Assembly: GCA_012719355.1 (NCBI GenBank) | Contig: JAAYAM010000077.1 | Coordinates: forward strand, 25,383-89,382 | Direction of reading: 5' to 3' | Length of the DNA: 64,000 bases | Source: Acidobacteriota bacterium | GTDB lineage: Bacteria; Acidobacteriota; UBA6911 | Part shown: piece after piece, positions 1 through 64,000 of the stretch | Layout of the letters: each line of letters opens with the position of its first letter | How positions within the stretch are numbered: the stretch's first letter is position 1 | Notes under the pieces: generated by a model | What the model was told of the DNA's origin: nothing | The model's database searches: none | The model's input: only the letters and a program-made list of their open reading frames with translations | Made by a program: the position numbers and the translations under genes

Positions 1-1056
1 AAGCGCTGATAGTAAGCGATCATTTTCCTCGCGTGTCCCGACGCTGATTCGCAGGCATTTCGAAAGCATCGGGTAGTGGGACACGTCCCGTATCAGGATT
101 CCCTGCCGGTAGAGATCATCGAAAACCGCGCGCGGCTCCTTCCCGACTTCGACCAGGAAGAAATTGGCCCGGGAAGGATAGACTTTCACGCCGGGAATAC
201 GGCCGAGCTCGGTTTCCAGGCGGGTTCTTTCCTGCAGCACCGCCTCGATCGCGGGGCGGAAACGTCCTGCATTTTCGAGCGCGACCTCTGCCGCGGTAAG
301 GCTGAACTGGTTGACGTTATAGGGAAGCTTCGCCTTGGAGATCTGGGCGGCGAGGTCAGGATGCGCCATCAGGTAACCGAGCCGCAGCCCAGCCATTCCC
401 ATGGCTTTCGAGAAGGTCCGGGTGATGATCAGTCGCGGATACGACTCGAGTATGTTCAGTGCGCTGCGTCCCCAGAACTCGTAATACGCTTCATCGAGAA
501 GCACGTGGCCCGAAAAGTTTTCCAGAATCTCTTTGAGCCCGTCCTCAGTCAAGACCGATCCGGTGGGGTTGTTCGGCGTGTTAATGATCAGGGCGGAGGC
601 ACCTGATTCCCGCGATGTCGCGATCAGCCGATCTATGTTGTAGCTCATGTCGGGATTGAGCGGAATATCGACCACCCCGGCGCCCAGAACGGTAGATATG
701 AGCCTGTAAACCGTAAAGGTCGGAACCGGAATCGCGACTTTGGTACGGGTCTTGATCAGGATCATCAAAGCCGCCTGCAGAAGTTCGTTCGAGCCGTTGC
801 CGACAAGAACGCCGTCCTTGCGCCAACCGGCAAACTCCGCAATCCGCGACTGGAGCGAATCCGGAACGAAATCGGGATAGCGCGACCACTGGCGCTCTCT
901 GTAGCGTCGGAATGTTTCTTCTTTGAGATCCTCCGGAAAGTCGTAAGGATTTTCGTTCTGGTTCAGTTTGATGTCAGCTTCATAGGCATGCAGCGTATAT
1001 GCCGGCACCTTCAAGACCTGAGATTTGATTCCATACAACGCAGAATTCTTCTTCAC
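1..1056 (-). CDS. hisC: histidinol-phosphate aminotransferase, C-terminally truncated by the window edge
   Basis: Reverse-strand translation starts VKKNSALYGIKSQVLKVPAYTLHAYEADIKLNQNENPYDFPEDL and contains IINTPNNPTGS and TFSKAMGMAGLRLGY, class-II aminotransferase PLP-lysine context. GTG start at 1054-1056 lies 2 nt after the hisD stop. Absent from the ORF track because its stop lies outside the window. Confidence 0.8.
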   Translation of the reverse strand, partial: MKKNSALYGIKSQVLKVPAYTLHAYEADIKLNQNENPYDFPEDLKEETFRRYRERQWSRYPDFVPDSLQSRIAEFAGWRKDGVLVGNGSNELLQAALMILIKTRTKVAIPVPTFTVYRLISTVLGAGVVDIPLNPDMSYNIDRLIATSRESGASALIINTPNNPTGSVLTEDGLKEILENFSGHVLLDEAYYEFWGRSALNILESYPRLIITRTFSKAMGMAGLRLGYLMAHPDLAAQISKAKLPYNVNQFSLTAAEVALENAGRFRPAIEAVLQERTRLETELGRIPGVKVYPSRANFFLVEVGKEPRAVFDDLYRQGILIRDVSHYPMLSKCLRISVGTREENDRLLSAL

Positions 1057-1058
1057 GG

Positions 1059-2369
1059 CTATGCATCCTTGCTCGACTGGGATTCTTCAGATTCCTGCCG
1101 GATGGTCACGGAACGGGCATGTGCATCCAGCCCTTCGGCTCTCGCCAGGGCATCAATCGATTTCCAGGTGCGCGAGAGTTCCTCTTTCGTGTAGCGTATG
1201 ATTCCTGTCTTGCGCTGGAAATCATAGACCCCGAGCGGCGAGGAGAAGCGCGCAGTCCCTCCGGTCGGAAGGACATGGTTGCTTCCGGCGAAATAGTCTC
1301 CTACCGCCTCGGGCGAGTAATCACCGTAGAAAATGGAGCCGGCATTGCGGCACTGGTCGATTGCCGTCACCGGAATGCTCGAGAACAGCTCGAGGTGTTC
1401 CGGCGCGATTTCGTTGATCCACTGGATCGACTCGAGGTAGCTGTCCATCACGACGATAGCGCCGTAATTGTCGAGCGACTTGCGTGCGATCTCCTTCCGC
1501 TGGAGCGATTCAAGCTGCGTCTCCAGCTCGCGCTGCACAAGCAGCGCATGCGGCATCGAATTCGTGAAACAGATCGAGCAGGCGGCTTCGTCATGCTCGG
1601 CCTGCGAAAGCATATCCGCGGCGATGAATCTAGGATTCGAGGTGGCGGTCGCCAGGATGACGACTTCGCTCGGCCCGGCTATCATGTCGATATCGACCTG
1701 GCCGAAGACCTCCCGCTTTGCTGCCGCGACCCATGCATTTCCCGGCCCTACGATCTTGTCGACACGCGGAATCGTTTCAGTCCCATATGCCAATGCGGCG
1801 ACCGCCTGGGCGCCTCCGACGGTGTACACCTCGGTCGCCTTCAGCTCGTGCAGTGCCGCGGCTATGATCGGGTGCTGCTGGAACGTACCGGGAGGAGTCA
1901 CGACCACAATCCGCGGAACACCGGCTATCTTGGCCGGGATCACGTTCATCAGGACAGACGAAGGATAGGCGGCGCTTCCGCCTGGAACATAGACTCCGAC
2001 GCTGTCGAGCGGAAGCACCCGCTGGCCGAGAACCACGCCGCGCTTGCTGAACTCCCACGATTTCTGCATCTGTCTCGCGTGGTAGGCGTGTATGTTGAAG
2101 ATGGCCTTCTCCAGATCCCTCAGCAGAACAGGATCGGCTTTTGCTGCGGCCGCCTGCAGCGTCCGCTCGGGCACGCGCAGCTGGCGGGCGGTCATCTTGA
2201 TTCTGTCGAACTTTTCGGTGAATTTCAGAAGCGCCTTGTCGCCGTCCTTGCGCACCTCTGAGATGATCCGTCTCACCGAACCTGTTATCTCTTCGGAGAC
2301 CAGACTCTTGCGGCTCTCCAGAAGCGCAAACAGCTTTGATCTATCCTTTTCTCGGAAAATGCGAACCAT
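1059..2369 (-). CDS. hisD: histidinol dehydrogenase
   Basis: 436 aa ORF. Full-length similarity pattern of HisD (SIDALARAEGLDAHARSV, GPGNAWVAAAKREVFG, LSQAEHDEAA). Confidence 0.9.
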   Translation of the reverse strand: MVRIFREKDRSKLFALLESRKSLVSEEITGSVRRIISEVRKDGDKALLKFTEKFDRIKMTARQLRVPERTLQAAAAKADPVLLRDLEKAIFNIHAYHARQMQKSWEFSKRGVVLGQRVLPLDSVGVYVPGGSAAYPSSVLMNVIPAKIAGVPRIVVVTPPGTFQQHPIIAAALHELKATEVYTVGGAQAVAALAYGTETIPRVDKIVGPGNAWVAAAKREVFGQVDIDMIAGPSEVVILATATSNPRFIAADMLSQAEHDEAACSICFTNSMPHALLVQRELETQLESLQRKEIARKSLDNYGAIVVMDSYLESIQWINEIAPEHLELFSSIPVTAIDQCRNAGSIFYGDYSPEAVGDYFAGSNHVLPTGGTARFSSPLGVYDFQRKTGIIRYTKEELSRTWKSIDALARAEGLDAHARSVTIRQESEESQSSKDA

Positions 2370-2386
2370 ATCCAGTCAACTCCGGC

Positions 2387-3715
2387 TCAGTTCATGATCG
2401 TTGCAGCAATACCCTTTTGTGCCATCAGGGCTTCGATTTCGGCAATATCTTTCGGTACGTCCTTCGACAGGATCTCGCATCCGTCTGTCGTCACCAAAAC
2501 AGTGTCCTCGATCCGGACTCCGAGGTTCCTGTCCGGCATGTACACGCCCGGTTCAATTGTGATCACGACCCCCGGGACGAACGGTTCGACACTTCCAACA
2601 TCATGAGTGGACATGCCGAGGTAATGACTCACGCCATGGTTCAGAAAGCGCGCGTATCCATGCCGGTCGAGCGCTTTATCGACGGCGTCCGCGAGATCAG
2701 CGAACGTCGCACCGGGCCGGATCTTCGCAATCGCGGCTTTCTGAGCATCGAGCACCGCCTGGTACACCTCAGCCTGTTCCCTGCGGAATTTGCCTGAAAT
2801 CGGGAAGGTACGGGTGATGTCCGAGACGTAGTACCGGTAGTCGGGCCCGAAGTCCATTACCACCAGATCCCCCTCTGACATTCTGCGCCCGTTGGCGCTG
2901 TAGTGCAAAATGCAGGAATTCGGACCCGATCCGACGATCGGATGAAAGGCAAAACCCGATGCCCCCTCCCAAAGGAAGACGAAATGCGCCAGAGCGGCCA
3001 GCTGATACTCATACATTCCGGGAGCGGCCGACCTCATAGCCTCTTTTATTCCCAGGGCGCCGATTCGTGCAGCTTCACGCAGTCTGGCTATTTCCTGAGC
3101 ATCCTTGACGCGGCGCATCTCATCCAGAACAGGAGAAAGATCTACGATCGGTACCGAGCCGAGTCTTGCCCGAAGGCTCTGCCCGAGCGCTGCCTCGCGG
3201 CTGATCCGCCCCTCCCAGACATCGCGGGACGTGAGCTCTTCATGCTTAAGGGCGCGGTCGCGGCTCACTGCCGCGGTTTCTATCGGCGAAAGCGGGAGGT
3301 AAAGACGATCGAGGTTCTCTTTACGCTTCTCGAGTTCACGTTCGAATTCGGAGATTTCCAGCACCTGGTCGATTCCAGTCGCGTTGCGCGCCTCGCGCCC
3401 CGGGTAAAGCCTCGGTCCTTCCCAGTTTTCTATCTCCTCGCTGCGGGGAGGAAGGAACAGAATAGATCGCTTCCGAATGCCGTCCAGCAGCAGGATTGCG
3501 CCCGGTGTCTCTACGCCGGTCAGGTAATAGAAGTTGTTGTCCTGGCGGAAGGCCGTATATGAGCTTGTCTCGGTGGCTCCTTTCAGGACGGCGATCGATC
3601 CCTCGATCTTCTCCATCAGGGCTTTTCGTCTTGCGGCAAAAAAGGAGTTGTCGTCAGCACCGGCAGCCGTCATCTGCAGCGCGACACATCCGATCAGAAA
3701 AGCCCTCAGCACCAT
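2387..3715 (-). CDS. secreted Xaa-Pro aminopeptidase (M24B family, PepP-like)
   Basis: M24 'pita-bread' C-terminal domain (HGVSHYLGMSTHDVG, VITIEPGVY, GVRIEDTVLVT) plus aminopeptidase P N-domain. Internal Met MVLRAFLIGCVALQMTAAGA gives a signal peptide, so the 36 aa N-extension of the ORF (to 3823) is probably not translated. Confidence 0.75.
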   Translation of the reverse strand: MVLRAFLIGCVALQMTAAGADDNSFFAARRKALMEKIEGSIAVLKGATETSSYTAFRQDNNFYYLTGVETPGAILLLDGIRKRSILFLPPRSEEIENWEGPRLYPGREARNATGIDQVLEISEFERELEKRKENLDRLYLPLSPIETAAVSRDRALKHEELTSRDVWEGRISREAALGQSLRARLGSVPIVDLSPVLDEMRRVKDAQEIARLREAARIGALGIKEAMRSAAPGMYEYQLAALAHFVFLWEGASGFAFHPIVGSGPNSCILHYSANGRRMSEGDLVVMDFGPDYRYYVSDITRTFPISGKFRREQAEVYQAVLDAQKAAIAKIRPGATFADLADAVDKALDRHGYARFLNHGVSHYLGMSTHDVGSVEPFVPGVVITIEPGVYMPDRNLGVRIEDTVLVTTDGCEILSKDVPKDIAEIEALMAQKGIAATIMN

Positions 3716-3819
3716 CAACTCCCCCGTTGGCAAAACACTGATAATAACACCGATCGGGCCGCAGATGACACAGATTAGGCAGTGTTTATCCCGCAAGGCC
3801 ACCGGTGACCGGAAGGAAT

Positions 3820-5055
3820 TCAATTTCCGCGGGTCTTCCTGCCGGCTGGTTTCACCAGCGCGGCGCGCGTGATGGCGCTGTCGCCGAAACGCCGGACGAT
3901 AGCATCCATTGCGGATGCGAGTTTTCGGTCCTTCTGCTGCGGTTCGCTGAAAAACTCCATCTGTTCGCCTGACGACTCCGTTACCAGATTGCTTCCCGAG
4001 ACTCCTATGAGCCTGACCAGGATGCCGGGCCGCAGGAGCGAATTCAGCAGGCCGAGTGCGGCGGGAAAGATCTTTTCGGCGGTATCGACCGCTTCCTCGA
4101 GGGTGACACGGCGTGTGTAGGTGGAAAAATCCGCCTCTCGGTATTTGACCGTGATCGTCCGGGCGCGGGCATGATGGGCCCTGAGGCGTACAGAGACCTT
4201 CTCGGAGAGGCCGAGAAGCGTGGACTTCAGCAGCTCGCGGTCGCCCGTATCCTGCTCGAAGGTGAATTCGTGTCCGATCGATTTTACTTCCTGCTCCCTC
4301 ACCACGGGCCGGTCATCGATCCCGTGCGCAAGCTGCCACAGATGAGCCCCGTTCTTTCCCAGCCGCATGATCAGATCTCCGTGCGGCAGTTCGGCAATCT
4401 GGCCGATGCGCTCGATACCGGCCTTCCTGAGTACGGCTTCAGTCTTAGGCCCTACGCCCCACAGGCGTCCTACCGGCAAAGGAGCAAGGAACTCCCTCTC
4501 GTGCCCCGGCTGTACGACGACAAGGCCGTCAGGCTTCTTCAGATCGGACGCAACCTTTGCAACGAACTTGTTGCCGGCCATTCCCACCGAAGCCGTAAGC
4601 TTCAGTTCGCGCCGTATTCTCTCTTTGATCTTCAGCGCAATTTCACCCCCCGAACCGTAGAGCTGTTCACTCCCGGTCACGTCAAGAAAAGCTTCATCGA
4701 TGCTGACCTGCTCGATCAAGTCCGTGAACTCAAAGAATATCCCTATCATCTGATCCGAGACACGGGCGTATTTTTCCATATCGGGGAGCACGTAGATCCC
4801 GTGGGGACAGAGCTTCCATGCCCGGGAGATGGGCTGGGCGGAATGCACCCCGTATTTGCGGGCCTCGTAGGAACAGGTTGATACAATACCTCTCCCTTTC
4901 CCCTCCTTCGGGTCCGACCCCACAATGACGGGCTTGCCGGCATATTCGGGATGGTCCCGCTGTTCGACTGCGGCGAAGAACGCGTCCATGTCCACGTGAA
5001 GAATTGTTCTGCCCACGACCCGGCTCCAGATGCGACCATTATAGCTTGACCGCAC
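3820..5055 (-). CDS. dinB: DNA polymerase IV (Y-family)
   Basis: ILHVDMDAFFAAVEQRD, SIDEAFLDVTG and the Y-family palm/fingers/little-finger order. True start is probably an internal GTG near 5019, because the ORF-track start leaves only 27 nt to the divergent MFS gene. Confidence 0.85.
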   Translation of the reverse strand: MRSSYNGRIWSRVVGRTILHVDMDAFFAAVEQRDHPEYAGKPVIVGSDPKEGKGRGIVSTCSYEARKYGVHSAQPISRAWKLCPHGIYVLPDMEKYARVSDQMIGIFFEFTDLIEQVSIDEAFLDVTGSEQLYGSGGEIALKIKERIRRELKLTASVGMAGNKFVAKVASDLKKPDGLVVVQPGHEREFLAPLPVGRLWGVGPKTEAVLRKAGIERIGQIAELPHGDLIMRLGKNGAHLWQLAHGIDDRPVVREQEVKSIGHEFTFEQDTGDRELLKSTLLGLSEKVSVRLRAHHARARTITVKYREADFSTYTRRVTLEEAVDTAEKIFPAALGLLNSLLRPGILVRLIGVSGSNLVTESSGEQMEFFSEPQQKDRKLASAMDAIVRRFGDSAITRAALVKPAGRKTRGN

Positions 5056-5081
5056 CTCCCTGTTGCTGAAGTATTCAGTTC

Positions 5082-6359
5082 ATGAAAGAGGAGGGGGTCA
5101 CGACCAAGGAACGACCTGCCGGATATCTCGAACTCCTTCGTGAGAACAGAAACTTCCGGATGCTCTGGCTCGGGCAGGTGGTCAGTGAACTCGGAGACTG
5201 GCTGAGCACGGTAGCGGTACTCAATCTGTTGCTTGAGCTGACCGGAAGAGCACAGTCCGTGGCTCTCTTCTTCATAGTGATCTACATCCCGGGAATGTTC
5301 ATCGGCCCCATTGCGGGGGTGCTTGTGGACCGCCTCGACAGGAAACGGCTGATGATCATCATGGATGTGATCAGGGCGATCCTCGTCTTGGGATATCTCC
5401 TGGTGCGGAGCCGGAACCAGATCTGGCTGGTTTACCTGATTGCGGCCGCCCAGGTGTCAATGGTGACGTTTTTCGAACCGGCCCGGACGGCGGCAGTTCC
5501 CAATATCTGCAAACCCCGCGAATGGGTTTCGGCAAATGCCATCGGCAGCATCACCTGGTCCACCGTGCTTGCCGTCGGGGCTGCAGTCGGCGGGATTGTC
5601 ACGGCGGCTTTCGGCCGCGACGCCTGTTACATCCTGGATTCCATGTCGTTTCTTTGTTCGGCCTGGTTCATCAGCAGGATATCGGTCCGGCTGGAAGCGA
5701 ACCGTCCCGAGCTCCCTTTGCTCCAGGGTATATCGACGGCATTCAGGGACATTATCGAAGGAATTGCCTACATCAAAAAGCGTCCCGGCGTACTGGGGAC
5801 GCTTCTCGTGAAGAGCGCGTGGGGAGCGGCGGGAGGAACCGTCCTGCTGCTCAGCGTCTTCGGAGAAAAGATATTCCCGATCATGGGGAGCGGCGCCGCC
5901 GGTATCGGAGCGCTGTACGCGGCCAGAGGAATCGGAGCCGGGCTCGGCCCTTTGCTGGCAAGGCGTTTTGCTGGCAACCGGCGCAGCGCGCTGCGCACCT
6001 CGATTACGGTCGGATTTTTCGTCAGCGGCATCTTCTTCATTGCGTTCGGGCAGGCACAATCATTTACTGCTGCGGCGCTTGCCCTGATAATCGCGAACAT
6101 GGGAGGGAGCGTGCTGTGGGTCTTCTCCACGTTTCTCCTGCAGATCGATGTTCCGGACGATTTCCGGGGACGGGTGTTCGCGCTCGACTTTGTCCTGTTC
6201 ACTATCGGGTTTGCAATTTCTAATTACTTATCCGGACACCTGCTCGACGTTGTGATGCTGAACCCCAGGACCGTTGCAGTGATTATCGGAGCGTATCTCC
6301 TGCTCCCCGGCGTGCTGTGGCTTCTGGGAACACATCGTGCGCGGCCGGTACTGGAGTAA
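5082..6359 (+). CDS. MFS transporter (EntS/YbdA-like family)
   Basis: 425 aa with about 12 predicted TM helices. N-terminal NRNFRMLWLGQVVSELGDW motif typical of this MFS subfamily. Confidence 0.75.
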   Translation: MKEEGVTTKERPAGYLELLRENRNFRMLWLGQVVSELGDWLSTVAVLNLLLELTGRAQSVALFFIVIYIPGMFIGPIAGVLVDRLDRKRLMIIMDVIRAILVLGYLLVRSRNQIWLVYLIAAAQVSMVTFFEPARTAAVPNICKPREWVSANAIGSITWSTVLAVGAAVGGIVTAAFGRDACYILDSMSFLCSAWFISRISVRLEANRPELPLLQGISTAFRDIIEGIAYIKKRPGVLGTLLVKSAWGAAGGTVLLLSVFGEKIFPIMGSGAAGIGALYAARGIGAGLGPLLARRFAGNRRSALRTSITVGFFVSGIFFIAFGQAQSFTAAALALIIANMGGSVLWVFSTFLLQIDVPDDFRGRVFALDFVLFTIGFAISNYLSGHLLDVVMLNPRTVAVIIGAYLLLPGVLWLLGTHRARPVLE

Positions 6360-6375
6360 CCAGCTGAACGCACCT

Positions 6376-8004
6376 TCACGTCTGCAGAACTCCGGTCTGA
6401 AACGGGGGGACATGAGGATTGTGGGCAGCAACTTCGAGGGCCAGTATCAGGGCGTCGCGTGTCTCCAGGGGTGAAACGATTCTGTCGATCCACAGGCGCG
6501 CGGCCGCATAGCGTGGATCGAGTGTGGCATTGTATTGCGCTTCGACGCTTGTCACGATGCGCTCTTTCTCCTCCGCGGATAACGTCCTTCCTTTCATCTC
6601 CTCCTGGCGCACCCGTATGTCGGCCAGCGTTCGCGCCGCGGACGCACCGGCCATGACGGCATATTTCGCGCAAGGCCAGGCAAAAATGAAGCGGGGATCA
6701 TATGCCTTGCCGCAGAGCGCGTAATGTCCCGCGCCGTAACTCCCGCCCGCTATGAGAGTGATCTTCGGCACCACGCTGTTGGCAACCACATTCACGAGTT
6801 TGGCGCCCGATTTGATGATTCCCGAAACCTCCGCGTCCCTCCCCACCATGAACCCGTTGACGTCGTGAATGAACAGGAGCGGAATCAGGTTTTCGTTGCA
6901 GTCCATGATGAACCGCGCCGCTTTGTCGGCCGCGTCACTGTAAATGACTCCGCCGACTTGAAGAGGCTTGCCCGGCTCGCGTATGTGAGCCCTGTTGTTC
7001 GCTACGATCCCTACGGCCCATCCGCCCATACGCGCGTATCCGCAGATCAACGATTTTCCGAATTCGGCCTTGTATTCGAGAAATTCGCCGCTGTCGATCA
7101 GGCACGCCAGGATCCCGCGCATATCGTATTCGCGTGAAGGATTCAGCGGCATCCGGACCAGGAGTTCTTCAGCGCTTTCAAGAGGCTCACGTGAAGCTTC
7201 CCGGCTGAAGGGAGCACGGGGAGGACGGCCCATGAGTGACACGATCTCCCGTATTCGTCCGATACAGGAAGGATCGTCCTTTTCCCGGAAATCGACCGTA
7301 CCGCTCAGTTCGGAATGAAGGCGGGCCCCTCCCAGAGCCTCGCCGGTCAGATCCTGGCCTATTGCGGCCTTCACCAGGGAAGGCCCGGCAATGTAAAGAC
7401 CGCTTCCTTCCGTCATGAGGATTTTGTCGGACATTACCGGGAGATACGCGCCTCCTGCGACACAACTCCCCATGATCGCGGCGATCTGCGGAACACCGAG
7501 CGCCGAGAGCCGTGCGTTGTTCCGGAAAATCCTGCCGAAATCGTCCTCGTCGGGAAATACTTCGTCCTGCAGCGGCAGAAACACGCCCGCAGAGTCCACC
7601 AGGTAGATCAGCGGCAGGCGGTTGTCCATCGCAATGCGCTGGGCGCGCAGGACCTTTTTCGCGGTCATCGGAAAGAATGAGCCGGCTTTGACGGTGGCGT
7701 CATTCGCGATGATCATGAAAAGGCGGTCCTGCACTTTCCCGATGCCGGTCACGACTCCCGCCGACGGTGCACCTCCCCACTCCCGATACATTTCGTAGGC
7801 TGCAAAAAGACCCAATTCGAAGAACTGCGTTCCCGCGTCAACAAGCAGTCTGATCCTCTCACGCGCCGTCAGACGATTCTTTGCATGCTGCTTTTCGATC
7901 GATTCAGGTCCACCCCCCTGCAGCAGAGCCTTCTCATCTTCACCAAGGCGCTCGAGCAGCCTCTTCCATGCATCGCGGTTGTCTTCCACGTCCGTACCTC
8001 CCAT
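6376..8004 (-). CDS. acyl-CoA carboxylase carboxyltransferase beta subunit (propionyl-/methylcrotonyl-CoA carboxylase beta-like)
   Basis: 542 aa. Two crotonase-fold CT domains (IMGSCVAGGAYLPVMSD; GGSYGAGHYALCGKAYDPRFIFAWPCAKYAVMAGASAA). Confidence 0.85.
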   Translation of the reverse strand: MGGTDVEDNRDAWKRLLERLGEDEKALLQGGGPESIEKQHAKNRLTARERIRLLVDAGTQFFELGLFAAYEMYREWGGAPSAGVVTGIGKVQDRLFMIIANDATVKAGSFFPMTAKKVLRAQRIAMDNRLPLIYLVDSAGVFLPLQDEVFPDEDDFGRIFRNNARLSALGVPQIAAIMGSCVAGGAYLPVMSDKILMTEGSGLYIAGPSLVKAAIGQDLTGEALGGARLHSELSGTVDFREKDDPSCIGRIREIVSLMGRPPRAPFSREASREPLESAEELLVRMPLNPSREYDMRGILACLIDSGEFLEYKAEFGKSLICGYARMGGWAVGIVANNRAHIREPGKPLQVGGVIYSDAADKAARFIMDCNENLIPLLFIHDVNGFMVGRDAEVSGIIKSGAKLVNVVANSVVPKITLIAGGSYGAGHYALCGKAYDPRFIFAWPCAKYAVMAGASAARTLADIRVRQEEMKGRTLSAEEKERIVTSVEAQYNATLDPRYAAARLWIDRIVSPLETRDALILALEVAAHNPHVPPFQTGVLQT

Positions 8005-8056
8005 AAGATTATAGTTCCCGGTTTACCGGCCCGGAACCGCACCTTTTACTTTTCAT

Positions 8057-8084
8057 TTGGCATTGAGTTCAGTTCTGGTATGAT
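8057..8084 (+). promoter_or_regulatory. putative sigma70-type promoter for feoB (TTGGCA-N16-TATGAT)
   Basis: Read directly: ttggca 8057-8062, 16-nt spacer, tatgat 8079-8084, in the AT-rich 125-nt divergent region upstream of feoB. Confidence 0.3.
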
Positions 8085-8128
8085 CGTGGGTTTTGATTGA
8101 AATTAGCTTTCATTAAGGTAGCCCGCTA

Positions 8129-10390
8129 ATGGTGTCAGAGAGTGGTCGGAGTACGAAGACAGTAGTACTGGTCGGGAATCCAAATGTCGGCAAATCGGTG
8201 ATCTTCAGGCTTCTGACGGGCAATTATGTTCTGGTATCGAACTTTCCAGGCACGACAGTCGAAGTCTCGCGGGGCAAGCTCCAGTTGAATGGAGCCTCCT
8301 ATGAAGTGATCGACACCCCGGGGGTCAACAGCCTGGTGCCGCAATCGGAGGATGAACGGGTCACGTGCGAAATCCTGCTGAAGGAAAAGCCCGATCTGAT
8401 CATCCAGGTGGCAGACGCCAAGAACCTGCGCAGGACACTGCTGATCACATCGCAGCTGGCCGAATTCGGGATACCGATGATTCTCGTCCTGAACATGATT
8501 GATGAAGCGGAGGAGCGAGGGATCGAGATCGACAGCAAGAGAATCGCGGAGCTCTTTTCCATTTCTGTCGTCGAGACAGTGGCAATTTACTCCCGCGGGC
8601 GACGGCAACTGCTCAATGCGATCCAGGCGCCCTCCTGTCCGCGCAATCCTCTCAGGGAATCGGGCGCGGGATCGAGGCTGATCGAATCTCTTGACGGAAT
8701 CGGCGCACCTGCGCTTTTGTCGATTGAATGGATGGCCGAAGGAAACGGAGATCTTGCCCAGGCAATCATAAGCTCGCTCAGCCCCGAAGCGTCTTCAAAG
8801 CTCGGGAACTGGATCGGCAGCTACTCCAACGGACGCAGAAACCCGGCCAGAGAAGTGGCTGAGATCCGGTCGCGGCTGCTCGACACTTCCGTCGCCTCCT
8901 TCAAGAAGAAGAGGAAGAGCCGTTTCACGGAAGAGGGGAGCTGGAGCAGGAAAATCCTGCTTTGGCTGCTGGCCGGAGGAACATTGCTCTTTTTATGGAA
9001 CGAGGCGGGAGGCCTGTTCAATATCAGGACTCCGTTCGAAGTCGTTTCCCGGGCGGTATCGGGCAGGCTCGACAGGCTGCTTACTGACGCCGGGCTGGGC
9101 GGAGGAATCCTCCAAAGCGTGCTGCTCGGAAAGAACGACGGCGGCAGGTATGAATACGGGATAATTCCCGAGGTGATTCACTTCCTCCTGCTGATCGCCC
9201 CTGTAATCATCCCGCTCGGTATGCTCATTTCGCGCAGCCGTACCTTCGTGTATGAACTTGGAATTCTGACGCGTCGCGCCTTGACCGGAATCCCCATCCT
9301 GATCGGCGTTCTTCTGCTGCTGTATGAGTTCGTCGGGTATACGGGGGCACAGACGCTGGTCGCGCTATTCGAGGACATCCTTTTCGGCGAATACGTGGTT
9401 CCACTGGTACGGAGCATTCTCCCTGCGGGATTCATTTCGGAACTGCTTGCCGGAGAGTACGGGCTCATCTCGATGGGCCTCACCTACGCCATCGGGATTG
9501 TTCTTCCGGTGGTGGGAACGTTCTTCATTGCTTTCAGCCTGCTTGAAGACAGCGGATACCTGCCCCGTCTCTCGATTCTCTCTGACCGCCTGATGCGGAT
9601 CATGGGGCTCAACGGCAAAGCCGTACTGCCTATGGTGCTCGGATTCGGCTGCGGAACGATGGCCACGATGTCGACACGGATCTTGAGTTCAAAGAGGGAA
9701 CGGCTGATCGCGATACTCCTCCTTGCGCTTGGCATACCCTGCTCGGCGCAGCTGGGGGTGATGCTGGGAATTGCAGCCGGCTTTTCCCAGAAGGCCACCC
9801 TGACGGTCATTGGGGTTGTGGCATCTCAACTCGTACTGGTCGGCTTTATCTCCAGCAGGCTCATCGGTGGGCGGCCAAGCGAGTTCATTTTCGAAATCCC
9901 CCCGATCCGCAGGCCACAGTTCAAAAACGTGGCACTGAAGACATGGTACCGCCTGCAGTGGTATCTGAAGGAGGCGGTGCCTCTTTTCCTCCTCGGAACG
10001 CTGGTACTGTTTGTACTGGACGCTCTTCATTTCAACGGTCTGAGTTTTCTGAAATGGTTTGAAAGAGGTGTGGCGCCGATTATTTCCGGTCTGCTTGACC
10101 TCCCTTCGGAGGCTGCCGGCATCTTTCTGCTCGGCTTTCTGCGGCGTGACTACGGAGCGGCAGGGCTGTACGATCTCGCGCGGAACGGGCTTCTCAACGG
10201 CCAGCAGGTAGTCGTCAGCATGGTCGTAATCACGCTGTTCGTTCCGTGCCTGGCCAGTTTCCTTATGATCATCAAGGAACAGGGGCTGAAACGCGCTCTG
10301 GCGATCGCAGGATTCATCGTGCCGTTCGCACTGCTGGTAGGATACGTTCTGAACCTGGTCCTGCGCACATTCAATATTCAGTTCACATAG
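8129..10390 (+). CDS. feoB: ferrous iron transporter FeoB (GTPase + membrane permease)
   Basis: N-terminal G-domain VLVGNPNVGKSVIFRLLTG...DTPG, followed by Gate and nucleoside-recognition membrane domains. 753 aa. Confidence 0.9.
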   Translation: MVSESGRSTKTVVLVGNPNVGKSVIFRLLTGNYVLVSNFPGTTVEVSRGKLQLNGASYEVIDTPGVNSLVPQSEDERVTCEILLKEKPDLIIQVADAKNLRRTLLITSQLAEFGIPMILVLNMIDEAEERGIEIDSKRIAELFSISVVETVAIYSRGRRQLLNAIQAPSCPRNPLRESGAGSRLIESLDGIGAPALLSIEWMAEGNGDLAQAIISSLSPEASSKLGNWIGSYSNGRRNPAREVAEIRSRLLDTSVASFKKKRKSRFTEEGSWSRKILLWLLAGGTLLFLWNEAGGLFNIRTPFEVVSRAVSGRLDRLLTDAGLGGGILQSVLLGKNDGGRYEYGIIPEVIHFLLLIAPVIIPLGMLISRSRTFVYELGILTRRALTGIPILIGVLLLLYEFVGYTGAQTLVALFEDILFGEYVVPLVRSILPAGFISELLAGEYGLISMGLTYAIGIVLPVVGTFFIAFSLLEDSGYLPRLSILSDRLMRIMGLNGKAVLPMVLGFGCGTMATMSTRILSSKRERLIAILLLALGIPCSAQLGVMLGIAAGFSQKATLTVIGVVASQLVLVGFISSRLIGGRPSEFIFEIPPIRRPQFKNVALKTWYRLQWYLKEAVPLFLLGTLVLFVLDALHFNGLSFLKWFERGVAPIISGLLDLPSEAAGIFLLGFLRRDYGAAGLYDLARNGLLNGQQVVVSMVVITLFVPCLASFLMIIKEQGLKRALAIAGFIVPFALLVGYVLNLVLRTFNIQFT

Positions 10391-10397
10391 AGAGAGT

Positions 10398-11066
10398 ATG
10401 GTAGACAGGATATCAGAAGAAATCGCCGAAGTGCTCGAAGCCGTCTGGACCCTGGAAGAAGAAGATACGGCGACGATCAGGAATGTGGCCGACAATGCCC
10501 CGGTTGAGGTTTCCAAAGACCTCATTGCTCGGCTCAGCAGCGAGGGGCTTATCATGGTGGACGAACAGGAGCATGTACATCTGCTTCCCAAGGGGCGCCT
10601 GCTTGCAGAGAAGATCATACGGCGCCACAGGCTGGCCGAGAGGCTGATCTGCGATGTACTCGGCGCCAGGGTGGAAGACAGCGAAGCGGCTGCGTGCGAG
10701 TATGAACATGTTCTGGCGGAAGGAATAACGAACTCGATTTGCACCCTGCTCGGCCATCCGCGCTTCTGCCCGCACAACAAGCCTATTCCGGAAGGAGACT
10801 GCTGCCGGAGTGCACGTGATGAAGTCGAACCGATTGTGGTCTCGTGCGATCAGCTGCGCGTCGGAGAATCCGCGCGCGTCGCCTACTTCAGCGCCAGGGA
10901 GCACTCCCGTCTGCTGAAGCTGTCGGCGCTCGGGATTTCACCGGGAATCACGATCAAGCTTATCCAGAAATGGCCTGCCTATGTGGTGCAGTGCGAGGAA
11001 ACCGAGATAGCGCTGGAACCCGAGGTGGCACACAACATATACGTCTGGCGCACACCCGCAGAGTAA
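10398..11066 (+). CDS. DtxR/IdeR-family metal-dependent transcriptional repressor (wHTH + dimerisation + C-terminal SH3/FeoA-like domain)
   Basis: RRHRLAERLICDVLG...EAAACEYEHVL metal-site region and C-terminal SH3-like ISPGITIKLIQ. Starts 8 nt after the feoB stop, so likely co-transcribed. Confidence 0.8.
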   Translation: MVDRISEEIAEVLEAVWTLEEEDTATIRNVADNAPVEVSKDLIARLSSEGLIMVDEQEHVHLLPKGRLLAEKIIRRHRLAERLICDVLGARVEDSEAAACEYEHVLAEGITNSICTLLGHPRFCPHNKPIPEGDCCRSARDEVEPIVVSCDQLRVGESARVAYFSAREHSRLLKLSALGISPGITIKLIQKWPAYVVQCEETEIALEPEVAHNIYVWRTPAE

Positions 11067-11093
11067 CGAACCCCGTCTCTCTCCCGGACCATG

Positions 11094-13391
11094 CTACAGC
11101 TTGACGTTGCGCAACCGGAGGGCGTTTGTAATGACCGACACCGAACTGAAAGTCATGGCGGCGCTCGCGATCATCGGATTCAGAAGGAGATCCGGGTTCA
11201 CAGGGTAGAGCACTCCGGCTGCGATCGGCACGCCGAGAATGTTGTACACGAAAGCGAAGAAGAGGTTCTGCCGTATATTGCGCATCGTATGACGGCTGAG
11301 CTTCCTCGCGCGCACGACTCCACGCAGGTCGCCTTTTACCAGCGTGATTCCGGAACTCTGGATCGCAATGTCGGTCCCGCTCCCCATCGCGATGCCGACA
11401 TCGGCCTGAGCCAGCGCCGGCGCATCATTGATTCCATCGCCCGCCATCGCTACGATCCTGCCCTGGGCCTGCAGCTGCTTGAGCGCCTCTCCTTTACGCG
11501 CAGGAGAAACCTCCGCCTCTATCTCCTCGATGCCGAGCTGGTGACCAACGATCTCGGCAGTGGTTCTGTTGTCCCCGGTAAGCATAACGACCCGTATCCC
11601 CCGGCGGTGTAGCTCTGCGACCGCTGATTTCGCCGATTCCTTGATCGGATCCGAAACCGCGATCGCTCCCACGGGAGAAAGATCGACAACAACAAAGACA
11701 ACCGTCTGTCCCTTGCGACGCATCTCGTCGGCAGTTCGACCAAGATTCCCGGCGTCGACAGTCAGCTGGTCCAGAAACGCCCTGTTGCCGATAGCAACCG
11801 AATGGCCGTCGACGGTTCCCAGAATGCCCTTGCCCGTTATCGAGCGAAATTCGCTTACTCCCGACAGCTGAAGCCCACGGTCCCGGGCGGCAGCCACGAT
11901 CGATTCGGCAAGAGGATGCTCGCTCCCCTGTTCCAGGCTCGCGCTGAGGCGCAGCAATTCAGATTCAGTCCATCTCCCTTCCGATACTATTTCCGTGACC
12001 TGCGGCTTCCCCTCGGTTAGAGTGCCCGTCTTATCAACGACCAGAGTATCGATCTTTTCGAACACCTCCAGAGCTTCGGCATTCTTGATCAGTACTCCTG
12101 CTCCGGCCCCGCGTCCGGTTCCTACCATGATCGACATCGGAGTGGCCAATCCGAGGGCGCACGGGCACGCGATAATCAGAACCGCAACCGCATTGACGAG
12201 CGCATAAACCAGCCTGGGTTCAGGTCCGACGAGAGACCAGACAATGAACGTCGTCACCGCAACCAGGATGACTATCGGGACAAAATAGGAGGCGACCTTG
12301 TCGGCGAGCCGCTGAATGGGGGCGCGGCTCCGCTGAGCTTCACTAACCATCCGGACTATCTGGGCCAGGAGCGTATCGCTTCCAACCTTCTCAGCCTTCA
12401 TGATGAAGGTGCCGTTCCCATTGACGGTTCCTCCGGTGACAATCGCTCCTTTGGTCTTCCCTACCGGCAGCGGCTCTCCCGTCACCATGGATTCGTCGAT
12501 CGAACTTTCGCCTTCAAGAATCACACCATCAACCGGGATTTTCTCGCCCGGCCGCACCCTCAACAGATCGCCGGGTGAGACCTCCTCGAGCGGAACATCC
12601 CTTTCCGATCCGTGTCCTTCCACGAGCCTTGCCGTTTTGGGAGCCAGTCCCAGCAGCTCCCGCAAGGCGTCGCTTGTCCTGCTGCGCGCCCGCAGTTCAA
12701 GCACCTGGCCGAGAAGAACAAGCGTCGTAATCACCGCCGCGGCCTCAAAGTACACTTCCGGAGTTCCATGATGGCCAATGAACGAATCAGGAAGGAGATC
12801 TGGAAACAAAGTCGCGTAGACACTGTAGATGTATGCTGTGCCGGTCCCTATCGCGATCAGGGTAAACATGTTGAGATTGCGGTTCACAATTGAAGCCCAG
12901 CCCCGTTCAAAAAAAGGCTTGCCTCCCCAAAGGACGACCGGCGTCGCCAGAAACAGCTGAATCCACAGGCCCCATTTGAGCGTGGAGCCAGTAAGCATCT
13001 CACCCATTGCAATCAGGAGAACCGGCGAAGTCAGCGCCAGGCTGATCCAGAACCTGCGCCGCATATCAATGAGTTCGGGGTTTTCTTCATCAACCAGGCC
13101 TGCGGTTTCCGGTTCGAGAGCCATGCCGCAGATCGGACACGACCCGGGTCTGTCGCGCACGATTTCCGGATGCATCGGACAGGTATAGCGCTGACCTTCG
13201 CGCGGAGGCCCCAGGGGTGCGGCTGCAGGTTTCAGGTATTTTTCCGGATCCGCCCGGAACCGCTCAAGGCAGGATGGATTGCAGAAATAGAATGTCTCGT
13301 CTTTGTAATTGTAGCTCCCCGCGGCATCTTCCGGGGCGAACTGCATCCCGCAAACAGGATCTTTCACGGTAACTTCGGTTTTGTCGGCCAT
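11094..13391 (-). CDS. copA: copper-translocating P1B-type ATPase with N-terminal YHS/TRASH metal-binding domain
   Basis: N-terminal VCGMQFAPE...[12 protein letters not shown] (TRASH/YHS), CPC motif in TM6 ([13 protein letters not shown]), DKTGTLT phosphorylation site, [10 protein letters not shown] hinge. Confidence 0.85.
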
Positions 13392-13456
13392 ACCGTGATT
13401 ATAAGGAGCGTACGGCGAATTTCACAGCCTTGGAAATGCCGTGGCGATTTTCCTGC

Positions 13457-14617
13457 TCATGGAATCGCCGCGCCGAAGAAATCTGTCCTTTTCGCGCCCG
13501 CACCGTACTCCTGCCGGATTGTCTCCCATTCCTGTACGGGAATCTTGACGAACTCCCCAACGATGCGGGGATCGAGCTGACTCCCTGACATCCGGGTGAT
13601 CTCGCTTAAGGCCGAGTCGAGGCTTACAGAGGCAAGGTCATCAAGCGCATCGGCGACGGCAAAGACACGTGCTCCAAGATTGATCCGGTCACCGCTAAGT
13701 CCCTGCGGATAGCCCTCGCCGTCGTAGCGTTCATGATGGTGGTATACGAGTTCCGCAGCCTCCTTCAGGAACTTGATGCTGGACAGAATGCGGTACCCTA
13801 TCTCCGGGTGGCGTCGCATCAGGACCGATTCCCGTTCAGTGAGATTTCCCCTTTTCTTGAGGAGTTCGTCCGGAATCCCGATCTTCCCGATGTCGTGCAG
13901 CAGCACCCCCTGCTCGATGACCCTGATCTGCTGTCCTCCCAAACCAAGGCTTTCCGCGATGCGTTTCGCGTATACCGTCACCCTGAGGGAATGTCCGTCG
14001 GAACCCGCATCACGACTGTCCAAAGCCCTGCTCAGGGCCACAAGGGTTGAGTGATAGGTGTGATGAAGCACTCTGAGGGCTTCCTGCAGCTGGCTGGTAC
14101 GGCTGGCGACCTGCTCTTCAAGGGCCACCTGATACTTTCGGTTCTCCAGCAGCAGTCTCCGCTTTTCGAGAGCCCGCGCTACGCTGATCGATACCTCTTC
14201 GAGGCTGAACGGCTTGGTGATGTAATCATATGCTCCGTCCTTGAGCGCATCGACGGCAACTTCGACGTTTATGACCGAAGTGATCAGAATGATCGCAGTA
14301 TCAGGGGCGACTTCAGCGATCTCTCTGACGGACTTGAAACCGCCGCTGCCCGGCACCACAAGATCGGTAATGACGAGATCGAACTTTTCGTCCGCCAGCA
14401 GCCTCGTGGCCGTATCGGGGTCGGGGCAGCACCTGCAGACGTATCCCAGGCTCGACAGTTTGCGCGCAAGGATCTCCCGGGTGACTGTTTCCTCTTCCAC
14501 CACAAGAACTTGTGAAGGATGAAGAAACGGGCCGACCGAAGACTCTGCCGTCTGGATGGAGGCCGCATCGGCAAATGGCAACACCGTTGATTCCCTTCTC
14601 CTGTTTCTCAGGTCCAA
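13457..14617 (-). CDS. response regulator with HD-GYP c-di-GMP phosphodiesterase output domain
   Basis: REC domain (VLVVEEE...DLVITDLVVPG...YDYITKPF) followed by an HD domain with HHERYDGEGYP (HD-GYP signature). Confidence 0.8.
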   Translation of the reverse strand: MDLRNRRRESTVLPFADAASIQTAESSVGPFLHPSQVLVVEEETVTREILARKLSSLGYVCRCCPDPDTATRLLADEKFDLVITDLVVPGSGGFKSVREIAEVAPDTAIILITSVINVEVAVDALKDGAYDYITKPFSLEEVSISVARALEKRRLLLENRKYQVALEEQVASRTSQLQEALRVLHHTYHSTLVALSRALDSRDAGSDGHSLRVTVYAKRIAESLGLGGQQIRVIEQGVLLHDIGKIGIPDELLKKRGNLTERESVLMRRHPEIGYRILSSIKFLKEAAELVYHHHERYDGEGYPQGLSGDRINLGARVFAVADALDDLASVSLDSALSEITRMSGSQLDPRIVGEFVKIPVQEWETIRQEYGAGAKRTDFFGAAIP

Positions 14618-14756
14618 GAATCCTTATCGGCCTGTCTGAGAGAAGCATTCCACCGAAACGAACTTTTCACATTTCAATTGTTGTCCTTGAAGGGTTTTGA
14701 TATAAACGCAGCATCCGGCGGAAGAATGATTTTTTCCCAGTAAAGGAGATACGGAC

Positions 14757-15752
14757 ATGACTTCCCCATCGTATTCTTACATTTCAAAGACCCTCCTTGG
14801 CCTTTTGCTGGTAGGGCTGCTGCTGTCACCGGTGCTGATTGGGGCACAGGAACAGGATTACACGGACGAGGAGTACAAGGTCTATCAGAGCATCCAGGCG
14901 GAAACGGATCCTGTCAAAAAGACGGACATGGTCATCAGTTTCCTGAAGCAGACCAAATCGTCGCTCCGCAAGTATGCTTCCTCGGAGTTTCACCAGGTAA
15001 TCGTCAAGCTGCAGGGTGAAGAGAATTGGAACCAGATTATCTCGCTCTGCGACAAATATCTGGCAGTTGCCCAGAATGACCAGATCACGATCAACGCCAT
15101 GACTGCCGCATATTCCGCGACCAATAACGTCAAGGGATTTGTGGCTTTCGGGGAAAAGACATACGCGGCAAATCCGAGTCCGGAACTTGCCTACGCGCTG
15201 GCCAAGTCGTATCTGTCATTGAACAACGAAGCCAAGTTCCTTCAGTGGGGAGACCGGACGCTCGCCGGCAATTCGAGAAATGTGGAAATCCTGTTTGAAA
15301 TGATTCGGCGCAACATGGTGAACCAGAATATGCCGCAGGCGCTGAAATATGCCAGGATGGCCATCAAGTCTGTGCCGAAGGCGAAAAAGCCGGAAGACGC
15401 AACTGAAGATTCCTGGAAGAGCCTGGTCAACAACACGTACGCCACCGCGTATGCTGTCATCGGTTCCGACGCCTATCAGAACAGGAACTACCCGGAAGCG
15501 ATCACCAACCTGAACAATTCGGTGAAATACTTCAAGAGAAACGATAATGCGTATTATCATCTCGGGCTCTGCTACTGGCAGCAGAACAAGCTGGAACCCG
15601 CGATGCTCAATTTCGCCAAGGCATATATTTTGAAGGGCCCCACCTCTGGTCTAGCGAAGAAGTACCTGGACCAGCTCTGGTCATCGAGCCACCGGGGTTC
15701 ATTGGCCGGGATGGAAAGACTCCTCGCCAGAGCAGAGCAGGATTTCAAATAG
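14757..15752 (+). CDS. secreted TPR-like repeat protein, unknown function (paralog of 35721-36791)
   Basis: Signal peptide LLGLLLVGLLLSPVLIGAQE; helical repeat composition. Clear similarity in length and sequence to the ORF at 35721 (see findings). Confidence 0.6.
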   Translation: MTSPSYSYISKTLLGLLLVGLLLSPVLIGAQEQDYTDEEYKVYQSIQAETDPVKKTDMVISFLKQTKSSLRKYASSEFHQVIVKLQGEENWNQIISLCDKYLAVAQNDQITINAMTAAYSATNNVKGFVAFGEKTYAANPSPELAYALAKSYLSLNNEAKFLQWGDRTLAGNSRNVEILFEMIRRNMVNQNMPQALKYARMAIKSVPKAKKPEDATEDSWKSLVNNTYATAYAVIGSDAYQNRNYPEAITNLNNSVKYFKRNDNAYYHLGLCYWQQNKLEPAMLNFAKAYILKGPTSGLAKKYLDQLWSSSHRGSLAGMERLLARAEQDFK

Positions 15753-15771
15753 AAAGAACTGAAGAATCTCA

Positions 15772-15826
15772 TAAAAAAGCCACAGTGTTGCGGCTGCGAG
15801 CCGTCGATGCTGTGGCTTTTCTGTTT
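15772..15826. terminator. bidirectional intrinsic terminator between convergent genes
   Basis: aaaaaAGCCACAG-(23 nt loop)-CTGTGGCTtttctgttt: 8-bp perfect stem flanked by an A-tract and a T-tract, read directly. Confidence 0.55.
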
Positions 15827-15828
15827 CC

Positions 15829-17916
15829 CTACCTCACAACCTCGAGCGCACGCTCGGTCGCGGCGATCAGGGCCTCCGGGCCCACAGGAGATCCTGTAGC
15901 CCCTTTCATCCACAGATCGGGAGTGATACGTCCCTGGCGTGAGACGCGTTCGAATTCAGGTCCGATCTTCCCCTTTTTGTTCATGTGCTCTTCAAGCTGG
16001 AAGGCGATCATATGTCCGATCGGATAATCGGGCAGGTACAGGAACGCGTCGATCATGTGCGAATAGATTCCGAGCAGAACGACATCCTTCTTGTGGAACA
16101 CCGGCGCGAAGAATTTGTTCCAGACATCCTTTGATATTTCCATGACCGCGTTGCGCAACTGCTCGGGCGTGGCGTCCGGATGCTCGTACATCCAGTGCCA
16201 CACACGCATATCCACGAGACTGACTCCGCATATCTCGTACGTGGCCCAGAAATCGTTAAGTGTCTTGAGAGCCTCCGCCTGCTCATCGGGAGAATGAAGG
16301 TCGAGCAGCTGCAGATCGCGTCCCTGGAAAACGAACGCCAGCGCCTCGGTGAAAGCCGTGTTGGGCACGCCATTGAGCAGATAGTAGTCGATTGCATTGA
16401 GAGAAAACGTCTGTTCAACATTGTGCCCGAGTTCATGTATGGCGATGTTGAACCCTTTATAGTTCATTCCCTCCTTGCCGACCCTGGTACGCAGGTGAGC
16501 CTTCGCTTCCCTCATCGCGGCCCCCATCGCGTGGCCTGAACCGCGAGCGGGATCGACCACGATGTTCTGCGCCACGAATTTCGCCCGTTCCGGTGCGAAC
16601 CCGAGTTTCATCAGCAGCACGGGTATCGCCTCCTCGAAGGCACCGGCCGTCGGAAACCGCTTGCGGACGATCGTATCGAGTTCCGACTCGGAGTGCTTCA
16701 TCCCGGGACGGAACCCGTTATACCAGATGTCGAAGGGTTCCAGAGGGCGCCCAAGTCTCTTCTGAATCAGCGCAGCCACCCGCGGCACAAGCGGCGATGA
16801 AAGCACCTGCTCGAACATCTCCCGCACTCTTTCCTCGGGTATCTGCCGGTCTTCGTTGAAGCGTCGTGCAATCAGGCTGGGAGCATCAGGTGAGTAGGGA
16901 TCGGCCTTTTTCGAAGCCTTGAACACTTCCAGCAGGTGGCTGTATCGGGTATCGGGCTCGCGTGTGTTGACCGCTTCCCGCGGGCCTGGTGAAAAGTCCG
17001 CATCCTTGACGGCGGCTGGTTTGATTTCGTTCGTATAGGGATTCCAGTCAAGCTGCGGATTGTCAATCACTGCCGCGGGTATGGTCTGGCTGACAATATG
17101 CTCCATGACTTTCTGGATCATCCGCTGCCTGAACAATCCGTTTTTCGGATCCTGGTAGTTTGCCTTGATCTCATCCCGGAGATTCCAGTGGGACAGGAGA
17201 CGCATTTTAGGAGGAAAGATGCGGCGCCCCTGCTCGTCAATCAAATGGTGCATCCAGATGTTGTATTCCGAGATATACTGGCCGGAATCGGCGGCGGCTT
17301 TCGATATGGCCAGATTGACTTCCGCCGGGACGCGTTTGGAGAAGTACTCTGCCAGCCGCGTCTCTGCCCACTCCCTGCGGCTCCATTTATCTCCTTCGGC
17401 GAGGCGTTCCTCGAGCGTTGTCAGAGGGAAGTTGAGCAGCACGACGAATGCCAGTTTGTTCTTGAAGAAATCGTCGAGCAGATGGGCGGAGGGATCATAG
17501 GCAGCAAAAATCTCGTCGTACGGCTCGATCGGGCCAAGATCGAGATCGGTCTGTTGGCGGAATTCCCTGCTGATCTCGGACATGTGGCCGACCGCCTGCT
17601 CGATCAGGCGCTGGAACCGATCAAACATCGTATCGAGGGCGGCCTGATCGCCCGCAAAATTCCTCCTGACGAATTCCTCGAAAACCTCCCGGTCGCCGTC
17701 AGAAGCGCGCCAGAACCTGGCCGCCTGTTTCAAGCCGCGCTGCACGCGCGGCCGCTGCGACTCCCCATACTTTGCGACCAGCTCCTGTTCGAGTTTAGCG
17801 GTCGCAGGCTCTATCCAGTCGGTGCTTTCATTGGACGTGTTCATCTGTGGCTCCCTGGAACACGAAGGGACGAAGGCAACCAGTACGCTCATGAGAACAA
17901 CCGTTGGAATCCGCAT
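15829..17916 (-). CDS. lipoprotein, putative zinc metallopeptidase (HExxH)
   Basis: Lipobox after internal Met (MRIPTVVLMSVLVAFVPSCS); single HELGHN zinc-binding motif. Large (about 695 aa) with no close match to a named family that I can recognise by eye. Confidence 0.6.
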   Translation of the reverse strand: MRIPTVVLMSVLVAFVPSCSREPQMNTSNESTDWIEPATAKLEQELVAKYGESQRPRVQRGLKQAARFWRASDGDREVFEEFVRRNFAGDQAALDTMFDRFQRLIEQAVGHMSEISREFRQQTDLDLGPIEPYDEIFAAYDPSAHLLDDFFKNKLAFVVLLNFPLTTLEERLAEGDKWSRREWAETRLAEYFSKRVPAEVNLAISKAAADSGQYISEYNIWMHHLIDEQGRRIFPPKMRLLSHWNLRDEIKANYQDPKNGLFRQRMIQKVMEHIVSQTIPAAVIDNPQLDWNPYTNEIKPAAVKDADFSPGPREAVNTREPDTRYSHLLEVFKASKKADPYSPDAPSLIARRFNEDRQIPEERVREMFEQVLSSPLVPRVAALIQKRLGRPLEPFDIWYNGFRPGMKHSESELDTIVRKRFPTAGAFEEAIPVLLMKLGFAPERAKFVAQNIVVDPARGSGHAMGAAMREAKAHLRTRVGKEGMNYKGFNIAIHELGHNVEQTFSLNAIDYYLLNGVPNTAFTEALAFVFQGRDLQLLDLHSPDEQAEALKTLNDFWATYEICGVSLVDMRVWHWMYEHPDATPEQLRNAVMEISKDVWNKFFAPVFHKKDVVLLGIYSHMIDAFLYLPDYPIGHMIAFQLEEHMNKKGKIGPEFERVSRQGRITPDLWMKGATGSPVGPEALIAATERALEVVR

Positions 17917-17960
17917 TGTTTTCCTCCGCCCGTAAAGATACCAGATGCAAGGCTTTGAGT

Positions 17961-19862
17961 TCAAAAACGAGGACGCGCGAGCTCGACCGGTGTGTCCCGG
18001 CGGGGATCGACGATCCCCGACTCGAGCCAGTCATACTCTCCCCGGAGCACTTCGTCGGCAAGTTCGCGGGTGTGCCCGTCGGAATTGTGAAATACCTCAC
18101 GGAACAACCTCGCGACTCTATGGCGGGCCAGTCTGCAAAAATGGTCTGCAAGCCGTGTGGCATTTGCGTCCGCCCCTTTGCGGACCAGCATGTTTGCGCG
18201 GACGCACGCCGCGGTCATGGCAAAAAGCTCTCCTCCGATATCGACGAGGCGGAAAAGCACCTTCTGGCGCCGCTCGAGCTTCGGCCCGTAACGAAGCATC
18301 GCATAGAACAGCATGCGCGCGAGCTTCCGGCAGGAACGTTCGACGAAACGGATATGGGCCGCCAGGGATCCGAATGATTTGAAACCGGATAAGCCGCCAA
18401 TGCACAGGCGCGGATACCACGATGCATAGAACAGCGCCGCCCGCATCAGGGATCGCAGCTTTGCCGCGGAAGAAGCATTCGGGTTCATCAGGGCTCCGGT
18501 CAGCTGGACATGAAAGTCGACAGCTTCCCGCGCCAGGAAAAGGCGCATGATTTCGCTTGATCCCTCGAAGATCAGGTTGACGCGGTAATCGCGCATCATC
18601 CTCTCGACTGCTATCGGCTCCTCTCCCCGCGCCGCCAGAGATGACGCTGCTTCGTACCCTCTCCCGCCGCGTATCTGCATCGTATCGTCCACGATGCGCC
18701 AGCCGGCCTCGGTGTTGTAAAGCTTTGCCAGCGCCGCTTCGAGCCGTATATCGCAATTCCCTTTGTCGGACATGATCGCACAGAGTTCGGCGATCGCTTC
18801 CATCGCGAATGTGGTCGATGCCATGCGCCCGATCTTTTCCGCGACCGCCTCGTGCCTGCCGATCGGCGAGCCCCACTGGACGCGCTCGTTGGCCCAACGG
18901 CGGCAGATCTGAAGAGCCGATTTCGCGATGCCGGCCGCGCTTGCGGGGAGCGTGAGCCTGCCGGTATTGAGCGTGATAAGCGCCAGCTTCAGTCCGGCCC
19001 CTTCTTTCCAGAGAATGTTTTCACGGGGGACGCGGACGTTGTTGAATCTGATTACGCCGTTCTCGAGAGCCCGCAGCCCCATGAACCTGCACCGGCGGAC
19101 AATCTCCACGCCGGGCCAGTTCACTTCAACAATAAAAGCGGTGATCTGCTTCTTCTCTTTCCCGTTCACGAATCTGGACGGAGTACGGGCCATCACCACC
19201 AGCAGTTCCGCCCGAGTGCCGTTCGTGCACCAGAGTTTTTCGCCGTTGAGGATGAACGCGGTGCCGTCATCTGTGGGGACGGCGCTTGTCCTGATGCTGG
19301 CGGGATCTGATCCGACATGGAATTCCGTCAGGGCAAATGCCGAAATGGCTCCCCTTGCCAGCCGGGGAAAGTACTTCTGTTTCTGTTCCTCAGTTCCGAA
19401 AAGCTTCAGCGGCTGCGGTACTCCGATGGACTGGTGAGCCGAAATCAGCGCCGCGATGTTCGCATCCTTGCTGCTGATCAGATGATTCGCCCTGTTGTAG
19501 GTAACCTGCGAGAATCCCAGTCCGCCGTACTCCTTCGGTATCTTGATGCCGAAGGCGCCCATGCGTCTGAGTTCATCCACCACTTCGTCGGGGATCCTTC
19601 CGTTCCGGTCGATTGCGTCGCTGTCGACGCGTTCCATGAAACGCGTCAGGCGGTCAAGGAATTCCTTTGCTTCCGGTTCTTCATCAGGATCCAATTCGGG
19701 ATGCGGATGTATGAGACCTAGGTTGAATCTGCCTAGAAACAGGTCTCTCAGGAAACTCGGACGCGCCCAGACGGATTCGCGTGCGGATTCGGCGATCTCC
19801 CGCGATTCGTTCTTTTCCACCCCTCTCTCCCCTGATGCGGGCCACACCCGAGTGGCACACAA
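17961..19862 (-). CDS. acyl-CoA dehydrogenase (long form with C-terminal extension)
   Basis: ACAD N/M/C domains (GSDPASIRTSA, catalytic IFEGSSEIMRLFLAREA) in a 633 aa protein. Confidence 0.85.
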   Translation of the reverse strand: MCATRVWPASGERGVEKNESREIAESARESVWARPSFLRDLFLGRFNLGLIHPHPELDPDEEPEAKEFLDRLTRFMERVDSDAIDRNGRIPDEVVDELRRMGAFGIKIPKEYGGLGFSQVTYNRANHLISSKDANIAALISAHQSIGVPQPLKLFGTEEQKQKYFPRLARGAISAFALTEFHVGSDPASIRTSAVPTDDGTAFILNGEKLWCTNGTRAELLVVMARTPSRFVNGKEKKQITAFIVEVNWPGVEIVRRCRFMGLRALENGVIRFNNVRVPRENILWKEGAGLKLALITLNTGRLTLPASAAGIAKSALQICRRWANERVQWGSPIGRHEAVAEKIGRMASTTFAMEAIAELCAIMSDKGNCDIRLEAALAKLYNTEAGWRIVDDTMQIRGGRGYEAASSLAARGEEPIAVERMMRDYRVNLIFEGSSEIMRLFLAREAVDFHVQLTGALMNPNASSAAKLRSLMRAALFYASWYPRLCIGGLSGFKSFGSLAAHIRFVERSCRKLARMLFYAMLRYGPKLERRQKVLFRLVDIGGELFAMTAACVRANMLVRKGADANATRLADHFCRLARHRVARLFREVFHNSDGHTRELADEVLRGEYDWLESGIVDPRRDTPVELARPRF

Positions 19863-19961
19863 CCATTTTAGCAGCCGCCATAGGGCTGTGTAATCGGGAC
19901 GCCGGTGATTTGTGTTTTCCGGATTTCTGGATTACGTTTCTTATCAGGAACGGGAGGAGCC

Positions 19962-21488
19962 ATGCAAACGACCGCCCTGCTGAAGAAACTGTCCATCAAT
20001 GATGTCAATCCCGGCGCCTGTTACGGTATCGAAGGATGGATCACCGATCCGGAGGGAGAGGAGACCGTCTCGACGAATCCGTCGACGGGAGAGCGAATCG
20101 CCGCAATAGTACAGGCGGGTCCACACGCGTATGAACACGTGGTGAGCGAGGCCGTCCGGGCGTTTGAATCCTGGCGCATGACACCCGCACCTAAGCGCGG
20201 TGAGGTAGTGCGCGATCTCGGCAATGCTCTCAGGGAACTGAAAGAGCCTCTGGGAGAGCTCGTCAGCGTCGAAATGGGAAAGATCCTTGCTGAAGGTCAC
20301 GGCGAAGTGCAGGAGATGATCGACATATGTGACTTCGCGGTGGGCCTCTCCCGTCAGCTCTATGGGCTGACGATGGCCTCCGAGCGGCCGGCACACAGGA
20401 TGATGGAACAGTGGCATCCGCTCGGCCCCACCGGCGTTATCACGGCGTTCAACTTCCCGGTCGCGGTGTGGTCCTGGAACAGTGCAATCGCTGCCGTCTG
20501 CGGCGACCCGGTCGTATGGAAACCTGCAACTCCGACAATGCTGTGTGGGATTGCGGTGCAGCATATCGCTAACCGGGTGATGGCGGACCACGGAGTCAGC
20601 GGCATTTTCAATCTCGTGGCCGGACCGGCTGACAGCATCGGCAACCGGCTGCTCAACGACCGGCGTTTGCCGCTGATCTCATTCACCGGCTCCACCCGGG
20701 TGGGGCAGCATGTCGCCGGGACAGTGGCGCACAGGTTCGGTCGCACGATTCTTGAACTGGGCGGAAACAACGCGATCATCGTAACCGAGGACGCCAACCT
20801 CGATCTGGCGGTCAGGGCAATTCTCTTTGGAGCCGTGGGCACTGCCGGCCAGCGTTGCACGTCGACCAGGCGGCTCATCGCGCATAGAAAAGTTGCCAAG
20901 GAACTCACCCGGCGTCTCGTAGACGCATACGAACAGGTGAGAATCGGCGATCCGCTCGATCCCGCTGTCCTGATGGGACCGCTCATCACTGCCGATGCGG
21001 TCGAGGAAATGTTCAGGGCGATCGAGGCAGCGAAAGCCGACGGAGGGAAGGTGCTGTTCGGAGCACGCCGCCTTCCCGTACTCGGACAGCAGTTCGTTGA
21101 ACCTGCCATCGTCCTGATGCCCGCCCAGACAGCAATTGTGAAGAAGGAAACGTTCGCACCGATTCTCTATATTCTGGAGTACGACGATTTCGCGCAGGCC
21201 ATGCAACTGCACAACGATGTCCCGCAGGGGCTGTCAAGCGCGATATTCACTTCCAGCCTGCAGAAGGCCGAGGAGTTTCTTTCCCCCTGCGGTTCCGATT
21301 GCGGCATCGCCAATGTCAATATCGGGACCTCGGGTGCGGAAATCGGTGGAGCTTTCGGCGGTGAAAAGGAGACAGGAGGTGGAAGGGAATCCGGCTCCGA
21401 CGCATGGAAGTCGTACATGAGACGCCAGACCAATACCGTCAACTGGTCCGATGAACTCCCGCTGGCCCAGGGAATCAAGTTCGGGTAA
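19962..21488 (+). CDS. ALDH7-family alpha-aminoadipic semialdehyde / piperideine-6-carboxylate dehydrogenase
   Basis: C-terminal FGGEKETGGGRESGSDAWKSYMRRQTNTVNWSDELPLAQGIKFG is near-identical to the antiquitin (ALDH7A1) C-terminus. Catalytic Cys in AGQRCTSTRR. Start set at internal ATG 19962, preceded by gggaggagcc. Confidence 0.85.
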   Translation: MQTTALLKKLSINDVNPGACYGIEGWITDPEGEETVSTNPSTGERIAAIVQAGPHAYEHVVSEAVRAFESWRMTPAPKRGEVVRDLGNALRELKEPLGELVSVEMGKILAEGHGEVQEMIDICDFAVGLSRQLYGLTMASERPAHRMMEQWHPLGPTGVITAFNFPVAVWSWNSAIAAVCGDPVVWKPATPTMLCGIAVQHIANRVMADHGVSGIFNLVAGPADSIGNRLLNDRRLPLISFTGSTRVGQHVAGTVAHRFGRTILELGGNNAIIVTEDANLDLAVRAILFGAVGTAGQRCTSTRRLIAHRKVAKELTRRLVDAYEQVRIGDPLDPAVLMGPLITADAVEEMFRAIEAAKADGGKVLFGARRLPVLGQQFVEPAIVLMPAQTAIVKKETFAPILYILEYDDFAQAMQLHNDVPQGLSSAIFTSSLQKAEEFLSPCGSDCGIANVNIGTSGAEIGGAFGGEKETGGGRESGSDAWKSYMRRQTNTVNWSDELPLAQGIKFG

Positions 21489-21627
21489 GCGATCGATCGG
21501 AAGGGCAAAAACCTGTCAAATTTCGTATTCCCCTGTTCCCACCGGCAGGCAACGGGTGTAATATCGCACGTTGCTTTGCGTCGCGTAATTTGTTCGGGGA
21601 CCTAATCCAGGAAAACATGGACGACTG

Positions 21628-22662
21628 ATGGAACAGGAAATTCGACAGATAAACTTCGCCTTCATGGGTTTTGGGCACGTCGGCCGTGCGTTTGCGCGGC
21701 TTCTTATAAACCGGCGGAATTGGCTGCTGAAGGAATACGGGGTTGAATGGAAGATCACCGGAATCGCGACGAAGAGTCATGGCACCTGCATAGATCACGC
21801 CGGGCTCCCGATCAGGAAGATACTCGGGTCATGGAAGCGCCATTCAAACCTGGAGAACTTCCACAATGGACCGGTCTGCGCTTCACACACTGATTTCATC
21901 AGGCAGTGCGGAGCCGATGTTTTGTTTGAAATGAGCGTGCTCGACCTCAGCGGACAGCCGGCGGCGACGTACATCCGCGAGGCGCTGGGCGCAGGGCTGA
22001 ACGTGATCACGACCAACAAGGGGCCGATTTCGACGCATTTCCGGGCGCTGACAAAACTCGCACGGCTGCGCGACGTCGAGCTTCTGTATGAAGGGACCGT
22101 GATGGACGGGGCGCCTGTGTTCAATATGGTGCGGCAGAATCTGCCGGCGACACGCATCAGATCGCTGCGCGGCATCCTCAACAGCACGACCAACTACATA
22201 CTCACCCAGATGGAGCAGGGAACGCCTTTCGAGTCGGCGCTTGAATATGCGAAGAATGCCGGTCTGACCGAAGCGGATCCGCGCCTCGACCTGGACGGGT
22301 GGGATGCGGCGGCAAAACTCTCCGTTTTGATACAGGCCCTCATGGGAGCCACGGTCAAGCCGAAGGACATCGAAAGGAGCAGCATCTCGGAGGAGACGGG
22401 TAAGATCGTGCGCGCCGCGGTACGGCGTGACAGGAGGCTGCGCGCCGTTGCACGCGCCTACCGGCAGGGGGGCAGGGTAATCGGAAAAGTTGAACTGCAG
22501 GAACTGGAGATATTCGACCCGCTCGCGGCGATACGCGGGCTGAGCAACATCCTCATCATAAACACCGATACAGTGCGCGAACTGGCAATTGTCGAGAACA
22601 ACCCGTCGGTCGACCAGACCGCCTTTGCTCTGTTCGCAGATCTGGTTTCGCTTCTCGAATAG
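21628..22662 (+). CDS. homoserine dehydrogenase family protein (no ACT domain)
   Basis: NAD-binding FMGFGHVGRA; HSD catalytic-domain signature AKNAGLTEADPRLDLDGWDAAAKLSVL and NSTTNYIL. Confidence 0.6.
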   Translation: MEQEIRQINFAFMGFGHVGRAFARLLINRRNWLLKEYGVEWKITGIATKSHGTCIDHAGLPIRKILGSWKRHSNLENFHNGPVCASHTDFIRQCGADVLFEMSVLDLSGQPAATYIREALGAGLNVITTNKGPISTHFRALTKLARLRDVELLYEGTVMDGAPVFNMVRQNLPATRIRSLRGILNSTTNYILTQMEQGTPFESALEYAKNAGLTEADPRLDLDGWDAAAKLSVLIQALMGATVKPKDIERSSISEETGKIVRAAVRRDRRLRAVARAYRQGGRVIGKVELQELEIFDPLAAIRGLSNILIINTDTVRELAIVENNPSVDQTAFALFADLVSLLE

Positions 22663-22665
22663 CCG

Positions 22666-23439
22666 CTACACTCCCCAGGCTCCGCTGACCTGAATATTGG
22701 CGCCGTTTACGTAGCGTGCTTCCTCCGAAAGCAGAAACAGTACGGCTCCGACAGCATCTTCCGGACTGCCCGCGTAGCCGGCTGGAATGCTTTGCAGCCA
22801 GCGGGCAATCTCCTCCTGGGGAATGCCGCCGGTGTCTATGAATCCGGGAGAGATGGAGTTGACCGTGATCCCGTGCGGAGCCAGCACTTTCGCCAGAGAG
22901 CGGGTCAGAACGATCACACCGATTTTCGATATATAGTGAGCCGTGACGTAAGGCTGTCCCGTGTTCTGATCGGCGTTGACCATACCGAAATTTATGATCC
23001 GTCCCCATTTGAGCCGCATCATCGCGGGAGCCACAGCGCGGCTCAGGTAAAAAACCGGGTGGAGATTGTTGTCAAACATCTCGCGCCACCCCTGGACGCT
23101 CTCCTGAAGCAGGTGAACGCGGTGGTAGCTTCCGGCGCAGTTAATCAGCGCGTCAACACGTCCGTAGTTTTCCTCGACACCGCGCACCAGATTTTCGGCA
23201 TCGGGAGCACTAGACACATCGGAACGTACAAGCATGAATTGCGCGCCTGCCGCCCGCAGTTCCGCTTCCAGCGTTGAGGCTTCCTGTTCGCTTTTCCGGT
23301 AGCAGACCGCCACGATCCAGCCGCGGCGGGCAAGCGCCAGCGTGACTGCACGACCGATTCCCCGCACGCCCCCTGTAATGAGCGCGACACGCGACGCGGT
23401 ATTCTGAATCATGCTGCTGCTCTTCTCTTCCATATTCAC
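22666..23439 (-). CDS. SDR-family oxidoreductase
   Basis: TGGVRGIGRA Rossmann motif and the YxxxK catalytic pair (YISKIG). Start may be the internal Met at 23412. Confidence 0.8.
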   Translation of the reverse strand: MNMEEKSSSMIQNTASRVALITGGVRGIGRAVTLALARRGWIVAVCYRKSEQEASTLEAELRAAGAQFMLVRSDVSSAPDAENLVRGVEENYGRVDALINCAGSYHRVHLLQESVQGWREMFDNNLHPVFYLSRAVAPAMMRLKWGRIINFGMVNADQNTGQPYVTAHYISKIGVIVLTRSLAKVLAPHGITVNSISPGFIDTGGIPQEEIARWLQSIPAGYAGSPEDAVGAVLFLLSEEARYVNGANIQVSGAWGV

Positions 23440-25133
23440 TGCTGAATGTCCGACGTCCCTTTGGACGTATACAGGTACCGCTTCACTTTCCTTGTTGTGG
23501 TCTTTTCGAGTTCCTCATACCGCACAGTCAATTCTGTCACTCTCTTGAACGGAGCGAGTTTCCTGCAACGCTCCCTCACTTCAGCCCTGATGAGACTCTC
23601 AATGGCGGGCCGGTCCAGTCCCTTCTGGGTACAGGCATCCATGTCAGGAACGGCGATCGCCTCGATGATCACGTCTTTATCAGCAGAGCCCCAGACCAGG
23701 CATTCCGAGATATATGGTGACTTGAGAATCTCGGCCTCCACTTCCTCGGGATATATCTTCTTTCCTGCGGAAGTGACAATCACTGACTTCTTCCGGCCGC
23801 GTATAAACAGGAAACCGTCATAATCGACAAATCCGAGGTCGCCCGTATGAAGCCATCCATCTTCCAGTGCGTCGCTTGTGGCGTCGGGATTATTGTAGTA
23901 CCCGAGCATGATGTTCGGACCGCGCGCCAGGATTTCACCGTCTTCGGCAATCCGCACCTCCACGCTCGGCAATGGAAGTCCCGCTGCATCGTCTTTGAAC
24001 GCTTCGTTGCGGTTCACGGCAATTATGGGCGACGATTCCGTAAGCCCGTAACCTTGAAGAAAAGTGATGCCCAGTTCGCGGAATCCCCGCGCGACCGCGG
24101 GATCGACTGCAGCGCCGCCCGATATCAGGATCCGCAGCGAGCCGCCCAGTTTGCGGTGCACGGCGCGGAAGAGGAGCCTGCGTATATTCAAACCCAGAAC
24201 TTTCTCGGAAAGCGCCGCAAGCTTCTTCGCGGCGTTTACTTTCCACATCCCTCTTTCGGCCATCGCGGCTTCGATTTTCGAGTAGACGGCATGCCAGAGA
24301 AGCGGGACTCCGAGCACCGCGGTGGAACGCGTTTCACACAGATTTTCCACAAAACGGCGGAGGTTCTCTGCGTATGATATTGTCGCGCCAAGGTAAAGAG
24401 CGAGAAGGAAGCCGTCGGTGCATTCGTAGCTGTGGTGGATGGGAAGGACCGAAAGGAACCGGTCCTCCGTGCGGAGATTCACCCATCTGACCGCGTCAAC
24501 AAGATTGCTCGCGATGTTCCTGTGGGTGAGCATGACACCCTTGGGGTTCCCCATAGTCCCGGAAGTGAACAGAATCGAGAGCAGACTGTCAGGTGTGACA
24601 GTGCGGTCCTCAAAATCGTTCTTCCCCGATTCAATCCGTGCGCGCCCAAGCCGCTTCAGTTCGGTAAAGGAGATGATTCCCTCCCGTGCTGCATCGTCCA
24701 TGCTGACGGCGGAGGCGAGAAACGGAAGTTCCCTACGCAGTCCGCAGATCATCTCGATATGCCTGTAGTCAGCGATGACGGCCTGCGCTCCCGAGAGTTC
24801 GAGTATGTTGCGGACCTCCGTCTCTCTCAGCTCTTTATCGACGGGAACGCAGACGATGCCGGTACAGGCCGCCGCAAGATAGCTGACCGCCCACTCCGGG
24901 CGGTTGTCTCCGACGATCGCAACCTTATGCGACGGATGCAGCCCGAGAGCGGCCAACCCGCCCGCCACCGCCTCAACGTCGGCCCGCAACTCGCGGTACG
25001 TGATCGGGATCCATTCCCCGGCTCTCTTGTGTTGCAGCGCCGCCTTTCCGGCAAACCTGCGCGTGCCGTGGATGAACATCTCGCGTATGTCGGCGATCGG
25101 CTCTGCGGGATACGGCGGATAGATTCCTTTCAT
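23436..25133 (-). CDS. long-chain acyl-CoA synthetase (AMP-dependent ligase)
   Basis: AMP-binding motif FTSGTMGNPKGVMLTH, GYGLTESS and the C-terminal KIYPEEVE region. Confidence 0.85.
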   Translation of the reverse strand: MKGIYPPYPAEPIADIREMFIHGTRRFAGKAALQHKRAGEWIPITYRELRADVEAVAGGLAALGLHPSHKVAIVGDNRPEWAVSYLAAACTGIVCVPVDKELRETEVRNILELSGAQAVIADYRHIEMICGLRRELPFLASAVSMDDAAREGIISFTELKRLGRARIESGKNDFEDRTVTPDSLLSILFTSGTMGNPKGVMLTHRNIASNLVDAVRWVNLRTEDRFLSVLPIHHSYECTDGFLLALYLGATISYAENLRRFVENLCETRSTAVLGVPLLWHAVYSKIEAAMAERGMWKVNAAKKLAALSEKVLGLNIRRLLFRAVHRKLGGSLRILISGGAAVDPAVARGFRELGITFLQGYGLTESSPIIAVNRNEAFKDDAAGLPLPSVEVRIAEDGEILARGPNIMLGYYNNPDATSDALEDGWLHTGDLGFVDYDGFLFIRGRKKSVIVTSAGKKIYPEEVEAEILKSPYISECLVWGSADKDVIIEAIAVPDMDACTQKGLDRPAIESLIRAEVRERCRKLAPFKRVTELTVRYEELEKTTTRKVKRYLYTSKGTSDIQQ

Positions 25134-25155
25134 CGTCCGAGACCCTTGCCGGTCT

Positions 25156-25812
25156 TCAGTTCAGACCTGGATTTTCGGGTTTGATGTTCTCAAACTTGCG
25201 CACCAGTGTGAGCACTTCCAGTTGCTCCTGCAGAACCGGAATCAGCGCATCGCATCTGTCGGAAATGTCCTCGATCTCCAGCAGATACTGTTTCTGTTCG
25301 ATTGTCAGGTTGAGCGTCATGGCGACTATGTTGACGAGTGATTCGAAATCGAGCTGGGGCATTATCTGGAGAGCGTCCTGTTTCGACCCGGTAGCCAGTT
25401 CGGTAAACCTGGCGAAAAGGCCCCCGAGCTGGTTCTGACGCTGGATGACAGTTTCCGACTGCTCATCCGGTTCCGGTTCCTCGAGTTCCTCGATTTCGAC
25501 GAGCCTGTAGGGGGAATGCTGGATCTCACCGATGATGCGTACCCGATGTATTCCGACCACTACAATATTGTACTTGCCGTCTTCGAGTTCCTCATGGCTT
25601 TCTATTCTCCCCAGACAGGCGATCTCGTGGACGGCTGAACCCCTGGAGTACTTTGTTTCGTGGTCGGAGCGCAACAGCGCTATCACGAGCTCTTTGTCGC
25701 CATTAAGAACGTCCTTAATCATGGTCCGGTATCTCTCTTCGAAAATGTAGAGCGGAAGCGGTGTTTTGGGGAAGAGCACGACGTTCGGCAAAGGGAAAAG
25801 TGGAATAATCAT
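25156..25812 (-). CDS. standalone LON N-terminal (substrate-binding) domain protein
   Basis: MIIPLFPLPNVVLFPKTPLPLYIFEERYRTMI is the canonical start of the Lon N-domain. 218 aa, with no AAA or protease domain. Confidence 0.7.
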   Translation of the reverse strand: MIIPLFPLPNVVLFPKTPLPLYIFEERYRTMIKDVLNGDKELVIALLRSDHETKYSRGSAVHEIACLGRIESHEELEDGKYNIVVVGIHRVRIIGEIQHSPYRLVEIEELEEPEPDEQSETVIQRQNQLGGLFARFTELATGSKQDALQIMPQLDFESLVNIVAMTLNLTIEQKQYLLEIEDISDRCDALIPVLQEQLEVLTLVRKFENIKPENPGLN

Positions 25813-25909
25813 TGCAGTTGGATATTATTCCGTTGATCACCTTCCCGTCAATGCGTAGAGTTTTTGTTGAGGGTGAGTCAAAGAAACGCACAATCGGAGG
25901 TGCCACCCG

Positions 25910-26818
25910 GTGCGCGCATTTCTCCTCTTCCTGTCCAGGCACGAAGGGTTTAAGAATTTCGCTCTGAATTTCAGGATTTTCCGCAAAACCGCTCTTCGCT
26001 TCATCGCTGGAGAAACGCTGGACGATGCCATCAGGGTGGTACGTGAAATGAACCGCGGGAAGATCTCGGGCACGCTCGATCTGCTCGGCGAAGAAACGCA
26101 GTCCCGCGAAGACGCGCTGAGTGCGTCCAGGGAAGTCATTGAGGTCCTTGACAGGATCGAACTCGAGCGGGTCGACTGCAATGTCTCGGTCAAGCTGACA
26201 CAGCTTGGCCTCGCCAGCGACAAGGAATTCGGCGGGCAGAATCTCCTCCGGATCGCGAGTCATGCGAGAGAAAGGGGGAATTTCGTGCGCGTCGACATGG
26301 AGGACAGCCGATATACCCAGACAACGCTGGAGACTGTAATCCGGGTGCATGAACAGCTGAACAATGTAGGTACCGTCATTCAGGCGTACCTCCACCGCAG
26401 CGAACAGGATGTGGCTGAACTGCTCAAAAAAGGAATACGGATCCGTCTTGTCAAAGGCGCATATCTGGAGCCGAAGGAAGTTGCATTCAGGAGAAAGCAC
26501 GACACGAACGCGAATTTTCTCAAGCTTATGAAGATGCTCCTCGAAAGTAAGACTTACAATGCAATTGCGACGCATGACGAGAAGATCATCACGGCGGCAA
26601 TTAGGTTCGCCGGCTCGAGGAAGATTCCGAAGGATCGCTTCGAATTCCAGATGCTTTACGGAATCAGGAGAGATCTTCAGTACCGGCTGGCGCGGGACAA
26701 CTACAGGGTGCGCGTCTACATACCGTATGGCAGGAAGTGGTATCCTTACCTGATGAGACGGCTGGCAGAGCGTCCGGCAAACGTCGCATTTATCGTGCGC
26801 AACATGTTCAAAGGATGA
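25910..26818 (+). CDS. proline dehydrogenase (monofunctional PutA-like)
   Basis: Beta8-alpha8 proline dehydrogenase motifs (VRVDMEDS, RLVKGAY, ATHDEKII, FEFQMLYGIRRDLQ). Confidence 0.8.
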   Translation: MRAFLLFLSRHEGFKNFALNFRIFRKTALRFIAGETLDDAIRVVREMNRGKISGTLDLLGEETQSREDALSASREVIEVLDRIELERVDCNVSVKLTQLGLASDKEFGGQNLLRIASHARERGNFVRVDMEDSRYTQTTLETVIRVHEQLNNVGTVIQAYLHRSEQDVAELLKKGIRIRLVKGAYLEPKEVAFRRKHDTNANFLKLMKMLLESKTYNAIATHDEKIITAAIRFAGSRKIPKDRFEFQMLYGIRRDLQYRLARDNYRVRVYIPYGRKWYPYLMRRLAERPANVAFIVRNMFKG

Positions 26819-26832
26819 GCAGGAAGTGTGAT

Positions 26833-27282
26833 ATGGAAGAGGAATCGATTGTAGCATGTCCGCACTGCGGGGCTCAGAACAGGATAGGAACCGCGCCGCC
26901 GGACCAGGTGCCGGTATGCGGTAGATGCAGGAACTCCCTCCCCTGGATCGTCAACGGAACCGATATCGGCTTTCGCAAGGAGCTTCAGACTACGCTGCCG
27001 GTGCTTGTAGACTTCTGGGCGTCCTGGTGCGCCCCCTGCCGCGTAACGGCGCCGGTCCTCGAGGAAGTGGCACGCGAACTGACGGGCAGGTTGAAGCTGG
27101 TGAAGCTGAATGTGGATCAGAATCCGTCGACGGCGGAACAGTTCAACGTGCGCAGCATTCCGACCATGATTCTGTTTGTGAATGGAGAACAGGTCCAGAC
27201 ACTGGTGGGTGCACAGTCGAAGGATGCGATTCTGCAGCAACTCAGCGGGCATCTCACCGGCGGCGTGCATCCTCCGCATTGA
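26833..27282 (+). CDS. trxC: thioredoxin 2 type (N-terminal zinc-finger + Trx fold)
   Basis: CPHCGAQNR...CGRCRN zinc-finger followed by the WASWCAPCR active site. Start at internal ATG 26833, 15 nt after the proline dehydrogenase stop. Confidence 0.8.
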   Translation: MEEESIVACPHCGAQNRIGTAPPDQVPVCGRCRNSLPWIVNGTDIGFRKELQTTLPVLVDFWASWCAPCRVTAPVLEEVARELTGRLKLVKLNVDQNPSTAEQFNVRSIPTMILFVNGEQVQTLVGAQSKDAILQQLSGHLTGGVHPPH

Positions 27283-27298
27283 TTCAGTGCCGGCGTCT

Positions 27299-28153
27299 TC
27301 AGGGTTGCAAGGTATCGGGCCAGAGGTCGGCCTCATAGGCGATCCTGGCTTCACCTTCAAGAAAGACCTCGCGGAACTGATCCCGGGAGAGTTCAAAATG
27401 AACTTTCAGCAGTTCGCCGCCGCGGGTCTTCACCTCGGCCGGAGACGCGACACGCCCTCGTACTGCAGCAATGAGCGTTGACGCGATCACGCCGGTTCCG
27501 CAGGCCAGTGTCTCGCCTTCCACGCCTCGTTCGTAGGTCCGGACACTCAGGCTTTGCGAATCCTTCACGTAAACGAAATTGACGTTTGTGCCCGCCGGCT
27601 GAAACTGCGAATGGAACCGCAGCGCGCGTCCCCAGTTGAACACGTCCGTCGCTTCAAGTTCTTCCTCCCCTTCGACAAACCACACCACGTGAGGGACTCC
27701 CGTGTTGAGGAAATCCAAAACGAACGTCCGTCCTTCAGCCTCGACATTGATATCCATCCGGAGATCGTGAGGAGGGGTCATCTGCACTTTCGCCATATCA
27801 TCCTGTAGTTCAGCCCGGATGATGCCAGCCAGGGTGCGGAAGGCCATGCTGCGTTTGTTCACGATTTTGTTGATGTAGGCGAATCTGGCTGCACAGCGTG
27901 CCCCGTTTCCGCACATTTCCGCCTCGCTCGCGTCGGCATTGAAGAAGCGCCATTTGAAATCAACTTCGGGATCGTTCTCGATCAGAATTACGCCGTCGGC
28001 CCCGACGGACTGCCGGCGCCGGCACGACAGCCGGACAAAATCGCTGCAGTCATCCGAAGCGACGACGCCCGCCCGGTTGTCGATTACGATGAAATCGTTG
28101 CCGGTCCCGGTCATTTTGAAGAAATGGATCTTCAGGCCTGGCTGCTGATTCAT
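27299..28153 (-). CDS. dapF: diaminopimelate epimerase
   Basis: FFKMTGTGNDFIVID and the second catalytic Cys in GETLACGTG. Confidence 0.9.
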   Translation of the reverse strand: MNQQPGLKIHFFKMTGTGNDFIVIDNRAGVVASDDCSDFVRLSCRRRQSVGADGVILIENDPEVDFKWRFFNADASEAEMCGNGARCAARFAYINKIVNKRSMAFRTLAGIIRAELQDDMAKVQMTPPHDLRMDINVEAEGRTFVLDFLNTGVPHVVWFVEGEEELEATDVFNWGRALRFHSQFQPAGTNVNFVYVKDSQSLSVRTYERGVEGETLACGTGVIASTLIAAVRGRVASPAEVKTRGGELLKVHFELSRDQFREVFLEGEARIAYEADLWPDTLQP

Positions 28154-29466
28154 ATCTGACGCGCCCTCTCGATAGAGTCGGGGATCGATTCGCCGCGGAC
28201 GAGGTCCTCCAATGTCTCGCGTTCGCGCGTGATGAAGAACCGGTCGCCGTCGACCATGACTTCTGCGGCGCGCGGCCTGGAGTTGTAGTTGGACGACATC
28301 GAAAACCCGTATGCACCTGCGCTCATGACCGCGAGGTATTCGCCCCGATTCAGTGCGGGGAGCTTGCGGTCGCGGGCGATGAAATCGGATGATTCGCAGA
28401 TCGGCCCCACCACATCGACAACACGGGTTTCGCGCTTCCCCTTTTCAAACGGCTGGATGCCATGGAAAGCCCCGTACAGACTCGGCCGCACCAGATCGTT
28501 CATACCGGCGTCGACTATGACGAATTCCTTAGTCTGAGTCTGCTTCGTATACAGCACCTGCATAATCAGACACCCGGCGTTGCCGACAATGACGCGCCCG
28601 GGCTCGAAAATCAGGGTACACGGAAGGTCTTTCAGTTCCTGAACCACCGCCTGCGCATATTCTCGGGGGTGCGGGGGCGTCTCTTCGCTGTAGGAAATCC
28701 CGAGTCCTCCCCCGAGATCCAGATATTGAACCTTGATGCCCATTTCTGCCAGCCGTCCAACGAGAATCTTGAGCCGTTTGAGCGCCTCCACGAAAGGAGC
28801 GATTTCAGTCAACTGGCTCCCTATATGGCAGTCCACGCCCAATATCTCGACGTGCTTCAATTCCAGGGCGCGCCGGTAGGCTTTCAGGGCGCCGTCGACA
28901 TCGATGCCGAACTTGTTCTTCCTGAGGCCTGTCGAAATGTAGGGATGCGTCCTGGGATCGACGTCCGGGTTCACCCGCAGAGCGATTCTCGCCGTTGCTC
29001 CGATGGCGGCCGCGCGGCTGTTTATCACTTCGAGTTCTTCCGCCGATTCGATATTGAACATGAGTATGTTCTCACGAAGCGCATAGTCGATCTCGGCCTC
29101 CGTCTTCCCTACTCCCGAATAGACAATCCGGTCTGGAGGGATTCCGGCCTTCAAAGCCCTGAAGAGCTCTCCTCCGGAGACTATGTCGGCCCCGCCGCCG
29201 AGGGAGGCGAAGAGACCGAGAATGGCCAGGCTGGAGTTAGCCTTGACCGAATAGCAGGTCAGGTGAGGGACCCCTTCGAAGGCGCCGTCAAATACGGTGA
29301 AGTGACGCGTCAGCGTCGCAACGCTGTACACGTAAGAAGGCGTACCGGCCTTCGCCGCGATATCCGCAAGGGGAACGTCTTCACAGTACAATCTCTCGTT
29401 CTGATAATGAAAATGGTGCATCGGCAACTCGCTTTCAATGAATCTGTCCGGCTGGAACAGAAGCAA
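28150..29466 (-). CDS. lysA: diaminopimelate decarboxylase
   Basis: PLP-lysine YSVKAN, GGGLGI, EPGRVIVGNAG and the C-terminal ESSDF motif. Start may be the internal Met near 29421. Overlaps the dapF start by 4 nt. Confidence 0.9.
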   Translation of the reverse strand: MLLFQPDRFIESELPMHHFHYQNERLYCEDVPLADIAAKAGTPSYVYSVATLTRHFTVFDGAFEGVPHLTCYSVKANSSLAILGLFASLGGGADIVSGGELFRALKAGIPPDRIVYSGVGKTEAEIDYALRENILMFNIESAEELEVINSRAAAIGATARIALRVNPDVDPRTHPYISTGLRKNKFGIDVDGALKAYRRALELKHVEILGVDCHIGSQLTEIAPFVEALKRLKILVGRLAEMGIKVQYLDLGGGLGISYSEETPPHPREYAQAVVQELKDLPCTLIFEPGRVIVGNAGCLIMQVLYTKQTQTKEFVIVDAGMNDLVRPSLYGAFHGIQPFEKGKRETRVVDVVGPICESSDFIARDRKLPALNRGEYLAVMSAGAYGFSMSSNYNSRPRAAEVMVDGDRFFITRERETLEDLVRGESIPDSIERARQI

Positions 29467-29617
29467 TTTAACTTATAGGATACTCTCAACATAGGAACAA
29501 GTGGAAAGCTGCGGCAAAAACCCGCCCGCCGCCATTCCGGCGGCACGATACGAGTGTTATAGTGGGAGGGTCTCCGTTGACGGAAAATACTCAAGTGCAG
29601 TGCAAGGAGGAAGAACC

Positions 29618-30136
29618 ATGGGTACAAGAGGACGTGAAATCGTCGGGATGGACGTAAACGAGTTGCTGGATCTGTTGAACGGCGCATATGCCAGCGAATG
29701 GCTCGCTTACTATCAGTATTGGCTTGGGGCCAAAGTCATCAAGGGTCCCATGAAGGATGCCGTGGCAGCTGAGCTCACGCTGCACGCCACGGAAGAGCTT
29801 GCTCATGCGAATCTGCTGGCGACGCGCATAGTGCAGCTCGGCGGCACCCCTGCCGTCAATCCGAAGCACTGGTTCGAGCTGAGCCCGTGCGCCTACGACG
29901 CCCCGGAGGATCCGTACGTGGGGGTCCTGCTTGAACAGAACATCGCGGGAGAGCAGTGCGCCATTTCCACATACAAGAACCTGATGGATATCACCAAAGA
30001 CAAGGATATGGTGACATACAACCTCGCGCTCGGGATACTCGAGCAGGAAGTGGAACATGAAGAAGATCTTCAGAGCCTGCAGGAAGATCTGGAGCTTATG
30101 ATGGAAAGAGGAACCGTGAAGGCCGGCAGAGCCTGA
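29618..30136 (+). CDS. ferritin-like superfamily protein (bacterioferritin/Dps-like four-helix bundle)
   Basis: ELLDLLNGAYASEWLAYYQYW...EELAHANLLATRIVQLGG...LEQEVEHEEDL di-iron ligand spacing. Starts at the internal ATG preceded by aaggagga. Confidence 0.6.
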   Translation: MGTRGREIVGMDVNELLDLLNGAYASEWLAYYQYWLGAKVIKGPMKDAVAAELTLHATEELAHANLLATRIVQLGGTPAVNPKHWFELSPCAYDAPEDPYVGVLLEQNIAGEQCAISTYKNLMDITKDKDMVTYNLALGILEQEVEHEEDLQSLQEDLELMMERGTVKAGRA

Positions 30137-30148
30137 TGCGCCATACGC

Positions 30149-30187
30149 CGCGGCAGGGCCGGCGGCTTCCGCCCGCCGGCCCCGCGG
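30149..30187. terminator. GC-rich bidirectional terminator hairpin
   Basis: GGGCCGGCGG-cttccgc-CCGCCGGCCC, a 10-bp perfect stem extended by flanking ccgcgg, between convergent ferritin-like and cytochrome c genes. Confidence 0.5.
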
Positions 30188-30189
30188 AA

Positions 30190-30522
30190 CTACTCCTTCA
30201 GAGTTCGAAGGAATGCAACGACGTCGGCGAGTTCCTGATCGGTGAGCTTGACCGGCGGCATCTTGCCCTTCCCTTCAACTATCCCTTTCTTCAAGGATGC
30301 GTCATCCTGTGACTGCACGGCTTTGGAGCCGAGGCGCCGCATCTCTACTCCATACACCTTTGCGATGGCCTCTCTCCCCTCCCCCGAGTTGCCGTGACAC
30401 ACCGCGCAGCGGCTGAAAACTTCCTTTCCCTTTGTCGGATTCCCTTTTTGAGCCACCGAAAGCGAAGTCAACACAACCAGAATCACGGCTGCGGTCACAA
30501 GTACGTTTCGAAATCCCATCAA
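30190..30522 (-). CDS. class I c-type cytochrome (periplasmic)
   Basis: Signal peptide, single CAVCHG haem-binding motif, distal Met in KMPP. Confidence 0.75.
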   Translation of the reverse strand: MMGFRNVLVTAAVILVVLTSLSVAQKGNPTKGKEVFSRCAVCHGNSGEGREAIAKVYGVEMRRLGSKAVQSQDDASLKKGIVEGKGKMPPVKLTDQELADVVAFLRTLKE

Positions 30523-30592
30523 TCGTTCCTCCAGCAGAAAGGTTCCTCTTATTTGATCGATAAGTCCATTCCCTTATGAGCTTTGTGCATGC

Positions 30593-30620
30593 TTGCTAGT
30601 TTCGGTGCATTCCCTATAAT
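30593..30620 (+). promoter_or_regulatory. near-consensus sigma70 promoter (TTGCTA-N16-TATAAT) for the RpoH-like sigma gene
   Basis: ttgcta 30593-30598, 16-nt spacer, tataat 30615-30620. The predicted TSS at about 30627-30628 coincides with ATG 30628. Confidence 0.4.
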
Positions 30621-30627
30621 GATCTTT

Positions 30628-31587
30628 ATGGTTAAGCCCGATGACGCTCTCATTTCTGAACAGGCGATTTCTCCGGAAGAGCCCGTTGAAGAGATGGAAC
30701 TGCCTCCGAGAGAATCGACCGAGATAACCAGGTACGATCCTCTACGTCGTTACCTGGCCGAAATTTCCAGGTTCTCGCCCCTAAGCCGGGATGAAGAGCA
30801 CAGACTTGCGCTGCATTACCACGCGACCGGAGACCGGGAAGCCGCCTACAAGCTCGTGACGGCCAATCTTAAACTGGTCGTCAAGATCGCGATGATTTAC
30901 CGGAAGGTCTATCGTAATCTGCTCGACCTGATACAGGAAGGAAATCTCGGGCTTCTGCAGGCGGTCAAGCGCTTCGACCCCTTTCGGGGAACCAGGCTTC
31001 CCACATATGCGGCATGGTGGATCAAAGCTTACATATTGAAGTTTCTGCTCGATAACTCCCGGATGGTAAGAATCGGGACGACAAATGCCCGGCGCAAAAT
31101 CCTGATGAATCTCAATCGCGAAAAGCGCGAGCTTGAAGCCAAAGGAATCGTTCCGACCTCGAAGCTTCTCGCCGAAAATCTGGGGGTGGACGAACAGGAA
31201 CTGCGTGATGTGGAGCAGGGGATGACCGGATCGGACATCTCACTCGACGCGCCCGTCGGCAACAATGACGGGGATGTGCGCTACATAGATACGCTGCGAT
31301 TGATGGAGCAGAGCGTCGATGAAAAAATCGCGCACGGGGAATTCCGGGAGTTGCTGGAGAAGCGGTTTGCTGATTTCTCGGAAACCCTTTCCACACGGGA
31401 AAAAGACATTCTGACGAAACGGCTCATAGCGGATGACCCGGAGACGCTCCAGCAGATCGCCGACCGCTACAGCATCTCCCGGGAAGCAGTACGGGTGGCG
31501 GAGAAAAAGCTGATCGCCAAATTGAAGGAATACATGATCGAGTCATTCGGCGACGTGCGGGAAATAGAGTTTCACCTCAAAGGCTGA
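30628..31587 (+). CDS. sigma-70 family RNA polymerase sigma factor, RpoH-like (group 3)
   Basis: Regions 1.2/2.1-2.4 (YLAEISRFSPLSRDEE, LIQEGNLGLLQAVKRFDP), an RpoH-box-like ARRKILMNLNREK, and region 4 (LQQIADRYSISREAVRVAEKKLIAKL). Alternative start at ATG 30694 if the mRNA is not leaderless. Confidence 0.75.
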   Translation: MVKPDDALISEQAISPEEPVEEMELPPRESTEITRYDPLRRYLAEISRFSPLSRDEEHRLALHYHATGDREAAYKLVTANLKLVVKIAMIYRKVYRNLLDLIQEGNLGLLQAVKRFDPFRGTRLPTYAAWWIKAYILKFLLDNSRMVRIGTTNARRKILMNLNREKRELEAKGIVPTSKLLAENLGVDEQELRDVEQGMTGSDISLDAPVGNNDGDVRYIDTLRLMEQSVDEKIAHGEFRELLEKRFADFSETLSTREKDILTKRLIADDPETLQQIADRYSISREAVRVAEKKLIAKLKEYMIESFGDVREIEFHLKG

Positions 31588-31631
31588 TAAAACCTGCCAC
31601 GACAGCCCTATCGGACGATAATCATCCGCGG

Positions 31632-32390
31632 TTACTCTTTGGGAGACGAGGTGGTGTCGTACTTTATCGTGGCTTCGGCCCCGAACTTCTTGTAATTCTC
31701 GTATGTAATCGTCTCCTCGACCCGTATGTCACCGGAGGAAAACTCAAGGACGCTGTCCGCGTGGGTCCAGACGGGAAACCAGTACTTGTCATCAATCATC
31801 TGGCGGATGGTTTCGAATTCCGGGAACTTCGAATCCCTCGTCTGGGGCACCGGCTTCCCTTTGGTTCGCACGACCTGCAGGTCGATGTCATCCACCCATA
31901 TCTTGCCTTCGAAATACATCCGGCCGCCCCTGGTGTTTTTCGGCTTGACTGAGAACACATAACAATCGAGTTCGTCCACCATCTCCTTCCCCTCGTACTT
32001 CAGATTGTAGAGAGGAAGATCATTCTCAGTCAGGGCGAACGGATTGATGTTGTTGATGACCTCCTTGTCTTCTTCCGTGAACTGAACCGAATCGAGTCTG
32101 CCGCTGCTGCGCAGGGTTCGGACCTCCCGCGTCCCGTCATCGTTGAACACGATTTCAGAGACGATGGTCAATCGTTCCCGCCGCGGCATGCCGTCGACCG
32201 ACCGGACCCGTATCGAGGCAGTCTGGGTATAGGTGTACTGCCTCCACGCCTCGTAAAACTCTGTCTCTTTTTGCGAAAACTTCCGAATTATCTCGTCAGG
32301 ATCCACCTTCCTTGATGCGTTTTGCGACAGCAAAGCAGGGGCGGCGCCTGCAATCAGCAGAAAAATGGCGAGTAGCCTTCCATATCGCAC
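31632..32390 (-). CDS. secreted hypothetical protein, LolA-like / lipoprotein-sorting-fold candidate
   Basis: Signal peptide; beta-rich sequence pattern. Family assignment is by general resemblance only. Confidence 0.45.
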   Translation of the reverse strand: MRYGRLLAIFLLIAGAAPALLSQNASRKVDPDEIIRKFSQKETEFYEAWRQYTYTQTASIRVRSVDGMPRRERLTIVSEIVFNDDGTREVRTLRSSGRLDSVQFTEEDKEVINNINPFALTENDLPLYNLKYEGKEMVDELDCYVFSVKPKNTRGGRMYFEGKIWVDDIDLQVVRTKGKPVPQTRDSKFPEFETIRQMIDDKYWFPVWTHADSVLEFSSGDIRVEETITYENYKKFGAEATIKYDTTSSPKE

Positions 32391-32548
32391 TTTCTCTTCT
32401 CCTCAGGTGTTATTGATGGCAATACCAGGAAATTCTCTCATTTCCGTCAGGAAATGCAAACCGGCGTTTCCCCTCCATCGCACAAAGAACTGGTCGAACA
32501 AATGTAACTATCTTACAGTAATCCTTTCAACCCACGGCGAAGCGGGCG

Positions 32549-33271
32549 GTGATGGATTCAGACAACATCAGTATCATACTTCTGGGGACGAAGCATCCGG
32601 GCAACATCGGGTCGACCGCACGGGCCATGTTCAACATGGGCCTAAGCGGGCTCGTTCTCGCGGCTCCCCGATGTTCAATCAACGAAGAAGCATTCAGGAT
32701 GGCCAAGAGCGGCAAAGTCATTCTTGAATCGGCCACGGTATGCGACTCGGTGCAAAGCGCGCTGAAGGACATCTCGTTTCTGGCCGGGACGACATCCAAG
32801 AGCGGCGGCTATCGCGCAGTGGCACACACCCCCCGGTCTCTCGTCCAGCGCATTCTCGATCATGCACGTCGGCAGAAGGTCGGGATTCTGTTCGGACCCG
32901 AAGACACAGGGCTGGTAGACGAGCACCTGCAACTTTGCAATCTGCTCCTGCGCATTCCCACGCAGCGCAAAAGGGGGAGCATCAATCTAGCCCAGGCCGT
33001 GATGATTATCTGTTACGAACTCTTTCTCGGCAGTCTGGACAGGGAACCTTCGAAAACGATCCGGCTCGCTCCGATGGAGCAGACGGAAGCGATGTATGCT
33101 CAACTCGAGCGGGCGCTGCTCGATATCGGATTTCTCACGCCGCAGAATGCCGGACACATGATGATACGGCTGCGGAATCTGTTCGGCAGGGCCGGTTTGC
33201 AGTCCTCGGACGTCGGGATACTGCGGGGAATTGCGAGACAGATTGCCTGGTTCGGCAAGTCGCGCAAGTAG
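32549..33271 (+). CDS. trmJ: SpoU/TrmH-class tRNA 2'-O-methyltransferase (TrmJ-like)
   Basis: SIILLGTKHPGNIGSTARAM and SPOUT-knot motifs (GILFGPEDTGL, NLAQAVMIICYEL). Confidence 0.65.
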   Translation: MMDSDNISIILLGTKHPGNIGSTARAMFNMGLSGLVLAAPRCSINEEAFRMAKSGKVILESATVCDSVQSALKDISFLAGTTSKSGGYRAVAHTPRSLVQRILDHARRQKVGILFGPEDTGLVDEHLQLCNLLLRIPTQRKRGSINLAQAVMIICYELFLGSLDREPSKTIRLAPMEQTEAMYAQLERALLDIGFLTPQNAGHMMIRLRNLFGRAGLQSSDVGILRGIARQIAWFGKSRK

Positions 33272-33280
33272 CCTGAATTC

Positions 33281-33964
33281 TCACCTGATCTCGAGCTGGT
33301 GCGGAGGAAAACGGAAACCGGGCTGTGTTCCGGCACCTTTCCAGGGAACTCCGAAATGGTCGAGGAGCAGCCTGTCGGGCGCACTCTGAAGTCTGCCGTT
33401 GACATCTTTGTACTGGAAAAGCGAGTGCCGGAGTATGCTGCCCGAAAGAAGGCCTCCGGCTCGTTCGAACGTGTAGACTCCCTCGAATGTTCCGATCTCT
33501 TTTCCGGAGGAGTCGAGGACGGGGAGACCGAGCAGCGAGTCTTCGGGAAGGAATTTCAGCAGTGAACTCGACAGCGGCAGCAGCGCCTTTTCATTCTTCA
33601 CGATAAAGACCCTGTCATACGGCAGTGCGTGGGCAGACAGGGATCTGCCGGCCAGAGACAGCAGTTCCTCTTCGGGAACCCGGTATTCCTGGCCTATCCG
33701 CCTGATCTGGCCGTTGATGTCGACCCAGTCGACTCGATTATTGGCATAGTTCAAACACTTTTCGATCTGTTGCCAATGCGCCATTTTCGCCTTCCCCCTT
33801 GTTTTCAGCTTGCAGGGGAACTGCTCAGAGGCTTTCTGGTACGCCGACAGCACGACCGCATCGATCTTTTCCCTGAGATCGTCCGGGTAGGTCTGGCACA
33901 ACGCGGCGGCCGACATGGCCATAATCGAACACATGAGTGCGAAGTATCTGAATGACTTTTTCAT
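33281..33964 (-). CDS. secreted hypothetical protein
   Basis: Signal peptide (MAMSAAALCQT). No recognisable domain. Last gene of the STAS/HEAT/hypothetical operon. Confidence 0.5.
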   Translation of the reverse strand: MKKSFRYFALMCSIMAMSAAALCQTYPDDLREKIDAVVLSAYQKASEQFPCKLKTRGKAKMAHWQQIEKCLNYANNRVDWVDINGQIRRIGQEYRVPEEELLSLAGRSLSAHALPYDRVFIVKNEKALLPLSSSLLKFLPEDSLLGLPVLDSSGKEIGTFEGVYTFERAGGLLSGSILRHSLFQYKDVNGRLQSAPDRLLLDHFGVPWKGAGTQPGFRFPPHQLEIR

Positions 33965-34818
33965 CTGATTTTACCGTTGCCTGATAGTTTTCGTATCGCC
34001 GTATCGGCGGAAGCGGCCACGCCGGGGTCGACGTCGCGACTCAGTGGCTTCAGGTCTTTGATATTGGTGGCATCTCCCAGGAGAGCGACGGCGGTGGTTG
34101 CACTCTGGCGAACCCCGGGGTCGCGGTCTTTCAGACCCTTGATGATAGCGGGGAGCGCCGCAGCCGCGTCAAGACTCGCGAGCCCTTCGATCGCTGCGAT
34201 CCGGACCTCCGGAGCGGGATCGGAAATGCAGTTCATCAGGGCTTTGACAGCCGCCTCGCTCCTGGCATGAACCAGGACCGCAATGCTCTTTTCACGCTCT
34301 TCGAGAGTGGAGTCTCCGGCAAGCGCCTCGAGCGCCTGCTCGGGCGTTTCAATCGGTTTCCCTCTTTTCGTGATCGCGCCGGTTCCCAGATACACTATGC
34401 CGGGCTGAGCGATTGCGGCGGTGCGGGAGAACACCCGAACCATCTTTATCCGGTCGCCGTGCGGCTCCTCGTCGTACACAAACATGGTATCGTTGCCCGA
34501 AGTCACCCTTTCGACAGCTTCCTGCAGGGAGACGCGGTTGAGATGAATCGACACCGGAGGATTGCTCTGGGTCCTGACTTCGAAAATGACGCCCGTCCGC
34601 TCCGCCAGTTCCAGGAGAACGCTGTGAAGAGGGCTGTTGGTGATGTCCGCGGTGATGGTGCCGTCTTCGACGCGTATATGCTGCACCGCAGGTTTCGCGG
34701 GCTGCTGCTGTGCCGGCCGGGAGGCGGGGATGTCAGGCTTACGGGACCTCTGGGCGCCTGCTTCCGGGCACGCGGCGAGCAGCGCCACAGCCAGAAGAAA
34801 TGCCGCCGGTCTATTCAT
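33961..34818 (-). CDS. secreted HEAT/PBS-lyase repeat protein
   Basis: C-terminal HEAT-like repeats (PEVRIAAIEGLASLD, DPGVRQSATTAVALLGD). Signal peptide from internal Met MNRPAAFLLAVALLAA. Confidence 0.6.
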   Translation of the reverse strand: MNRPAAFLLAVALLAACPEAGAQRSRKPDIPASRPAQQQPAKPAVQHIRVEDGTITADITNSPLHSVLLELAERTGVIFEVRTQSNPPVSIHLNRVSLQEAVERVTSGNDTMFVYDEEPHGDRIKMVRVFSRTAAIAQPGIVYLGTGAITKRGKPIETPEQALEALAGDSTLEEREKSIAVLVHARSEAAVKALMNCISDPAPEVRIAAIEGLASLDAAAALPAIIKGLKDRDPGVRQSATTAVALLGDATNIKDLKPLSRDVDPGVAASADTAIRKLSGNGKIR

Positions 34819-35146
34819 CTGATTCGGGCTCCGCTTCACTGCTGATCGCCATGAATTGATCGAACCGGTACATTGAGAACAGATCGCGCAGCTTCTGATT
34901 CGGATTGAGCAACGTCAGTTCTCCTCCCCGCTCCTTGAGGCGCTTGAAGAGCTTGAGGACCTCGCCCACTCCCGAACTGTCGATAAAAGGGACGTCTTTG
35001 AAATCTATCGCAATCCTGAGCGCTCCTTCATCGAGCAGCAGGTTCAGCCGGGTCTGGAGCACGGGACAGTACTCGAAAGTCACTTTTCCCTTTATTCTCA
35101 CTATGTGACGTTCGTCTCGAGATTCGACTTGGATATCCATCGCCAT
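34811..35146 (-). CDS. STAS-domain anti-sigma-factor antagonist (SpoIIAA-like)
   Basis: 111 aa; FIDSSGVGEVL with the conserved Ser. No partner kinase or phosphatase in the window. Confidence 0.75.
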   Translation of the reverse strand: MAMDIQVESRDERHIVRIKGKVTFEYCPVLQTRLNLLLDEGALRIAIDFKDVPFIDSSGVGEVLKLFKRLKERGGELTLLNPNQKLRDLFSMYRFDQFMAISSEAEPESDE

Positions 35147-35201
35147 TTAGGCCAGAATACTGTCATATTTTAACCCCGGGAGCAAGCGCCTGATAGGTCC
35201 T

Positions 35202-35573
35202 ATGCCGTCACGATTCGTGGTACATCAACACAGGGCCGGCAGATCACATTATGATCTGCGGATCGTCCAGGATGGGGTTCTGCGATCGTGGTCGTTGCTG
35301 AAAGAACCTCCCCTCCGTAAGGGTGAGAGAAGGTTGGCTATCGAAAGAGAGAATTTCCCGGTGGAATCGATCGGCGACAGGGTCTTCGAAGAACAGGCGT
35401 TCGGCAGGGGGAGCGTCTCGGCCTGGGACGAAGGGAGCGTGGAGTTCGATCTGGTTTCCGAAAGAACGGTCATTCTCCGGCTGACGGGAAGGAGGATGTC
35501 GGGGAAATACGAGTTTCGCAGAATGCATTGGTATCCAGGCAACCGATGGATCCTGACGAAGACTTCGGGGTAA
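35202..35573 (+). CDS. standalone DNA ligase D 3'-phosphoesterase (LigD-PE) domain protein
   Basis: FVVHQHRAGRSHYDLRI...LRSWSLLKEPP matches the LigD N-terminal phosphoesterase signature (FV.QKH.A.RLHYDFRLE). 123 aa. No ligase, polymerase or Ku nearby. Confidence 0.65.
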   Translation: MPSRFVVHQHRAGRSHYDLRIVQDGVLRSWSLLKEPPLRKGERRLAIERENFPVESIGDRVFEEQAFGRGSVSAWDEGSVEFDLVSERTVILRLTGRRMSGKYEFRRMHWYPGNRWILTKTSG

Positions 35574-35596
35574 GGATCCAAAGGAGTTAAATTGGC

Positions 35597-35624
35597 TTGA
35601 CAGAATACCCCTATCCATTAGAAC
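35597..35624 (+). promoter_or_regulatory. weak candidate promoter upstream of TPR-like paralog 2 (TTGACA-N16-TAGAAC)
   Basis: Consensus -35 but a poor -10 (lacks the invariant last T). Low confidence. Confidence 0.2.
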
Positions 35625-35720
35625 CTTTAGCCAAAACTGGTTCGTTGGATTTCGTTTCCGAAATTGTTGGTCGGAAGCTTTCCGGAATGTCATTCACGTA
35701 TGTTTTCAGGAGTAATACCT

Positions 35721-36791
35721 ATGACGCGTAACGCTCAAAAGCAGATCTTGAGAATTGTTGGACTTGCGACTACGATCTTCGTTTTGAGTGGAGCTCTCTT
35801 GGCGCAGGAGATCTCGCCGCTTTCCGACTATCAATACAAGAGAGACTATGCCCAGTACGAAGAGATCAAGAAAATAGGGGATGCGCAGAAGAGAGCCGAT
35901 GCAATCATCGCATTTCTCAAAGAGCATCCCATCAACAGGATTCTGGCCTATGCGGCAGCGGACTACATGAATGTAGTCAGACAGCAGACCGATGCGGCCA
36001 AAGCGCTCAAAATGGCGGAGACGCTCTGGGCTCTCGTTCCGACGAACGAAAGTATCGATGCAGCCAAGCTTCCTGCGGGCGTCGATGAATTCAAAAAGGA
36101 ACACATCGCTCCAACCCAGAAGCTGGTCCTCGCATTTTTCACCGATGCATACATCAAGGAGAAGAATTATCCAAAAGCCGTCGAATCGGCAGAGAAGCTT
36201 TATGCGCTCTCTCCGGACAAGGCGCTGCTGCCTGTCATTGCCGGCCTCTACTTCGACTTGAAGAACACCGACAAATACCTGTCGTACGGGCAGAAGATCC
36301 TTGCACAGTTCCCGATCGAGCAGCCCCAGGGATTCAGCACGGCAATCCAGATGGCCCAAGTCTACATCGAAAAGCAGGACATCAATGCTGCGATTGGACT
36401 GTACAACAAGGTGATGGCGGTATATGGAGACAAGGTGCCGCCAAACGTCCAGGAGGCCCAGTGGAACGCGACACGGGCGTTTGCGTATGGCCTGATGGCT
36501 TCGACCGTCTATTCCCAGAAGGATTACACGAAAGCTCAGCAGCTCTTCGAAAGAGTCATCAAATTCGATTCGAAAAGGGACGATGCTTACTACTACATCG
36601 CCATGTGCAAATGGCAGAACAATGATCAGGCCGGCGCGATCGAGCCGCTGGCAAAAACCGTGGTCTTGAACAAACAGTTTGCCGCGAAGGCACAGCCGCA
36701 CCTCGAGAATCTCTATAAGGCACAGAACAACAATTCTCTGGACGGGCTGGATAAAGTGCTTGCACAGGCAAAGGCTGACCTCGGCATCTAA
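35721..36791 (+). CDS. secreted TPR-like repeat protein, unknown function (paralog of 14757-15752)
   Basis: Signal peptide VGLATTIFVLSGALLAQE; start at the internal ATG with aggag upstream. Sequence similarity to the 14757 protein along the whole length. Confidence 0.6.
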   Translation: MTRNAQKQILRIVGLATTIFVLSGALLAQEISPLSDYQYKRDYAQYEEIKKIGDAQKRADAIIAFLKEHPINRILAYAAADYMNVVRQQTDAAKALKMAETLWALVPTNESIDAAKLPAGVDEFKKEHIAPTQKLVLAFFTDAYIKEKNYPKAVESAEKLYALSPDKALLPVIAGLYFDLKNTDKYLSYGQKILAQFPIEQPQGFSTAIQMAQVYIEKQDINAAIGLYNKVMAVYGDKVPPNVQEAQWNATRAFAYGLMASTVYSQKDYTKAQQLFERVIKFDSKRDDAYYYIAMCKWQNNDQAGAIEPLAKTVVLNKQFAAKAQPHLENLYKAQNNNSLDGLDKVLAQAKADLGI

Positions 36792-36800
36792 ACGCAACGT

Positions 36801-36825
36801 CGGCGCGGGCGCGACAGACGCCCGC
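36801..36825 (+). terminator. hairpin downstream of TPR-like paralog 2 (possible terminator or attenuator upstream of rho)
   Basis: GCGGGCG-cgacaga-CGCCCGC stem-loop, with no following T-tract. Confidence 0.3.
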
Positions 36826-36975
36826 GTCTCCTTGCATCTGTCGCCTCCTCGAGACATTCTCCTCAAAAGATGCTGGTAATTCCTTGTGCGCGGGTGTAGA
36901 TTGATTTTCTCCAGTGCTTAGTAAACCACACTGACACTTGCACCGGCGCAGAGATCATCCCAAAATAGGAGTAAC

Positions 36976-38313
<1,338 letters not shown>

Positions 38314-38327
38314 CCTCTTTCCTCTCC

Positions 38328-38378
38328 GGCCGCAGATTGCACAGAATGTAATTTGTGTAATCTGCGGCCTCCTTTTTA
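38328..38378 (+). terminator. canonical Rho-independent terminator of rho
   Basis: GGCCGCAGATT-(20 nt loop)-AATCTGCGGCC perfect 11-bp stem, followed by tccttttta. Confidence 0.7.
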
Positions 38379-38397
38379 TAGTATTGTTGTTTCCATT

Positions 38398-39375
38398 GTG
38401 GAAACAGGCACTTACGTAAGCGAAATCAGCGAGAAGGTACAGGCGGAAAGCGACCTTGTCGGGCGGCTTACCGGCGAGATTCATCGCGTCATTGTGGGCC
38501 AGAGACACATCGTTGAGCGCCTGCTCATCGGACTGCTCACAAGGGGACACATACTGCTTGAAGGGGTCCCGGGGCTGGCCAAAACACTTGCGGTGAGGAC
38601 GCTGGCAGCCACGGTTGACGTGACGTTCCAGCGGATCCAGTTCACTCCCGACCTCCTTCCAGCCGACATCGTCGGCACCATGATCTACAACCAGAAGGAC
38701 GGAACCTTTACCGCGAGGAAAGGGCCGATCTTCGCCAACCTCATTCTGGCCGATGAAATCAACAGGGCGCCGGCAAAGGTCCAGAGTGCTCTCCTCGAAG
38801 CGATGCAGGAAAGAGAGGTCACCATTGGCGAATGCACGTATCGCCTGGACGATCCTTTTCTGGTCCTTGCCACCCAGAATCCGATTGAGCACGAAGGGAC
38901 CTATCCTCTGCCTGAAGCCCAGGTCGACCGGTTTATGCTCAAACTTAGAATCGAATACCCGGGACCCGAGGAAGAGCGACGCATACTTGACCTGATGTCG
39001 CACGACGATCCGGTCGAGGTCGCCAGGGTTGCAGGACCGCAGGATATACTCAGGCTGCGCGAATTGGTCAAAGAGATCTATATGGACGAGAGGATAAAGG
39101 ACTATATTGTTCATCTCGTCCATGCCACTCGCAAGCCCGATCTCGGGGCGCTTATCCAGTTCGGCGCCTCTCCAAGGGCAACCATCTACCTTGCGCAGGC
39201 CGCGAGGGCACACGCGTTTATCAAAGGCAGGGGCTATGTGACTCCCGAGGATATCAAGGCCGTGGGTTTCGATGTGCTACGGCACAGGATACTTCTGACT
39301 TATGAGGCCCAGGCCGAGGAAGTGACCGCCGAATCGGTGATTGCAGGAATTTTCGACACGGTGCAGGTCCCATAA
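38398..39375 (+). CDS. moxR: MoxR-family AAA+ ATPase
   Basis: VIVGQRHIVERLLIGLLTRGHILLEGVPGLAKT (Walker A), DEINRAPAKVQSALLEAMQE (Walker B / sensor). The ORF-track TTG start at 38353 lies inside the rho terminator stem, so the start is placed at the first in-frame GTG after the T-tract. Confidence 0.8.
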   Translation: METGTYVSEISEKVQAESDLVGRLTGEIHRVIVGQRHIVERLLIGLLTRGHILLEGVPGLAKTLAVRTLAATVDVTFQRIQFTPDLLPADIVGTMIYNQKDGTFTARKGPIFANLILADEINRAPAKVQSALLEAMQEREVTIGECTYRLDDPFLVLATQNPIEHEGTYPLPEAQVDRFMLKLRIEYPGPEEERRILDLMSHDDPVEVARVAGPQDILRLRELVKEIYMDERIKDYIVHLVHATRKPDLGALIQFGASPRATIYLAQAARAHAFIKGRGYVTPEDIKAVGFDVLRHRILLTYEAQAEEVTAESVIAGIFDTVQVP

Positions 39376-39384
39376 CCAGATGAT

Positions 39385-40263
39385 ATGCTCCCCAGAGAAG
39401 TCGTCCGGAAGATAAGACGAATCCAGATCACCACCAACAGGGTCGTGAATGAATCGCTGGCCGGCAACTACCACTCGGTGTTCAAAGGCCGGGGGATGGA
39501 GTTCGACGAAGTCAGGGAATACCAGGCCGGCGACGACATCCGGACAATCGACTGGAATGTGACCTCGCGCGCCGGGCGTCTCTTCGTGAAACGATATGTT
39601 GAGGAACGCGAACTGACGGTGATGCTGCTGATCGACGTCAGTGCATCAACCCACTTCGGCTCTGTCGAGAAAAGCAAATCGGAAGTTGCCGCCGAGATCG
39701 CGGCCCTGATCGCCTTTTCCGCAATAAAGAACAATGACAGGATAGGAGCAATCCTGTTCACGGACCGTACCGAGAAATTCATCCCGCCCAGGCGTGGCAG
39801 CACTCACGCCCTCAGAGTCATCAGGGAAGTGCTCTACCAGGAGCCGGGCCATTGCGCCACCAGCATCAGGAAAGCAATCGAGCACCTGAACCTGCTGGTG
39901 CGCAAACGCGCAGTCGTGTTTCTCATTTCGGACCTGCTGGACCAGGGATTTGAAAAAACCCTCAAGGCAGCCAACCGCAGACACGACATTGTCGTCATCC
40001 AGATCATTGACCGACGGGAATCCGAGCTGCCTGACGTGGGTATCGTGGAACTCCGCGACTCCGAAACAGGAGAGATCACGTGCATCGACACTTCCCTTCG
40101 CGGTGTCAGAGAGGTCGTTCGGAAGAACTGGGCCCGTAATCAGGCACGTCTTTCAAGACTCTTTGACTCAAGTCGGATCGACCATATCACGATCGAAACC
40201 GACAAGCCTTACGATGTCCCGCTCGTACGCTTCTTTATGCAGCGCGCCGGAAAAGCCAGATGA
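39385..40263 (+). CDS. DUF58-family protein (vWA-like, MoxR partner)
   Basis: GMEFDEVREYQAGDDIRTIDWNVTSR is the DUF58 hallmark. ATGA overlap with the next gene. Confidence 0.8.
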   Translation: MLPREVVRKIRRIQITTNRVVNESLAGNYHSVFKGRGMEFDEVREYQAGDDIRTIDWNVTSRAGRLFVKRYVEERELTVMLLIDVSASTHFGSVEKSKSEVAAEIAALIAFSAIKNNDRIGAILFTDRTEKFIPPRRGSTHALRVIREVLYQEPGHCATSIRKAIEHLNLLVRKRAVVFLISDLLDQGFEKTLKAANRRHDIVVIQIIDRRESELPDVGIVELRDSETGEITCIDTSLRGVREVVRKNWARNQARLSRLFDSSRIDHITIETDKPYDVPLVRFFMQRAGKAR

Positions 40264-41168
40264 ACATAGTGCCGGGAATATTTCTGTCAGGAGTTCTGCT
40301 GTTGCAGGCCGCGCCGCACGGCGTTGAGATCAGGGAAGACGTCAGTCCCCGCACAGCAACGGTAGGAGATCGTATCCGGATACTCCTGACCGTTTCCGCA
40401 CCGGCCCATTACCGGATCGACATACAGACGCCGGCCGAAGGCGAAGATTTCTCAATCCTCGAAGAGACCAGGACGTCATCAGCAACAGCTCATCGTGCAC
40501 AGATTATCGCTGCCGCCTACAGGACAGGCACATTCCGCTTCCCTCCAATCCCTGTCCGGATAACAGCACCTGAAGGAAAGGAATTCTCGGCCTTCACTCC
40601 CGGAGCTGTGGTCGAAATCAAAAGCGTGATCGCCGGAGAAGACCCGCGGCTGAAAGATCTGAAGAGACAGGAGGAGATTCCCGGCAAGACGCACGCGCGG
40701 CTCTGGCTCTTTGCAACACTGACGTTGTGCATTCTGGGCGCACTTGCCTGGCGAGCGGTCAGGCGCCGGCGCAGGGTTGCCGCGGCTGCATCCGCTGCAG
40801 AGAAGACCCCTGCGCCTGACGGGCTTTCCTCTGCCGAGGCTGAACTGCAACGGCTCCTCTCGAGCGGGTTTACCGCCGGCGCAGCCCGGGGATGTTACAT
40901 ACTCCTCTCGAACATCATCAGGAAGATTGTTGAAAACGGTCTGGGAGTCCCCGCTATGAAGAAAACAACATCAGAGATAGTCGGGAGGATGCGTCTAAGA
41001 CGGGATGTTGCCGATGAGATCACCGACCGGGTCGAATCGCTGCTGTCGCGCTGTGATCTGGTCAAGTTCGCCGGATATACTCCATCCCCGGCTGAGCATG
41101 AAACTGCAGCAAAAGAGGCGGTCGGATTACTTGCCGTCTGCCGTGACAGGCCTGACAGGGGGCTCTGA
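40260..41168 (+). CDS. membrane protein of the Bat operon (DUF4381-like)
   Basis: N-terminal signal/TM and one central TM (LWLFATLTLCILGALAW). Positionally equivalent to the hypothetical gene between DUF58 and batA in Bat operons. Confidence 0.55.
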   Translation: MNIVPGIFLSGVLLLQAAPHGVEIREDVSPRTATVGDRIRILLTVSAPAHYRIDIQTPAEGEDFSILEETRTSSATAHRAQIIAAAYRTGTFRFPPIPVRITAPEGKEFSAFTPGAVVEIKSVIAGEDPRLKDLKRQEEIPGKTHARLWLFATLTLCILGALAWRAVRRRRRVAAAASAAEKTPAPDGLSSAEAELQRLLSSGFTAGAARGCYILLSNIIRKIVENGLGVPAMKKTTSEIVGRMRLRRDVADEITDRVESLLSRCDLVKFAGYTPSPAEHETAAKEAVGLLAVCRDRPDRGL

Positions 41169-42157
41169 TGCATCTGCAGAATCCTGAGTTTCTATTGCTG
41201 CTCCCTCTCATACCGTTGGTGATCTGGAGATACATAAAACTCCAACGCAGCAGACTGAGAGGCCTGCAGTTTTCGTCGGCAATGGCGCTCGAAGGGGTGC
41301 GGCCATCCTGGACGGTTCACGCACGCCACGTCCTGTTTGTGTCCAACACGGTTGCTCTGGCGCTGACGATAACAGCCCTCGCCCGGCCGCAGAAGGGGAC
41401 CGAGATTGAAGAGGTGTTGACGGAAGGGATCGATATCATCATGGCGCTGGACGCGTCCGGCAGCATGGCAGCCGAGGACTTCGAGCCGCACAACCGTTTC
41501 TTCGTGGCGAAGTCAGTCATCAGCACGTTCATCGAAGGGCTGCGTCACGATCGGGCCGGGCTCGTGGTGTTTGCGGGGAAGGCACTCACCCGCTGCCCTC
41601 CGACTCTTGACTACGGAGCTCTCAGGAATGTGCTCGAAGAGACCCGTCTGGGAGAGATCGAAGACGGCACTGCCATCGGCAATGCCTTGGCCTGCTGCCT
41701 CAACCGCCTTCGTGTGAGTACGGCAAAGTCTAAAGTAGTCATTCTGGTAACCGACGGAGTAAACAACCGGGGAGAAATCCAGCCGGCGGATGCAGCCTTG
41801 ATGGCCCAACTGCTCGGCGCGAGAATATACACGGTCGGAATCGGATCCTCGGGAACAGCCCGGTTCCCCATTCAGGATCCCGTGTACGGCAGAACGTATG
41901 TAGACATGCAGGTTGAAATCGATGAGGAATCGCTCCGAAATATCGCTGAAAGCACGGGAGGGATCTACTACCGCGCAACCGACAGGCCTTCCCTGGAGAA
42001 GATTTTCGCGGAAATCGGCCGTCTCGAAACAACCGAGATACGGTCAAGGGTGCACCGACGCTACAGTGAGCGATTCCACTATTTCCTGCTCCCTGCGCTC
42101 GGGCTCGTTCTCCTTGGAACGCTCACGGGCTACTCCCGTTTTTCCAGGATACCGTGA
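41168..42157 (+). CDS. batA: vWA-domain protein BatA
   Basis: Two N-terminal TM helices, then a vWA domain with the MIDAS motif DASGSM...TDGVNN, and a C-terminal TM. Confidence 0.75.
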   Translation: MHLQNPEFLLLLPLIPLVIWRYIKLQRSRLRGLQFSSAMALEGVRPSWTVHARHVLFVSNTVALALTITALARPQKGTEIEEVLTEGIDIIMALDASGSMAAEDFEPHNRFFVAKSVISTFIEGLRHDRAGLVVFAGKALTRCPPTLDYGALRNVLEETRLGEIEDGTAIGNALACCLNRLRVSTAKSKVVILVTDGVNNRGEIQPADAALMAQLLGARIYTVGIGSSGTARFPIQDPVYGRTYVDMQVEIDEESLRNIAESTGGIYYRATDRPSLEKIFAEIGRLETTEIRSRVHRRYSERFHYFLLPALGLVLLGTLTGYSRFSRIP

Positions 42158-43743
42158 TGATATTCGCCAGACCTGATTACCTTCATCTGCTCTGGGCGGT
42201 CCCGTTTCTCGCCCTCTTTTTTTATCGATCGTTCCTGGTACGACGGCGAAGGCTGGAGACAATGGTGGGCACGGCTCTACCGATCACCCTGACGGGCAGA
42301 GCCGTCATCAGGGTTCTGTGCGTCATCGGATTCTTCCTGTTTGGCATACTGGCAGCCGCACGGCCTCAGTGGGGACAGAAGACCGAAACGGTTCACCGCC
42401 GCGGCATCGATCTCATCATTGCGCTCGACACTTCGTACAGCATGGGTGCCGATGATGTCGTCCCGAACCGGCTGGAGAAAGCCAAAACCGCGATCAAAGA
42501 TCTTATCAAAAGATCCGAAGGAGACCGCATCGGACTGATTGCTTTTTCCGGCGGCGCCTTCGTTCAATGTCCGCTGACGCTTGATTACGGCGCGGCCTAC
42601 CTCTTTCTCGAGGCGGCTGCCTCAGGAATGATTCCGGAACCCGGGACCTCGCTTTCGTCGGCCATAAGGACCGCCACCGCGGCATTCGTCGAAAAGGAAA
42701 CAAAGTACAAAGTGCTCGTGCTGTTCACCGATGGAGAGGATTTGAAAGGAGGTGTGGACAACGCAGTCCGGGAGGCCAGGAAGGCTGGGGTCGTCATTTA
42801 CACGGTCGGGATAGGATCGCCTGAGGGAATCCCGCTACCGGTTCGAAGCCTGGACGGCGGCATCCTGGACTACAGGAAAAGGCCGGACGGGAAGGTGGTG
42901 GTGAGCCGTCTCGATGAAAACGGCCTGGCCGAAATCGCGGAGAGTACAGGCGGGCGCTATTTCAGGGCAACGGCCTCAGGAGCCGAAATTGCTGCAATGT
43001 ACGATGACATTTCCCGGCTGGAAAAGAAGGAACTGGAATCGAGCATCTTCCGGAATTACGAGGACCGCTTCCAGTACCCCCTCGCGATCGCAGTCCTTTT
43101 CCTGGTTGCGGGATCCTGGATCAGTGAAAGCCGGAGACCGTGGACAGGAAGACAGATCGGGCTGTTGGCAGTCGCAGCGGTCATGGCATTGCCGGCATCG
43201 GCTTCGTCCCGGTCGGCGGCTGCGAAAAACAACGACGGAAACAGCTATTTCGCCGAGGGGAAATATGTAGATGCCGAGAGAGCGTACATGGAGGCGCGCG
43301 AAAGGGATCCCCGCAGGCCGGAGCTTTTGTATAACCTCGGCAATTCGCTGATCAGGCAGAAGAAGTACGGCCCGGGGATCCGGGCGCTTCAACAGGCGAT
43401 CGAAACGGGAGACGATGCCCTCAAGCAAAAGAGCTGGTTCAATGCCGGCTGCGCGCTCTTCCTGATGGGCGATTACGAGGCCTCGGCGGATGCATTCATC
43501 GAGGCGCTCAAGCTGGATCCCTCGGACCTGGACGCCAAGCATAATCTGGAAATGGCATTGCAGGCGAAACAGCCGGCAAGCCACAAACAGGAATCCGCAG
43601 ACAGTCGCCCCCCGCAACAGACTCGATTTACCAGAGAACAGGCGGCGCAATTGCTGGATGCCATTCAGGAACAGGAAACAGAGGAACAACGCAGGTTGAT
43701 ACAACGCCGGGTGAGACCGGCATCAAACGAGAGGGACTGGTGA
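42154..43743 (+). CDS. batB: vWA-domain plus TPR protein (BatB-BatC fusion)
   Basis: TM + vWA MIDAS (DTSYSM...TDGED), then C-terminal TPR repeats (YNLGNSLIRQKKY, WFNAGCALFLMGDYEAS). Confidence 0.75.
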   Translation: MMIFARPDYLHLLWAVPFLALFFYRSFLVRRRRLETMVGTALPITLTGRAVIRVLCVIGFFLFGILAAARPQWGQKTETVHRRGIDLIIALDTSYSMGADDVVPNRLEKAKTAIKDLIKRSEGDRIGLIAFSGGAFVQCPLTLDYGAAYLFLEAAASGMIPEPGTSLSSAIRTATAAFVEKETKYKVLVLFTDGEDLKGGVDNAVREARKAGVVIYTVGIGSPEGIPLPVRSLDGGILDYRKRPDGKVVVSRLDENGLAEIAESTGGRYFRATASGAEIAAMYDDISRLEKKELESSIFRNYEDRFQYPLAIAVLFLVAGSWISESRRPWTGRQIGLLAVAAVMALPASASSRSAAAKNNDGNSYFAEGKYVDAERAYMEARERDPRRPELLYNLGNSLIRQKKYGPGIRALQQAIETGDDALKQKSWFNAGCALFLMGDYEASADAFIEALKLDPSDLDAKHNLEMALQAKQPASHKQESADSRPPQQTRFTREQAAQLLDAIQEQETEEQRRLIQRRVRPASNERDW

Positions 43744-46280
43744 GACCCCTGGCTGCCGATTGGAACGGAGTGAAACGGGTGATTTTACTTGTTCTCTTTC
43801 TGCTCCCTGGAATTCGGGCGTTTGCTGAACACATCAGAGTCACCGCGTCAATAGACAGCGAAGTCATCGGGATTGAAGACCAGCTGCGCCTAACCATAAC
43901 AGTTTCCGGCAGAGAAAGCGGCAATGTAAATGCTCCCAGGATCGGCGATGTAAGGGGTTTCAGAGTCGTCGCCGGTCCCGATGTCAGCTCCCGGCTCCAG
44001 TGGGCCGACGGAGAAGCGAGGAACTGGAAGGCGTTCAGCTATGTTCTTCTTCCCGAAAAGGAAGGACAGTTCACAATCGCGCCTATCGAAGTCGCAATAG
44101 AAAACAGGATTTTCAGAACCGAGCCACTGCAGGTTCGCGTTACTTCGGCTCCGCAAAAAAGATCTCCGGTTCAACGAAAGATGCCTCGTCCGGTCCCGGA
44201 TCCGGAGAACGTATTTGTCAGAGCTGAGCTCGACAGAGATACGGCTTATCAGGGGCAGCAGGTAACCCTTTCATACCTGGTCTACACCACCGTCTCGATT
44301 TCGGGCATCGATCTTCACGAGAGCCCGCCGCTCAACGGATTCTGGGTGGAAGATCTCGAAATCGACGGAAATCCCAAAGGGATTGCCCGGATCGTCGACG
44401 GCCGCGAATATCGCATGTTTACCGTCAAGAAACAGGCGCTGTTTCCGACCTCGTCAGGCAGAGTCAGCATACCTTCGAGCACGTTCGCGCTTTCAGCAAA
44501 CTCGGCCGGCGGCTTCTTTGACTTTTTCGGAAGGACCGAGACCGTCTACCGCAGAACTCCGGAATTGATCCTGGATGTAAAGCCGATCCCGGACAAAGGG
44601 CGTCCGGCAGGCTTTTCACATGCGGTCGGATCCTTCGGCCTGCGCGCCCAGATCGATAAGAACGAGGTTACTGCCGGCGATGCTGTCTCGCTCCAGGTAG
44701 CGCTGGAAGGAAAAGGAAATTTGAAAATGATTCCGGAGATCGGCCTTCCCTCCTTTAGCGGTTTCACCGTCTACTCACCCAGGCGCTCGGATGACATACG
44801 CGCTTCTGGCGACGGGCGGATCGGAGGCAGCAGGATATGGGAGTATGTTCTTGTGCCGGTAGAGCCGGGGGAGCAGACCATCCCTTCGGTTTCCTTCTCT
44901 TACTTTGATCCCGAGCGGGAGGAGTTTGAAACCGTATCGACAACCGCACTGGAACTGAAGGTGACGCCAGGTGTCGCCGAGCCGGCGCCGGATCTGAGGA
45001 GTGCGAAGAGTGCGGACATTCATCGGTTGAAAGAGTTCTTGGGTGATCCGGGCGGAGACCGCACGCCTCTATACAGGAATTACTGGTTCTACGTGATCGC
45101 GGCGATCCCGCTTGCCTTCAATTGCGGAGCATTGCTGTACCTTAAGCGTTTTTCGGGCGGAAAGGCACGTTCTGCCAGAGAGACCGCCGTCGAGCAGCTG
45201 AAGCTTGCCGAGAAAGAGGGATTGTCGATGCCCCGTCTTTTCTATGACCGGGCTTCGGCAGCCCTGTCAGGATATCTCTCGAAGACATTCAATCTCTCCG
45301 AAATCGAACTGACAACGGATGGAGTCAAAGCCGCTCTCTCGCGTAACCGCGTTGAAGAGGCTGTCGTGCAGGAGACTATGACCTGTCTGCAGGAGTGCGA
45401 CTACGGACGCTTCGTCGCGGCCTCGGGGTCCCCGGAAAAGATGCGGGAACTGGCGGGTCGCATTCATAAGATCATCGATGCCCTCGACAAGAAAGGAAAG
45501 ACCGGGGTGTCCGCGCGCGCGGCATCGGCCGTTTTACTGCTCTTGCTGGCGCCCGGACTGTGCCTGCCGTCGCAAATGGAGCTGTCTCCTGAAAAGCTTT
45601 TCGGGAAAGGAAACTCCGAATACCGGAAGGGGAACTACAAGGAAGCGGCGGAATGCTATCGGCGGCTGCTGGAATCGGGTTTTGAAAGCGGTGCCGTCTA
45701 CTACAACCTGGGAAATACCTGCTTTCGAGAGGAACGACTCGGGGAAGCGATCTACTACTGGGAGAAGTCACTGCAGAAATCACCGGGAGATCGGGAGGCT
45801 CTCGCCAACCTGGCATTGGCCGATTCCTTTCTCGAGGGCGGATCTCAATTTGCGCAAGATGCCGCGGTGCCGCGCGTGTCAGCCGCCGTCCAGGAGTTCC
45901 TGTCAATTGAGCGGCAGAGCCTGGCAGTGCTGTTTCTGTTCGTGCTAACGAATCTATTCTTTTCGATTCACCTGCCGGCCAAAGACCCGCGGCGCTCCGT
46001 CCGGAGACTGCGGGCGGCAGCCGTCGCTGCAATCCTGTTCATTGTCTGTACGGCATCGCTCAGTTGGAGAATCTACGAACGGGACTTCTATACAAGAGGG
46101 GTAGTGCTGGAATCGGGCGTTGAGGTGCGCAGCACCCCCGGTCAGGACAGCCCGACAGTGTTGACAATTCGTGAGGGGACACGGGCCAGGGTTGATCAAT
46201 CAGAGGGCGAATGGTACAGGATAAGACTTGTCAACGGCTTGAGTGGCTGGATACACAGGGACAAGTTGAGAATCCTTTAG
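43740..46280 (+). CDS. batD: BatD-like oxygen-tolerance protein fused to a TPR + SH3b module (BatD-BatE fusion)
   Basis: N-terminal BatD-like beta-rich domain. Central TM segments and TPR repeats (YYNLGNTCFREERLGEAIYYWEKSL). C-terminal SH3b (GEWYRIRLVNGLSGWIHRDKLRIL). GTG start overlaps the batB stop. Confidence 0.65.
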   Translation: MRPLAADWNGVKRVILLVLFLLPGIRAFAEHIRVTASIDSEVIGIEDQLRLTITVSGRESGNVNAPRIGDVRGFRVVAGPDVSSRLQWADGEARNWKAFSYVLLPEKEGQFTIAPIEVAIENRIFRTEPLQVRVTSAPQKRSPVQRKMPRPVPDPENVFVRAELDRDTAYQGQQVTLSYLVYTTVSISGIDLHESPPLNGFWVEDLEIDGNPKGIARIVDGREYRMFTVKKQALFPTSSGRVSIPSSTFALSANSAGGFFDFFGRTETVYRRTPELILDVKPIPDKGRPAGFSHAVGSFGLRAQIDKNEVTAGDAVSLQVALEGKGNLKMIPEIGLPSFSGFTVYSPRRSDDIRASGDGRIGGSRIWEYVLVPVEPGEQTIPSVSFSYFDPEREEFETVSTTALELKVTPGVAEPAPDLRSAKSADIHRLKEFLGDPGGDRTPLYRNYWFYVIAAIPLAFNCGALLYLKRFSGGKARSARETAVEQLKLAEKEGLSMPRLFYDRASAALSGYLSKTFNLSEIELTTDGVKAALSRNRVEEAVVQETMTCLQECDYGRFVAASGSPEKMRELAGRIHKIIDALDKKGKTGVSARAASAVLLLLLAPGLCLPSQMELSPEKLFGKGNSEYRKGNYKEAAECYRRLLESGFESGAVYYNLGNTCFREERLGEAIYYWEKSLQKSPGDREALANLALADSFLEGGSQFAQDAAVPRVSAAVQEFLSIERQSLAVLFLFVLTNLFFSIHLPAKDPRRSVRRLRAAAVAAILFIVCTASLSWRIYERDFYTRGVVLESGVEVRSTPGQDSPTVLTIREGTRARVDQSEGEWYRIRLVNGLSGWIHRDKLRIL

Positions 46281-46495
46281 CAGTTCACAAGCGGTGGCGG
46301 GTTATACTCACACCGGATTACGTGGTTTTGCGGATTGAGCCGTGACGGCGCGGGAACTTTAATGGGAGTCAGTGGTGGGGGAATTTCCAAGGCTTGGTAA
46401 TTGCCTAGGGGCCGGGTCTGCTGAAATCCCCCACTGGCCGCTAACAATCGATCCGCCGGACAGTTCACCCACAGGAAAGAAAAGGAAAACAATCA

Positions 46496-46894
46496 ATGGA
46501 AATCACAGTCGCGTTCCCCGGAGGATCACGTGTAGACGCTCATTTCGGATCTTTCACGGTAAAGACCGATCAGCCTCAACCGGGCGGTGGAGATGGATCC
46601 GCGCCCACTCCTTTTCAGCTGTTCCTGGCCTCGCTGGCGACGTGCGCGGGGGTCTATGTCCAGAGTTTTTGCAGGATGCGCAGTATCCCTTCAGAAGGAA
46701 TACGGCTGATCCAGACTGTTGAACGCGACAGCAAGAGTGGGATGGCGAACAAAATCAATCTGGACATAAGGCTCCCTAAGGGATTTCCCGAACAGTACAG
46801 GTCGGCCGTGATCAAGGCGGCCGAGCAATGCCTGGTAAAGAAGCATCTGGAGAATCCGCCTTCATTCAGCATTACGGGTTCAACTGCAGGTTAG
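46496..46894 (+). CDS. OsmC/Ohr-family peroxiredoxin-like protein
   Basis: 132 aa; conserved Cys pair context (LASLATCAGV ... AAEQCLV). Confidence 0.75.
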   Translation: MEITVAFPGGSRVDAHFGSFTVKTDQPQPGGGDGSAPTPFQLFLASLATCAGVYVQSFCRMRSIPSEGIRLIQTVERDSKSGMANKINLDIRLPKGFPEQYRSAVIKAAEQCLVKKHLENPPSFSITGSTAG

Positions 46895-46968
46895 TGTCCC
46901 CGGCCGGATGGAAATACTTGCGGGCTTCTGGTTGACGATTCTGTGTTACCATCCTCCTCCTGGAAAGG

Positions 46969-47991
46969 GTGGCTATGGGCATTCCAATATCGCAGATGCT
47001 GGCGGTGGCCGGCTACGTGCTGAAACAGAAGGCGGCCGGGAACAAAAAATTTCCGCTCGTACTCATGCTGGAACCGCTGTTCCGCTGCAATCTGTCGTGT
47101 GCCGGATGCGGCAAGATAAGATATCCGGCCGAGGTCCTGAGACAGCAACTCACTCCGGAACAATGCTTCCATGCCGCCGAGGAATGCGGCGCCCCGATGG
47201 TCAGCATCCCGGGAGGAGAACCGCTGCTGCATCCGCGGATCTCAGAAATCGTCGAGGGACTGATTGCGCGCGGCCGTTACGTCTACCTCTGTACGAATGC
47301 CCTTATACTGAAGAAGAAACTCGAACTGTTCACGCCAAGCAGGTTCTTCACTATCAACGTGCATCTCGACGGTGGGAGAAAGCAACACGACCGGTCCGTT
47401 GGACGCGAAGGAGCCTACGATATCGCCGTTGAAGCGATTCAGGAGTCGGTGAGGCGAGGCTTTCGCGTAACCACCAACACCACCGTCTTCAGCGATTCCG
47501 ATCCCGCAAGCGTGCGACAGTTCTTCGATGAAGTGATGGAGCTCGGGGTGGAAGGGATGACCATCTCTCCCGGATACCAATACGAGAAGGCGCCCGACCA
47601 GGAGCATTTCCTCAGCATCGCAGAGACCCGCCGGCTGTTCAAAGCCGTCTTGAGCGGCCGGAAGAAGAGCTGGAAATTCAACCAGAGCCCGCTCTTTCTC
47701 GAATTTCTCGCAGGATCGAGAGAATACGACTGCACACCCTGGGGCATGCCCGGCTACAGCATCTTCGGCTGGCAGAAGCCCTGTTATCTGCTGCAGGACG
47801 GGTATTGCGAAACCTTTGCCGAGCTGCTTGAGCAGACCGAATGGGAGAGCTACGGAAGGAGGTCAGGCAATCCGCGCTGCGCCGGCTGTATGGTGCACAG
47901 CGGGTTTGAGGCCAGCGCCGTAAACGACACTTTCGGGTCGCTGAAAGGATTGCGGGACACCATCCGGGCTATTCGAACTGATGCAGAATGA
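46969..47991 (+). CDS. hpnH: hopanoid biosynthesis radical SAM protein HpnH (adenosylhopane synthase)
   Basis: [32 protein letters not shown]...[17 protein letters not shown] closely matches the HpnH N-terminus, including the CxxxCxxC radical-SAM cluster. Confidence 0.8.
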   Translation: [340 protein letters not shown]

Positions 47992-49831
47992 TGTGCGACG
48001 GTGCGCTTCGCGAGCGGTATACACGCTGCGTGGCCTTCTTGAAATCGCCGGCCTTCGCCTGGTAGATATCGACAAACTGTTGCGGATTGCGATCGACAAG
48101 AGGAAACCAGCTGCTCTGCACCTGGATCATGATCCTGTGCCCTTTCCGAAAAGTATGAAAAATGTCGGGCATCCGAAACTCGATTTTCGTGATCTGGTTG
48201 GGAACAAAGGGTTCAGGATTTGAAAAACTGTTGCGGAATCTTCCCCGGAAAGGTTCTCCACGGACCAGCTGCTGAAAGCTGCCCATCCGGACGCCGTCCG
48301 GATTGCGAGGATCGTCCTGCACGCTGTCCGGGTATACATCTATCAGTTTCACGATGAAATCCGAATCAGTCCCGGTGGTCGACACGTGCAGCACCGGAAT
48401 AACGGGACCTGCGATGGTGACATCCCGCTCGAGGACGGACGACTCGTAGGTGAGAACATCAGAACGGCGGGAAGCGAAACGCTGATCCTCGACCATATAC
48501 GTACGCGCCATTCCGGTGGTTACCTCCCTGGTGTACGGCACCGGCCGCGCCGGATCGCTGATGTATTCATCGAAAAGATCACCGGAATCCGCGGAATCGG
48601 GTCCCCAGTCGAGGCTCGCTCCCGCACGGAAATAGAGCTTTCTCTCCCGCGTCCCTGCAGGCGGCCACTGGCGTTCACGGCGCCACTCATTCGATCCCGT
48701 CAGGAAGACTGTCGCTTCCGGCAGGTTCAGCTCGCCAGTTCCTTTCAGAAACCAGTTGAAAAACGGCGCCTCTATTTCGTTCCGATAGCAAACGGCAGTG
48801 TTGGATCCGAAATGGATGTTCCCGAGGTGATTGCCGTTTGTATGTGCCCAGCCGCCGTGATACCACGGTCCCATCACGAGAATGTTGTAGGCGCCCGGAT
48901 TCTGCCTTTCCACTGCCTGATACACCGCAAGGCTTCCGAACAGATTCTCGGCGTCGAACCATCCCCCCACCGTCATCACGGCAGGAGTAATACCCTTCAG
49001 GTGCGGCCGTATATTCCTCGACTGCCAGAACTCATCGTAGCTTCCGTGCCGCATCACTTCGTTCCAGAAAGGAACTTGATTCCTGAAGATTTTCTCGTTG
49101 ATGTTCCGAAGCGGTCCCAGTCCGAGGAAATAGCTGTATCCGTCGGGAGTAGGAAAATTGAAGCTTCTGTCCAGTCTGGTAGTGGGTTTCGCCCGCGGAT
49201 AGCCGAATGACGAAAGGAAGCCGAATGCGTGTGCAAGGAAGAAGGCGCCATTGTGGTGGAAATCGTCGCCGATGAACCAGTCCGCGATCGGGGCCTGGGG
49301 AGATACGGCCTTCAGCGCGGGATGCGCCGCAATCATCCCGGACGCGGCATAGAAACCGGGAAAAGAGATTCCCCACATCCCCACTTTGCCGTTGTGATCC
49401 GGAATATTCCTGAGCAGCCATTCTATCGTGTCGTAGGTATCGGTCGACTCATCCACATCATTCTGCAGCTTCCTGTCCTTTACCGGAGTCATGTAGATGA
49501 AGTCCCCTTCGGACATCATCCTGCCCCTGACATCCTGGTAAACGAATATGAATCCGGAATCGGCCAGTTCCTGCGAAGGACCGAGATAGTAGGGATAATT
49601 TTTTTCTCCGTAAGGAGGTATGCCGTAGGGAGTACGGTTCAGCATGATCGGATAGCGCTGTCCCGTATCGCGCGGGCGGTAGACGGCGGTGAACAGCTTC
49701 TTGCCATCGCGCATAGGAATGCGGAATTCACTCTTTATATATCTCGCCTCGATGCCATGCTGCGGCCAGAGCCACTGCAACACAATCAGGGAGAGCGCAA
49801 GCGATGCAAGAAGCCGTATCCTTTCTTTCAT
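47969..49831 (-). CDS. CocE/NonD-family hydrolase (S15 X-Pro dipeptidyl-peptidase-like), secreted
   Basis: Signal peptide; alpha/beta-hydrolase core with GISFPG nucleophile elbow (GxSxxG variant) and a C-terminal jelly-roll domain. 3' end overlaps the hpnH 3' end by 23 nt. Confidence 0.75.
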   Translation of the reverse strand: MKERIRLLASLALSLIVLQWLWPQHGIEARYIKSEFRIPMRDGKKLFTAVYRPRDTGQRYPIMLNRTPYGIPPYGEKNYPYYLGPSQELADSGFIFVYQDVRGRMMSEGDFIYMTPVKDRKLQNDVDESTDTYDTIEWLLRNIPDHNGKVGMWGISFPGFYAASGMIAAHPALKAVSPQAPIADWFIGDDFHHNGAFFLAHAFGFLSSFGYPRAKPTTRLDRSFNFPTPDGYSYFLGLGPLRNINEKIFRNQVPFWNEVMRHGSYDEFWQSRNIRPHLKGITPAVMTVGGWFDAENLFGSLAVYQAVERQNPGAYNILVMGPWYHGGWAHTNGNHLGNIHFGSNTAVCYRNEIEAPFFNWFLKGTGELNLPEATVFLTGSNEWRRERQWPPAGTRERKLYFRAGASLDWGPDSADSGDLFDEYISDPARPVPYTREVTTGMARTYMVEDQRFASRRSDVLTYESSVLERDVTIAGPVIPVLHVSTTGTDSDFIVKLIDVYPDSVQDDPRNPDGVRMGSFQQLVRGEPFRGRFRNSFSNPEPFVPNQITKIEFRMPDIFHTFRKGHRIMIQVQSSWFPLVDRNPQQFVDIYQAKAGDFKKATQRVYRSRSAPSHIILHQFE

Positions 49832-49916
49832 AGCAGAAGGCTAACCTTTCAAACGGCCTACAGCAAGAGATTATCGGGTGTGAATCAGTTCCGATCCATG
49901 GTAAATCTTTGTTACC

Positions 49917-51437
49917 ATGACGAATCAGAGCAAAGCCGGAGCTGAAAGCCGGGCATACACAGCATTGAAGGAAGTCTTCCAGGCAGGCCGCCCCATCATC
50001 TTTATCCGCACGGCCGAAGAGGCGCGTGCACACACGCTCCTGCAGGAGATTGGGCGCAAACTTTTTGCCGGGTCCACCACGGTGTGGAGCTGGTCGCTCA
50101 CAACCGGCCTTTCGCACCCGGAGAGCACGAATAGAGAGAAACTCGGGCCCGATGCAGTGCTCGACTTTATCGCGTCACACCGGCAAAAGGGGATATTCCA
50201 GCTGAAGGATTTCCATCATTTCATGGACGATCCTCTCATACGCAGGCGTTTGCGCGATCTGTACGGGCTCTGTCTGGACTCAGGCAAGTTCATTGTCATC
50301 ACATCCCCAGGCCGAACGATACCTGAAGAACTGGGCCGTCAGATTGCCCTGGTTGAGCTGCACACGCCGGATGCGGAAGAATTGCTCCACTTCCTTCGCA
50401 GCGAAGCGGAGACAATTGCGCGGCAGGGATTTCGGGTTGACACTTCCGAGCCGGTTCTGTTTGCACTTTCGCGGGCACTGCAGGGACTGACTATTGATGA
50501 GTCGCGTCACGCACTTCGGCGGGCGCTGTCGGTCGCCGGCGCCCTGGACATAAACTCGCTGCAGAGCCTGGTGGACGAAAAGAAGCTCGTTGTAAACAGG
50601 ACCGGACTGGTACAGTACGTTTCGGATTCGACCCGGATAGAGGATGTCGGCGGGCTCGAGTACCTGAAGGCATGGCTGACGGAGCGCCGCAAACTCTTCA
50701 TCGAGCGCGACAGCATGAGCGCCGAAATCGTGCCCAAAGGGCTGCTGGTCATGGGAGTTTCAGGCTGCGGCAAGAGCCTTTCAGTCAAAGCCATCGCATC
50801 CTGCTTCGGACTGCCGCTTTACCGGATCGAAATGAGCGAGGTCTTTTCCGGGCGACATGGCAATCCCGACGCCGCATTTGTCGAGGCGTGCCGTACGGTC
50901 GAGGCAGTCGCGCCGGCAGTCGTCTGGTTTGACGAAATTGAGATGGGGATTACGGGCAGGGCGACTGACGATGCGTCTCTCAGCCGCATCTTCGCATTCT
51001 TCCTCACGTGGATGCAGGAGAAAGCGCGCGGCCTGTTTGTCGCAGCGACAGCCAACCGGATCGACTTGCTTCCTGCCGAGATGATCCGGAAGGGAAGGTT
51101 CGACGAGGTCTTCTTCATCGATCTCCCCACAGAAGAGGAAAGGTCTGAAGTTTTCAGGATCCATCTCGAGAAACGCGGGATCGATCCAGTGCCGCTTCAG
51201 CTGCACAGGTTGAAGATAATCACCCAGGGATGGACGGGAGCCGAAATAGAACAATGCGTCGTCTCCGCCCTGACACAGGTGCGGCTGCAGAACCGGGAGC
51301 TTACGTTTGACGACCTTCATGAAGCGGCCCAGAACGTCATTCCGCTTTCAAAAACGATGCGCGAGCAGGTGGACCATATACGGTCCTGGGCTTATGACCG
51401 CGCATTGCGCGCCTCGCCGAAAGAATCGCGCAAATAA
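49917..51437 (+). CDS. AAA+ ATPase (classic clade) with a degenerate N-terminal ATPase-like domain; unknown function
   Basis: C-terminal AAA module: Walker A GVSGCGKS, Walker B VVWFDEIE, second region of homology ATANRIDLLPAEMIRKGRFDEV. The N-terminal 250 aa are Rossmann-like but lack Walker motifs. Confidence 0.75.
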   Translation: MTNQSKAGAESRAYTALKEVFQAGRPIIFIRTAEEARAHTLLQEIGRKLFAGSTTVWSWSLTTGLSHPESTNREKLGPDAVLDFIASHRQKGIFQLKDFHHFMDDPLIRRRLRDLYGLCLDSGKFIVITSPGRTIPEELGRQIALVELHTPDAEELLHFLRSEAETIARQGFRVDTSEPVLFALSRALQGLTIDESRHALRRALSVAGALDINSLQSLVDEKKLVVNRTGLVQYVSDSTRIEDVGGLEYLKAWLTERRKLFIERDSMSAEIVPKGLLVMGVSGCGKSLSVKAIASCFGLPLYRIEMSEVFSGRHGNPDAAFVEACRTVEAVAPAVVWFDEIEMGITGRATDDASLSRIFAFFLTWMQEKARGLFVAATANRIDLLPAEMIRKGRFDEVFFIDLPTEEERSEVFRIHLEKRGIDPVPLQLHRLKIITQGWTGAEIEQCVVSALTQVRLQNRELTFDDLHEAAQNVIPLSKTMREQVDHIRSWAYDRALRASPKESRK

Positions 51438-51455
51438 CCGGAAGCCGAATTAGGC

Positions 51456-54287
51456 TCACCTCAGCTCAATGATATTGACGTTCTTCTCTTCGAGGGCAAG
51501 TTCAAGCAGATCGTCGCGGCAGGTGAACAGCATGAGCTGGCGCCGTGAAGCCTCTCCTGTAAGGACGCCGATCGCCTGCTTCAACCGGTCGCTGTCGTAA
51601 GCTGCGAAGGGCTCATCCAGCAGGCAGGGGCACGGTTCCTCCTCGTTGGAAATCAGATCAAGAACACCGAAGCGCAGCGAGAAATAGAGCTGATCCTGGG
51701 TGCCTCGGCTCAAATGCTCGGCTAACCGGAGTTCCCCTGAATTCGTCTCCCGCACCCAGACCTGGAAATCCGGATCGATTTTTACTTCTTCATATCGCTT
51801 GTTGCACAGCAGCAGGAACCGCTGTTCGACAGAGGCATTTAGCTGCGGCGCGAGCACCTCCTGTTGCTGGCGCGACAGCTTCTGCAGCGTTTCGAGAGCA
51901 AGCTCCAGCGCAGTCCTGTTCTTTTGCAGCCGGTCGAAATCCTCTTCCGCCAAAGCGAGGTCTTCTTCGATTTCCGAAGAGAGCCGGGAATTCTCGAACG
52001 CGTGCTTCACTCTCTCAACAGCTCGGGCATGCTCTTCCCGTGCCCGGACCAGCTGCGATCTTATCTCTTCCTCTTTTTCTTCGGCTTCGGCGATATCGGG
52101 AAGGTAAGGCAGAAGCGGCGCAGGATCCTGTGAGTCCTCCGGTGCACCTTCGGGACATGACTGTGCCATCAGCTCATCGAGTCGCTCTTTCCACTGCTCC
52201 AGGCTCATATTTTCAGATAGCCGGCGAAATTCGCGCGTGTACGACGCTTCCTTTTCGAGCATGTCGAGCAGCTTCTGCCTCCTGGCGCATTCCTCGCGAA
52301 ACTGCTCCGGGGTGGCGACACCGGCGTGATCAAGCAGCGACTGAATGCGGGAACATTTCGCTTCATGCTCGTCTGCAAGCTCCTGCTCCCTTGCCTCCAG
52401 GGAAGCGGCCTTCTGAACACAGGCATCGTATTGGGAATCGAGCTCGCGGTAGCGCCTGAGATTCGCCCTCAGGACATCGATCTGGAATTTGAGGTTGCCG
52501 GGAGAACAGGAAAGCCCGGCCTTAGCCAGGCCATCCTTGAGCAAAAGGTAAAGTTCCTCCAGCTGAGCATTCAGGCGTTCTCTCTGCTGTTGCACTTCGT
52601 CCAGGCGCGATCTCAGGTCGCCGAGTTTCTGCCGGTCCTGCTCCGCCTGTCTTGCAGCTGCAAGGAAATCATCGATCCTGACGAAGCCCGAGTTCTTCAT
52701 AACTTCGCCCAGTTCGCGCCGTTTCCTTCCGCCCTCCTCTCTCGTGGAATTCAGCTCCTTTTCGAGGCTGCGAATCATCTCTCTCGTTTTCGCAGCGGTT
52801 TTCCGCGCCAGGGCGGCGCCGGCAAAGAGAATGATGGCAACCAGCACCAGCAAGGCCCCGAGTCCGATCACCGCACCCTGCGGCAAAACGTCCAATCCGA
52901 ATCCGTACCGGACAACGGAAGGCGCGATTCCCAGAAACAGCGACAGTCCGGCAAGAAGTTTTCTGCTCGAGGAGGTGCGCTCCGCTTCGGCAAGAGCCGA
53001 TTTTTCAACCGCTGCCTTTTCCGCCAGCACAGTGCACTTCTGGGAAGCGATCTGTTCTTCTTCGGCGGCCTCGCGCGCAATGCGCTGCCAGTCGCTTTCG
53101 GGATTCCTGAAGGCCGCGCTCAGTTCGCTCAAGCGGTTCTCCAGTGCAGTGACTTCGCCTTCGAGTCTGGTCTGGGTTTTCTGCTGACCATCTCTCTGCA
53201 GCGTAATGCTGAGATAGGTCACAAACCATTCCGTGATCTTCTCTGTCTCATTGCCCTTGGCGAATTCCGCGTATGCGGCAAGTTCTTCCCTCTGCCGTTC
53301 GGCCCTTGAGAGACGCTCCAGCGCTTCTTCCTTTTCGGCCCGGATCTCGTCCAGATGTTTTCCCAGACTGTCGCGGGCGCCCATCAGCTCATTGAGTTCA
53401 TTGAGATCTTCCGCAGGAAAATCCTCGCGCGCGCCCAGAACGCCGATTCCGCTCCTGAGGTCGAAAAGATTTTCCTGGAGTTCCTCAAGCATCCGGATTT
53501 TCGCGGTCACTTCGCGTCTGCGAGCGGACAGAAGCGCTCTCTGGATTGCGGCGAGTTCCCGCTCCAACCGGGACATTTCGTTCGCCGCGCGACTCCGCTC
53601 CTCTATCCAACCCTGAAATTGCCGTCGGCGCTCTTCCAGCGCCGTTCGCTCGTTCTGCAGTGTCTGGACAAGATCCATCGCCTGGCGGTAAGGCTTCGTC
53701 GGGGCCCGTTCTGAACCGATAGAATCAAGCTTGTCCTGAATCTCCAACAGGCTCCGGCGAATCGAGAGTTCCTCATCGCCGGACTGCGCGAGATTCGCTA
53801 TCCTGTCGCGTATGCTCTCGTGCCCGCTGATCTCCGCGGCCCTGTTCTCACGTATGATTCCCACGGATTCGAAGAGCTCCTTCGGCATTCCGAGATGGGT
53901 CCGGGCAAAGAGCACCTCTCCGTTGCGCTGCTGTTCGTACTGTCTGGTGATCTCCTCGCCAGCCGACGTGCGAAGCTCGATCCTGGTTTCCTCTCTTCCG
54001 AACCCCCGGTGTATTTCAATTTCACGGCCGTCCTGGAGTCTGCACCATACGATCCCCCCGTATTCCTGGCAATGCCATGGCCTGTAGTGCTCGACCCACG
54101 GATCCAGGCGCCGCTGGACCCTAAGGTCGGCCCGTAACTGGCCGTACAGCATTCCGGTGAGGAATCGCTGGAGGGTCGATTTACCGCCTTCATTGGCGGC
54201 GAAAACAAGATTGAGCCCGCTCTGGAATTCGAGCATCGTGTCGCGCAGTTTTCCAAATCCAAGGATATGACAGCGTGTCAGGATCAT
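51456..54287 (-). CDS. SbcC/Rad50-like ABC ATPase with a central transmembrane hairpin (YhaN/SbcE-like)
   Basis: N-terminal Walker A FAANEGGKSTL. Long coiled-coil arms rich in E/R/A/L. C-terminal signature/D-loop region (LSRGTQDQLYFSLRF, CLLDEPFAAYD). Two hydrophobic helices at aa 444-495 where a zinc hook would be expected. Confidence 0.75.
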   Translation of the reverse strand: MILTRCHILGFGKLRDTMLEFQSGLNLVFAANEGGKSTLQRFLTGMLYGQLRADLRVQRRLDPWVEHYRPWHCQEYGGIVWCRLQDGREIEIHRGFGREETRIELRTSAGEEITRQYEQQRNGEVLFARTHLGMPKELFESVGIIRENRAAEISGHESIRDRIANLAQSGDEELSIRRSLLEIQDKLDSIGSERAPTKPYRQAMDLVQTLQNERTALEERRRQFQGWIEERSRAANEMSRLERELAAIQRALLSARRREVTAKIRMLEELQENLFDLRSGIGVLGAREDFPAEDLNELNELMGARDSLGKHLDEIRAEKEEALERLSRAERQREELAAYAEFAKGNETEKITEWFVTYLSITLQRDGQQKTQTRLEGEVTALENRLSELSAAFRNPESDWQRIAREAAEEEQIASQKCTVLAEKAAVEKSALAEAERTSSSRKLLAGLSLFLGIAPSVVRYGFGLDVLPQGAVIGLGALLVLVAIILFAGAALARKTAAKTREMIRSLEKELNSTREEGGRKRRELGEVMKNSGFVRIDDFLAAARQAEQDRQKLGDLRSRLDEVQQQRERLNAQLEELYLLLKDGLAKAGLSCSPGNLKFQIDVLRANLRRYRELDSQYDACVQKAASLEAREQELADEHEAKCSRIQSLLDHAGVATPEQFREECARRQKLLDMLEKEASYTREFRRLSENMSLEQWKERLDELMAQSCPEGAPEDSQDPAPLLPYLPDIAEAEEKEEEIRSQLVRAREEHARAVERVKHAFENSRLSSEIEEDLALAEEDFDRLQKNRTALELALETLQKLSRQQQEVLAPQLNASVEQRFLLLCNKRYEEVKIDPDFQVWVRETNSGELRLAEHLSRGTQDQLYFSLRFGVLDLISNEEEPCPCLLDEPFAAYDSDRLKQAIGVLTGEASRRQLMLFTCRDDLLELALEEKNVNIIELR

Positions 54288-55429
54288 AGCAGCCTCACTC
54301 CCCGTCCACTAAGTGCCTGGACGCCATACAACCGCGCTCGTTCGAGAACCGTTCTTTCGGATTCCGAGGCCGAGGCGATCCGCTCGTTCATGATGCGGAC
54401 AAACCGCCCGCGCATCGTCTTTTCCCGTGCGAGAGATTCGAAATCATGCGCCGGCTGAGTCCTATCTTCCCACTGCAGGTAAAGCGCCTCCCCTGCAAGC
54501 CTTTCTTCAAGTTCGGAGAATGAAAGGTCGAGTCTGGGATCCAAAGTCCCGGCAAGTCGGACCCGGAGAATCGTGTTGGCATCAAACGATACGCCGCGCC
54601 GCTGAAGAATCGCGTCCAGGATCTGCTCGCGTGTTGAGAACGCGTCGCATTCGATTTCGATGGTGTTCAGGTTGTACTGGCTGCATGACCTGCTGTCGAT
54701 TCTTACGGCTCCATCTGTTATCTCACCGACGAGATAGCCGCGGCTCCCCTCTTCGTCCCATCCCCTCCCCTCAGGTATGCCCGAATACCAGACCTGCGTC
54801 TCATCAATCGGATTCGGGATCTGACGCTGCTGATGATAATGACCGAGGGCGCAGTACCGCACGTTCTTGCGAACGATCTCCTCGACCGCGAACGGTCCGT
54901 GTGGCGACTTTCCGGTGGGAACACGGCTGAGATCGGATCCGTGGGACAGGACGATGTTGAAGAAATCGTCGGGGAGCACGGGCAGGCGTTCGAAGTGATG
55001 CTCGTCGAGCCTGCTTCTGCTGAAGCCGAAGCCCGTGACCCGAACGCCAAGATCCGGAAGTTCAACCGAACGGAATTCCTCTTCAGTGAAGATGTGGACG
55101 TTCGAGGGCCATGATTCTTCCCTGTAAGGCGATCCCTGAATACATGGGTCGTGGTTGCCGGGAGAAATGAAGACCGGGGCAGGATTCAGTCTCTCCAGCT
55201 GAAGTCTGAGAAATTCGAAGGTGTCGGGAGTGATGCGGTCGATTTCGAAAAGATCTCCTGCTATCAGCACGAAATCAACGCCTTCGTTCTGCACATCCTC
55301 CACTATACGGCGGAAGGTACCGCGTATGGCTTCCCTCTTGCGATCTCCAAGACGGGAAGGAAAACCCGAACCGGAAAAACTGGTGTCCAAATGAACGTCC
55401 GAGGTATGGACAAATCGAACGGGTCTCAT
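54284..55429 (-). CDS. SbcD/Mre11-like calcineurin-fold phosphoesterase (YhaO/SbcF-like)
   Basis: Motifs I-V of Mre11-type phosphoesterases: HTSDVHLD, AGDLFE, GNHD, VLSHG, GHYH. ATGA overlap with the downstream ATPase gene. Confidence 0.8.
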   Translation of the reverse strand: MRPVRFVHTSDVHLDTSFSGSGFPSRLGDRKREAIRGTFRRIVEDVQNEGVDFVLIAGDLFEIDRITPDTFEFLRLQLERLNPAPVFISPGNHDPCIQGSPYREESWPSNVHIFTEEEFRSVELPDLGVRVTGFGFSRSRLDEHHFERLPVLPDDFFNIVLSHGSDLSRVPTGKSPHGPFAVEEIVRKNVRYCALGHYHQQRQIPNPIDETQVWYSGIPEGRGWDEEGSRGYLVGEITDGAVRIDSRSCSQYNLNTIEIECDAFSTREQILDAILQRRGVSFDANTILRVRLAGTLDPRLDLSFSELEERLAGEALYLQWEDRTQPAHDFESLAREKTMRGRFVRIMNERIASASESERTVLERARLYGVQALSGRGVRLL

Positions 55430-55450
55430 TGCGGTTCTCCCTTCACATGC

Positions 55451-56842
55451 TTATGCCAAATGCACGCTTTCAAGCAGCCTCGGCACATGCGTCTTCCAGC
55501 CGAGAGTGCCCTCGATCTCGCGCGCGAGAGCCCTGCTCGACTCCTCCTCTCCATGGACGATGAATGTGAGCCGCGGCGCCTCTCTGAACTTGCTCAGCCA
55601 GCGCATAATCTCGATGGAATCCGCGTGGCCGGAGAATGCGTCAACGGTGCGGATCTGGGCACGCACCGGCACCATTTCACCATGGATCTTGATTGCTCTT
55701 GCACCGTCTCTCAGCAACTGGCCGCGCGTCCCGACGGATTGGTAGCCTACAAACAGGATGGTATTGCGCGAATCCGGCAGCCGGTATTTCAGATGGTGCA
55801 GGATGCGTCCGCCGGTGGCCATCCCGCTGGCCGAGACTATCACGGCCGGAAAGCGGATGTCGTTGATCTTCTGTGAATCTTCACGCGTGTGCACGAACTG
55901 CAGGCCGGGACAATGGACGGGACACTCTCCCGTTTCCCGGAAGACCTTCTTCGCCTCCTCGTCAAACTCGTCGATATGGCGGCAGAATACGTCGGTTACT
56001 CTCCGGGCCATAGGGCTGTCGACGAAGACCGGGAGGTCGGGGATAAGACCGCGGACTTTCATGTCCCGCAACAGGTACAGAAGCGTCTGAGTACGGCCCA
56101 CCGCAAAGGACGGGATTACAACCATCCCGCCGCGTTTGGCGGTCTCCTTGATGATCGCGGTCAGTTCCTTTACAGGGTCGTCCTCCATATGCACACGGTT
56201 CCCGTACGTCGACTCCAGGACAAGGTAGTCTGCCTGGATGACAGGCGCCGGATCCCTCAGGACAAGGGCGTCGTATCGCCCCAGATCGCCGGAAAACACC
56301 AGTCGCATGGGCCTTCCGTTGAGCATGTTGACCTCGACGGTTGCGGAACCGAGTATGTGCCCCGCGTCGCGGAACCTGATCTGTGTCCCGTCAGGCAGTT
56401 CCGTCTGCTCGTCGTAATCGATTGTGCGGAAAAGCGGCATCACGTGCTCAGCATCTTCGCTTGTAAAAAGCGGGAGTGCAGGCGTGTGCTTGCTGAATTT
56501 CATTTTGTTGGCAAAACGTGCATCTTCTTCCTGGAGGTGCGCGGCATCCATCAAACTGATTTCACAGAGTTCCGCAGTCACGGCGGTCGTCCAGATTTTT
56601 CCGCGGAAACCCTCACGCACCAGTACCGGAAGCATCCCCGCATGGTCTATGTGCGCATGAGTGAGCAGCACGTGATCAACAGATGAAGGCTTCACCTGCG
56701 GGGGTTCCCAGTTCATAAGGCGGAGGTGTTTGGGGCCCTGGAACATGCCATAGTCGACCAGGAAACGAGTTTCTCCGGTATCGATCAGAAATTTTGAGCC
56801 GCTGACCGTACCGGCCGCTCCTAGAAACCTGATTTTAGCCAT
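55451..56842 (-). CDS. beta-CASP family metallo-beta-lactamase-fold nuclease
   Basis: MBL motifs LLTHAHIDHAG (HxHxDH), GH and the acidic residue, then a beta-CASP insert and C-terminal RMMBL-like motifs (DAFSGHAD, IVHGEE). Start at the internal Met MAKIRFLG. 21 nt upstream of the sbcD-like gene on the same strand. Confidence 0.8.
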   Translation of the reverse strand: MAKIRFLGAAGTVSGSKFLIDTGETRFLVDYGMFQGPKHLRLMNWEPPQVKPSSVDHVLLTHAHIDHAGMLPVLVREGFRGKIWTTAVTAELCEISLMDAAHLQEEDARFANKMKFSKHTPALPLFTSEDAEHVMPLFRTIDYDEQTELPDGTQIRFRDAGHILGSATVEVNMLNGRPMRLVFSGDLGRYDALVLRDPAPVIQADYLVLESTYGNRVHMEDDPVKELTAIIKETAKRGGMVVIPSFAVGRTQTLLYLLRDMKVRGLIPDLPVFVDSPMARRVTDVFCRHIDEFDEEAKKVFRETGECPVHCPGLQFVHTREDSQKINDIRFPAVIVSASGMATGGRILHHLKYRLPDSRNTILFVGYQSVGTRGQLLRDGARAIKIHGEMVPVRAQIRTVDAFSGHADSIEIMRWLSKFREAPRLTFIVHGEEESSRALAREIEGTLGWKTHVPRLLESVHLA

Positions 56843-56925
56843 GATGTTGAATATGCAAGAACAGGCACACAAGATGCAACATACAAATCTTCAATTCCCT
56901 TCAAAGAATTGTTGCGGACGCTTCG

Positions 56926-59574
56926 CTACGGCTTCTCAAGCCCCTTCGCGGCCGTGGTAAGAAGTGCGGCCGTCGGTTCTGCGGCGGACGTGAGAATCGA
57001 ATTGAACAGCAGTTTGAATGTCCCGTGCGACTGCGCGCGGTGCTGAACCCTCAACGGCATCAGGATCATTCTTCCTTTCCCGAGCTTCACTTCGACCGCG
57101 CCGATTTTGCCGTGCAGATATGATTCACCATGGAGCCAGCCGCTCCTGAGAATGTCTGCCGAAGGATAGCGGACGAGAACGGAATCCCCGGCTGCCGACT
57201 CGGGAGCGGTGGGTTCAAGCGCCATGGAGTTGATGAAGTAGCCGCTTGCCTGTTCCGGCATGCCATAGCCGATAGGATGAGTGTTGTCGACTGAAATGCG
57301 CAGAATGGAGCCGGGGCAGAGAAATGTTTCCCGGTTCAGACCTCGCAACGCATCTCTGTACGGAGCACCGAACTTCTCGACAGCGAGAAGCGAACTCCGG
57401 CCAAGCGTGATAAGAGTCCCCCCCTGGTTGATGAAGTGGTGGAGCGCCCTGACGCCGGGCTCTTCGATCCCTCCGCGGAATTCCTCCGGCATGTTCTTCT
57501 GAGTCAGACCGTAGATTATCTCAGACGAACTCATATCCGGAAAAATGATCACATCAAATTTGTTGTCCAGCGCCCCGGCCCTGATGTCTTCCGGATGAGC
57601 GGTGACGAAGGGAAATTCATTCTGTTCCAGCAGCCAGCGTGTCCAGCCTTCATCCATATTGCCGCCCCACGGCTGGTAGAGCGCAATACGGGGCGACTGA
57701 ATGCGCAGCCCCTCAAGTTCAGGAAGATCCTCAGCTACGGCATCAATCCCAAGCTCTTCGGTAATTTGTCTCATCACAGGACGAAGATCGTTTCCGCCGC
57801 GTACCACGATCGCCCCGGGCCCGTATTGCCGCCTGCCGAGCGACAGTGGATGCGCAACCCAGGTTACGTAGTAGCCCAGTTTGAGCAGGCGGTTCACCGC
57901 CCTGGTGCTGTTGTTCGGCTCGTGACTGATAACATAGTCACGGCCTTGACCAGAAAGTCTCCCGGAAGGAAGTTTGACCCGGTTCAACCTCTTGAGTCTG
58001 GCCTCAAACGGGTTGCGGACAAAGACGGTCTCGACGCCCATCTGCATCCCGAGCGACCAGCCGGTAATGTCGTATGGCGAATAGGACGAATTCGCAAGGG
58101 CAGCCGCCGGATAGGTCTGCGGCTCAAGCATGTCTTTGAGGTAGGCCCGGAAAGGCTGGCTCATCAGCAGCACGTATGTGCCGGAGGGATACACGACATC
58201 ATCGGCTGCAAACGGCTCCTGCGCCTGGTGCACCTCGATCCCCGCGTATTCCAGCGTCTGCAGCATCTTGACGGCTGTGGGCCGGTCGGCCTGCTCGGCG
58301 GGAACGATGACTGCGTACGGATCACCTTTCTTTCCAAGCTCGATCTGGCGCTTGCCGACAATGTACAGCGATTCCAGTAACTGCGAACGGAGCCCGGCGC
58401 TGCTTTCAAGCAATCCCATGGTCGCAATCAGCTCGTAATCGACAATATCGCGCAACGACCACTTTCCTCCGCGCCACGGCTGCGGATACTGCACCCGCGG
58501 GTTCAGATCGGCGGGAGGCGGAAGCAGCTTGCCGTTCTGCGGGAGTGTTGTATTCACCCGAGGGGATTGCGGATCCGCCAACTCCTGCTCGATTGTTCCC
58601 GCCAACCGGGCTGAGGCGACTTCGGTCAGAAGCCCTATCATGTTGTGCCACAGTCCAGCCCACGCCATGGCGCCTTCCCACCAGTAGGTGTAGACGTCGC
58701 CATAGATGATTCCATTCTTCCCTTCGCGCTCGAGCGCCGCCGCCTGCGAGAAACCAAGCAGCCCGGCATTGCGGTAGATGAGCGGATCCACGTTCGGATT
58801 GATGGGGTCCATGGCGGGCATCACGAAGATGCGTGGTCCTGCGGAGCCCATCTGGTGCAGGTCGAGCCAGACTGCAGGGAACCAGTCCTGATAAAGGACT
58901 TTGCCGATGAGCCGCGTCTCTTTCTGGGTGAACATGAACGAATCACGGTTGTTGTCATGGCCGGTATAGGGATGGAACAGCCATGGCAAGGGCGCGTCTT
59001 CATGCGGAGTATCGACGGTCCGGTTGTACCAGTCTGTGATCATGATGTGGCCGTCGGGATTAAGGCTGGGAACCAGCAGGAATACCACACCATCCAGAAT
59101 AGCGTCGATCTGCGGCGTCTTTTCCGTCACCAGTCTATGCGCCAGCTCGACCGACATCTGGCTCGCACCGATCTCGTTAGAGTGAATGCTGCAGGTAACG
59201 AGGACGAACACCTTTCCTTCGTTGATCAGCTTTCGCGCCTGGACCTCGTCGGAAATGGTACGCGGATCAAAGAGCCTTCGGTTTATCTCCCTGTAGTGAT
59301 CGAGTTCCCTCAGATTGCCGGGGGAAGAGATCACCGCCATCACCAGGGGATTCCCCATGGTGCTCTCTCCCAGGTGATGAAACTTGAGCCGGTCCGTCGT
59401 TGCCGAGAGTTCCTGCAGGTAGGCGATCAGCCTGTCCCACTGGATCAGCTTCTTTTCCGCACCAGCACGATGTCCGAAGAACTGCTCGGGGCTTCTCGGT
59501 TGAACGGAAGTATGTCCAGGGGACAGGAAGAAGAGCACCGCAATTGCGAGGAAACAGTTTCGGACAAGGCTCAT
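56926..59574 (-). CDS. secreted M14-family zinc carboxypeptidase (large, multi-domain)
   Basis: Signal peptide from internal Met (MSLVRNCFLAIAVLFFLSPGHTS). M14 zinc ligands HSNE...H in CSIHSNEIGAS. About 880 aa with a large C-terminal extension. Confidence 0.75.
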   Translation of the reverse strand: MSLVRNCFLAIAVLFFLSPGHTSVQPRSPEQFFGHRAGAEKKLIQWDRLIAYLQELSATTDRLKFHHLGESTMGNPLVMAVISSPGNLRELDHYREINRRLFDPRTISDEVQARKLINEGKVFVLVTCSIHSNEIGASQMSVELAHRLVTEKTPQIDAILDGVVFLLVPSLNPDGHIMITDWYNRTVDTPHEDAPLPWLFHPYTGHDNNRDSFMFTQKETRLIGKVLYQDWFPAVWLDLHQMGSAGPRIFVMPAMDPINPNVDPLIYRNAGLLGFSQAAALEREGKNGIIYGDVYTYWWEGAMAWAGLWHNMIGLLTEVASARLAGTIEQELADPQSPRVNTTLPQNGKLLPPPADLNPRVQYPQPWRGGKWSLRDIVDYELIATMGLLESSAGLRSQLLESLYIVGKRQIELGKKGDPYAVIVPAEQADRPTAVKMLQTLEYAGIEVHQAQEPFAADDVVYPSGTYVLLMSQPFRAYLKDMLEPQTYPAAALANSSYSPYDITGWSLGMQMGVETVFVRNPFEARLKRLNRVKLPSGRLSGQGRDYVISHEPNNSTRAVNRLLKLGYYVTWVAHPLSLGRRQYGPGAIVVRGGNDLRPVMRQITEELGIDAVAEDLPELEGLRIQSPRIALYQPWGGNMDEGWTRWLLEQNEFPFVTAHPEDIRAGALDNKFDVIIFPDMSSSEIIYGLTQKNMPEEFRGGIEEPGVRALHHFINQGGTLITLGRSSLLAVEKFGAPYRDALRGLNRETFLCPGSILRISVDNTHPIGYGMPEQASGYFINSMALEPTAPESAAGDSVLVRYPSADILRSGWLHGESYLHGKIGAVEVKLGKGRMILMPLRVQHRAQSHGTFKLLFNSILTSAAEPTAALLTTAAKGLEKP

Positions 59575-59814
59575 TCGACAATCCCTCCAGGCGATTGACA
59601 GTTGTTCGGGATGTTGGAAGAGTCTGGTGCGCGAGAAGAGGAACTCAAGAACCGGAAAACCAGAATCGCCCAATTCTACACGGTAATGGGCGATTCAGCA
59701 CAGGAAAAGTTGAACATCCCTCCGCAGCCCCGGTTTTGGCGCGACATCACCGATTCGGGTCGCGATGGCCTTGTATTGCGGTACCCCGCCCATGCGGCGT
59801 AACGGCCGGGATGG

Positions 59815-60408
59815 TCAGCGGGGATTGTAGAATTCACGGCGGTCAAGAACGCCGTTCCTGTTGCGGTCGAGCCTGTCAAAAACGGACGTCGAGTCAAGCC
59901 ATTCGGAGCGAGTTATGATCCCGTCTCCATTCAAATCGAGATTTTCGAATCTTTCGTTCCACCATCTCGCTTTTCTTGAAAGGAATTCCTCGCGGCTGAG
60001 CACTCCATCGCGGTTTGAATCGATGTACTGGAAATCCACGGCTTTCCCCGGCCATTCCTCGGGCTCAATCAGATCGCTGGTATTGGCGTCGAGGCGTTCG
60101 AACGCGGCCAGCCTTCCATGATCGGCATCGTCCACTTCTTCCTCGTCAACTCTCAGAGACAAACGAAGCTCTTCCAGTGAGAGCTGTCCGTCATTGTCCT
60201 TGTCGTGATCGGTGAAGAACCTTTCCCATTCATCCCGCGAGACGAAGCCATCCCGGGTCGTATCCATCCGCCATGACAATTCGAAGCCCGCCTGATCCGG
60301 GTCACCCGGCTGCAGGCTCTGGCCTGCCGCGGCGCACACCGAAACCGCAAAAACCAGCGTAAGCATGGAAAGGAAGGTGGCACTTTTCATCATCTTGTCT
60401 CCATCCAA
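59815..60408 (-). CDS. secreted EF-hand calcium-binding repeat protein
   Basis: Signal peptide; four DxDxDG-type loops (DTTRDGFVSRDE, DKDNDGQLSLEE, DSNRDGVLSREE, DLNGDGIITRSE, DRNRNGVLDRRE). Confidence 0.7.
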   Translation of the reverse strand: MDGDKMMKSATFLSMLTLVFAVSVCAAAGQSLQPGDPDQAGFELSWRMDTTRDGFVSRDEWERFFTDHDKDNDGQLSLEELRLSLRVDEEEVDDADHGRLAAFERLDANTSDLIEPEEWPGKAVDFQYIDSNRDGVLSREEFLSRKARWWNERFENLDLNGDGIITRSEWLDSTSVFDRLDRNRNGVLDRREFYNPR

Positions 60409-60631
60409 GGAAGAAAGCTCGTCATCATCCAGACCGCCACGGTATATGGATCAATCATAGCAGTTTTTGGGCCGCGATAAGTTCAGTATATTCGAGCTTT
60501 CCTCTCCCTTTGTGATCACATCTTCTATATCCTTGCCGTTTTTGGTTCGGACCGACAGTTTTTTCAGATTTTCTCTGCCGAACTGTCGCAAGGATGCCGA
60601 ATAGGTGGTGAAGGAGTTGGAAACATAGGCA

Positions 60632-61354
60632 ATGAGTGAAGACCATCCGAGGGACTGGAAAAATCTCGATCTGACAGCTGCGTGTCGGATACTGGAGAAT
60701 GCGGGACGGCGGGATCCCGCAAGCGTCAGCAAAGACCCGTCCGAGCAGCTCCAGTACATCATCAATTCTCTCTGCGATCTGTCGGTGCATGACGGACTCA
60801 CAGGCCTGGTCAACGCCACCTTCTTCCATGCAGTCCTGAACAGAGAAATCGAGCGCAGCATGCGCACCGCCGGGACCTGTGGATTGATGGTGATTGATAT
60901 CGATCATTTCAAGAACGTAAATGACACGTACGGCCATAGCGTCGGGGACAAGGTGATCCAATCCGTGGCAGCTCAGATGAAGAAAAGCATGAGAAGCATG
61001 GATACGGCCGCTCGCATCGGCGGTGAGGAGTTCGCAATCATATTGCCCGACTGTACCCCGGAAGATGCTCTGAAGGCTGCAACCAGGATACACGCTTCGC
61101 TCAACCCATTTACCGCAACCATCGATGACATCGTCCTGAAACTCACGACGAGCGTAGGACTGGTATGGACGGACCCGAACGCAACGTCGATCACGTCGTC
61201 GGTAATGCTTTCCCTGGCCGACCAGGAAATGTACATGGCCAAACGGTCCGGCAGGGGGCGTATGTGTTACAGGCATACAGAGCCGATTTTCGTCTCGAGC
61301 CATGAAAAGTCTGCATTGATGAACATCAGTTTCGAGGAACGGTTGAATGGGTAG
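60632..61354 (+). CDS. GGDEF-domain diguanylate cyclase
   Basis: HDGLTGLVNATFF...RIGGEEFAIIL: intact GGEEF active site and I-site-like RxxD context. About 60 aa N-terminal region of unknown function. Confidence 0.8.
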   Translation: MSEDHPRDWKNLDLTAACRILENAGRRDPASVSKDPSEQLQYIINSLCDLSVHDGLTGLVNATFFHAVLNREIERSMRTAGTCGLMVIDIDHFKNVNDTYGHSVGDKVIQSVAAQMKKSMRSMDTAARIGGEEFAIILPDCTPEDALKAATRIHASLNPFTATIDDIVLKLTTSVGLVWTDPNATSITSSVMLSLADQEMYMAKRSGRGRMCYRHTEPIFVSSHEKSALMNISFEERLNG

Positions 61355-62150
61355 CGAGCGGAAAAGGGCCCGCCGATACGCATTACTGAGCGGAAAAGGG
61401 GGCGTCGGCAAATCGATCATCACGGCCAATCTCGCGGCAACACTGTCGACCTTCGGCCGCAGAATACTGGTCATTGACGCAGATCTGGGTCTCGCAAGCC
61501 TCGATGTCATACTCGGTATCACGCCCGTTTCCACAATACAGGAGTCATTTCGTGGGGAGCAGTCGATCGAACAGGTCCTGCAGTCCACCAGGGGGTTCGA
61601 TTTCGTTCCGGCGGCTTCAGGTCTGCCGGAGGGGACGGTCCTGACCGAACGTCTCACAGCCGGTGTGGAATCAGCCATTGCTGCACTCGAAGAGCGTTAT
61701 GATGCGATCTTGTTCGATGCCGGAGCCGGGATAGGAGACGTGGTCATGTTCTTTGCAGGCCTGGCGGATGAAATCATGCTCGTGGTCACTCCGGAACCAA
61801 CCTGCCTGATGGACACCTACGCCACCATCAAAGTCCTTTACCATACCCATGGAACAAGAGACTTCCTTCTCGTCGTGAATCAATCCGGGCCATCACCGGC
61901 TTCTGCAGACGCAGGTGAACGGATTGCGGCTCACCTGCAGGAAGTCATCTCATCTCACTTCGAGAGTCAGGAAACCGATCCCGTGCGGATACGGCTTGCA
62001 GGCTCCATTCCGGTTGATACCGCGGTGAAACATTCTGTCATGCGACGCCGGCTCCTTGGGGAGACGAACCCTGACGCGCCCGCAACACGGGCTCTGACGC
62101 GTCTGGCGGCTTTCATTGATGCCGCCATCCGGAACCGGAAGACACCGTAG
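61347..62150 (+). CDS. MinD/ParA-family P-loop ATPase (FlhG/BcsQ-like)
   Basis: Deviant Walker A LSGKGGVGKS, switch regions. Overlaps the GGDEF stop by 8 nt. Confidence 0.8.
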   Translation: MGSERKRARRYALLSGKGGVGKSIITANLAATLSTFGRRILVIDADLGLASLDVILGITPVSTIQESFRGEQSIEQVLQSTRGFDFVPAASGLPEGTVLTERLTAGVESAIAALEERYDAILFDAGAGIGDVVMFFAGLADEIMLVVTPEPTCLMDTYATIKVLYHTHGTRDFLLVVNQSGPSPASADAGERIAAHLQEVISSHFESQETDPVRIRLAGSIPVDTAVKHSVMRRRLLGETNPDAPATRALTRLAAFIDAAIRNRKTP

Positions 62151-62242
62151 TCATGTTAAATCTCTTCTTCGATGGGGAGATTTCATCGCACCTGGTGTAA
62201 TATTGTTTTCGTCTTGAAAATCATCTTTCCTGGGGAACAAAC

Positions 62243-62803
62243 TTGGATAAAGACGGCCAGGCTCCGCTCAATGATGAAACCGCCCTCGCGCTGCTGAATC
62301 GGATCGGGGAAGGCGATCGATCAGCGCTGATGACGCTGTACGACAGGACGAGTCCGCTCCTCTTCGGACTTGCGGTGAGGATTCTGGGCGACAGGAGTAC
62401 GGCAGAAGAAGTGCTCCTGAACCTTTATACGGGCATCTGGAAGCATGCGGCCTCATACGATGGCGGAGTCCCGGTTCTGGATTGGCTGATGGCGATGGGC
62501 CACGACATGGCGGCGGCCCGGATCGAACGGAATCGACAGGTAAAGAATGATCCGTCGAAGGGAGAGGTCGAAAAGCGTGTCGCACCTGACCGGCAGACTC
62601 TTGCGCAGTCATGTATGGAATCGCTGGTTCCGCTCCAGAGAGAAATCCTTGAGCTTGCGTATTTCTCCGGTATGAGCTCCGATGAGATAGCTGCACTGAC
62701 CGGAAGACCGCTCGGAGCGGTGAAGACGCATGCCAGGCTCGGACTGACAGCATTGAGTGAGTCGCTGCAGAAAGAGAACATGGCTGACGGAGGGAAAGAG
62801 TGA
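62243..62803 (+). CDS. ECF-family RNA polymerase sigma factor (SigK-like)
   Basis: Region 2 (ALMTLYDRTSPLLFGLAVRILGD) and region 4 (LQREILELAYFSGMSSDEIAALTGRPLGAVKTHARLG). Confidence 0.8.
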   Translation: MDKDGQAPLNDETALALLNRIGEGDRSALMTLYDRTSPLLFGLAVRILGDRSTAEEVLLNLYTGIWKHAASYDGGVPVLDWLMAMGHDMAAARIERNRQVKNDPSKGEVEKRVAPDRQTLAQSCMESLVPLQREILELAYFSGMSSDEIAALTGRPLGAVKTHARLGLTALSESLQKENMADGGKE

Positions 62804-63675
62804 GGCACGAACGCGCTACTGAAGAGCTGAGGGAGACGGCATCGCTGTACGCGCTCGGAGCCCTTACCCAGCACGAAGCCTGCAGCCTCGAGATCCACAT
62901 GAAGGAAGGCTGCTCTACATGTGAGGCCGAGGTAAGGAGATTCAGACGCGCCGCTGTCACTATTGGGTTCGCGGTCGACGAAATAGCGCCACCCGATTAC
63001 ATCCACGACCTTCTCTCGGCCCGTATCGAGCGCGAAACGCAGAATCCTGCGCCCTCCAGGCAACCGAATCCACCGGCAAAGGAGACTAATGCCTCCGTGC
63101 CATCCTCTCTGTTCAGACAACCTGAAAAGGAAAGACACTCCATTTTTGCGTGGGTTTTGGTGGCGGCTCTGGTAGTGGCCGCAGCCGTTGCCGGCTATTC
63201 ATGGAAGATTGAGCAGGACAGAACTGTCCGGCTGTCGAATGAGCTGGCGACTTCCCGCTCGGATATGGCAGATCTCCAGAGTTTACTGGACAGCCGCAAG
63301 TCAAGAATCGAGGAGTTGGAGCAGCTGCTCAAGTCGCTGAGTAAGCCCGGAAGCCGCCTGGCGCATCTCAAGGGACAGCCTGCCGCACCCGAACCGATGG
63401 GAGCGCTCGTGTGGGATCGGGAACTCAACGAGTGTCTGGTTGTTGGAGCATTTCCCGAGCCGCCGGAAGGAAAGACATACCAATTCTGGTTTCTGCCGAC
63501 CGGACAGACGATACCTGCAGGAATTCTGCAGATAAATCCTGCCGGGACCACGATGGTCAGGTTCGCCATCCCGGAACAAGCCGGGAATGCCTCATCAGCA
63601 ATTCTCACGATCGAGCCGGAGTCGGGCTCTTCAGCCCCCACATTCCCCTATTACGCGCTCGGACGCTTCGATTAG
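62800..63675 (+). CDS. anti-sigma factor, RskA-like (zinc-binding ASD + TM + periplasmic domain)
   Basis: HEACSLEIHMKEGCSTCEAE zinc anti-sigma motif, one TM (IFAWVLVAALVVAAAVAGY) and a C-terminal RskA-type domain. ATGA overlap with the sigma gene. Confidence 0.7.
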   Translation: MRHERATEELRETASLYALGALTQHEACSLEIHMKEGCSTCEAEVRRFRRAAVTIGFAVDEIAPPDYIHDLLSARIERETQNPAPSRQPNPPAKETNASVPSSLFRQPEKERHSIFAWVLVAALVVAAAVAGYSWKIEQDRTVRLSNELATSRSDMADLQSLLDSRKSRIEELEQLLKSLSKPGSRLAHLKGQPAAPEPMGALVWDRELNECLVVGAFPEPPEGKTYQFWFLPTGQTIPAGILQINPAGTTMVRFAIPEQAGNASSAILTIEPESGSSAPTFPYYALGRFD

Positions 63676-63758
63676 AACTCCGGGGCTTTCACCCAGATAG
63701 CACTTTAAATATTGGGCAAAGCTCGATATTCTCTCTCGTTTACGGAGGAGGATTCTGA

Positions 63759-64000
63759 GATGCCTGTATATGATCCCCGTGCTCTTGAAGCTAAATGGCA
63801 GGAGTACTGGGAACGCCACAAGACCTTCAGTGCGGAAGACAAAAGCTCCAAACCCAAATTGTATGTACTCGATATGTTCCCCTATCCTTCGGGAGAAGGA
63901 CTGCACGTCGGCCACCCTGAAGGGTACAGCGCAACCGACATGTACTGCCGCTTTCAGCGGATGAGAGGGTACAACGTCCTGCACCCGATGGGCTACGATG
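63759..64000 (+). CDS. leuS: leucyl-tRNA synthetase, N-terminal fragment (continues past the window)
   Basis: [23 protein letters not shown]...[26 protein letters not shown] contains the class I HIGH motif (HVGH). RBS ggaggagg 8 nt upstream. A different frame is listed in the ORF track. Confidence 0.9.

Follow-up and report, generated by a model that had tools for sequence, protein, structure and literature searches.

The Mre11-Rad50 and SbcCD complexes combine a nuclease with an ABC ATPase that carries a long coiled coil. YhaO/YhaN (SbcF/SbcE) is a little-studied version of this DNA-end machine. In B. subtilis it is encoded in the order yhaO-yhaN-yhaM: the Mre11/SbcD-like gene immediately precedes the gene for the SMC-like ATPase, to which it is coupled, and the downstream gene codes for YhaM, an HD-domain exonuclease of 3'-5' polarity. 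The B. subtilis ATPase, SbcE, lacks the CxxC hook and has an insoluble hydrophobic 'central domain' (PMC2811018). Among the beta-CASP nucleases, TTHA0252 of Thermus thermophilus, a bacterial CPSF73-like protein, is a non-essential 5'-3' exoribonuclease that affects global mRNA levels (PMC4229858), and Cas14 of type VII CRISPR shows that the same beta-CASP branch can supply a partner nuclease. The operon described here is of a known kind, yhaO-yhaN, with a lineage-specific beta-CASP neighbour.

Organization of the locus

The window, a stretch of 64,000 nucleotides from an Acidobacteriota bacterium (contig JAAYAM010000077.1), contains at 51456-56872 on the minus strand three genuine same-strand genes coding, in the 5'-3' direction, for a beta-CASP nuclease, an Mre11/SbcD-like phosphoesterase and an SMC/Rad50-like ATPase (ORFs called at 55451-56872, 54284-55429 and 51456-54287, all minus strand). 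An earlier sequence-only reading had described these genes as tightly packed; the ORF coordinates confirm junctions of 21 nt between the beta-CASP and phosphoesterase genes and of -4 nt between the phosphoesterase and ATPase genes, and Pfam domain matches agree with the folds that it had assigned to the three proteins. By motif reading, the catalytic motifs of all three are complete.

The 21-nt spacer from the beta-CASP stop to the ATG of the YhaO-like gene (55430..55450, minus strand) carries a GGGAG-type ribosome-binding site (aagGGAGaa), and a scan of the region found no terminator-like hairpin in it, so the beta-CASP gene is probably co-transcribed with yhaO-yhaN in this genome. The ATGA overlap shows that yhaO and yhaN are translationally coupled. 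A weak terminator-like hairpin with a 5-bp stem (51442..51457, minus strand), detected by consensus scan only, extends downstream from the first base of the stop codon of the ATPase gene (51456-51458); it is a possible end of the transcription unit, in a region where the number of terminator-like sites found by such a scan is not above chance.

The phosphoesterase and the ATPase

The YhaO/SbcF-like protein (54284..55429, minus strand, 381 aa) is a calcineurin-type phosphoesterase of the Mre11/SbcD family (Metallophos, 8.3e-16) and has the Mre11 phosphoesterase motifs DVH (11), GD (58), GNHD (91) and GHYH (196). Its matches to the Mre11/SbcD models of NCBIfam fall under the cut-offs (TIGR00619, 42 bits versus 77.65), and Mre11/SbcD chains in the PDB are matched over the N-terminal part only (E ~5e-08); with E. 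faecalis YhaO it shares 28% identity over 268 aa (E 2.5e-26).

The YhaN/SbcE-like protein (51456..54287, minus strand, 943 aa), whose gene shares its first 4 nt with the end of the YhaO-like gene, is an ABC ATPase of the SMC/Rad50 superfamily, with Pfam matches to AAA_23 (6.5e-12), AAA_27 (2.6e-06), SMC_N and SbcC_Walker_B, and with a Walker A motif NEGGKST (32), a signature LSRGTQDQ (859) and a Walker B motif LLDE (889). Its sequence has no CxxC zinc hook and matches no SbcC/Rad50 in the PDB; against Enterococcus YhaN the E value is about 1e-13. Homologues carry the source names 'YhaN' (many, from JGI annotations) or 'SbcCD ATPase subunit'. The AlphaFold model (pLDDT 77) consists of a head and a long helical hairpin, and the top Foldseek matches are Smc5/6, Rad50, condensin, JetC and MukB, the Rad50 matches including the MRN complex and Rad50 head structures.

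Hydropathy and the AlphaFold model place a hydrophobic helical hairpin at the centre of the ATPase (aa ~444-497; 52797..52958, minus strand; Kyte-Doolittle 19-residue maximum 2.84). It forms the tip of the long hairpin, where an apex loop at aa 464-469 joins helices 400-463 and 470-533; two hydrophobic helices replace the zinc hook at the coiled-coil apex. Most YhaN-family homologues, across phyla, have hydrophobic segments at their midpoint, and many have two. The apex hairpin matches the central domain of SbcE, and it is predicted to insert into the membrane or to dimerise. The ATPase had previously been called membrane-anchored: the hydrophobic stretch is there, and the anchoring itself is a prediction from hydropathy and the model.

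The two proteins are a pair of the YhaO/YhaN (SbcF/SbcE) type and not canonical SbcCD. Enterococcus YhaO/YhaN resemble them more closely than any solved SbcD, Mre11 or Rad50 does; this, with the missing CxxC hook and the hydrophobic centre, upholds the assignment made in the sequence-only reading. Gene order and 4-nt overlaps are the same in the Enterococcus and Bacillus yhaO-yhaN loci, although the Bacilli proteins are only about 27-29% identical to those of the window. YhaO adjoins YhaN in all complete loci among 74 species-level hits, which include, besides Acidobacteriota, Bacillota, Chloroflexota, Deferribacteres-labelled MAGs and a single archaeon; complete Acidobacteriota loci all have the -4 nt overlap, and the divergence of the locus proteins follows the clades. 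At the core of the locus lies a yhaO-yhaN (sbcF-sbcE) operon that is chromosomal and inherited vertically. By analogy with B. subtilis SbcE/SbcF and with Mre11-Rad50/SbcCD, ATP-driven engagement of the heads would clamp DNA ends and position the nuclease, the complex might serve in end or hairpin processing during double-strand-break repair and in the handling of incoming DNA, and the predicted apex hairpin could tether or dimerise it at the membrane.

The beta-CASP protein

The beta-CASP gene most likely starts, judging from its homologues, at the ATG at 56842 ('MAKIRFLGAAG'), because the majority of the homologues listed are 463-464 aa long and align from there; a TTG at 56872, which would add 10 residues, is probably not the true start. 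The resulting protein (55451..56842, minus strand, 463 aa) is a metallo-beta-lactamase nuclease of the TTHA0252/CPSF73 (RNA-type) branch by Pfam, PDB and motif comparison, with Beta-Casp (2.1e-38), RMMBL (5.5e-20) and Lactamase_B domains and the motifs HAHIDH (62), AGH (160), SGD (184), SGHA (404) and VHGE (429); the motif-C histidine is present. Its closest solved relative is TTHA0252 (E 2e-82, aa 7-442 aligned), with which it shares a full-length alignment, all metallo-beta-lactamase/beta-CASP motifs and an identical domain set, RMMBL included; Cas14, and then aCPSF1/FttA and CPSF73, follow in the PDB ranking. No SNM1/Artemis chain was found among its solved-structure matches. It differs from TTHA0252 by a 14-residue insertion at aa ~109-123, common to 107/107 family members compared; unlike the window gene, TTHA0252 has not been reported to pair with SbcCD-like genes. 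These features place the protein in the RNA-processing branch and not among Artemis/SNM1-like enzymes, and it most likely acts as a 5'-3' exo/endoribonuclease. The analogy that had been drawn with Artemis and MRN at DNA ends therefore holds at the level of the fold only.

Could the locus be a canonical sbcCD beside a housekeeping RNase J gene? Many homologues of the ATPase bear the generic annotation 'SbcCD ATPase subunit'. This reading is contradicted by the SbcD scores under cut-off, by the missing CxxC hook, the hydrophobic hairpin at the centre and the lack of an SbcC/Rad50 sequence match in the PDB, and by the NCBIfam matches of the beta-CASP protein, among which there is no RNase J model and the top ones are Cas14 and aCPSF1 models; we consider it extremely improbable.

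Cas14 is the best NCBIfam model for the beta-CASP protein (406 bits) and the second-best PDB group. However, this score is far under the model cut-off of 800, the C-terminal extension of Cas14 is missing (463 aa versus about 610), and a survey of ORFs and domains at the locus found no cas genes or CRISPR array. The ligase-associated DNA-damage-response operon, composed of an Lhr-like helicase, a ligase, the MBL exonuclease TIGR04122 and the phosphoesterase PdeM, also joins a bacterial MBL-fold exonuclease to a calcineurin-like phosphoesterase for DNA repair. The window beta-CASP protein matches TIGR04122 only partially, with 55.6 bits versus a cut-off of 325; the locus showed neither a ligase gene nor one for an Lhr-like helicase, and its phosphoesterase differs in being of the Mre11 kind, with an SMC-like ATPase as its partner.

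Chromosomal context

The region is syntenic core chromosome, with leuS, sigma/anti-sigma, peptidase, radical SAM and cysS genes. The sequence-only reading had named the operon as a candidate anti-phage or plasmid-restriction system; comparable systems that combine an SMC-like protein with a nuclease are Wadjet and Lamassu. An SMC-like ATPase plus a nuclease is a common defence architecture, Foldseek also matches JetC and Lamassu LmuB, and beta-CASP nucleases have been recruited to defence elsewhere, as in Cas14, to which the window protein is similar. The PADLOC run that the sequence-only reading had suggested gave weak similarities to LmuB and GajA, which are generic P-loop/SMC matches with E values of 5e-06 or worse, none of them to the beta-CASP protein, and called no system. 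The locus is also effectively absent from plasmids, where no copies are credible and the only four matches are weak and partial and lie on very large records; its surroundings are conserved core synteny in which mobile and defence genes are lacking, and protein divergence tracks the clades, as in vertical inheritance. A defence role is therefore very unlikely.

Linkage of the beta-CASP gene to yhaO-yhaN

Of 34 species-level loci of Acidobacteriota, 16 have the beta-CASP gene contiguous with YhaO/YhaN; they span two deep clades whose YhaN proteins are only 42-50% identical. The gene is separated in five loci by TPR, PMT, NlpC/P60 or PALP genes, some on the opposite strand, and missing from 13; YhaO/YhaN is intact in both groups. 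Its distance to the next gene ranges from 15 to 565 nt. Members of this beta-CASP family occur at none of 33 YhaN loci outside Acidobacteriota, and YhaO/YhaN was found near none of 80 other, metagenomic beta-CASP loci (46-52% identity), whose neighbours are heterogeneous metabolic genes. The idea of a general three-part module of ATPase, phosphoesterase and exonuclease thus fails, since only one Acidobacteriota group has the beta-CASP link, and about half of that group lacks it or has it interrupted; to that extent the gene does lie beside unrelated genes in related genomes, a finding that the sequence-only reading had said would count against it.

Within this group, every relative of at least 75% identity that was looked up sits in the triplet. 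An M14 peptidase, clearly unrelated, is kept in the same block in both clades, and only it and the beta-CASP gene are linked to YhaO/YhaN in both; PepX, an AAA+ gene, radical SAM, GGDEF/ParA and an EF-hand gene are not kept between them. The retention of the beta-CASP and M14 genes exceeds what plain background synteny would lead one to expect, in a set of loci that are phylogenetically non-independent and whose effective sample is small.

We do not think that the beta-CASP protein is an obligatory third subunit of YhaO/YhaN. Most likely it is a lineage-specific, dispensable neighbour from an old Acidobacteriota gene block that includes the M14 carboxypeptidase, and a yhaO-yhaN repair operon with such an independent neighbour is the best explanation overall, which we hold with moderate confidence. 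A working partnership is possible, as a candidate only. In this modified form of the original idea, the beta-CASP protein would be a real accessory nuclease, a 5'-3' exo/endonuclease acting on ssDNA, RNA or RNA-DNA hybrids at clamp-held ends, and one of several interchangeable partners with the DEDDy-like exonuclease, YhaM, the AddA-like helicase-nuclease and the RNase J-like protein. The same-strand position 21 nt away with its ribosome-binding site and without a terminator, the contiguity in both deep clades and in every close relative that was looked up, the persistence of the link between clades that have lost most of their other synteny, and the recurrence of nucleases in this slot are in its favour, and some RNA-type beta-CASP enzymes, such as Deinococcus RNase J/DncA, have been reported to cut DNA (PMC6300522). 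Nevertheless, the family signature is RNA-type, the link never occurs outside the Acidobacteriota group from either the YhaN or the beta-CASP anchor, YhaO/YhaN persists where the link is absent (13/34) or interrupted (5/34), and no sequence feature distinguishes linked from stand-alone copies in the region examined. Polarity differs as well: TTHA0252 is a 5'-3' enzyme, YhaM is a 3'-5' enzyme, and the DEDDy-like exonuclease is predicted from its Pfam family to be 3'-5'. Given also the non-independence of the loci, we regard an accessory role as less likely than not.

The non-orthologous displacement of the nuclease partner that had been proposed is at least not a simple one, because the beta-CASP protein and a DEDDy-like exonuclease occur together in the sister clade. 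This exonuclease lies beside YhaO/YhaN in 12 sister-clade Acidobacteriota loci, 15 nt from YhaO in 8 of them. YhaM follows YhaN in Bacilli (Bacillus, Enterococcus), as the sequence-only reading had it for Firmicutes, and not all of the Bacillota sampled carry it; it is absent from the window and from the other 74 YhaN loci sampled. The extra nuclease of the window is upstream, of beta-CASP fold and probably of opposite polarity, whereas B. subtilis YhaM is downstream. The position next to yhaO-yhaN is a variable slot, filled in different lineages often, not always, by nucleases: ACPS, DUF92 and arginase, clearly unrelated, are equally tight lineage-specific neighbours, which weighs against an accessory nuclease. 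An AddA-like helicase-nuclease occupies it in four loci (Deferribacteres-labelled MAGs), and in one archaeal locus, an Archaeoglobaceae MAG, an RNase J-like beta-CASP protein is encoded 13 nt after YhaN. In this MAG, YhaO/YhaN stands where RmuC does in related cassettes.

A YhaO/YhaN pair preceded by a beta-CASP nuclease gene

Three genes follow one another on the minus strand of the window. The beta-CASP nuclease gene (ORF 55451-56872; Pfam Lactamase_B, Beta-Casp at 2.1e-38 and RMMBL at 5.5e-20) is separated by a 21-nt spacer, which holds a GGGAG-type ribosome-binding site, from the gene of a YhaO-like phosphoesterase (54284-55429; Metallophos, 8.3e-16), and this overlaps by 4 nt the gene of a YhaN-like ATPase (51456-54287; AAA_23, AAA_27, SMC_N and SbcC_Walker_B). 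The catalytic motifs are complete in all three products: HAHIDH, AGH, SGD, SGHA and VHGE in the beta-CASP protein, DVH, GD, GNHD and GHYH in the phosphoesterase, and NEGGKST, LSRGTQDQ and LLDE in the ATPase. ORFs, domains and motifs bear out the minus-strand operon with 21-nt and -4-nt junctions that the sequence-only reading had proposed, with one correction: the likely start of the beta-CASP gene is the ATG at 56842, because most of the listed homologues are 463-464 aa long and align from 'M-x-K-I-R/K-F-L-G-A-A-G'.

The phosphoesterase, by its Metallophos domain, its four motifs and its NCBIfam and PDB matches to Mre11/SbcD, is a calcineurin-like enzyme of the Mre11/SbcD type. The ATPase has the split head of SMC-like proteins, with Walker A at the N-terminus and the signature and Walker B at the C-terminus. 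In its AlphaFold model (56 homologues, mean pLDDT 77), both termini make up an ABC head, from which a roughly 600-residue antiparallel helical hairpin projects, turning at aa 464-469 with a hydrophobic helix on either side; the Foldseek neighbours of the model are Smc5/6, Rad50 of MRN, condensin, JetC and MukB. No CxxC zinc hook is present in the window ATPase. A strongly hydrophobic stretch at aa ~444-497 forms its apex and corresponds to the insoluble, hydrophobic 'central domain' of B. subtilis SbcE (PMC2811018). Hydrophobic segments at the midpoint, in many cases two of them, occur in most YhaN-family members of all phyla recovered, and this coiled-coil-apex hairpin is one of the features that our survey adds to the family.

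The window phosphoesterase matches E. faecalis YhaO at E 2.5e-26, against about 5e-08 for solved SbcD/Mre11, and the ATPase matches E. faecalis YhaN at both ends (1e-13 and 2e-12), with no match at E 1e-3 between its sequence and the solved structures in the PDB, SbcC and Rad50 included. Many of its homologues are named 'YhaN' in JGI annotations, and yhaO immediately precedes yhaN with a 4-nt overlap here and in all complete Acidobacteriota loci. Canonical SbcCD was ruled out, with TIGR00619 scoring 42.4 against a cut-off of 77.65, SbcC_Walker_B scoring 17.6 against 27, and no CxxC. The window locus shows every testable trait of the SbcF/SbcE (YhaO/YhaN) family, as had been read from the sequence, and this operon type is already known. 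A role in double-strand-break repair and transformation, and the interaction of YhaO with YhaN, are known only for B. subtilis (PMC2811018), the one organism in which SbcE/SbcF function has been studied within the literature we searched; by analogy, the core of the locus is a pair that would process DNA ends.

The position of the ABC H-loop histidine (window 51456-51530, at the C-terminus of the ATPase) reads FTC-R in the window's clade, where C923 is invariant, and is R, Q, H or K across the aligned YhaN family. Walker B ends in DE in Acidobacteriota and a few others and in DD in most other aligned lineages. The variable H-loop position and this split suggest that the family may have an unusual ATPase chemistry.

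The beta-CASP protein is of the RNA type

The best solved relative of the beta-CASP protein is TTHA0252, a CPSF73-like enzyme of Thermus thermophilus (E 2e-82, essentially full length), followed by Cas14 (type VII CRISPR), archaeal aCPSF1/FttA and CPSF73. MBL motifs 1-4 and the beta-CASP motifs are present, motif C being a histidine, and at the C-terminus lies RMMBL, the 'RNA specificity' domain; neither H406 nor H430 varies among 23 homologues. Motif C is reportedly a histidine in RNA enzymes and a valine in SNM1/Artemis, a distinction attributed to Callebaut et al. 2002. The parallel with Artemis drawn in the sequence-only reading goes no further than the fold: TTHA0252 is closest, motif C is a histidine, and no SNM1/Artemis chain occurs among 26 PDB matches with E of 1e-10 or lower. 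RNase J was also ruled out, as neither TIGR00649 nor RNase J1 is in the NCBIfam match list of the protein.

The exoribonuclease TTHA0252 works 5'-3', is not essential, and influences mRNA levels globally (PMC4229858); by analogy, the window protein may be a 5'-3' exo/endoribonuclease. DNA substrates could also be used, because RNA-type beta-CASP enzymes can show DNase activity, which is debated for Deinococcus RNase J (PMC6300522). An insertion relative to TTHA0252 is common to all 107 beta-CASP sequences compared, linked and unlinked, and this comparison revealed no feature separating YhaO/YhaN-linked from stand-alone proteins.

Linkage of the beta-CASP gene to YhaO/YhaN

We examined the linkage from both anchors. 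Among 80 metagenomic loci anchored on beta-CASP proteins 46-52% identical to the window enzyme, none had a YhaO/YhaN homologue in the flanks, which extended up to 7 kb, and the neighbours were heterogeneous (peptidases, glycosyl-transferase-3 enzymes, TPR proteins, an aminotransferase and methylmalonyl-CoA mutase, for example), the largest neighbour cluster covering 7/80 loci. Because of this absence, these mixed neighbours and the insertion shared by linked and unlinked proteins, the beta-CASP family in general behaves as a stand-alone gene.

With YhaN as the anchor, species-representative genomes gave 74 loci, of which 41 belong to Acidobacteriota and 33 lie elsewhere (Bacillota, Chloroflexota, Deferribacteres- and Bacteroidota-labelled MAGs, an Archaeoglobaceae archaeon and unclassified bacteria). 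YhaN is adjoined by YhaO in every complete locus across phyla, usually with the same 4-nt overlap; only in one Deferribacteres-labelled MAG is the pair split, by a 202-aa ORF that has no Pfam match (L151:7249-7857; L numbers denote compared loci from other genomes). A beta-CASP gene of the window family was found in none of the 33 loci outside Acidobacteriota. Upstream DNA is long enough in 34 Acidobacteriota loci, which are phylogenetically non-independent, so that their counts overstate the evidence both ways: beta-CASP directly precedes YhaO in nine (gaps of 15-140 nt), is followed by a small exonuclease gene and then YhaO in seven (gaps of 59-565 nt), is parted from YhaO by unrelated genes, some on the opposite strand, in five (TPR protein, PMT glycosyltransferase, NlpC/P60, PALP), and is absent within 6.8-8 kb in 13. 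Every beta-CASP relative at least 75% identical that we looked up lies in the triplet, among them five that were picked, in the hope of another gene context, because their contigs matched no listed YhaN contig in length. The sequence-only reading had named, as a sign against itself, a beta-CASP gene lying beside unrelated genes in related genomes; such neighbours do occur, and the arrangement is contiguous in 16/34 loci.

On this evidence the likeliest reading, which we hold at about even odds, is that the beta-CASP gene encodes an RNase that acts independently and has been retained next to the pair, with probable co-transcription here. The alternative, that the protein is a real accessory nuclease of YhaO/YhaN, is possible at a somewhat low probability: beta-CASP and an M14 peptidase are the only genes that stay linked to YhaO/YhaN between two deep Acidobacteriota clades, whereas five other neighbour families do not, and nucleases recur in the slot beside the pair. 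However, roughly half of the related loci lack the link or have it interrupted although their YhaO/YhaN is intact, and it never appears outside the Acidobacteriota group from either anchor (80 beta-CASP and 33 YhaN loci); the spacing of beta-CASP is loose and variable, whereas that between exonuclease and YhaO and between YhaO and YhaN is fixed; the family carries the signature of RNases; and the M14 peptidase, clearly unrelated, is kept in the same block.

Directly upstream of beta-CASP on the same strand (window 56926-60408, minus) lie genes for a secreted-looking EF-hand calcium-binding protein and a 915-aa M14 carboxypeptidase, which end 83 nt ahead of the ATG at 56842. The gap holds no promoter- or terminator-like site, so that functionally unrelated genes may share the transcription unit. 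A scan for sigma-70 promoters and terminators gave counts at chance level, the one notable match being a weak hairpin 3' of the ATPase gene, and LexA/SOS boxes of the GTTC-N7-GTTC type numbered 2 across the window, where chance alone would give 2.6, with none in candidate promoter regions.

Other genes beside YhaO/YhaN

In a sister clade of Acidobacteriota, whose YhaN is 42-50% identical to that of the window, another gene directly precedes YhaO (L105, L107, L109, L110, L111, L114, L119, L122, L123, L126, L127 and L134; e.g. L107:6268-6837, plus strand), lying 15 nt upstream in 8/12 loci. Its ~190-aa product matches RNase_H_2 / DNA_pol_B_exo2, has the DEDDy-like motifs LDVET, FNGENFDF and YCKMDVE, and is a predicted 3'-5' exonuclease. 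As a partner of YhaO/YhaN it looks more tightly associated than beta-CASP; neither the window nor the rest of its clade has the gene. In the yhaO-yhaN-yhaM operon of Bacilli, the HD-domain exonuclease YhaM is encoded downstream of yhaN, with a 4-nt overlap in Bacillus and Enterococcus, whereas the window lacks YhaM; E. faecalis YhaM, searched against all window and locus ORFs, matched in the Bacillus and Enterococcus loci alone. In four loci, mostly from Deferribacteres-labelled MAGs, an ORF of 974-976 aa lies upstream of YhaO-YhaN on the same strand, abutting or overlapping YhaO in L129:3766-6690 and L148:3899-6823 and about 0.4-0.9 kb upstream in L151:2428-5355 and L133:2997-5927. The L129 and L148 products, the two scanned of the four, combine a UvrD-helicase with a PD-(D/E)XK nuclease and are AddA/PcrA-like, a neighbour that fits a DNA-end-processing role of YhaO/YhaN.

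In one Archaeoglobaceae MAG an RNase J-like protein is encoded 13 nt downstream of YhaN. An Archaeoglobales cassette (L128:6025-12329; L167:4118-7539; L168:4031-7542) comprises an HFX_2341/Csa3-like regulator, RmuC and an RNase J-like MBL protein, the genes of the last two overlapping by 4 nt; that MAG has the same regulator and MBL protein, with YhaO-YhaN between them instead of RmuC. The cassette is surrounded in Geoglobus and A. sulfaticallidus by HEPN/MNT, PIN/MazE, Mrr and McrBC genes. Arginase, ACPS, DUF92, response regulators, a DEAD-box helicase and CvfB are further neighbours of YhaO/YhaN in other lineages. Upstream on the same strand are DEAD-box helicases in two Chloroflexota MAGs (L154:5475-6749, L158:5583-6794) and, in an Anaerosolibacter MAG, CvfB, an S1-domain RNA-binding protein (L135:5908-6759). 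RNA-metabolism genes recur round the pair (DEAD-box helicases, CvfB, YhaM and beta-CASP RNases).

A broader proposal, which we hold to be on the unlikely side, is that YhaO/YhaN pairs are Mre11/Rad50-like machines, tethered to the membrane, whose accessory-nuclease slot is modular; the beta-CASP enzyme would join the clamp at nucleic-acid ends. The occupant of the slot would be a TTHA0252-type beta-CASP here, beta-CASP plus the DEDDy-like exonuclease in the sister clade, YhaM in Bacilli, the AddA-like helicase-nuclease in Deferribacteres-labelled MAGs, and the RNase J-like protein in the Archaeoglobaceae cassette.

We found no description of a TTHA0252-type beta-CASP neighbour of YhaO/YhaN in the literature searched. 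SbcE/SbcF (YhaN/YhaO), a fourth SMC-like system, is widespread but has hardly been studied, and our survey extends the pair well beyond Gram-positives, to Acidobacteriota, Chloroflexota, Deferribacteres- and Bacteroidota-labelled MAGs and one archaeon; the gene beside it is often, not always, a nuclease, and the fold varies. If beta-CASP cooperates with the clamp, the locus would show that, in bacteria, a beta-CASP nuclease of the RNA type can work with an Mre11/Rad50-like complex, and would offer a handle on the role of the membrane-associated YhaO/YhaN variant; if it does not, this is an ordinary repair operon next to an RNase gene.

Chromosomal neighbourhood and the question of defence

By the names of its homologues the window belongs to uncultured Acidobacteriota, and MAGs labelled UBA6911 and 'gp18' among the related loci make subdivision 18 a tentative assignment. 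Close relatives of the locus share a block of leuS, a sigma/anti-sigma pair, ParA-like, GGDEF, EF-hand and M14 peptidase genes, then beta-CASP, YhaO, YhaN, a convergent AAA+ gene, PepX and radical-SAM/DUF3463. The neighbourhood of the triplet is core chromosome, not an island. A search of plasmids with the ATPase gave no credible homologue, only four weak partial matches on very large records. PADLOC gave weak generic matches for the window proteins (LmuB 4.9e-06, GajA 1e-4, PDC-S10 4.5e-05) and none for beta-CASP, and placed the partner proteins of other lineages in no system. Lamassu, Gabija, Wadjet and the other known systems in PADLOC were ruled out, having no significant component matches. 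The generic matches, the core synteny and the lack of credible plasmid homologues leave the triplet's earlier candidacy for anti-phage defence or plasmid restriction unsupported, and we regard a defence role as very improbable.

A convergent gene for a CDC48-like AAA+ ATPase (window 49917-51437, plus strand) is separated from the YhaN-like gene by 18 nt. Its product resembles the anti-phage IetA/IteA models weakly, below the NCBIfam cut-off. It was ruled out as a fourth component, as its presence tracks the YhaN clade and not the presence of beta-CASP. Placed by synteny with L006:18004-22832, a 94%-identical relative whose Pfam annotation is the sole basis of the assignment, a BatA-BatD-like (VWA/TPR/BatD) run followed by an OsmC-like gene lies at window ~41168-46280 (plus strand), a few kb from the locus.

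What the first reader, a model, noticed from the sequence alone, without database searches (positions are those of the whole stretch)
52803..52958. Transmembrane hairpin at the apex of the SbcC-like coiled coil, in place of a zinc hook
Residues about 444-495 of the SbcC-like protein (LLAGLSLFLGIAPSVVRYGFGLDVLPQGAVIGLGALLVLVAIILFAGAALARK) form two hydrophobic helices. They sit exactly between the two long coiled-coil arms, where Rad50/SbcC normally carries the CxxC zinc hook. No CxxC hook motif is present in the arm region. A membrane-inserted apex would tether the ATPase/nuclease head to the inner membrane. That suits a system that surveys DNA entering the cell or DNA at the membrane.
Basis: seen in the sequence. 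Interest (0 to 1): 0.6.

Follow-up and report, generated by a model that had tools for sequence, protein, structure and literature searches.

The report
Membrane-anchored apex of an SbcE/YhaN repair ATPase
This Acidobacteriota gene encodes a Rad50/SbcC-like DNA-repair ATPase of the known SbcE (YhaN) family, whose long coiled-coil arm ends in a hydrophobic two-helix hairpin instead of a zinc hook, which probably tethers the ATPase–nuclease complex to the cell membrane.

Summary
Residues 444-496 of the 943-aa minus-strand ORF 51456..54287 form two hydrophobic helices at the exact middle of an SMC/Rad50-type protein, and the protein has no CxxC anywhere.

The second helix is strongly membrane-like: KD19 2.84, summed Hessa scale about -4 kcal/mol, hydrophobic moment 0.06. 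The first helix is marginal in this protein. Both flanks are rich in K/R. AlphaFold2 gives helix 400-463, a 6-residue turn, then helix 470-533.

The feature is not peculiar to this locus. 480 of 485 full-length relatives carry the same block at 0.49-0.50 of their length; named examples come from Acidobacteriota, Hydrogenedentota, Tissierellia and Bacillus. A profile-profile comparison aligns the family end to end with Bacillus subtilis SbcE/YhaN (99.8%, E 3e-30), hairpin on hairpin.

This is therefore the "unique, hydrophobic, insoluble central domain" described for SbcE in 2010. No paper I could search calls it transmembrane.

An Mre11/SbcD-like nuclease gene lies immediately upstream, with an ATGA stop/start overlap, as yhaO does in Bacillus.

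Verdict: a new (Gram-negative) member of a known family. The membrane-anchor reading is well supported by sequence but has no experimental test. The "surveys entering DNA" idea remains speculation.

The parts
51456..54287 (-). SbcE/YhaN-like SMC-type ABC ATPase, 943 aa, about 108 kDa (the coordinates include the stop codon)
   Evidence: ORF. Pfam AAA_23 at 6.5e-12 and AAA_27 (YhaN AAA) at 27.6 bits against a cut-off of 22. hhalign against Bacillus SbcE gives 99.84%, E 3.3e-30, over 836 columns end to end. AlphaFold2 model and Foldseek matches to Smc5/6, Rad50, MukB and JetC.
53694..54287 (-). N-terminal half of the ATPase head (residues 1-198), with Walker A AANEGGKS at residues 30-37
   Evidence: PDB profile hits to Rad50 heads over residues 1-52.
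52959..53693 (-). Ascending coiled-coil arm (residues 199-443). If fully helical it is about 36 nm long.
   Evidence: AlphaFold2 helices 199-277, 294-335, 347-388 and 400-463. The 3.5-residue hydrophobic periodicity has z = 6.2 and 4.4 in two of its helices.
52899..52958 (-). Hydrophobic helix 1 of the apex hairpin (residues 444-463, LLAGLSLFLGIAPSVVRYGF). It is preceded by R442 and K443.
   Evidence: In the family, columns 444-459 are 0% charged, columns 442/443 are 80-94% K/R, and A446/A453 are 88-100% small residues.
52881..52898 (-). Tight turn (residues 464-469, GLDVLP), the presumed periplasmic loop. The family consensus here is G-F-[DN]-x-L-P-x-W-x-[DE].
   Evidence: AlphaFold2 non-helical stretch 464-469. 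Column profile: D/E 35-43% at 466 and 473, P469 49%, W471 37%.
52806..52880 (-). Hydrophobic helix 2 of the apex hairpin (residues 470-494, QGAVIGLGALLVLVAIILFAGAALA). It is followed by R495, K496, K500 and R502.
   Evidence: KD19 2.84. Summed Hessa scale -4.0 kcal/mol. <H> 0.81 and hydrophobic moment 0.06. In the family, G475, A484 and A491 are 80-98% small residues and column 493 is 92% K/R.
51807..52805 (-). Descending coiled-coil arm (residues 495-827), with a low-confidence insert at residues 708-731
   Evidence: AlphaFold2 helices 470-533, 538-588, 596-654, 660-690, 732-761 and 770-827; pLDDT is below 50 at 713-726.
51459..51806 (-). C-terminal half of the ATPase head (residues 828-943): signature LSRGTQD at 859, Walker B CLLDE at 888, and Arg924 where Bacillus SbcE has the H-loop His
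   Evidence: Invariant columns of A1 and A2.
54284..55429 (-). SbcF/YhaO-like Mre11/SbcD-family phosphoesterase, 381 aa. Its stop overlaps the ATPase start (ATGA).
   Evidence: Pfam Metallophos 8.3e-16. NCBIfam SbcD/Mre11 models match but all fall below their cut-offs. Motifs DVH, GDLFE, GNHD and GHYH are present. ATGA overlap. It lies directly upstream in 28/28 related loci whose upstream sequence is present, and likewise in Tissierella and B. subtilis.
55451..56872 (-). beta-CASP metallo-beta-lactamase nuclease, 473 aa, 21 nt upstream on the same strand. Possible accessory nuclease; association is facultative.
   Evidence: Pfam Beta-Casp 2e-38, RMMBL and Lactamase_B. Upstream of the pair in about 15 of 28 related Acidobacteriota loci.

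Best explanation
The locus encodes an SbcE/SbcF (YhaN/YhaO)-type complex. One gene gives a Rad50/SbcC-like ABC ATPase with long antiparallel coiled-coil arms. The other, translationally coupled, gives an Mre11/SbcD-like nuclease.

The arm apex does not carry the CxxC zinc hook. It is a hydrophobic helix-turn-helix of about 50 residues that is embedded in the cytoplasmic membrane. Both arms leave the membrane on the cytoplasmic side, where the flanks are K/R-rich. A loop of 6-14 residues, acidic and rich in Trp and Pro, faces outward.

The arms are antiparallel and must lie on one side of the membrane. Helix 2 is strongly membrane-seeking, so helix 1 has to follow it, giving 2 crossings, or 0 if the insertion is monotopic.

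The hairpin therefore anchors the complex. The ATPase/nuclease head hangs up to about 35 nm into the cytoplasm, which confines ATP-driven DNA-end binding and cutting to a shell under the membrane.

Small residues recur every 7 positions in both helices. This suggests that the coiled-coil packing continues through the bilayer. It may also let two hairpins pair, taking over the arm-joining role of the hook.

Shown here: the architecture, family membership, hydrophobicity and charge pattern, conservation, and gene pairing.
Inferred: actual membrane insertion, dimerisation within the membrane, and nuclease/ATPase activity (the motifs are intact).
Borrowed from B. subtilis SbcE: a role in double-strand-break repair and transformation.
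For: Family and architecture:
- Pfam AAA_23 and AAA_27.
- End-to-end hhalign with Bacillus SbcE, in which the two hairpins align to each other.
- AlphaFold2 gives helix 400-463, turn, helix 470-533, with pLDDT 60-84. The same helix / 3-residue turn / helix apex is predicted for real B. subtilis SbcE.
- Foldseek matches SMC and Rad50 structures.

Membrane character:
- KD19 is 2.84 against 0.63 or less elsewhere.
- Summed Hessa scale is -4.0 kcal/mol for helix 2, against +11.5 for the best non-hairpin segment.
- Hydrophobic moment is 0.06.
- Flanks hold 6-8 K/R out of 28 residues, against 1-2 inside the block, in 480 homologues. Columns 442/443/493 are 80-94% K/R. Helix columns are 0% charged. 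There is an aromatic/Pro/acidic loop.
- The hairpin is the least sequence-conserved part of the protein (majority-residue frequency 0.42, against 0.67-0.83 elsewhere), yet it is uniformly apolar (mean column KD +1.35, against -0.3 to -0.8). This is the signature of a lipid-facing anchor.

No hook: there is no CxxC, while E. coli SbcC has CPLC at the same relative position.

Partner: an SbcD-like gene with all phosphoesterase motifs and an ATGA overlap, conserved upstream in 28/28 related loci whose upstream sequence is present, and also upstream in Tissierella and in Bacillus.

Literature (PMC2811018): the SbcE central domain is hydrophobic and has a conserved Pro. It is completely insoluble in E. 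coli, as are SbcE and SbcF. SbcE forms polar foci that depend on ComK.
Against: - There is no experimental evidence of membrane association for any family member. The 2010 paper describes SbcE-YFP foci 'on the nucleoids' and rapid pole-to-pole movement, and never mentions a membrane.
- Helix 1 of this protein is marginal (+3.9 kcal/mol; it contains P456, S457 and R460).
- In Bacillus the two helices are only about 16-18 residues long with a 3-5-residue turn, which is short for full spanning.
- A dedicated topology predictor was not available.
- AlphaFold2 confidence in the turn is moderate (pLDDT about 60).
- A minority of relatives (5/129 representatives) lack the hairpin yet keep the nuclease partner, so membrane anchoring is not essential to the core machine.
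Confidence: 0.74

Rival explanations
1. Monotopic (re-entrant) anchor. The hairpin dips into the cytoplasmic leaflet only, as a hydrophobic wedge with a proline-containing turn, like caveolin- or oleosin-type hairpins. The complex is still membrane-tethered, but nothing is exposed outside.
For: The Bacillus hairpins are short, 16 + 18 apolar residues with a 3-5-residue turn (KEWLP/QQW). Semi-conserved prolines occur at 456 and 469 (49% each). The total span is only 40 residues in Bacillus.
Against: In this protein and its clade the block is 53 residues long and helix 2 has 24-25 apolar residues, enough to span the membrane. The loop holds D/E (35-43%), R460 (57%) and Trp. Such residues are costly in the bilayer core but typical of an interface.
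Confidence: 0.14
2. Soluble hydrophobic hinge. The two helices of each of two protomers bury each other in a four-helix bundle that dimerises the arms, as a functional hook or hinge substitute without any membrane.
For: SMC-family proteins always carry a dimerisation element at the apex. Small residues recur with a 7-residue spacing in both helices. SbcE-YFP foci were reported on nucleoids and are mobile.
Against: The helices have no polar face (hydrophobic moment 0.06; 0% charged columns over 16 + 19 positions). The sequence is the least conserved part of the protein, which is the opposite of what a specific protein-protein interface would show. The K/R collars on both sides follow the positive-inside rule. 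The isolated domain is insoluble.
Confidence: 0.07
3. Functional rival. The complex is not a chromosome-repair factor. It is an immunity or restriction device that degrades foreign DNA as it enters through the membrane.
For: The apex is membrane-anchored. B. subtilis SbcE is recruited to the DNA-uptake pole in a ComK-dependent way. There are weak PADLOC similarities to LmuB, GajA and PtuA heads.
Against: Loss of SbcE lowers transformation rather than raising it, and it sensitises cells to double-strand breaks (abstract and text of PMC2811018). The PADLOC hits are generic P-loop matches at E values of 5e-6 or weaker. The neighbourhood is housekeeping: Rho, MoxR/Bat, an HpnH-like gene and peptidases. 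Gene GC content equals that of the window (0.578 vs 0.568). There is one weak hit in 72,556 plasmids and only head-only hits in phages. Synteny is stable across about 30 Acidobacteriota species.
Confidence: 0.12

Closest known systems
Bacillus subtilis SbcE (YhaN) with SbcF (YhaO) (Krishnamurthy et al. 2010, PMC2811018; COG4717; Pfam AAA_27)
   Same: Size is similar (943 vs 963 aa). Both have the head-arm-central domain-arm-head layout. The profiles align end to end (99.8%, E 3e-30), with the hydrophobic central domains aligned to each other. Neither has CxxC. Both have a helix-turn-helix apex in AlphaFold2 models. In both, a Metallophos nuclease gene lies directly upstream.
   Different: Pairwise identity is only 24-25% and is confined to the heads. 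The host is Acidobacteriota, although the paper describes the family as one of Gram-positives. The hairpin is longer (53 vs about 40 residues) with a longer loop. Arg replaces the H-loop His. There is no downstream yhaM (OB + HD) gene; instead there is often a beta-CASP nuclease upstream.
E. coli SbcCD, and Rad50-Mre11 of archaea and eukaryotes
   Same: ABC ATPase head with Walker A, signature and Walker B motifs. Long antiparallel coiled coil. A partner phosphoesterase with motifs I-V, encoded directly upstream. The best PDB sequence matches are Rad50 heads.
   Different: The CxxC zinc hook (CPLC at 506 of 1048 residues in E. coli) is replaced, at the same relative position, by the hydrophobic hairpin. 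There is no significant BLASTP similarity to E. coli SbcC (best E 0.08). The SbcD equivalog and subfamily NCBIfam models score far below their cut-offs.
SMC, MukB, JetC and Smc5/6 (hinge-type SMC proteins)
   Same: Overall fold and arm architecture; these are the top Foldseek matches.
   Different: There is no globular hinge domain and no kleisin-type partner. The partner is a nuclease of the Mre11 family.
Lamassu LmuB, Gabija GajA and Septu PtuA (defence ABC/AAA ATPases)
   Same: Weak N-terminal P-loop similarity.
   Different: E values are only 5e-6 to 6e-3. There are no cognate effector genes, no defence-island context and no mobile-element association.

Membership tests
SbcE/YhaN family (COG4717, Pfam AAA_27) | YhaN-type N-terminal AAA domain (PF13514) above Pfam's gathering score | tested here: met
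   27.6 bits against a cut-off of 22, but only over residues 1-49. JGI names many close homologues 'uncharacterized protein YhaN'.
SbcE/YhaN family (COG4717, Pfam AAA_27) | Full-length homology to experimentally studied B. subtilis SbcE | tested here: met
   hhalign of A1 against A2 gives probability 99.84%, E 3.3e-30, 836 columns, 1-950 against 4-963. Pairwise BLASTP aligns only the heads (E 6e-11 and 1e-8).
SbcE/YhaN family (COG4717, Pfam AAA_27) | Unique hydrophobic central domain between the heptad arms, with a conserved proline and no CxxC (as defined in PMC2811018) | tested here: met
   P469 and P456 are each 49% conserved in the Acidobacteriota clade.
SbcE/YhaN family (COG4717, Pfam AAA_27) | Adjacent SbcD/Mre11-like nuclease gene (yhaO/sbcF) | tested here: met
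   Conserved in 28/28 related loci whose upstream sequence is present, and also in Tissierella and Bacillus.
SbcE/YhaN family (COG4717, Pfam AAA_27) | Role in double-strand-break repair and transformation; polar or nucleoid foci | not testable with these tools
   Known only for B. subtilis.
Canonical SbcC/Rad50 | CxxC zinc hook at the coiled-coil apex | tested here: not met
   No CxxC in the protein. None is conserved in 485 relatives. E. coli SbcC has CPLC at 506.
Canonical SbcC/Rad50 | ABC ATPase head motifs and a long antiparallel coiled coil | tested here: met
Canonical SbcC/Rad50 | Curated SbcC/SbcD models reach their thresholds | tested here: not met
   SbcC_Walker_B scores 17.6 against a cut-off of 27. 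For the partner, TIGR00619 (sbcd) scores 42.4 against 77.65, and the other SbcD/Mre11 models are far below their cut-offs.
Integral membrane protein with an in-in helical hairpin | Two apolar helices of about 20 residues each, a short loop, and the positive-inside charge pattern | tested here: met
   Helix 1 of this protein is marginal (+3.9 kcal/mol).
Integral membrane protein with an in-in helical hairpin | Experimental membrane association or topology, or a dedicated predictor (DeepTMHMM/TOPCONS) | not testable with these tools
   No such tool was available here. The searchable literature is silent on the point.
Known anti-phage defence systems (PADLOC) | Significant match to a system's proteins together with its partner genes | tested here: not met
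   Only weak head matches, LmuB at 4.9e-6 and GajA at 1e-4. Context is housekeeping.

The most novel reading that the evidence does not exclude
SbcE/SbcF would be a widespread membrane-tethered Rad50-Mre11-type machine. The profile search found 1,597 cluster representatives at E <= 1e-30. Named members come from Bacillus, Tissierellia, Acidobacteriota and Hydrogenedentota.

In this reading, paired transmembrane hairpins do the arm-joining job of the zinc hook. They also confine a DNA-end nuclease to a shell of about 35 nm under the membrane. The complex would then act specifically on DNA that enters or is held at the membrane, such as transforming, conjugating or injected DNA, or membrane-attached chromosome.

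This would be the first SMC-family protein with a membrane-embedded 'hinge'. In the literature I could search, it has not been recognised since the family was described in 2010.
Probability: 0.28. Interest if true: 0.65.

Novelty: new member of a known kind. Interest (0 to 1): 0.4.

Why it matters
All well-studied SMC and Rad50 proteins join their arms through a soluble hinge or a zinc hook. An apex embedded in the membrane would add a spatial rule to a DNA-end-processing machine, restricting where in the cell it can work.

It would also explain old puzzles about B. subtilis SbcE: its insolubility and its recruitment to the DNA-uptake pole.

The present locus shows that the feature is not a Firmicute oddity. 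It is conserved in a Gram-negative phylum and beyond. That strengthens the case that the hairpin is functional, and it supplies many diverse sequences for structural and topological work.

For this window alone, the finding is an ordinary chromosomal repair operon of a known, though barely studied, family.

Tried and rejected
- Plus-strand reading of the coordinates: nonsense peptide.
- Genome-collection scan with the family alignment: it recovered only Acidobacteriota, because the derived peptide patterns were clade-specific. It was useful for synteny but not for reaching Bacillus.
- Search from the Tissierella homologue P0213: it stayed within Tissierellia.
- Retrieval of B. subtilis SbcE: I queried with a sequence recalled from memory. 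The database returned the real protein, P0392, at 93% identity to my recollection. Only P0392 was used afterwards.
- AlphaFold-database fold search: the library was not available.
- Supplementary alignment of the 2010 paper: not held.
- Literature searches for YhaN/SbcE with transmembrane, COG4717/PF13514, membrane-anchored SMC-like, and Rad50-like with transmembrane: nothing relevant turned up.
- Second cluster look-up for taxonomy: almost no names.
- Promoter/terminator scan: no more sites than in shuffles, so uninformative.
- Defence-system hypothesis: rejected as the primary reading.
- Gene-fusion or frameshift artefact: rejected, because the ORF is continuous and the architecture is conserved in 480 of 485 proteins.
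Full report
**1. The observation**

The interval 52803-52958 is meaningless on the + strand. On the minus strand it is residues 444-495 of a 943-aa ORF, 51456..54287. The quoted peptide actually runs to K496.

- The segment is by far the most hydrophobic part of the protein. The 19-residue Kyte-Doolittle maximum is 2.84 at 471-491, against 0.63 or less outside residues 430-510.
- Only 5 of 20,000 shuffles of the protein's own residues reach that value. The two longest charge-free runs are 467-494 and 444-459.
- There is no CxxC anywhere.
- Helix 2 (470-494) has Eisenberg <H> 0.81 and hydrophobic moment 0.06. The helix 1 core has <H> 0.75 and moment 0.25, so neither helix is amphipathic.
- On the Hessa biological scale (simple sums), helix 2 scores -4.0 kcal/mol and helix 1 scores +3.9 (marginal). 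The best segment elsewhere in family members has a median of +11.5.

**2. What the protein is**

- Pfam finds AAA_23, AAA_27 (the YhaN AAA domain, above its cut-off) and weak SMC_N and SbcC_Walker_B matches.
- Walker A (AANEGGKS), signature (LSRGTQD) and Walker B (CLLDE) motifs are present.
- AlphaFold2 was run with a 49-sequence alignment and gave mean pLDDT 77.9. The model has an N-terminal and a C-terminal head half joined by long helices. A continuous helix 400-463 is followed by a six-residue turn (464-469) and a continuous helix 470-533.
- Foldseek places the model with Smc5/6, Rad50, condensin, MukB and JetC.
- The best sequence matches in the PDB are Rad50 heads.
- The hairpin centre lies at 0.495 of the length. 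The single CPLC hook of E. coli SbcC lies at 0.483.

The hydrophobic hairpin therefore occupies the hook position.

**3. Surroundings**

- The gene directly upstream (54284..55429, minus strand) is an Mre11/SbcD-family phosphoesterase. It has motifs DVH, GDLFE, GNHD and GHYH.
- Its stop codon overlaps the ATPase start as ATGA.
- A beta-CASP/RMMBL nuclease lies 21 nt further upstream.
- In 30 related Acidobacteriota loci, the SbcD-like gene is always directly upstream (28/28 where the sequence is present). The beta-CASP gene is there in about 15.
- The wider window is housekeeping: Rho, a MoxR-DUF58-BatA/B/D cluster, an HpnH-like radical SAM gene, peptidases and an AAA ATPase.
- Gene GC content equals window GC content.
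- PADLOC gives only weak P-loop matches.
- The family is practically absent from plasmids (one weak hit in 72,556 records) and phages (head-only hits).

**4. Relatives**

- All 120 close homologues (52-94% identity; those that carry an organism name are Acidobacteriota) have the mid-protein hydrophobic pair and no conserved CxxC.
- A profile of 49 of them, searched against 1.84 billion cluster representatives, finds 1,597 proteins at E <= 1e-30 and 9,235 at E <= 1e-10. Of the full-length ones among the top 150, 124 of 129 have the central block.
- Named members include Hydrogenedentota and Tissierella. Tissierella has the same nuclease-ATPase gene pair.
- Over four sets (Acidobacteriota, representatives, Tissierellia, Bacillus), 480 of 485 full-length proteins carry the block. 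It is centred at 0.49-0.50 of the length and spans 40-53 residues. There are 6-8 K/R in the 28 flanking residues and only 1-2 inside.

Column by column in the Acidobacteriota clade:
- Positions 442/443 and 493 are 80-94% K/R.
- Positions 444-459 and 474-492 are never charged.
- The loop carries D/E (35-43%), Pro469 (49%) and Trp471 (37%).
- Small residues recur every seven positions (A446, A453; G475, A484, A491).

The hairpin is the least sequence-conserved region (majority-residue frequency 0.42, against 0.67-0.83 elsewhere) but is uniformly apolar. Composition is conserved while sequence is not, which is what a lipid-facing anchor looks like.

**5. Link to the characterised family**

- The real B. 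subtilis SbcE (P0392, 963 aa) was retrieved from the database.
- Pairwise BLASTP aligns only the heads, at 24-25% identity.
- The profile-profile comparison of the Acidobacteriota family with eight Bacillus SbcE sequences is end to end (99.84%, E 3.3e-30, 836 columns). It puts the two hydrophobic hairpins on top of each other.
- B. subtilis SbcE has KKTVIAAGMLFIVLFSLLQQWILAISFGAALIVYWLVSGK and no CxxC.
- Its AlphaFold2 model has a helix, a 3-residue turn and a helix at that place.
- Its gene order is yhaO (Metallophos), yhaN, yhaM.

Krishnamurthy et al. 2010 (PMC2811018) described exactly this feature:
- It is a 'unique central domain' with a hydrophobic first half and a conserved proline.
- It is completely insoluble in E. 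coli and has no CxxC.
- They showed roles in double-strand-break repair and transformation, and ComK-dependent polar foci.
- They never use the word transmembrane.

None of the 12 papers in the searchable library that mention SbcE does so either. From memory, unverified here: UniProt's automatic annotation of YhaN lists predicted transmembrane helices. The prediction itself is therefore probably already in databases.

**6. Mechanism**

The antiparallel arms must both lie on one side of the membrane, so the hairpin crosses either twice or not at all. Four things favour an in-in spanning hairpin with a short outside loop:
- the strength of helix 2;
- the K/R collars on both flanks;
- the interfacial Trp/Pro/acidic loop;
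- the 53-residue span.

A monotopic wedge remains possible, especially for the shorter Bacillus version. A soluble four-helix hinge is unlikely, given the lack of any polar face and the poor sequence conservation.

The anchored complex would hold its ATPase/nuclease head within about 36 nm of the membrane (245 arm residues at about 0.15 nm per residue; inference). The heptad of small residues suggests that coiled-coil-like packing continues through the bilayer. It may also allow two hairpins to pair, replacing the hook's arm-joining function (inference).

**7. Verdict**

The structural interpretation is supported by sequence, by conservation and by the predicted structures. The functional speculation is untested, and the context does not favour a defence system.

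The locus is a new, Gram-negative member of the known SbcE/SbcF family. The hairpin is that family's hallmark rather than a local novelty. What remains interesting is that the probable membrane anchoring of an SMC-family repair ATPase has, as far as the searchable literature shows, never been examined.

Noticed in passing
Proteins P0241, P0242, P0248, P0249 and P0259 (relatives); locus L033 5699-8590: A minority of family members (5 of 129 full-length representatives) lack the hydrophobic hairpin. Their apex is polar and carries a conserved 'P-x3-(R/K)KGC ... E(L/V)xxY' motif with a single Cys. P0259 still has the upstream Metallophos partner. This could be a different apex-joining device.
   Followed up: partly
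window 51516-51518 (-), residue R924: In the Acidobacteriota clade the position of the ABC H-loop histidine (FTCHEH in Bacillus SbcE, H946 invariant) is a nearly invariant Arg (FTCRDD/FTCRED). This may alter ATP hydrolysis.
   Followed up: no
window 55451-56872 (-): A beta-CASP/RMMBL nuclease lies 21 nt upstream of the nuclease-ATPase pair. It is conserved there in about half of the related Acidobacteriota loci. Its NCBIfam matches, to Cas14-type MBL-CASP and to aCPSF1, are both below their cut-offs. B. subtilis instead has YhaM (OB + HD exonuclease) downstream, and Tissierella has a second Metallophos gene. A third nuclease is thus a recurrent neighbour of the pair.
   Followed up: partly
window 54284-54287: The stop codon of the SbcD-like gene and the start codon of the ATPase overlap as ATGA, implying translational coupling.
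   Followed up: yes
window 49917-51437 (+): A CDC48/FtsH-like AAA ATPase of 506 aa is convergent with the ATPase gene. It has a weak PADLOC IetA match (3e-13) and NCBIfam IteA_antiphage at 37.9 bits, far below the 510 cut-off. It is syntenic in most related loci. Its function is unknown.
   Followed up: no
window 38353-46280 (+): A complete MoxR (AAA_3) - DUF58 - BatA/VWA - VWA/TPR - BatD/TPR/SH3 cluster lies downstream of rho (36976-38313).
   Followed up: no
window 46969-47991 (+): A radical SAM + DUF3463 protein. From memory this architecture is that of the hopanoid side-chain enzyme HpnH. It is conserved next to the locus in related genomes.
   Followed up: no
window 52812-52958 (-), residues 446, 453, 475, 484, 491: Small residues (Ala/Gly/Ser, 80-100% conserved) recur at 7-residue spacing in both hydrophobic helices. 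It looks as if the coiled-coil heptad continues through the hairpin.
   Followed up: partly
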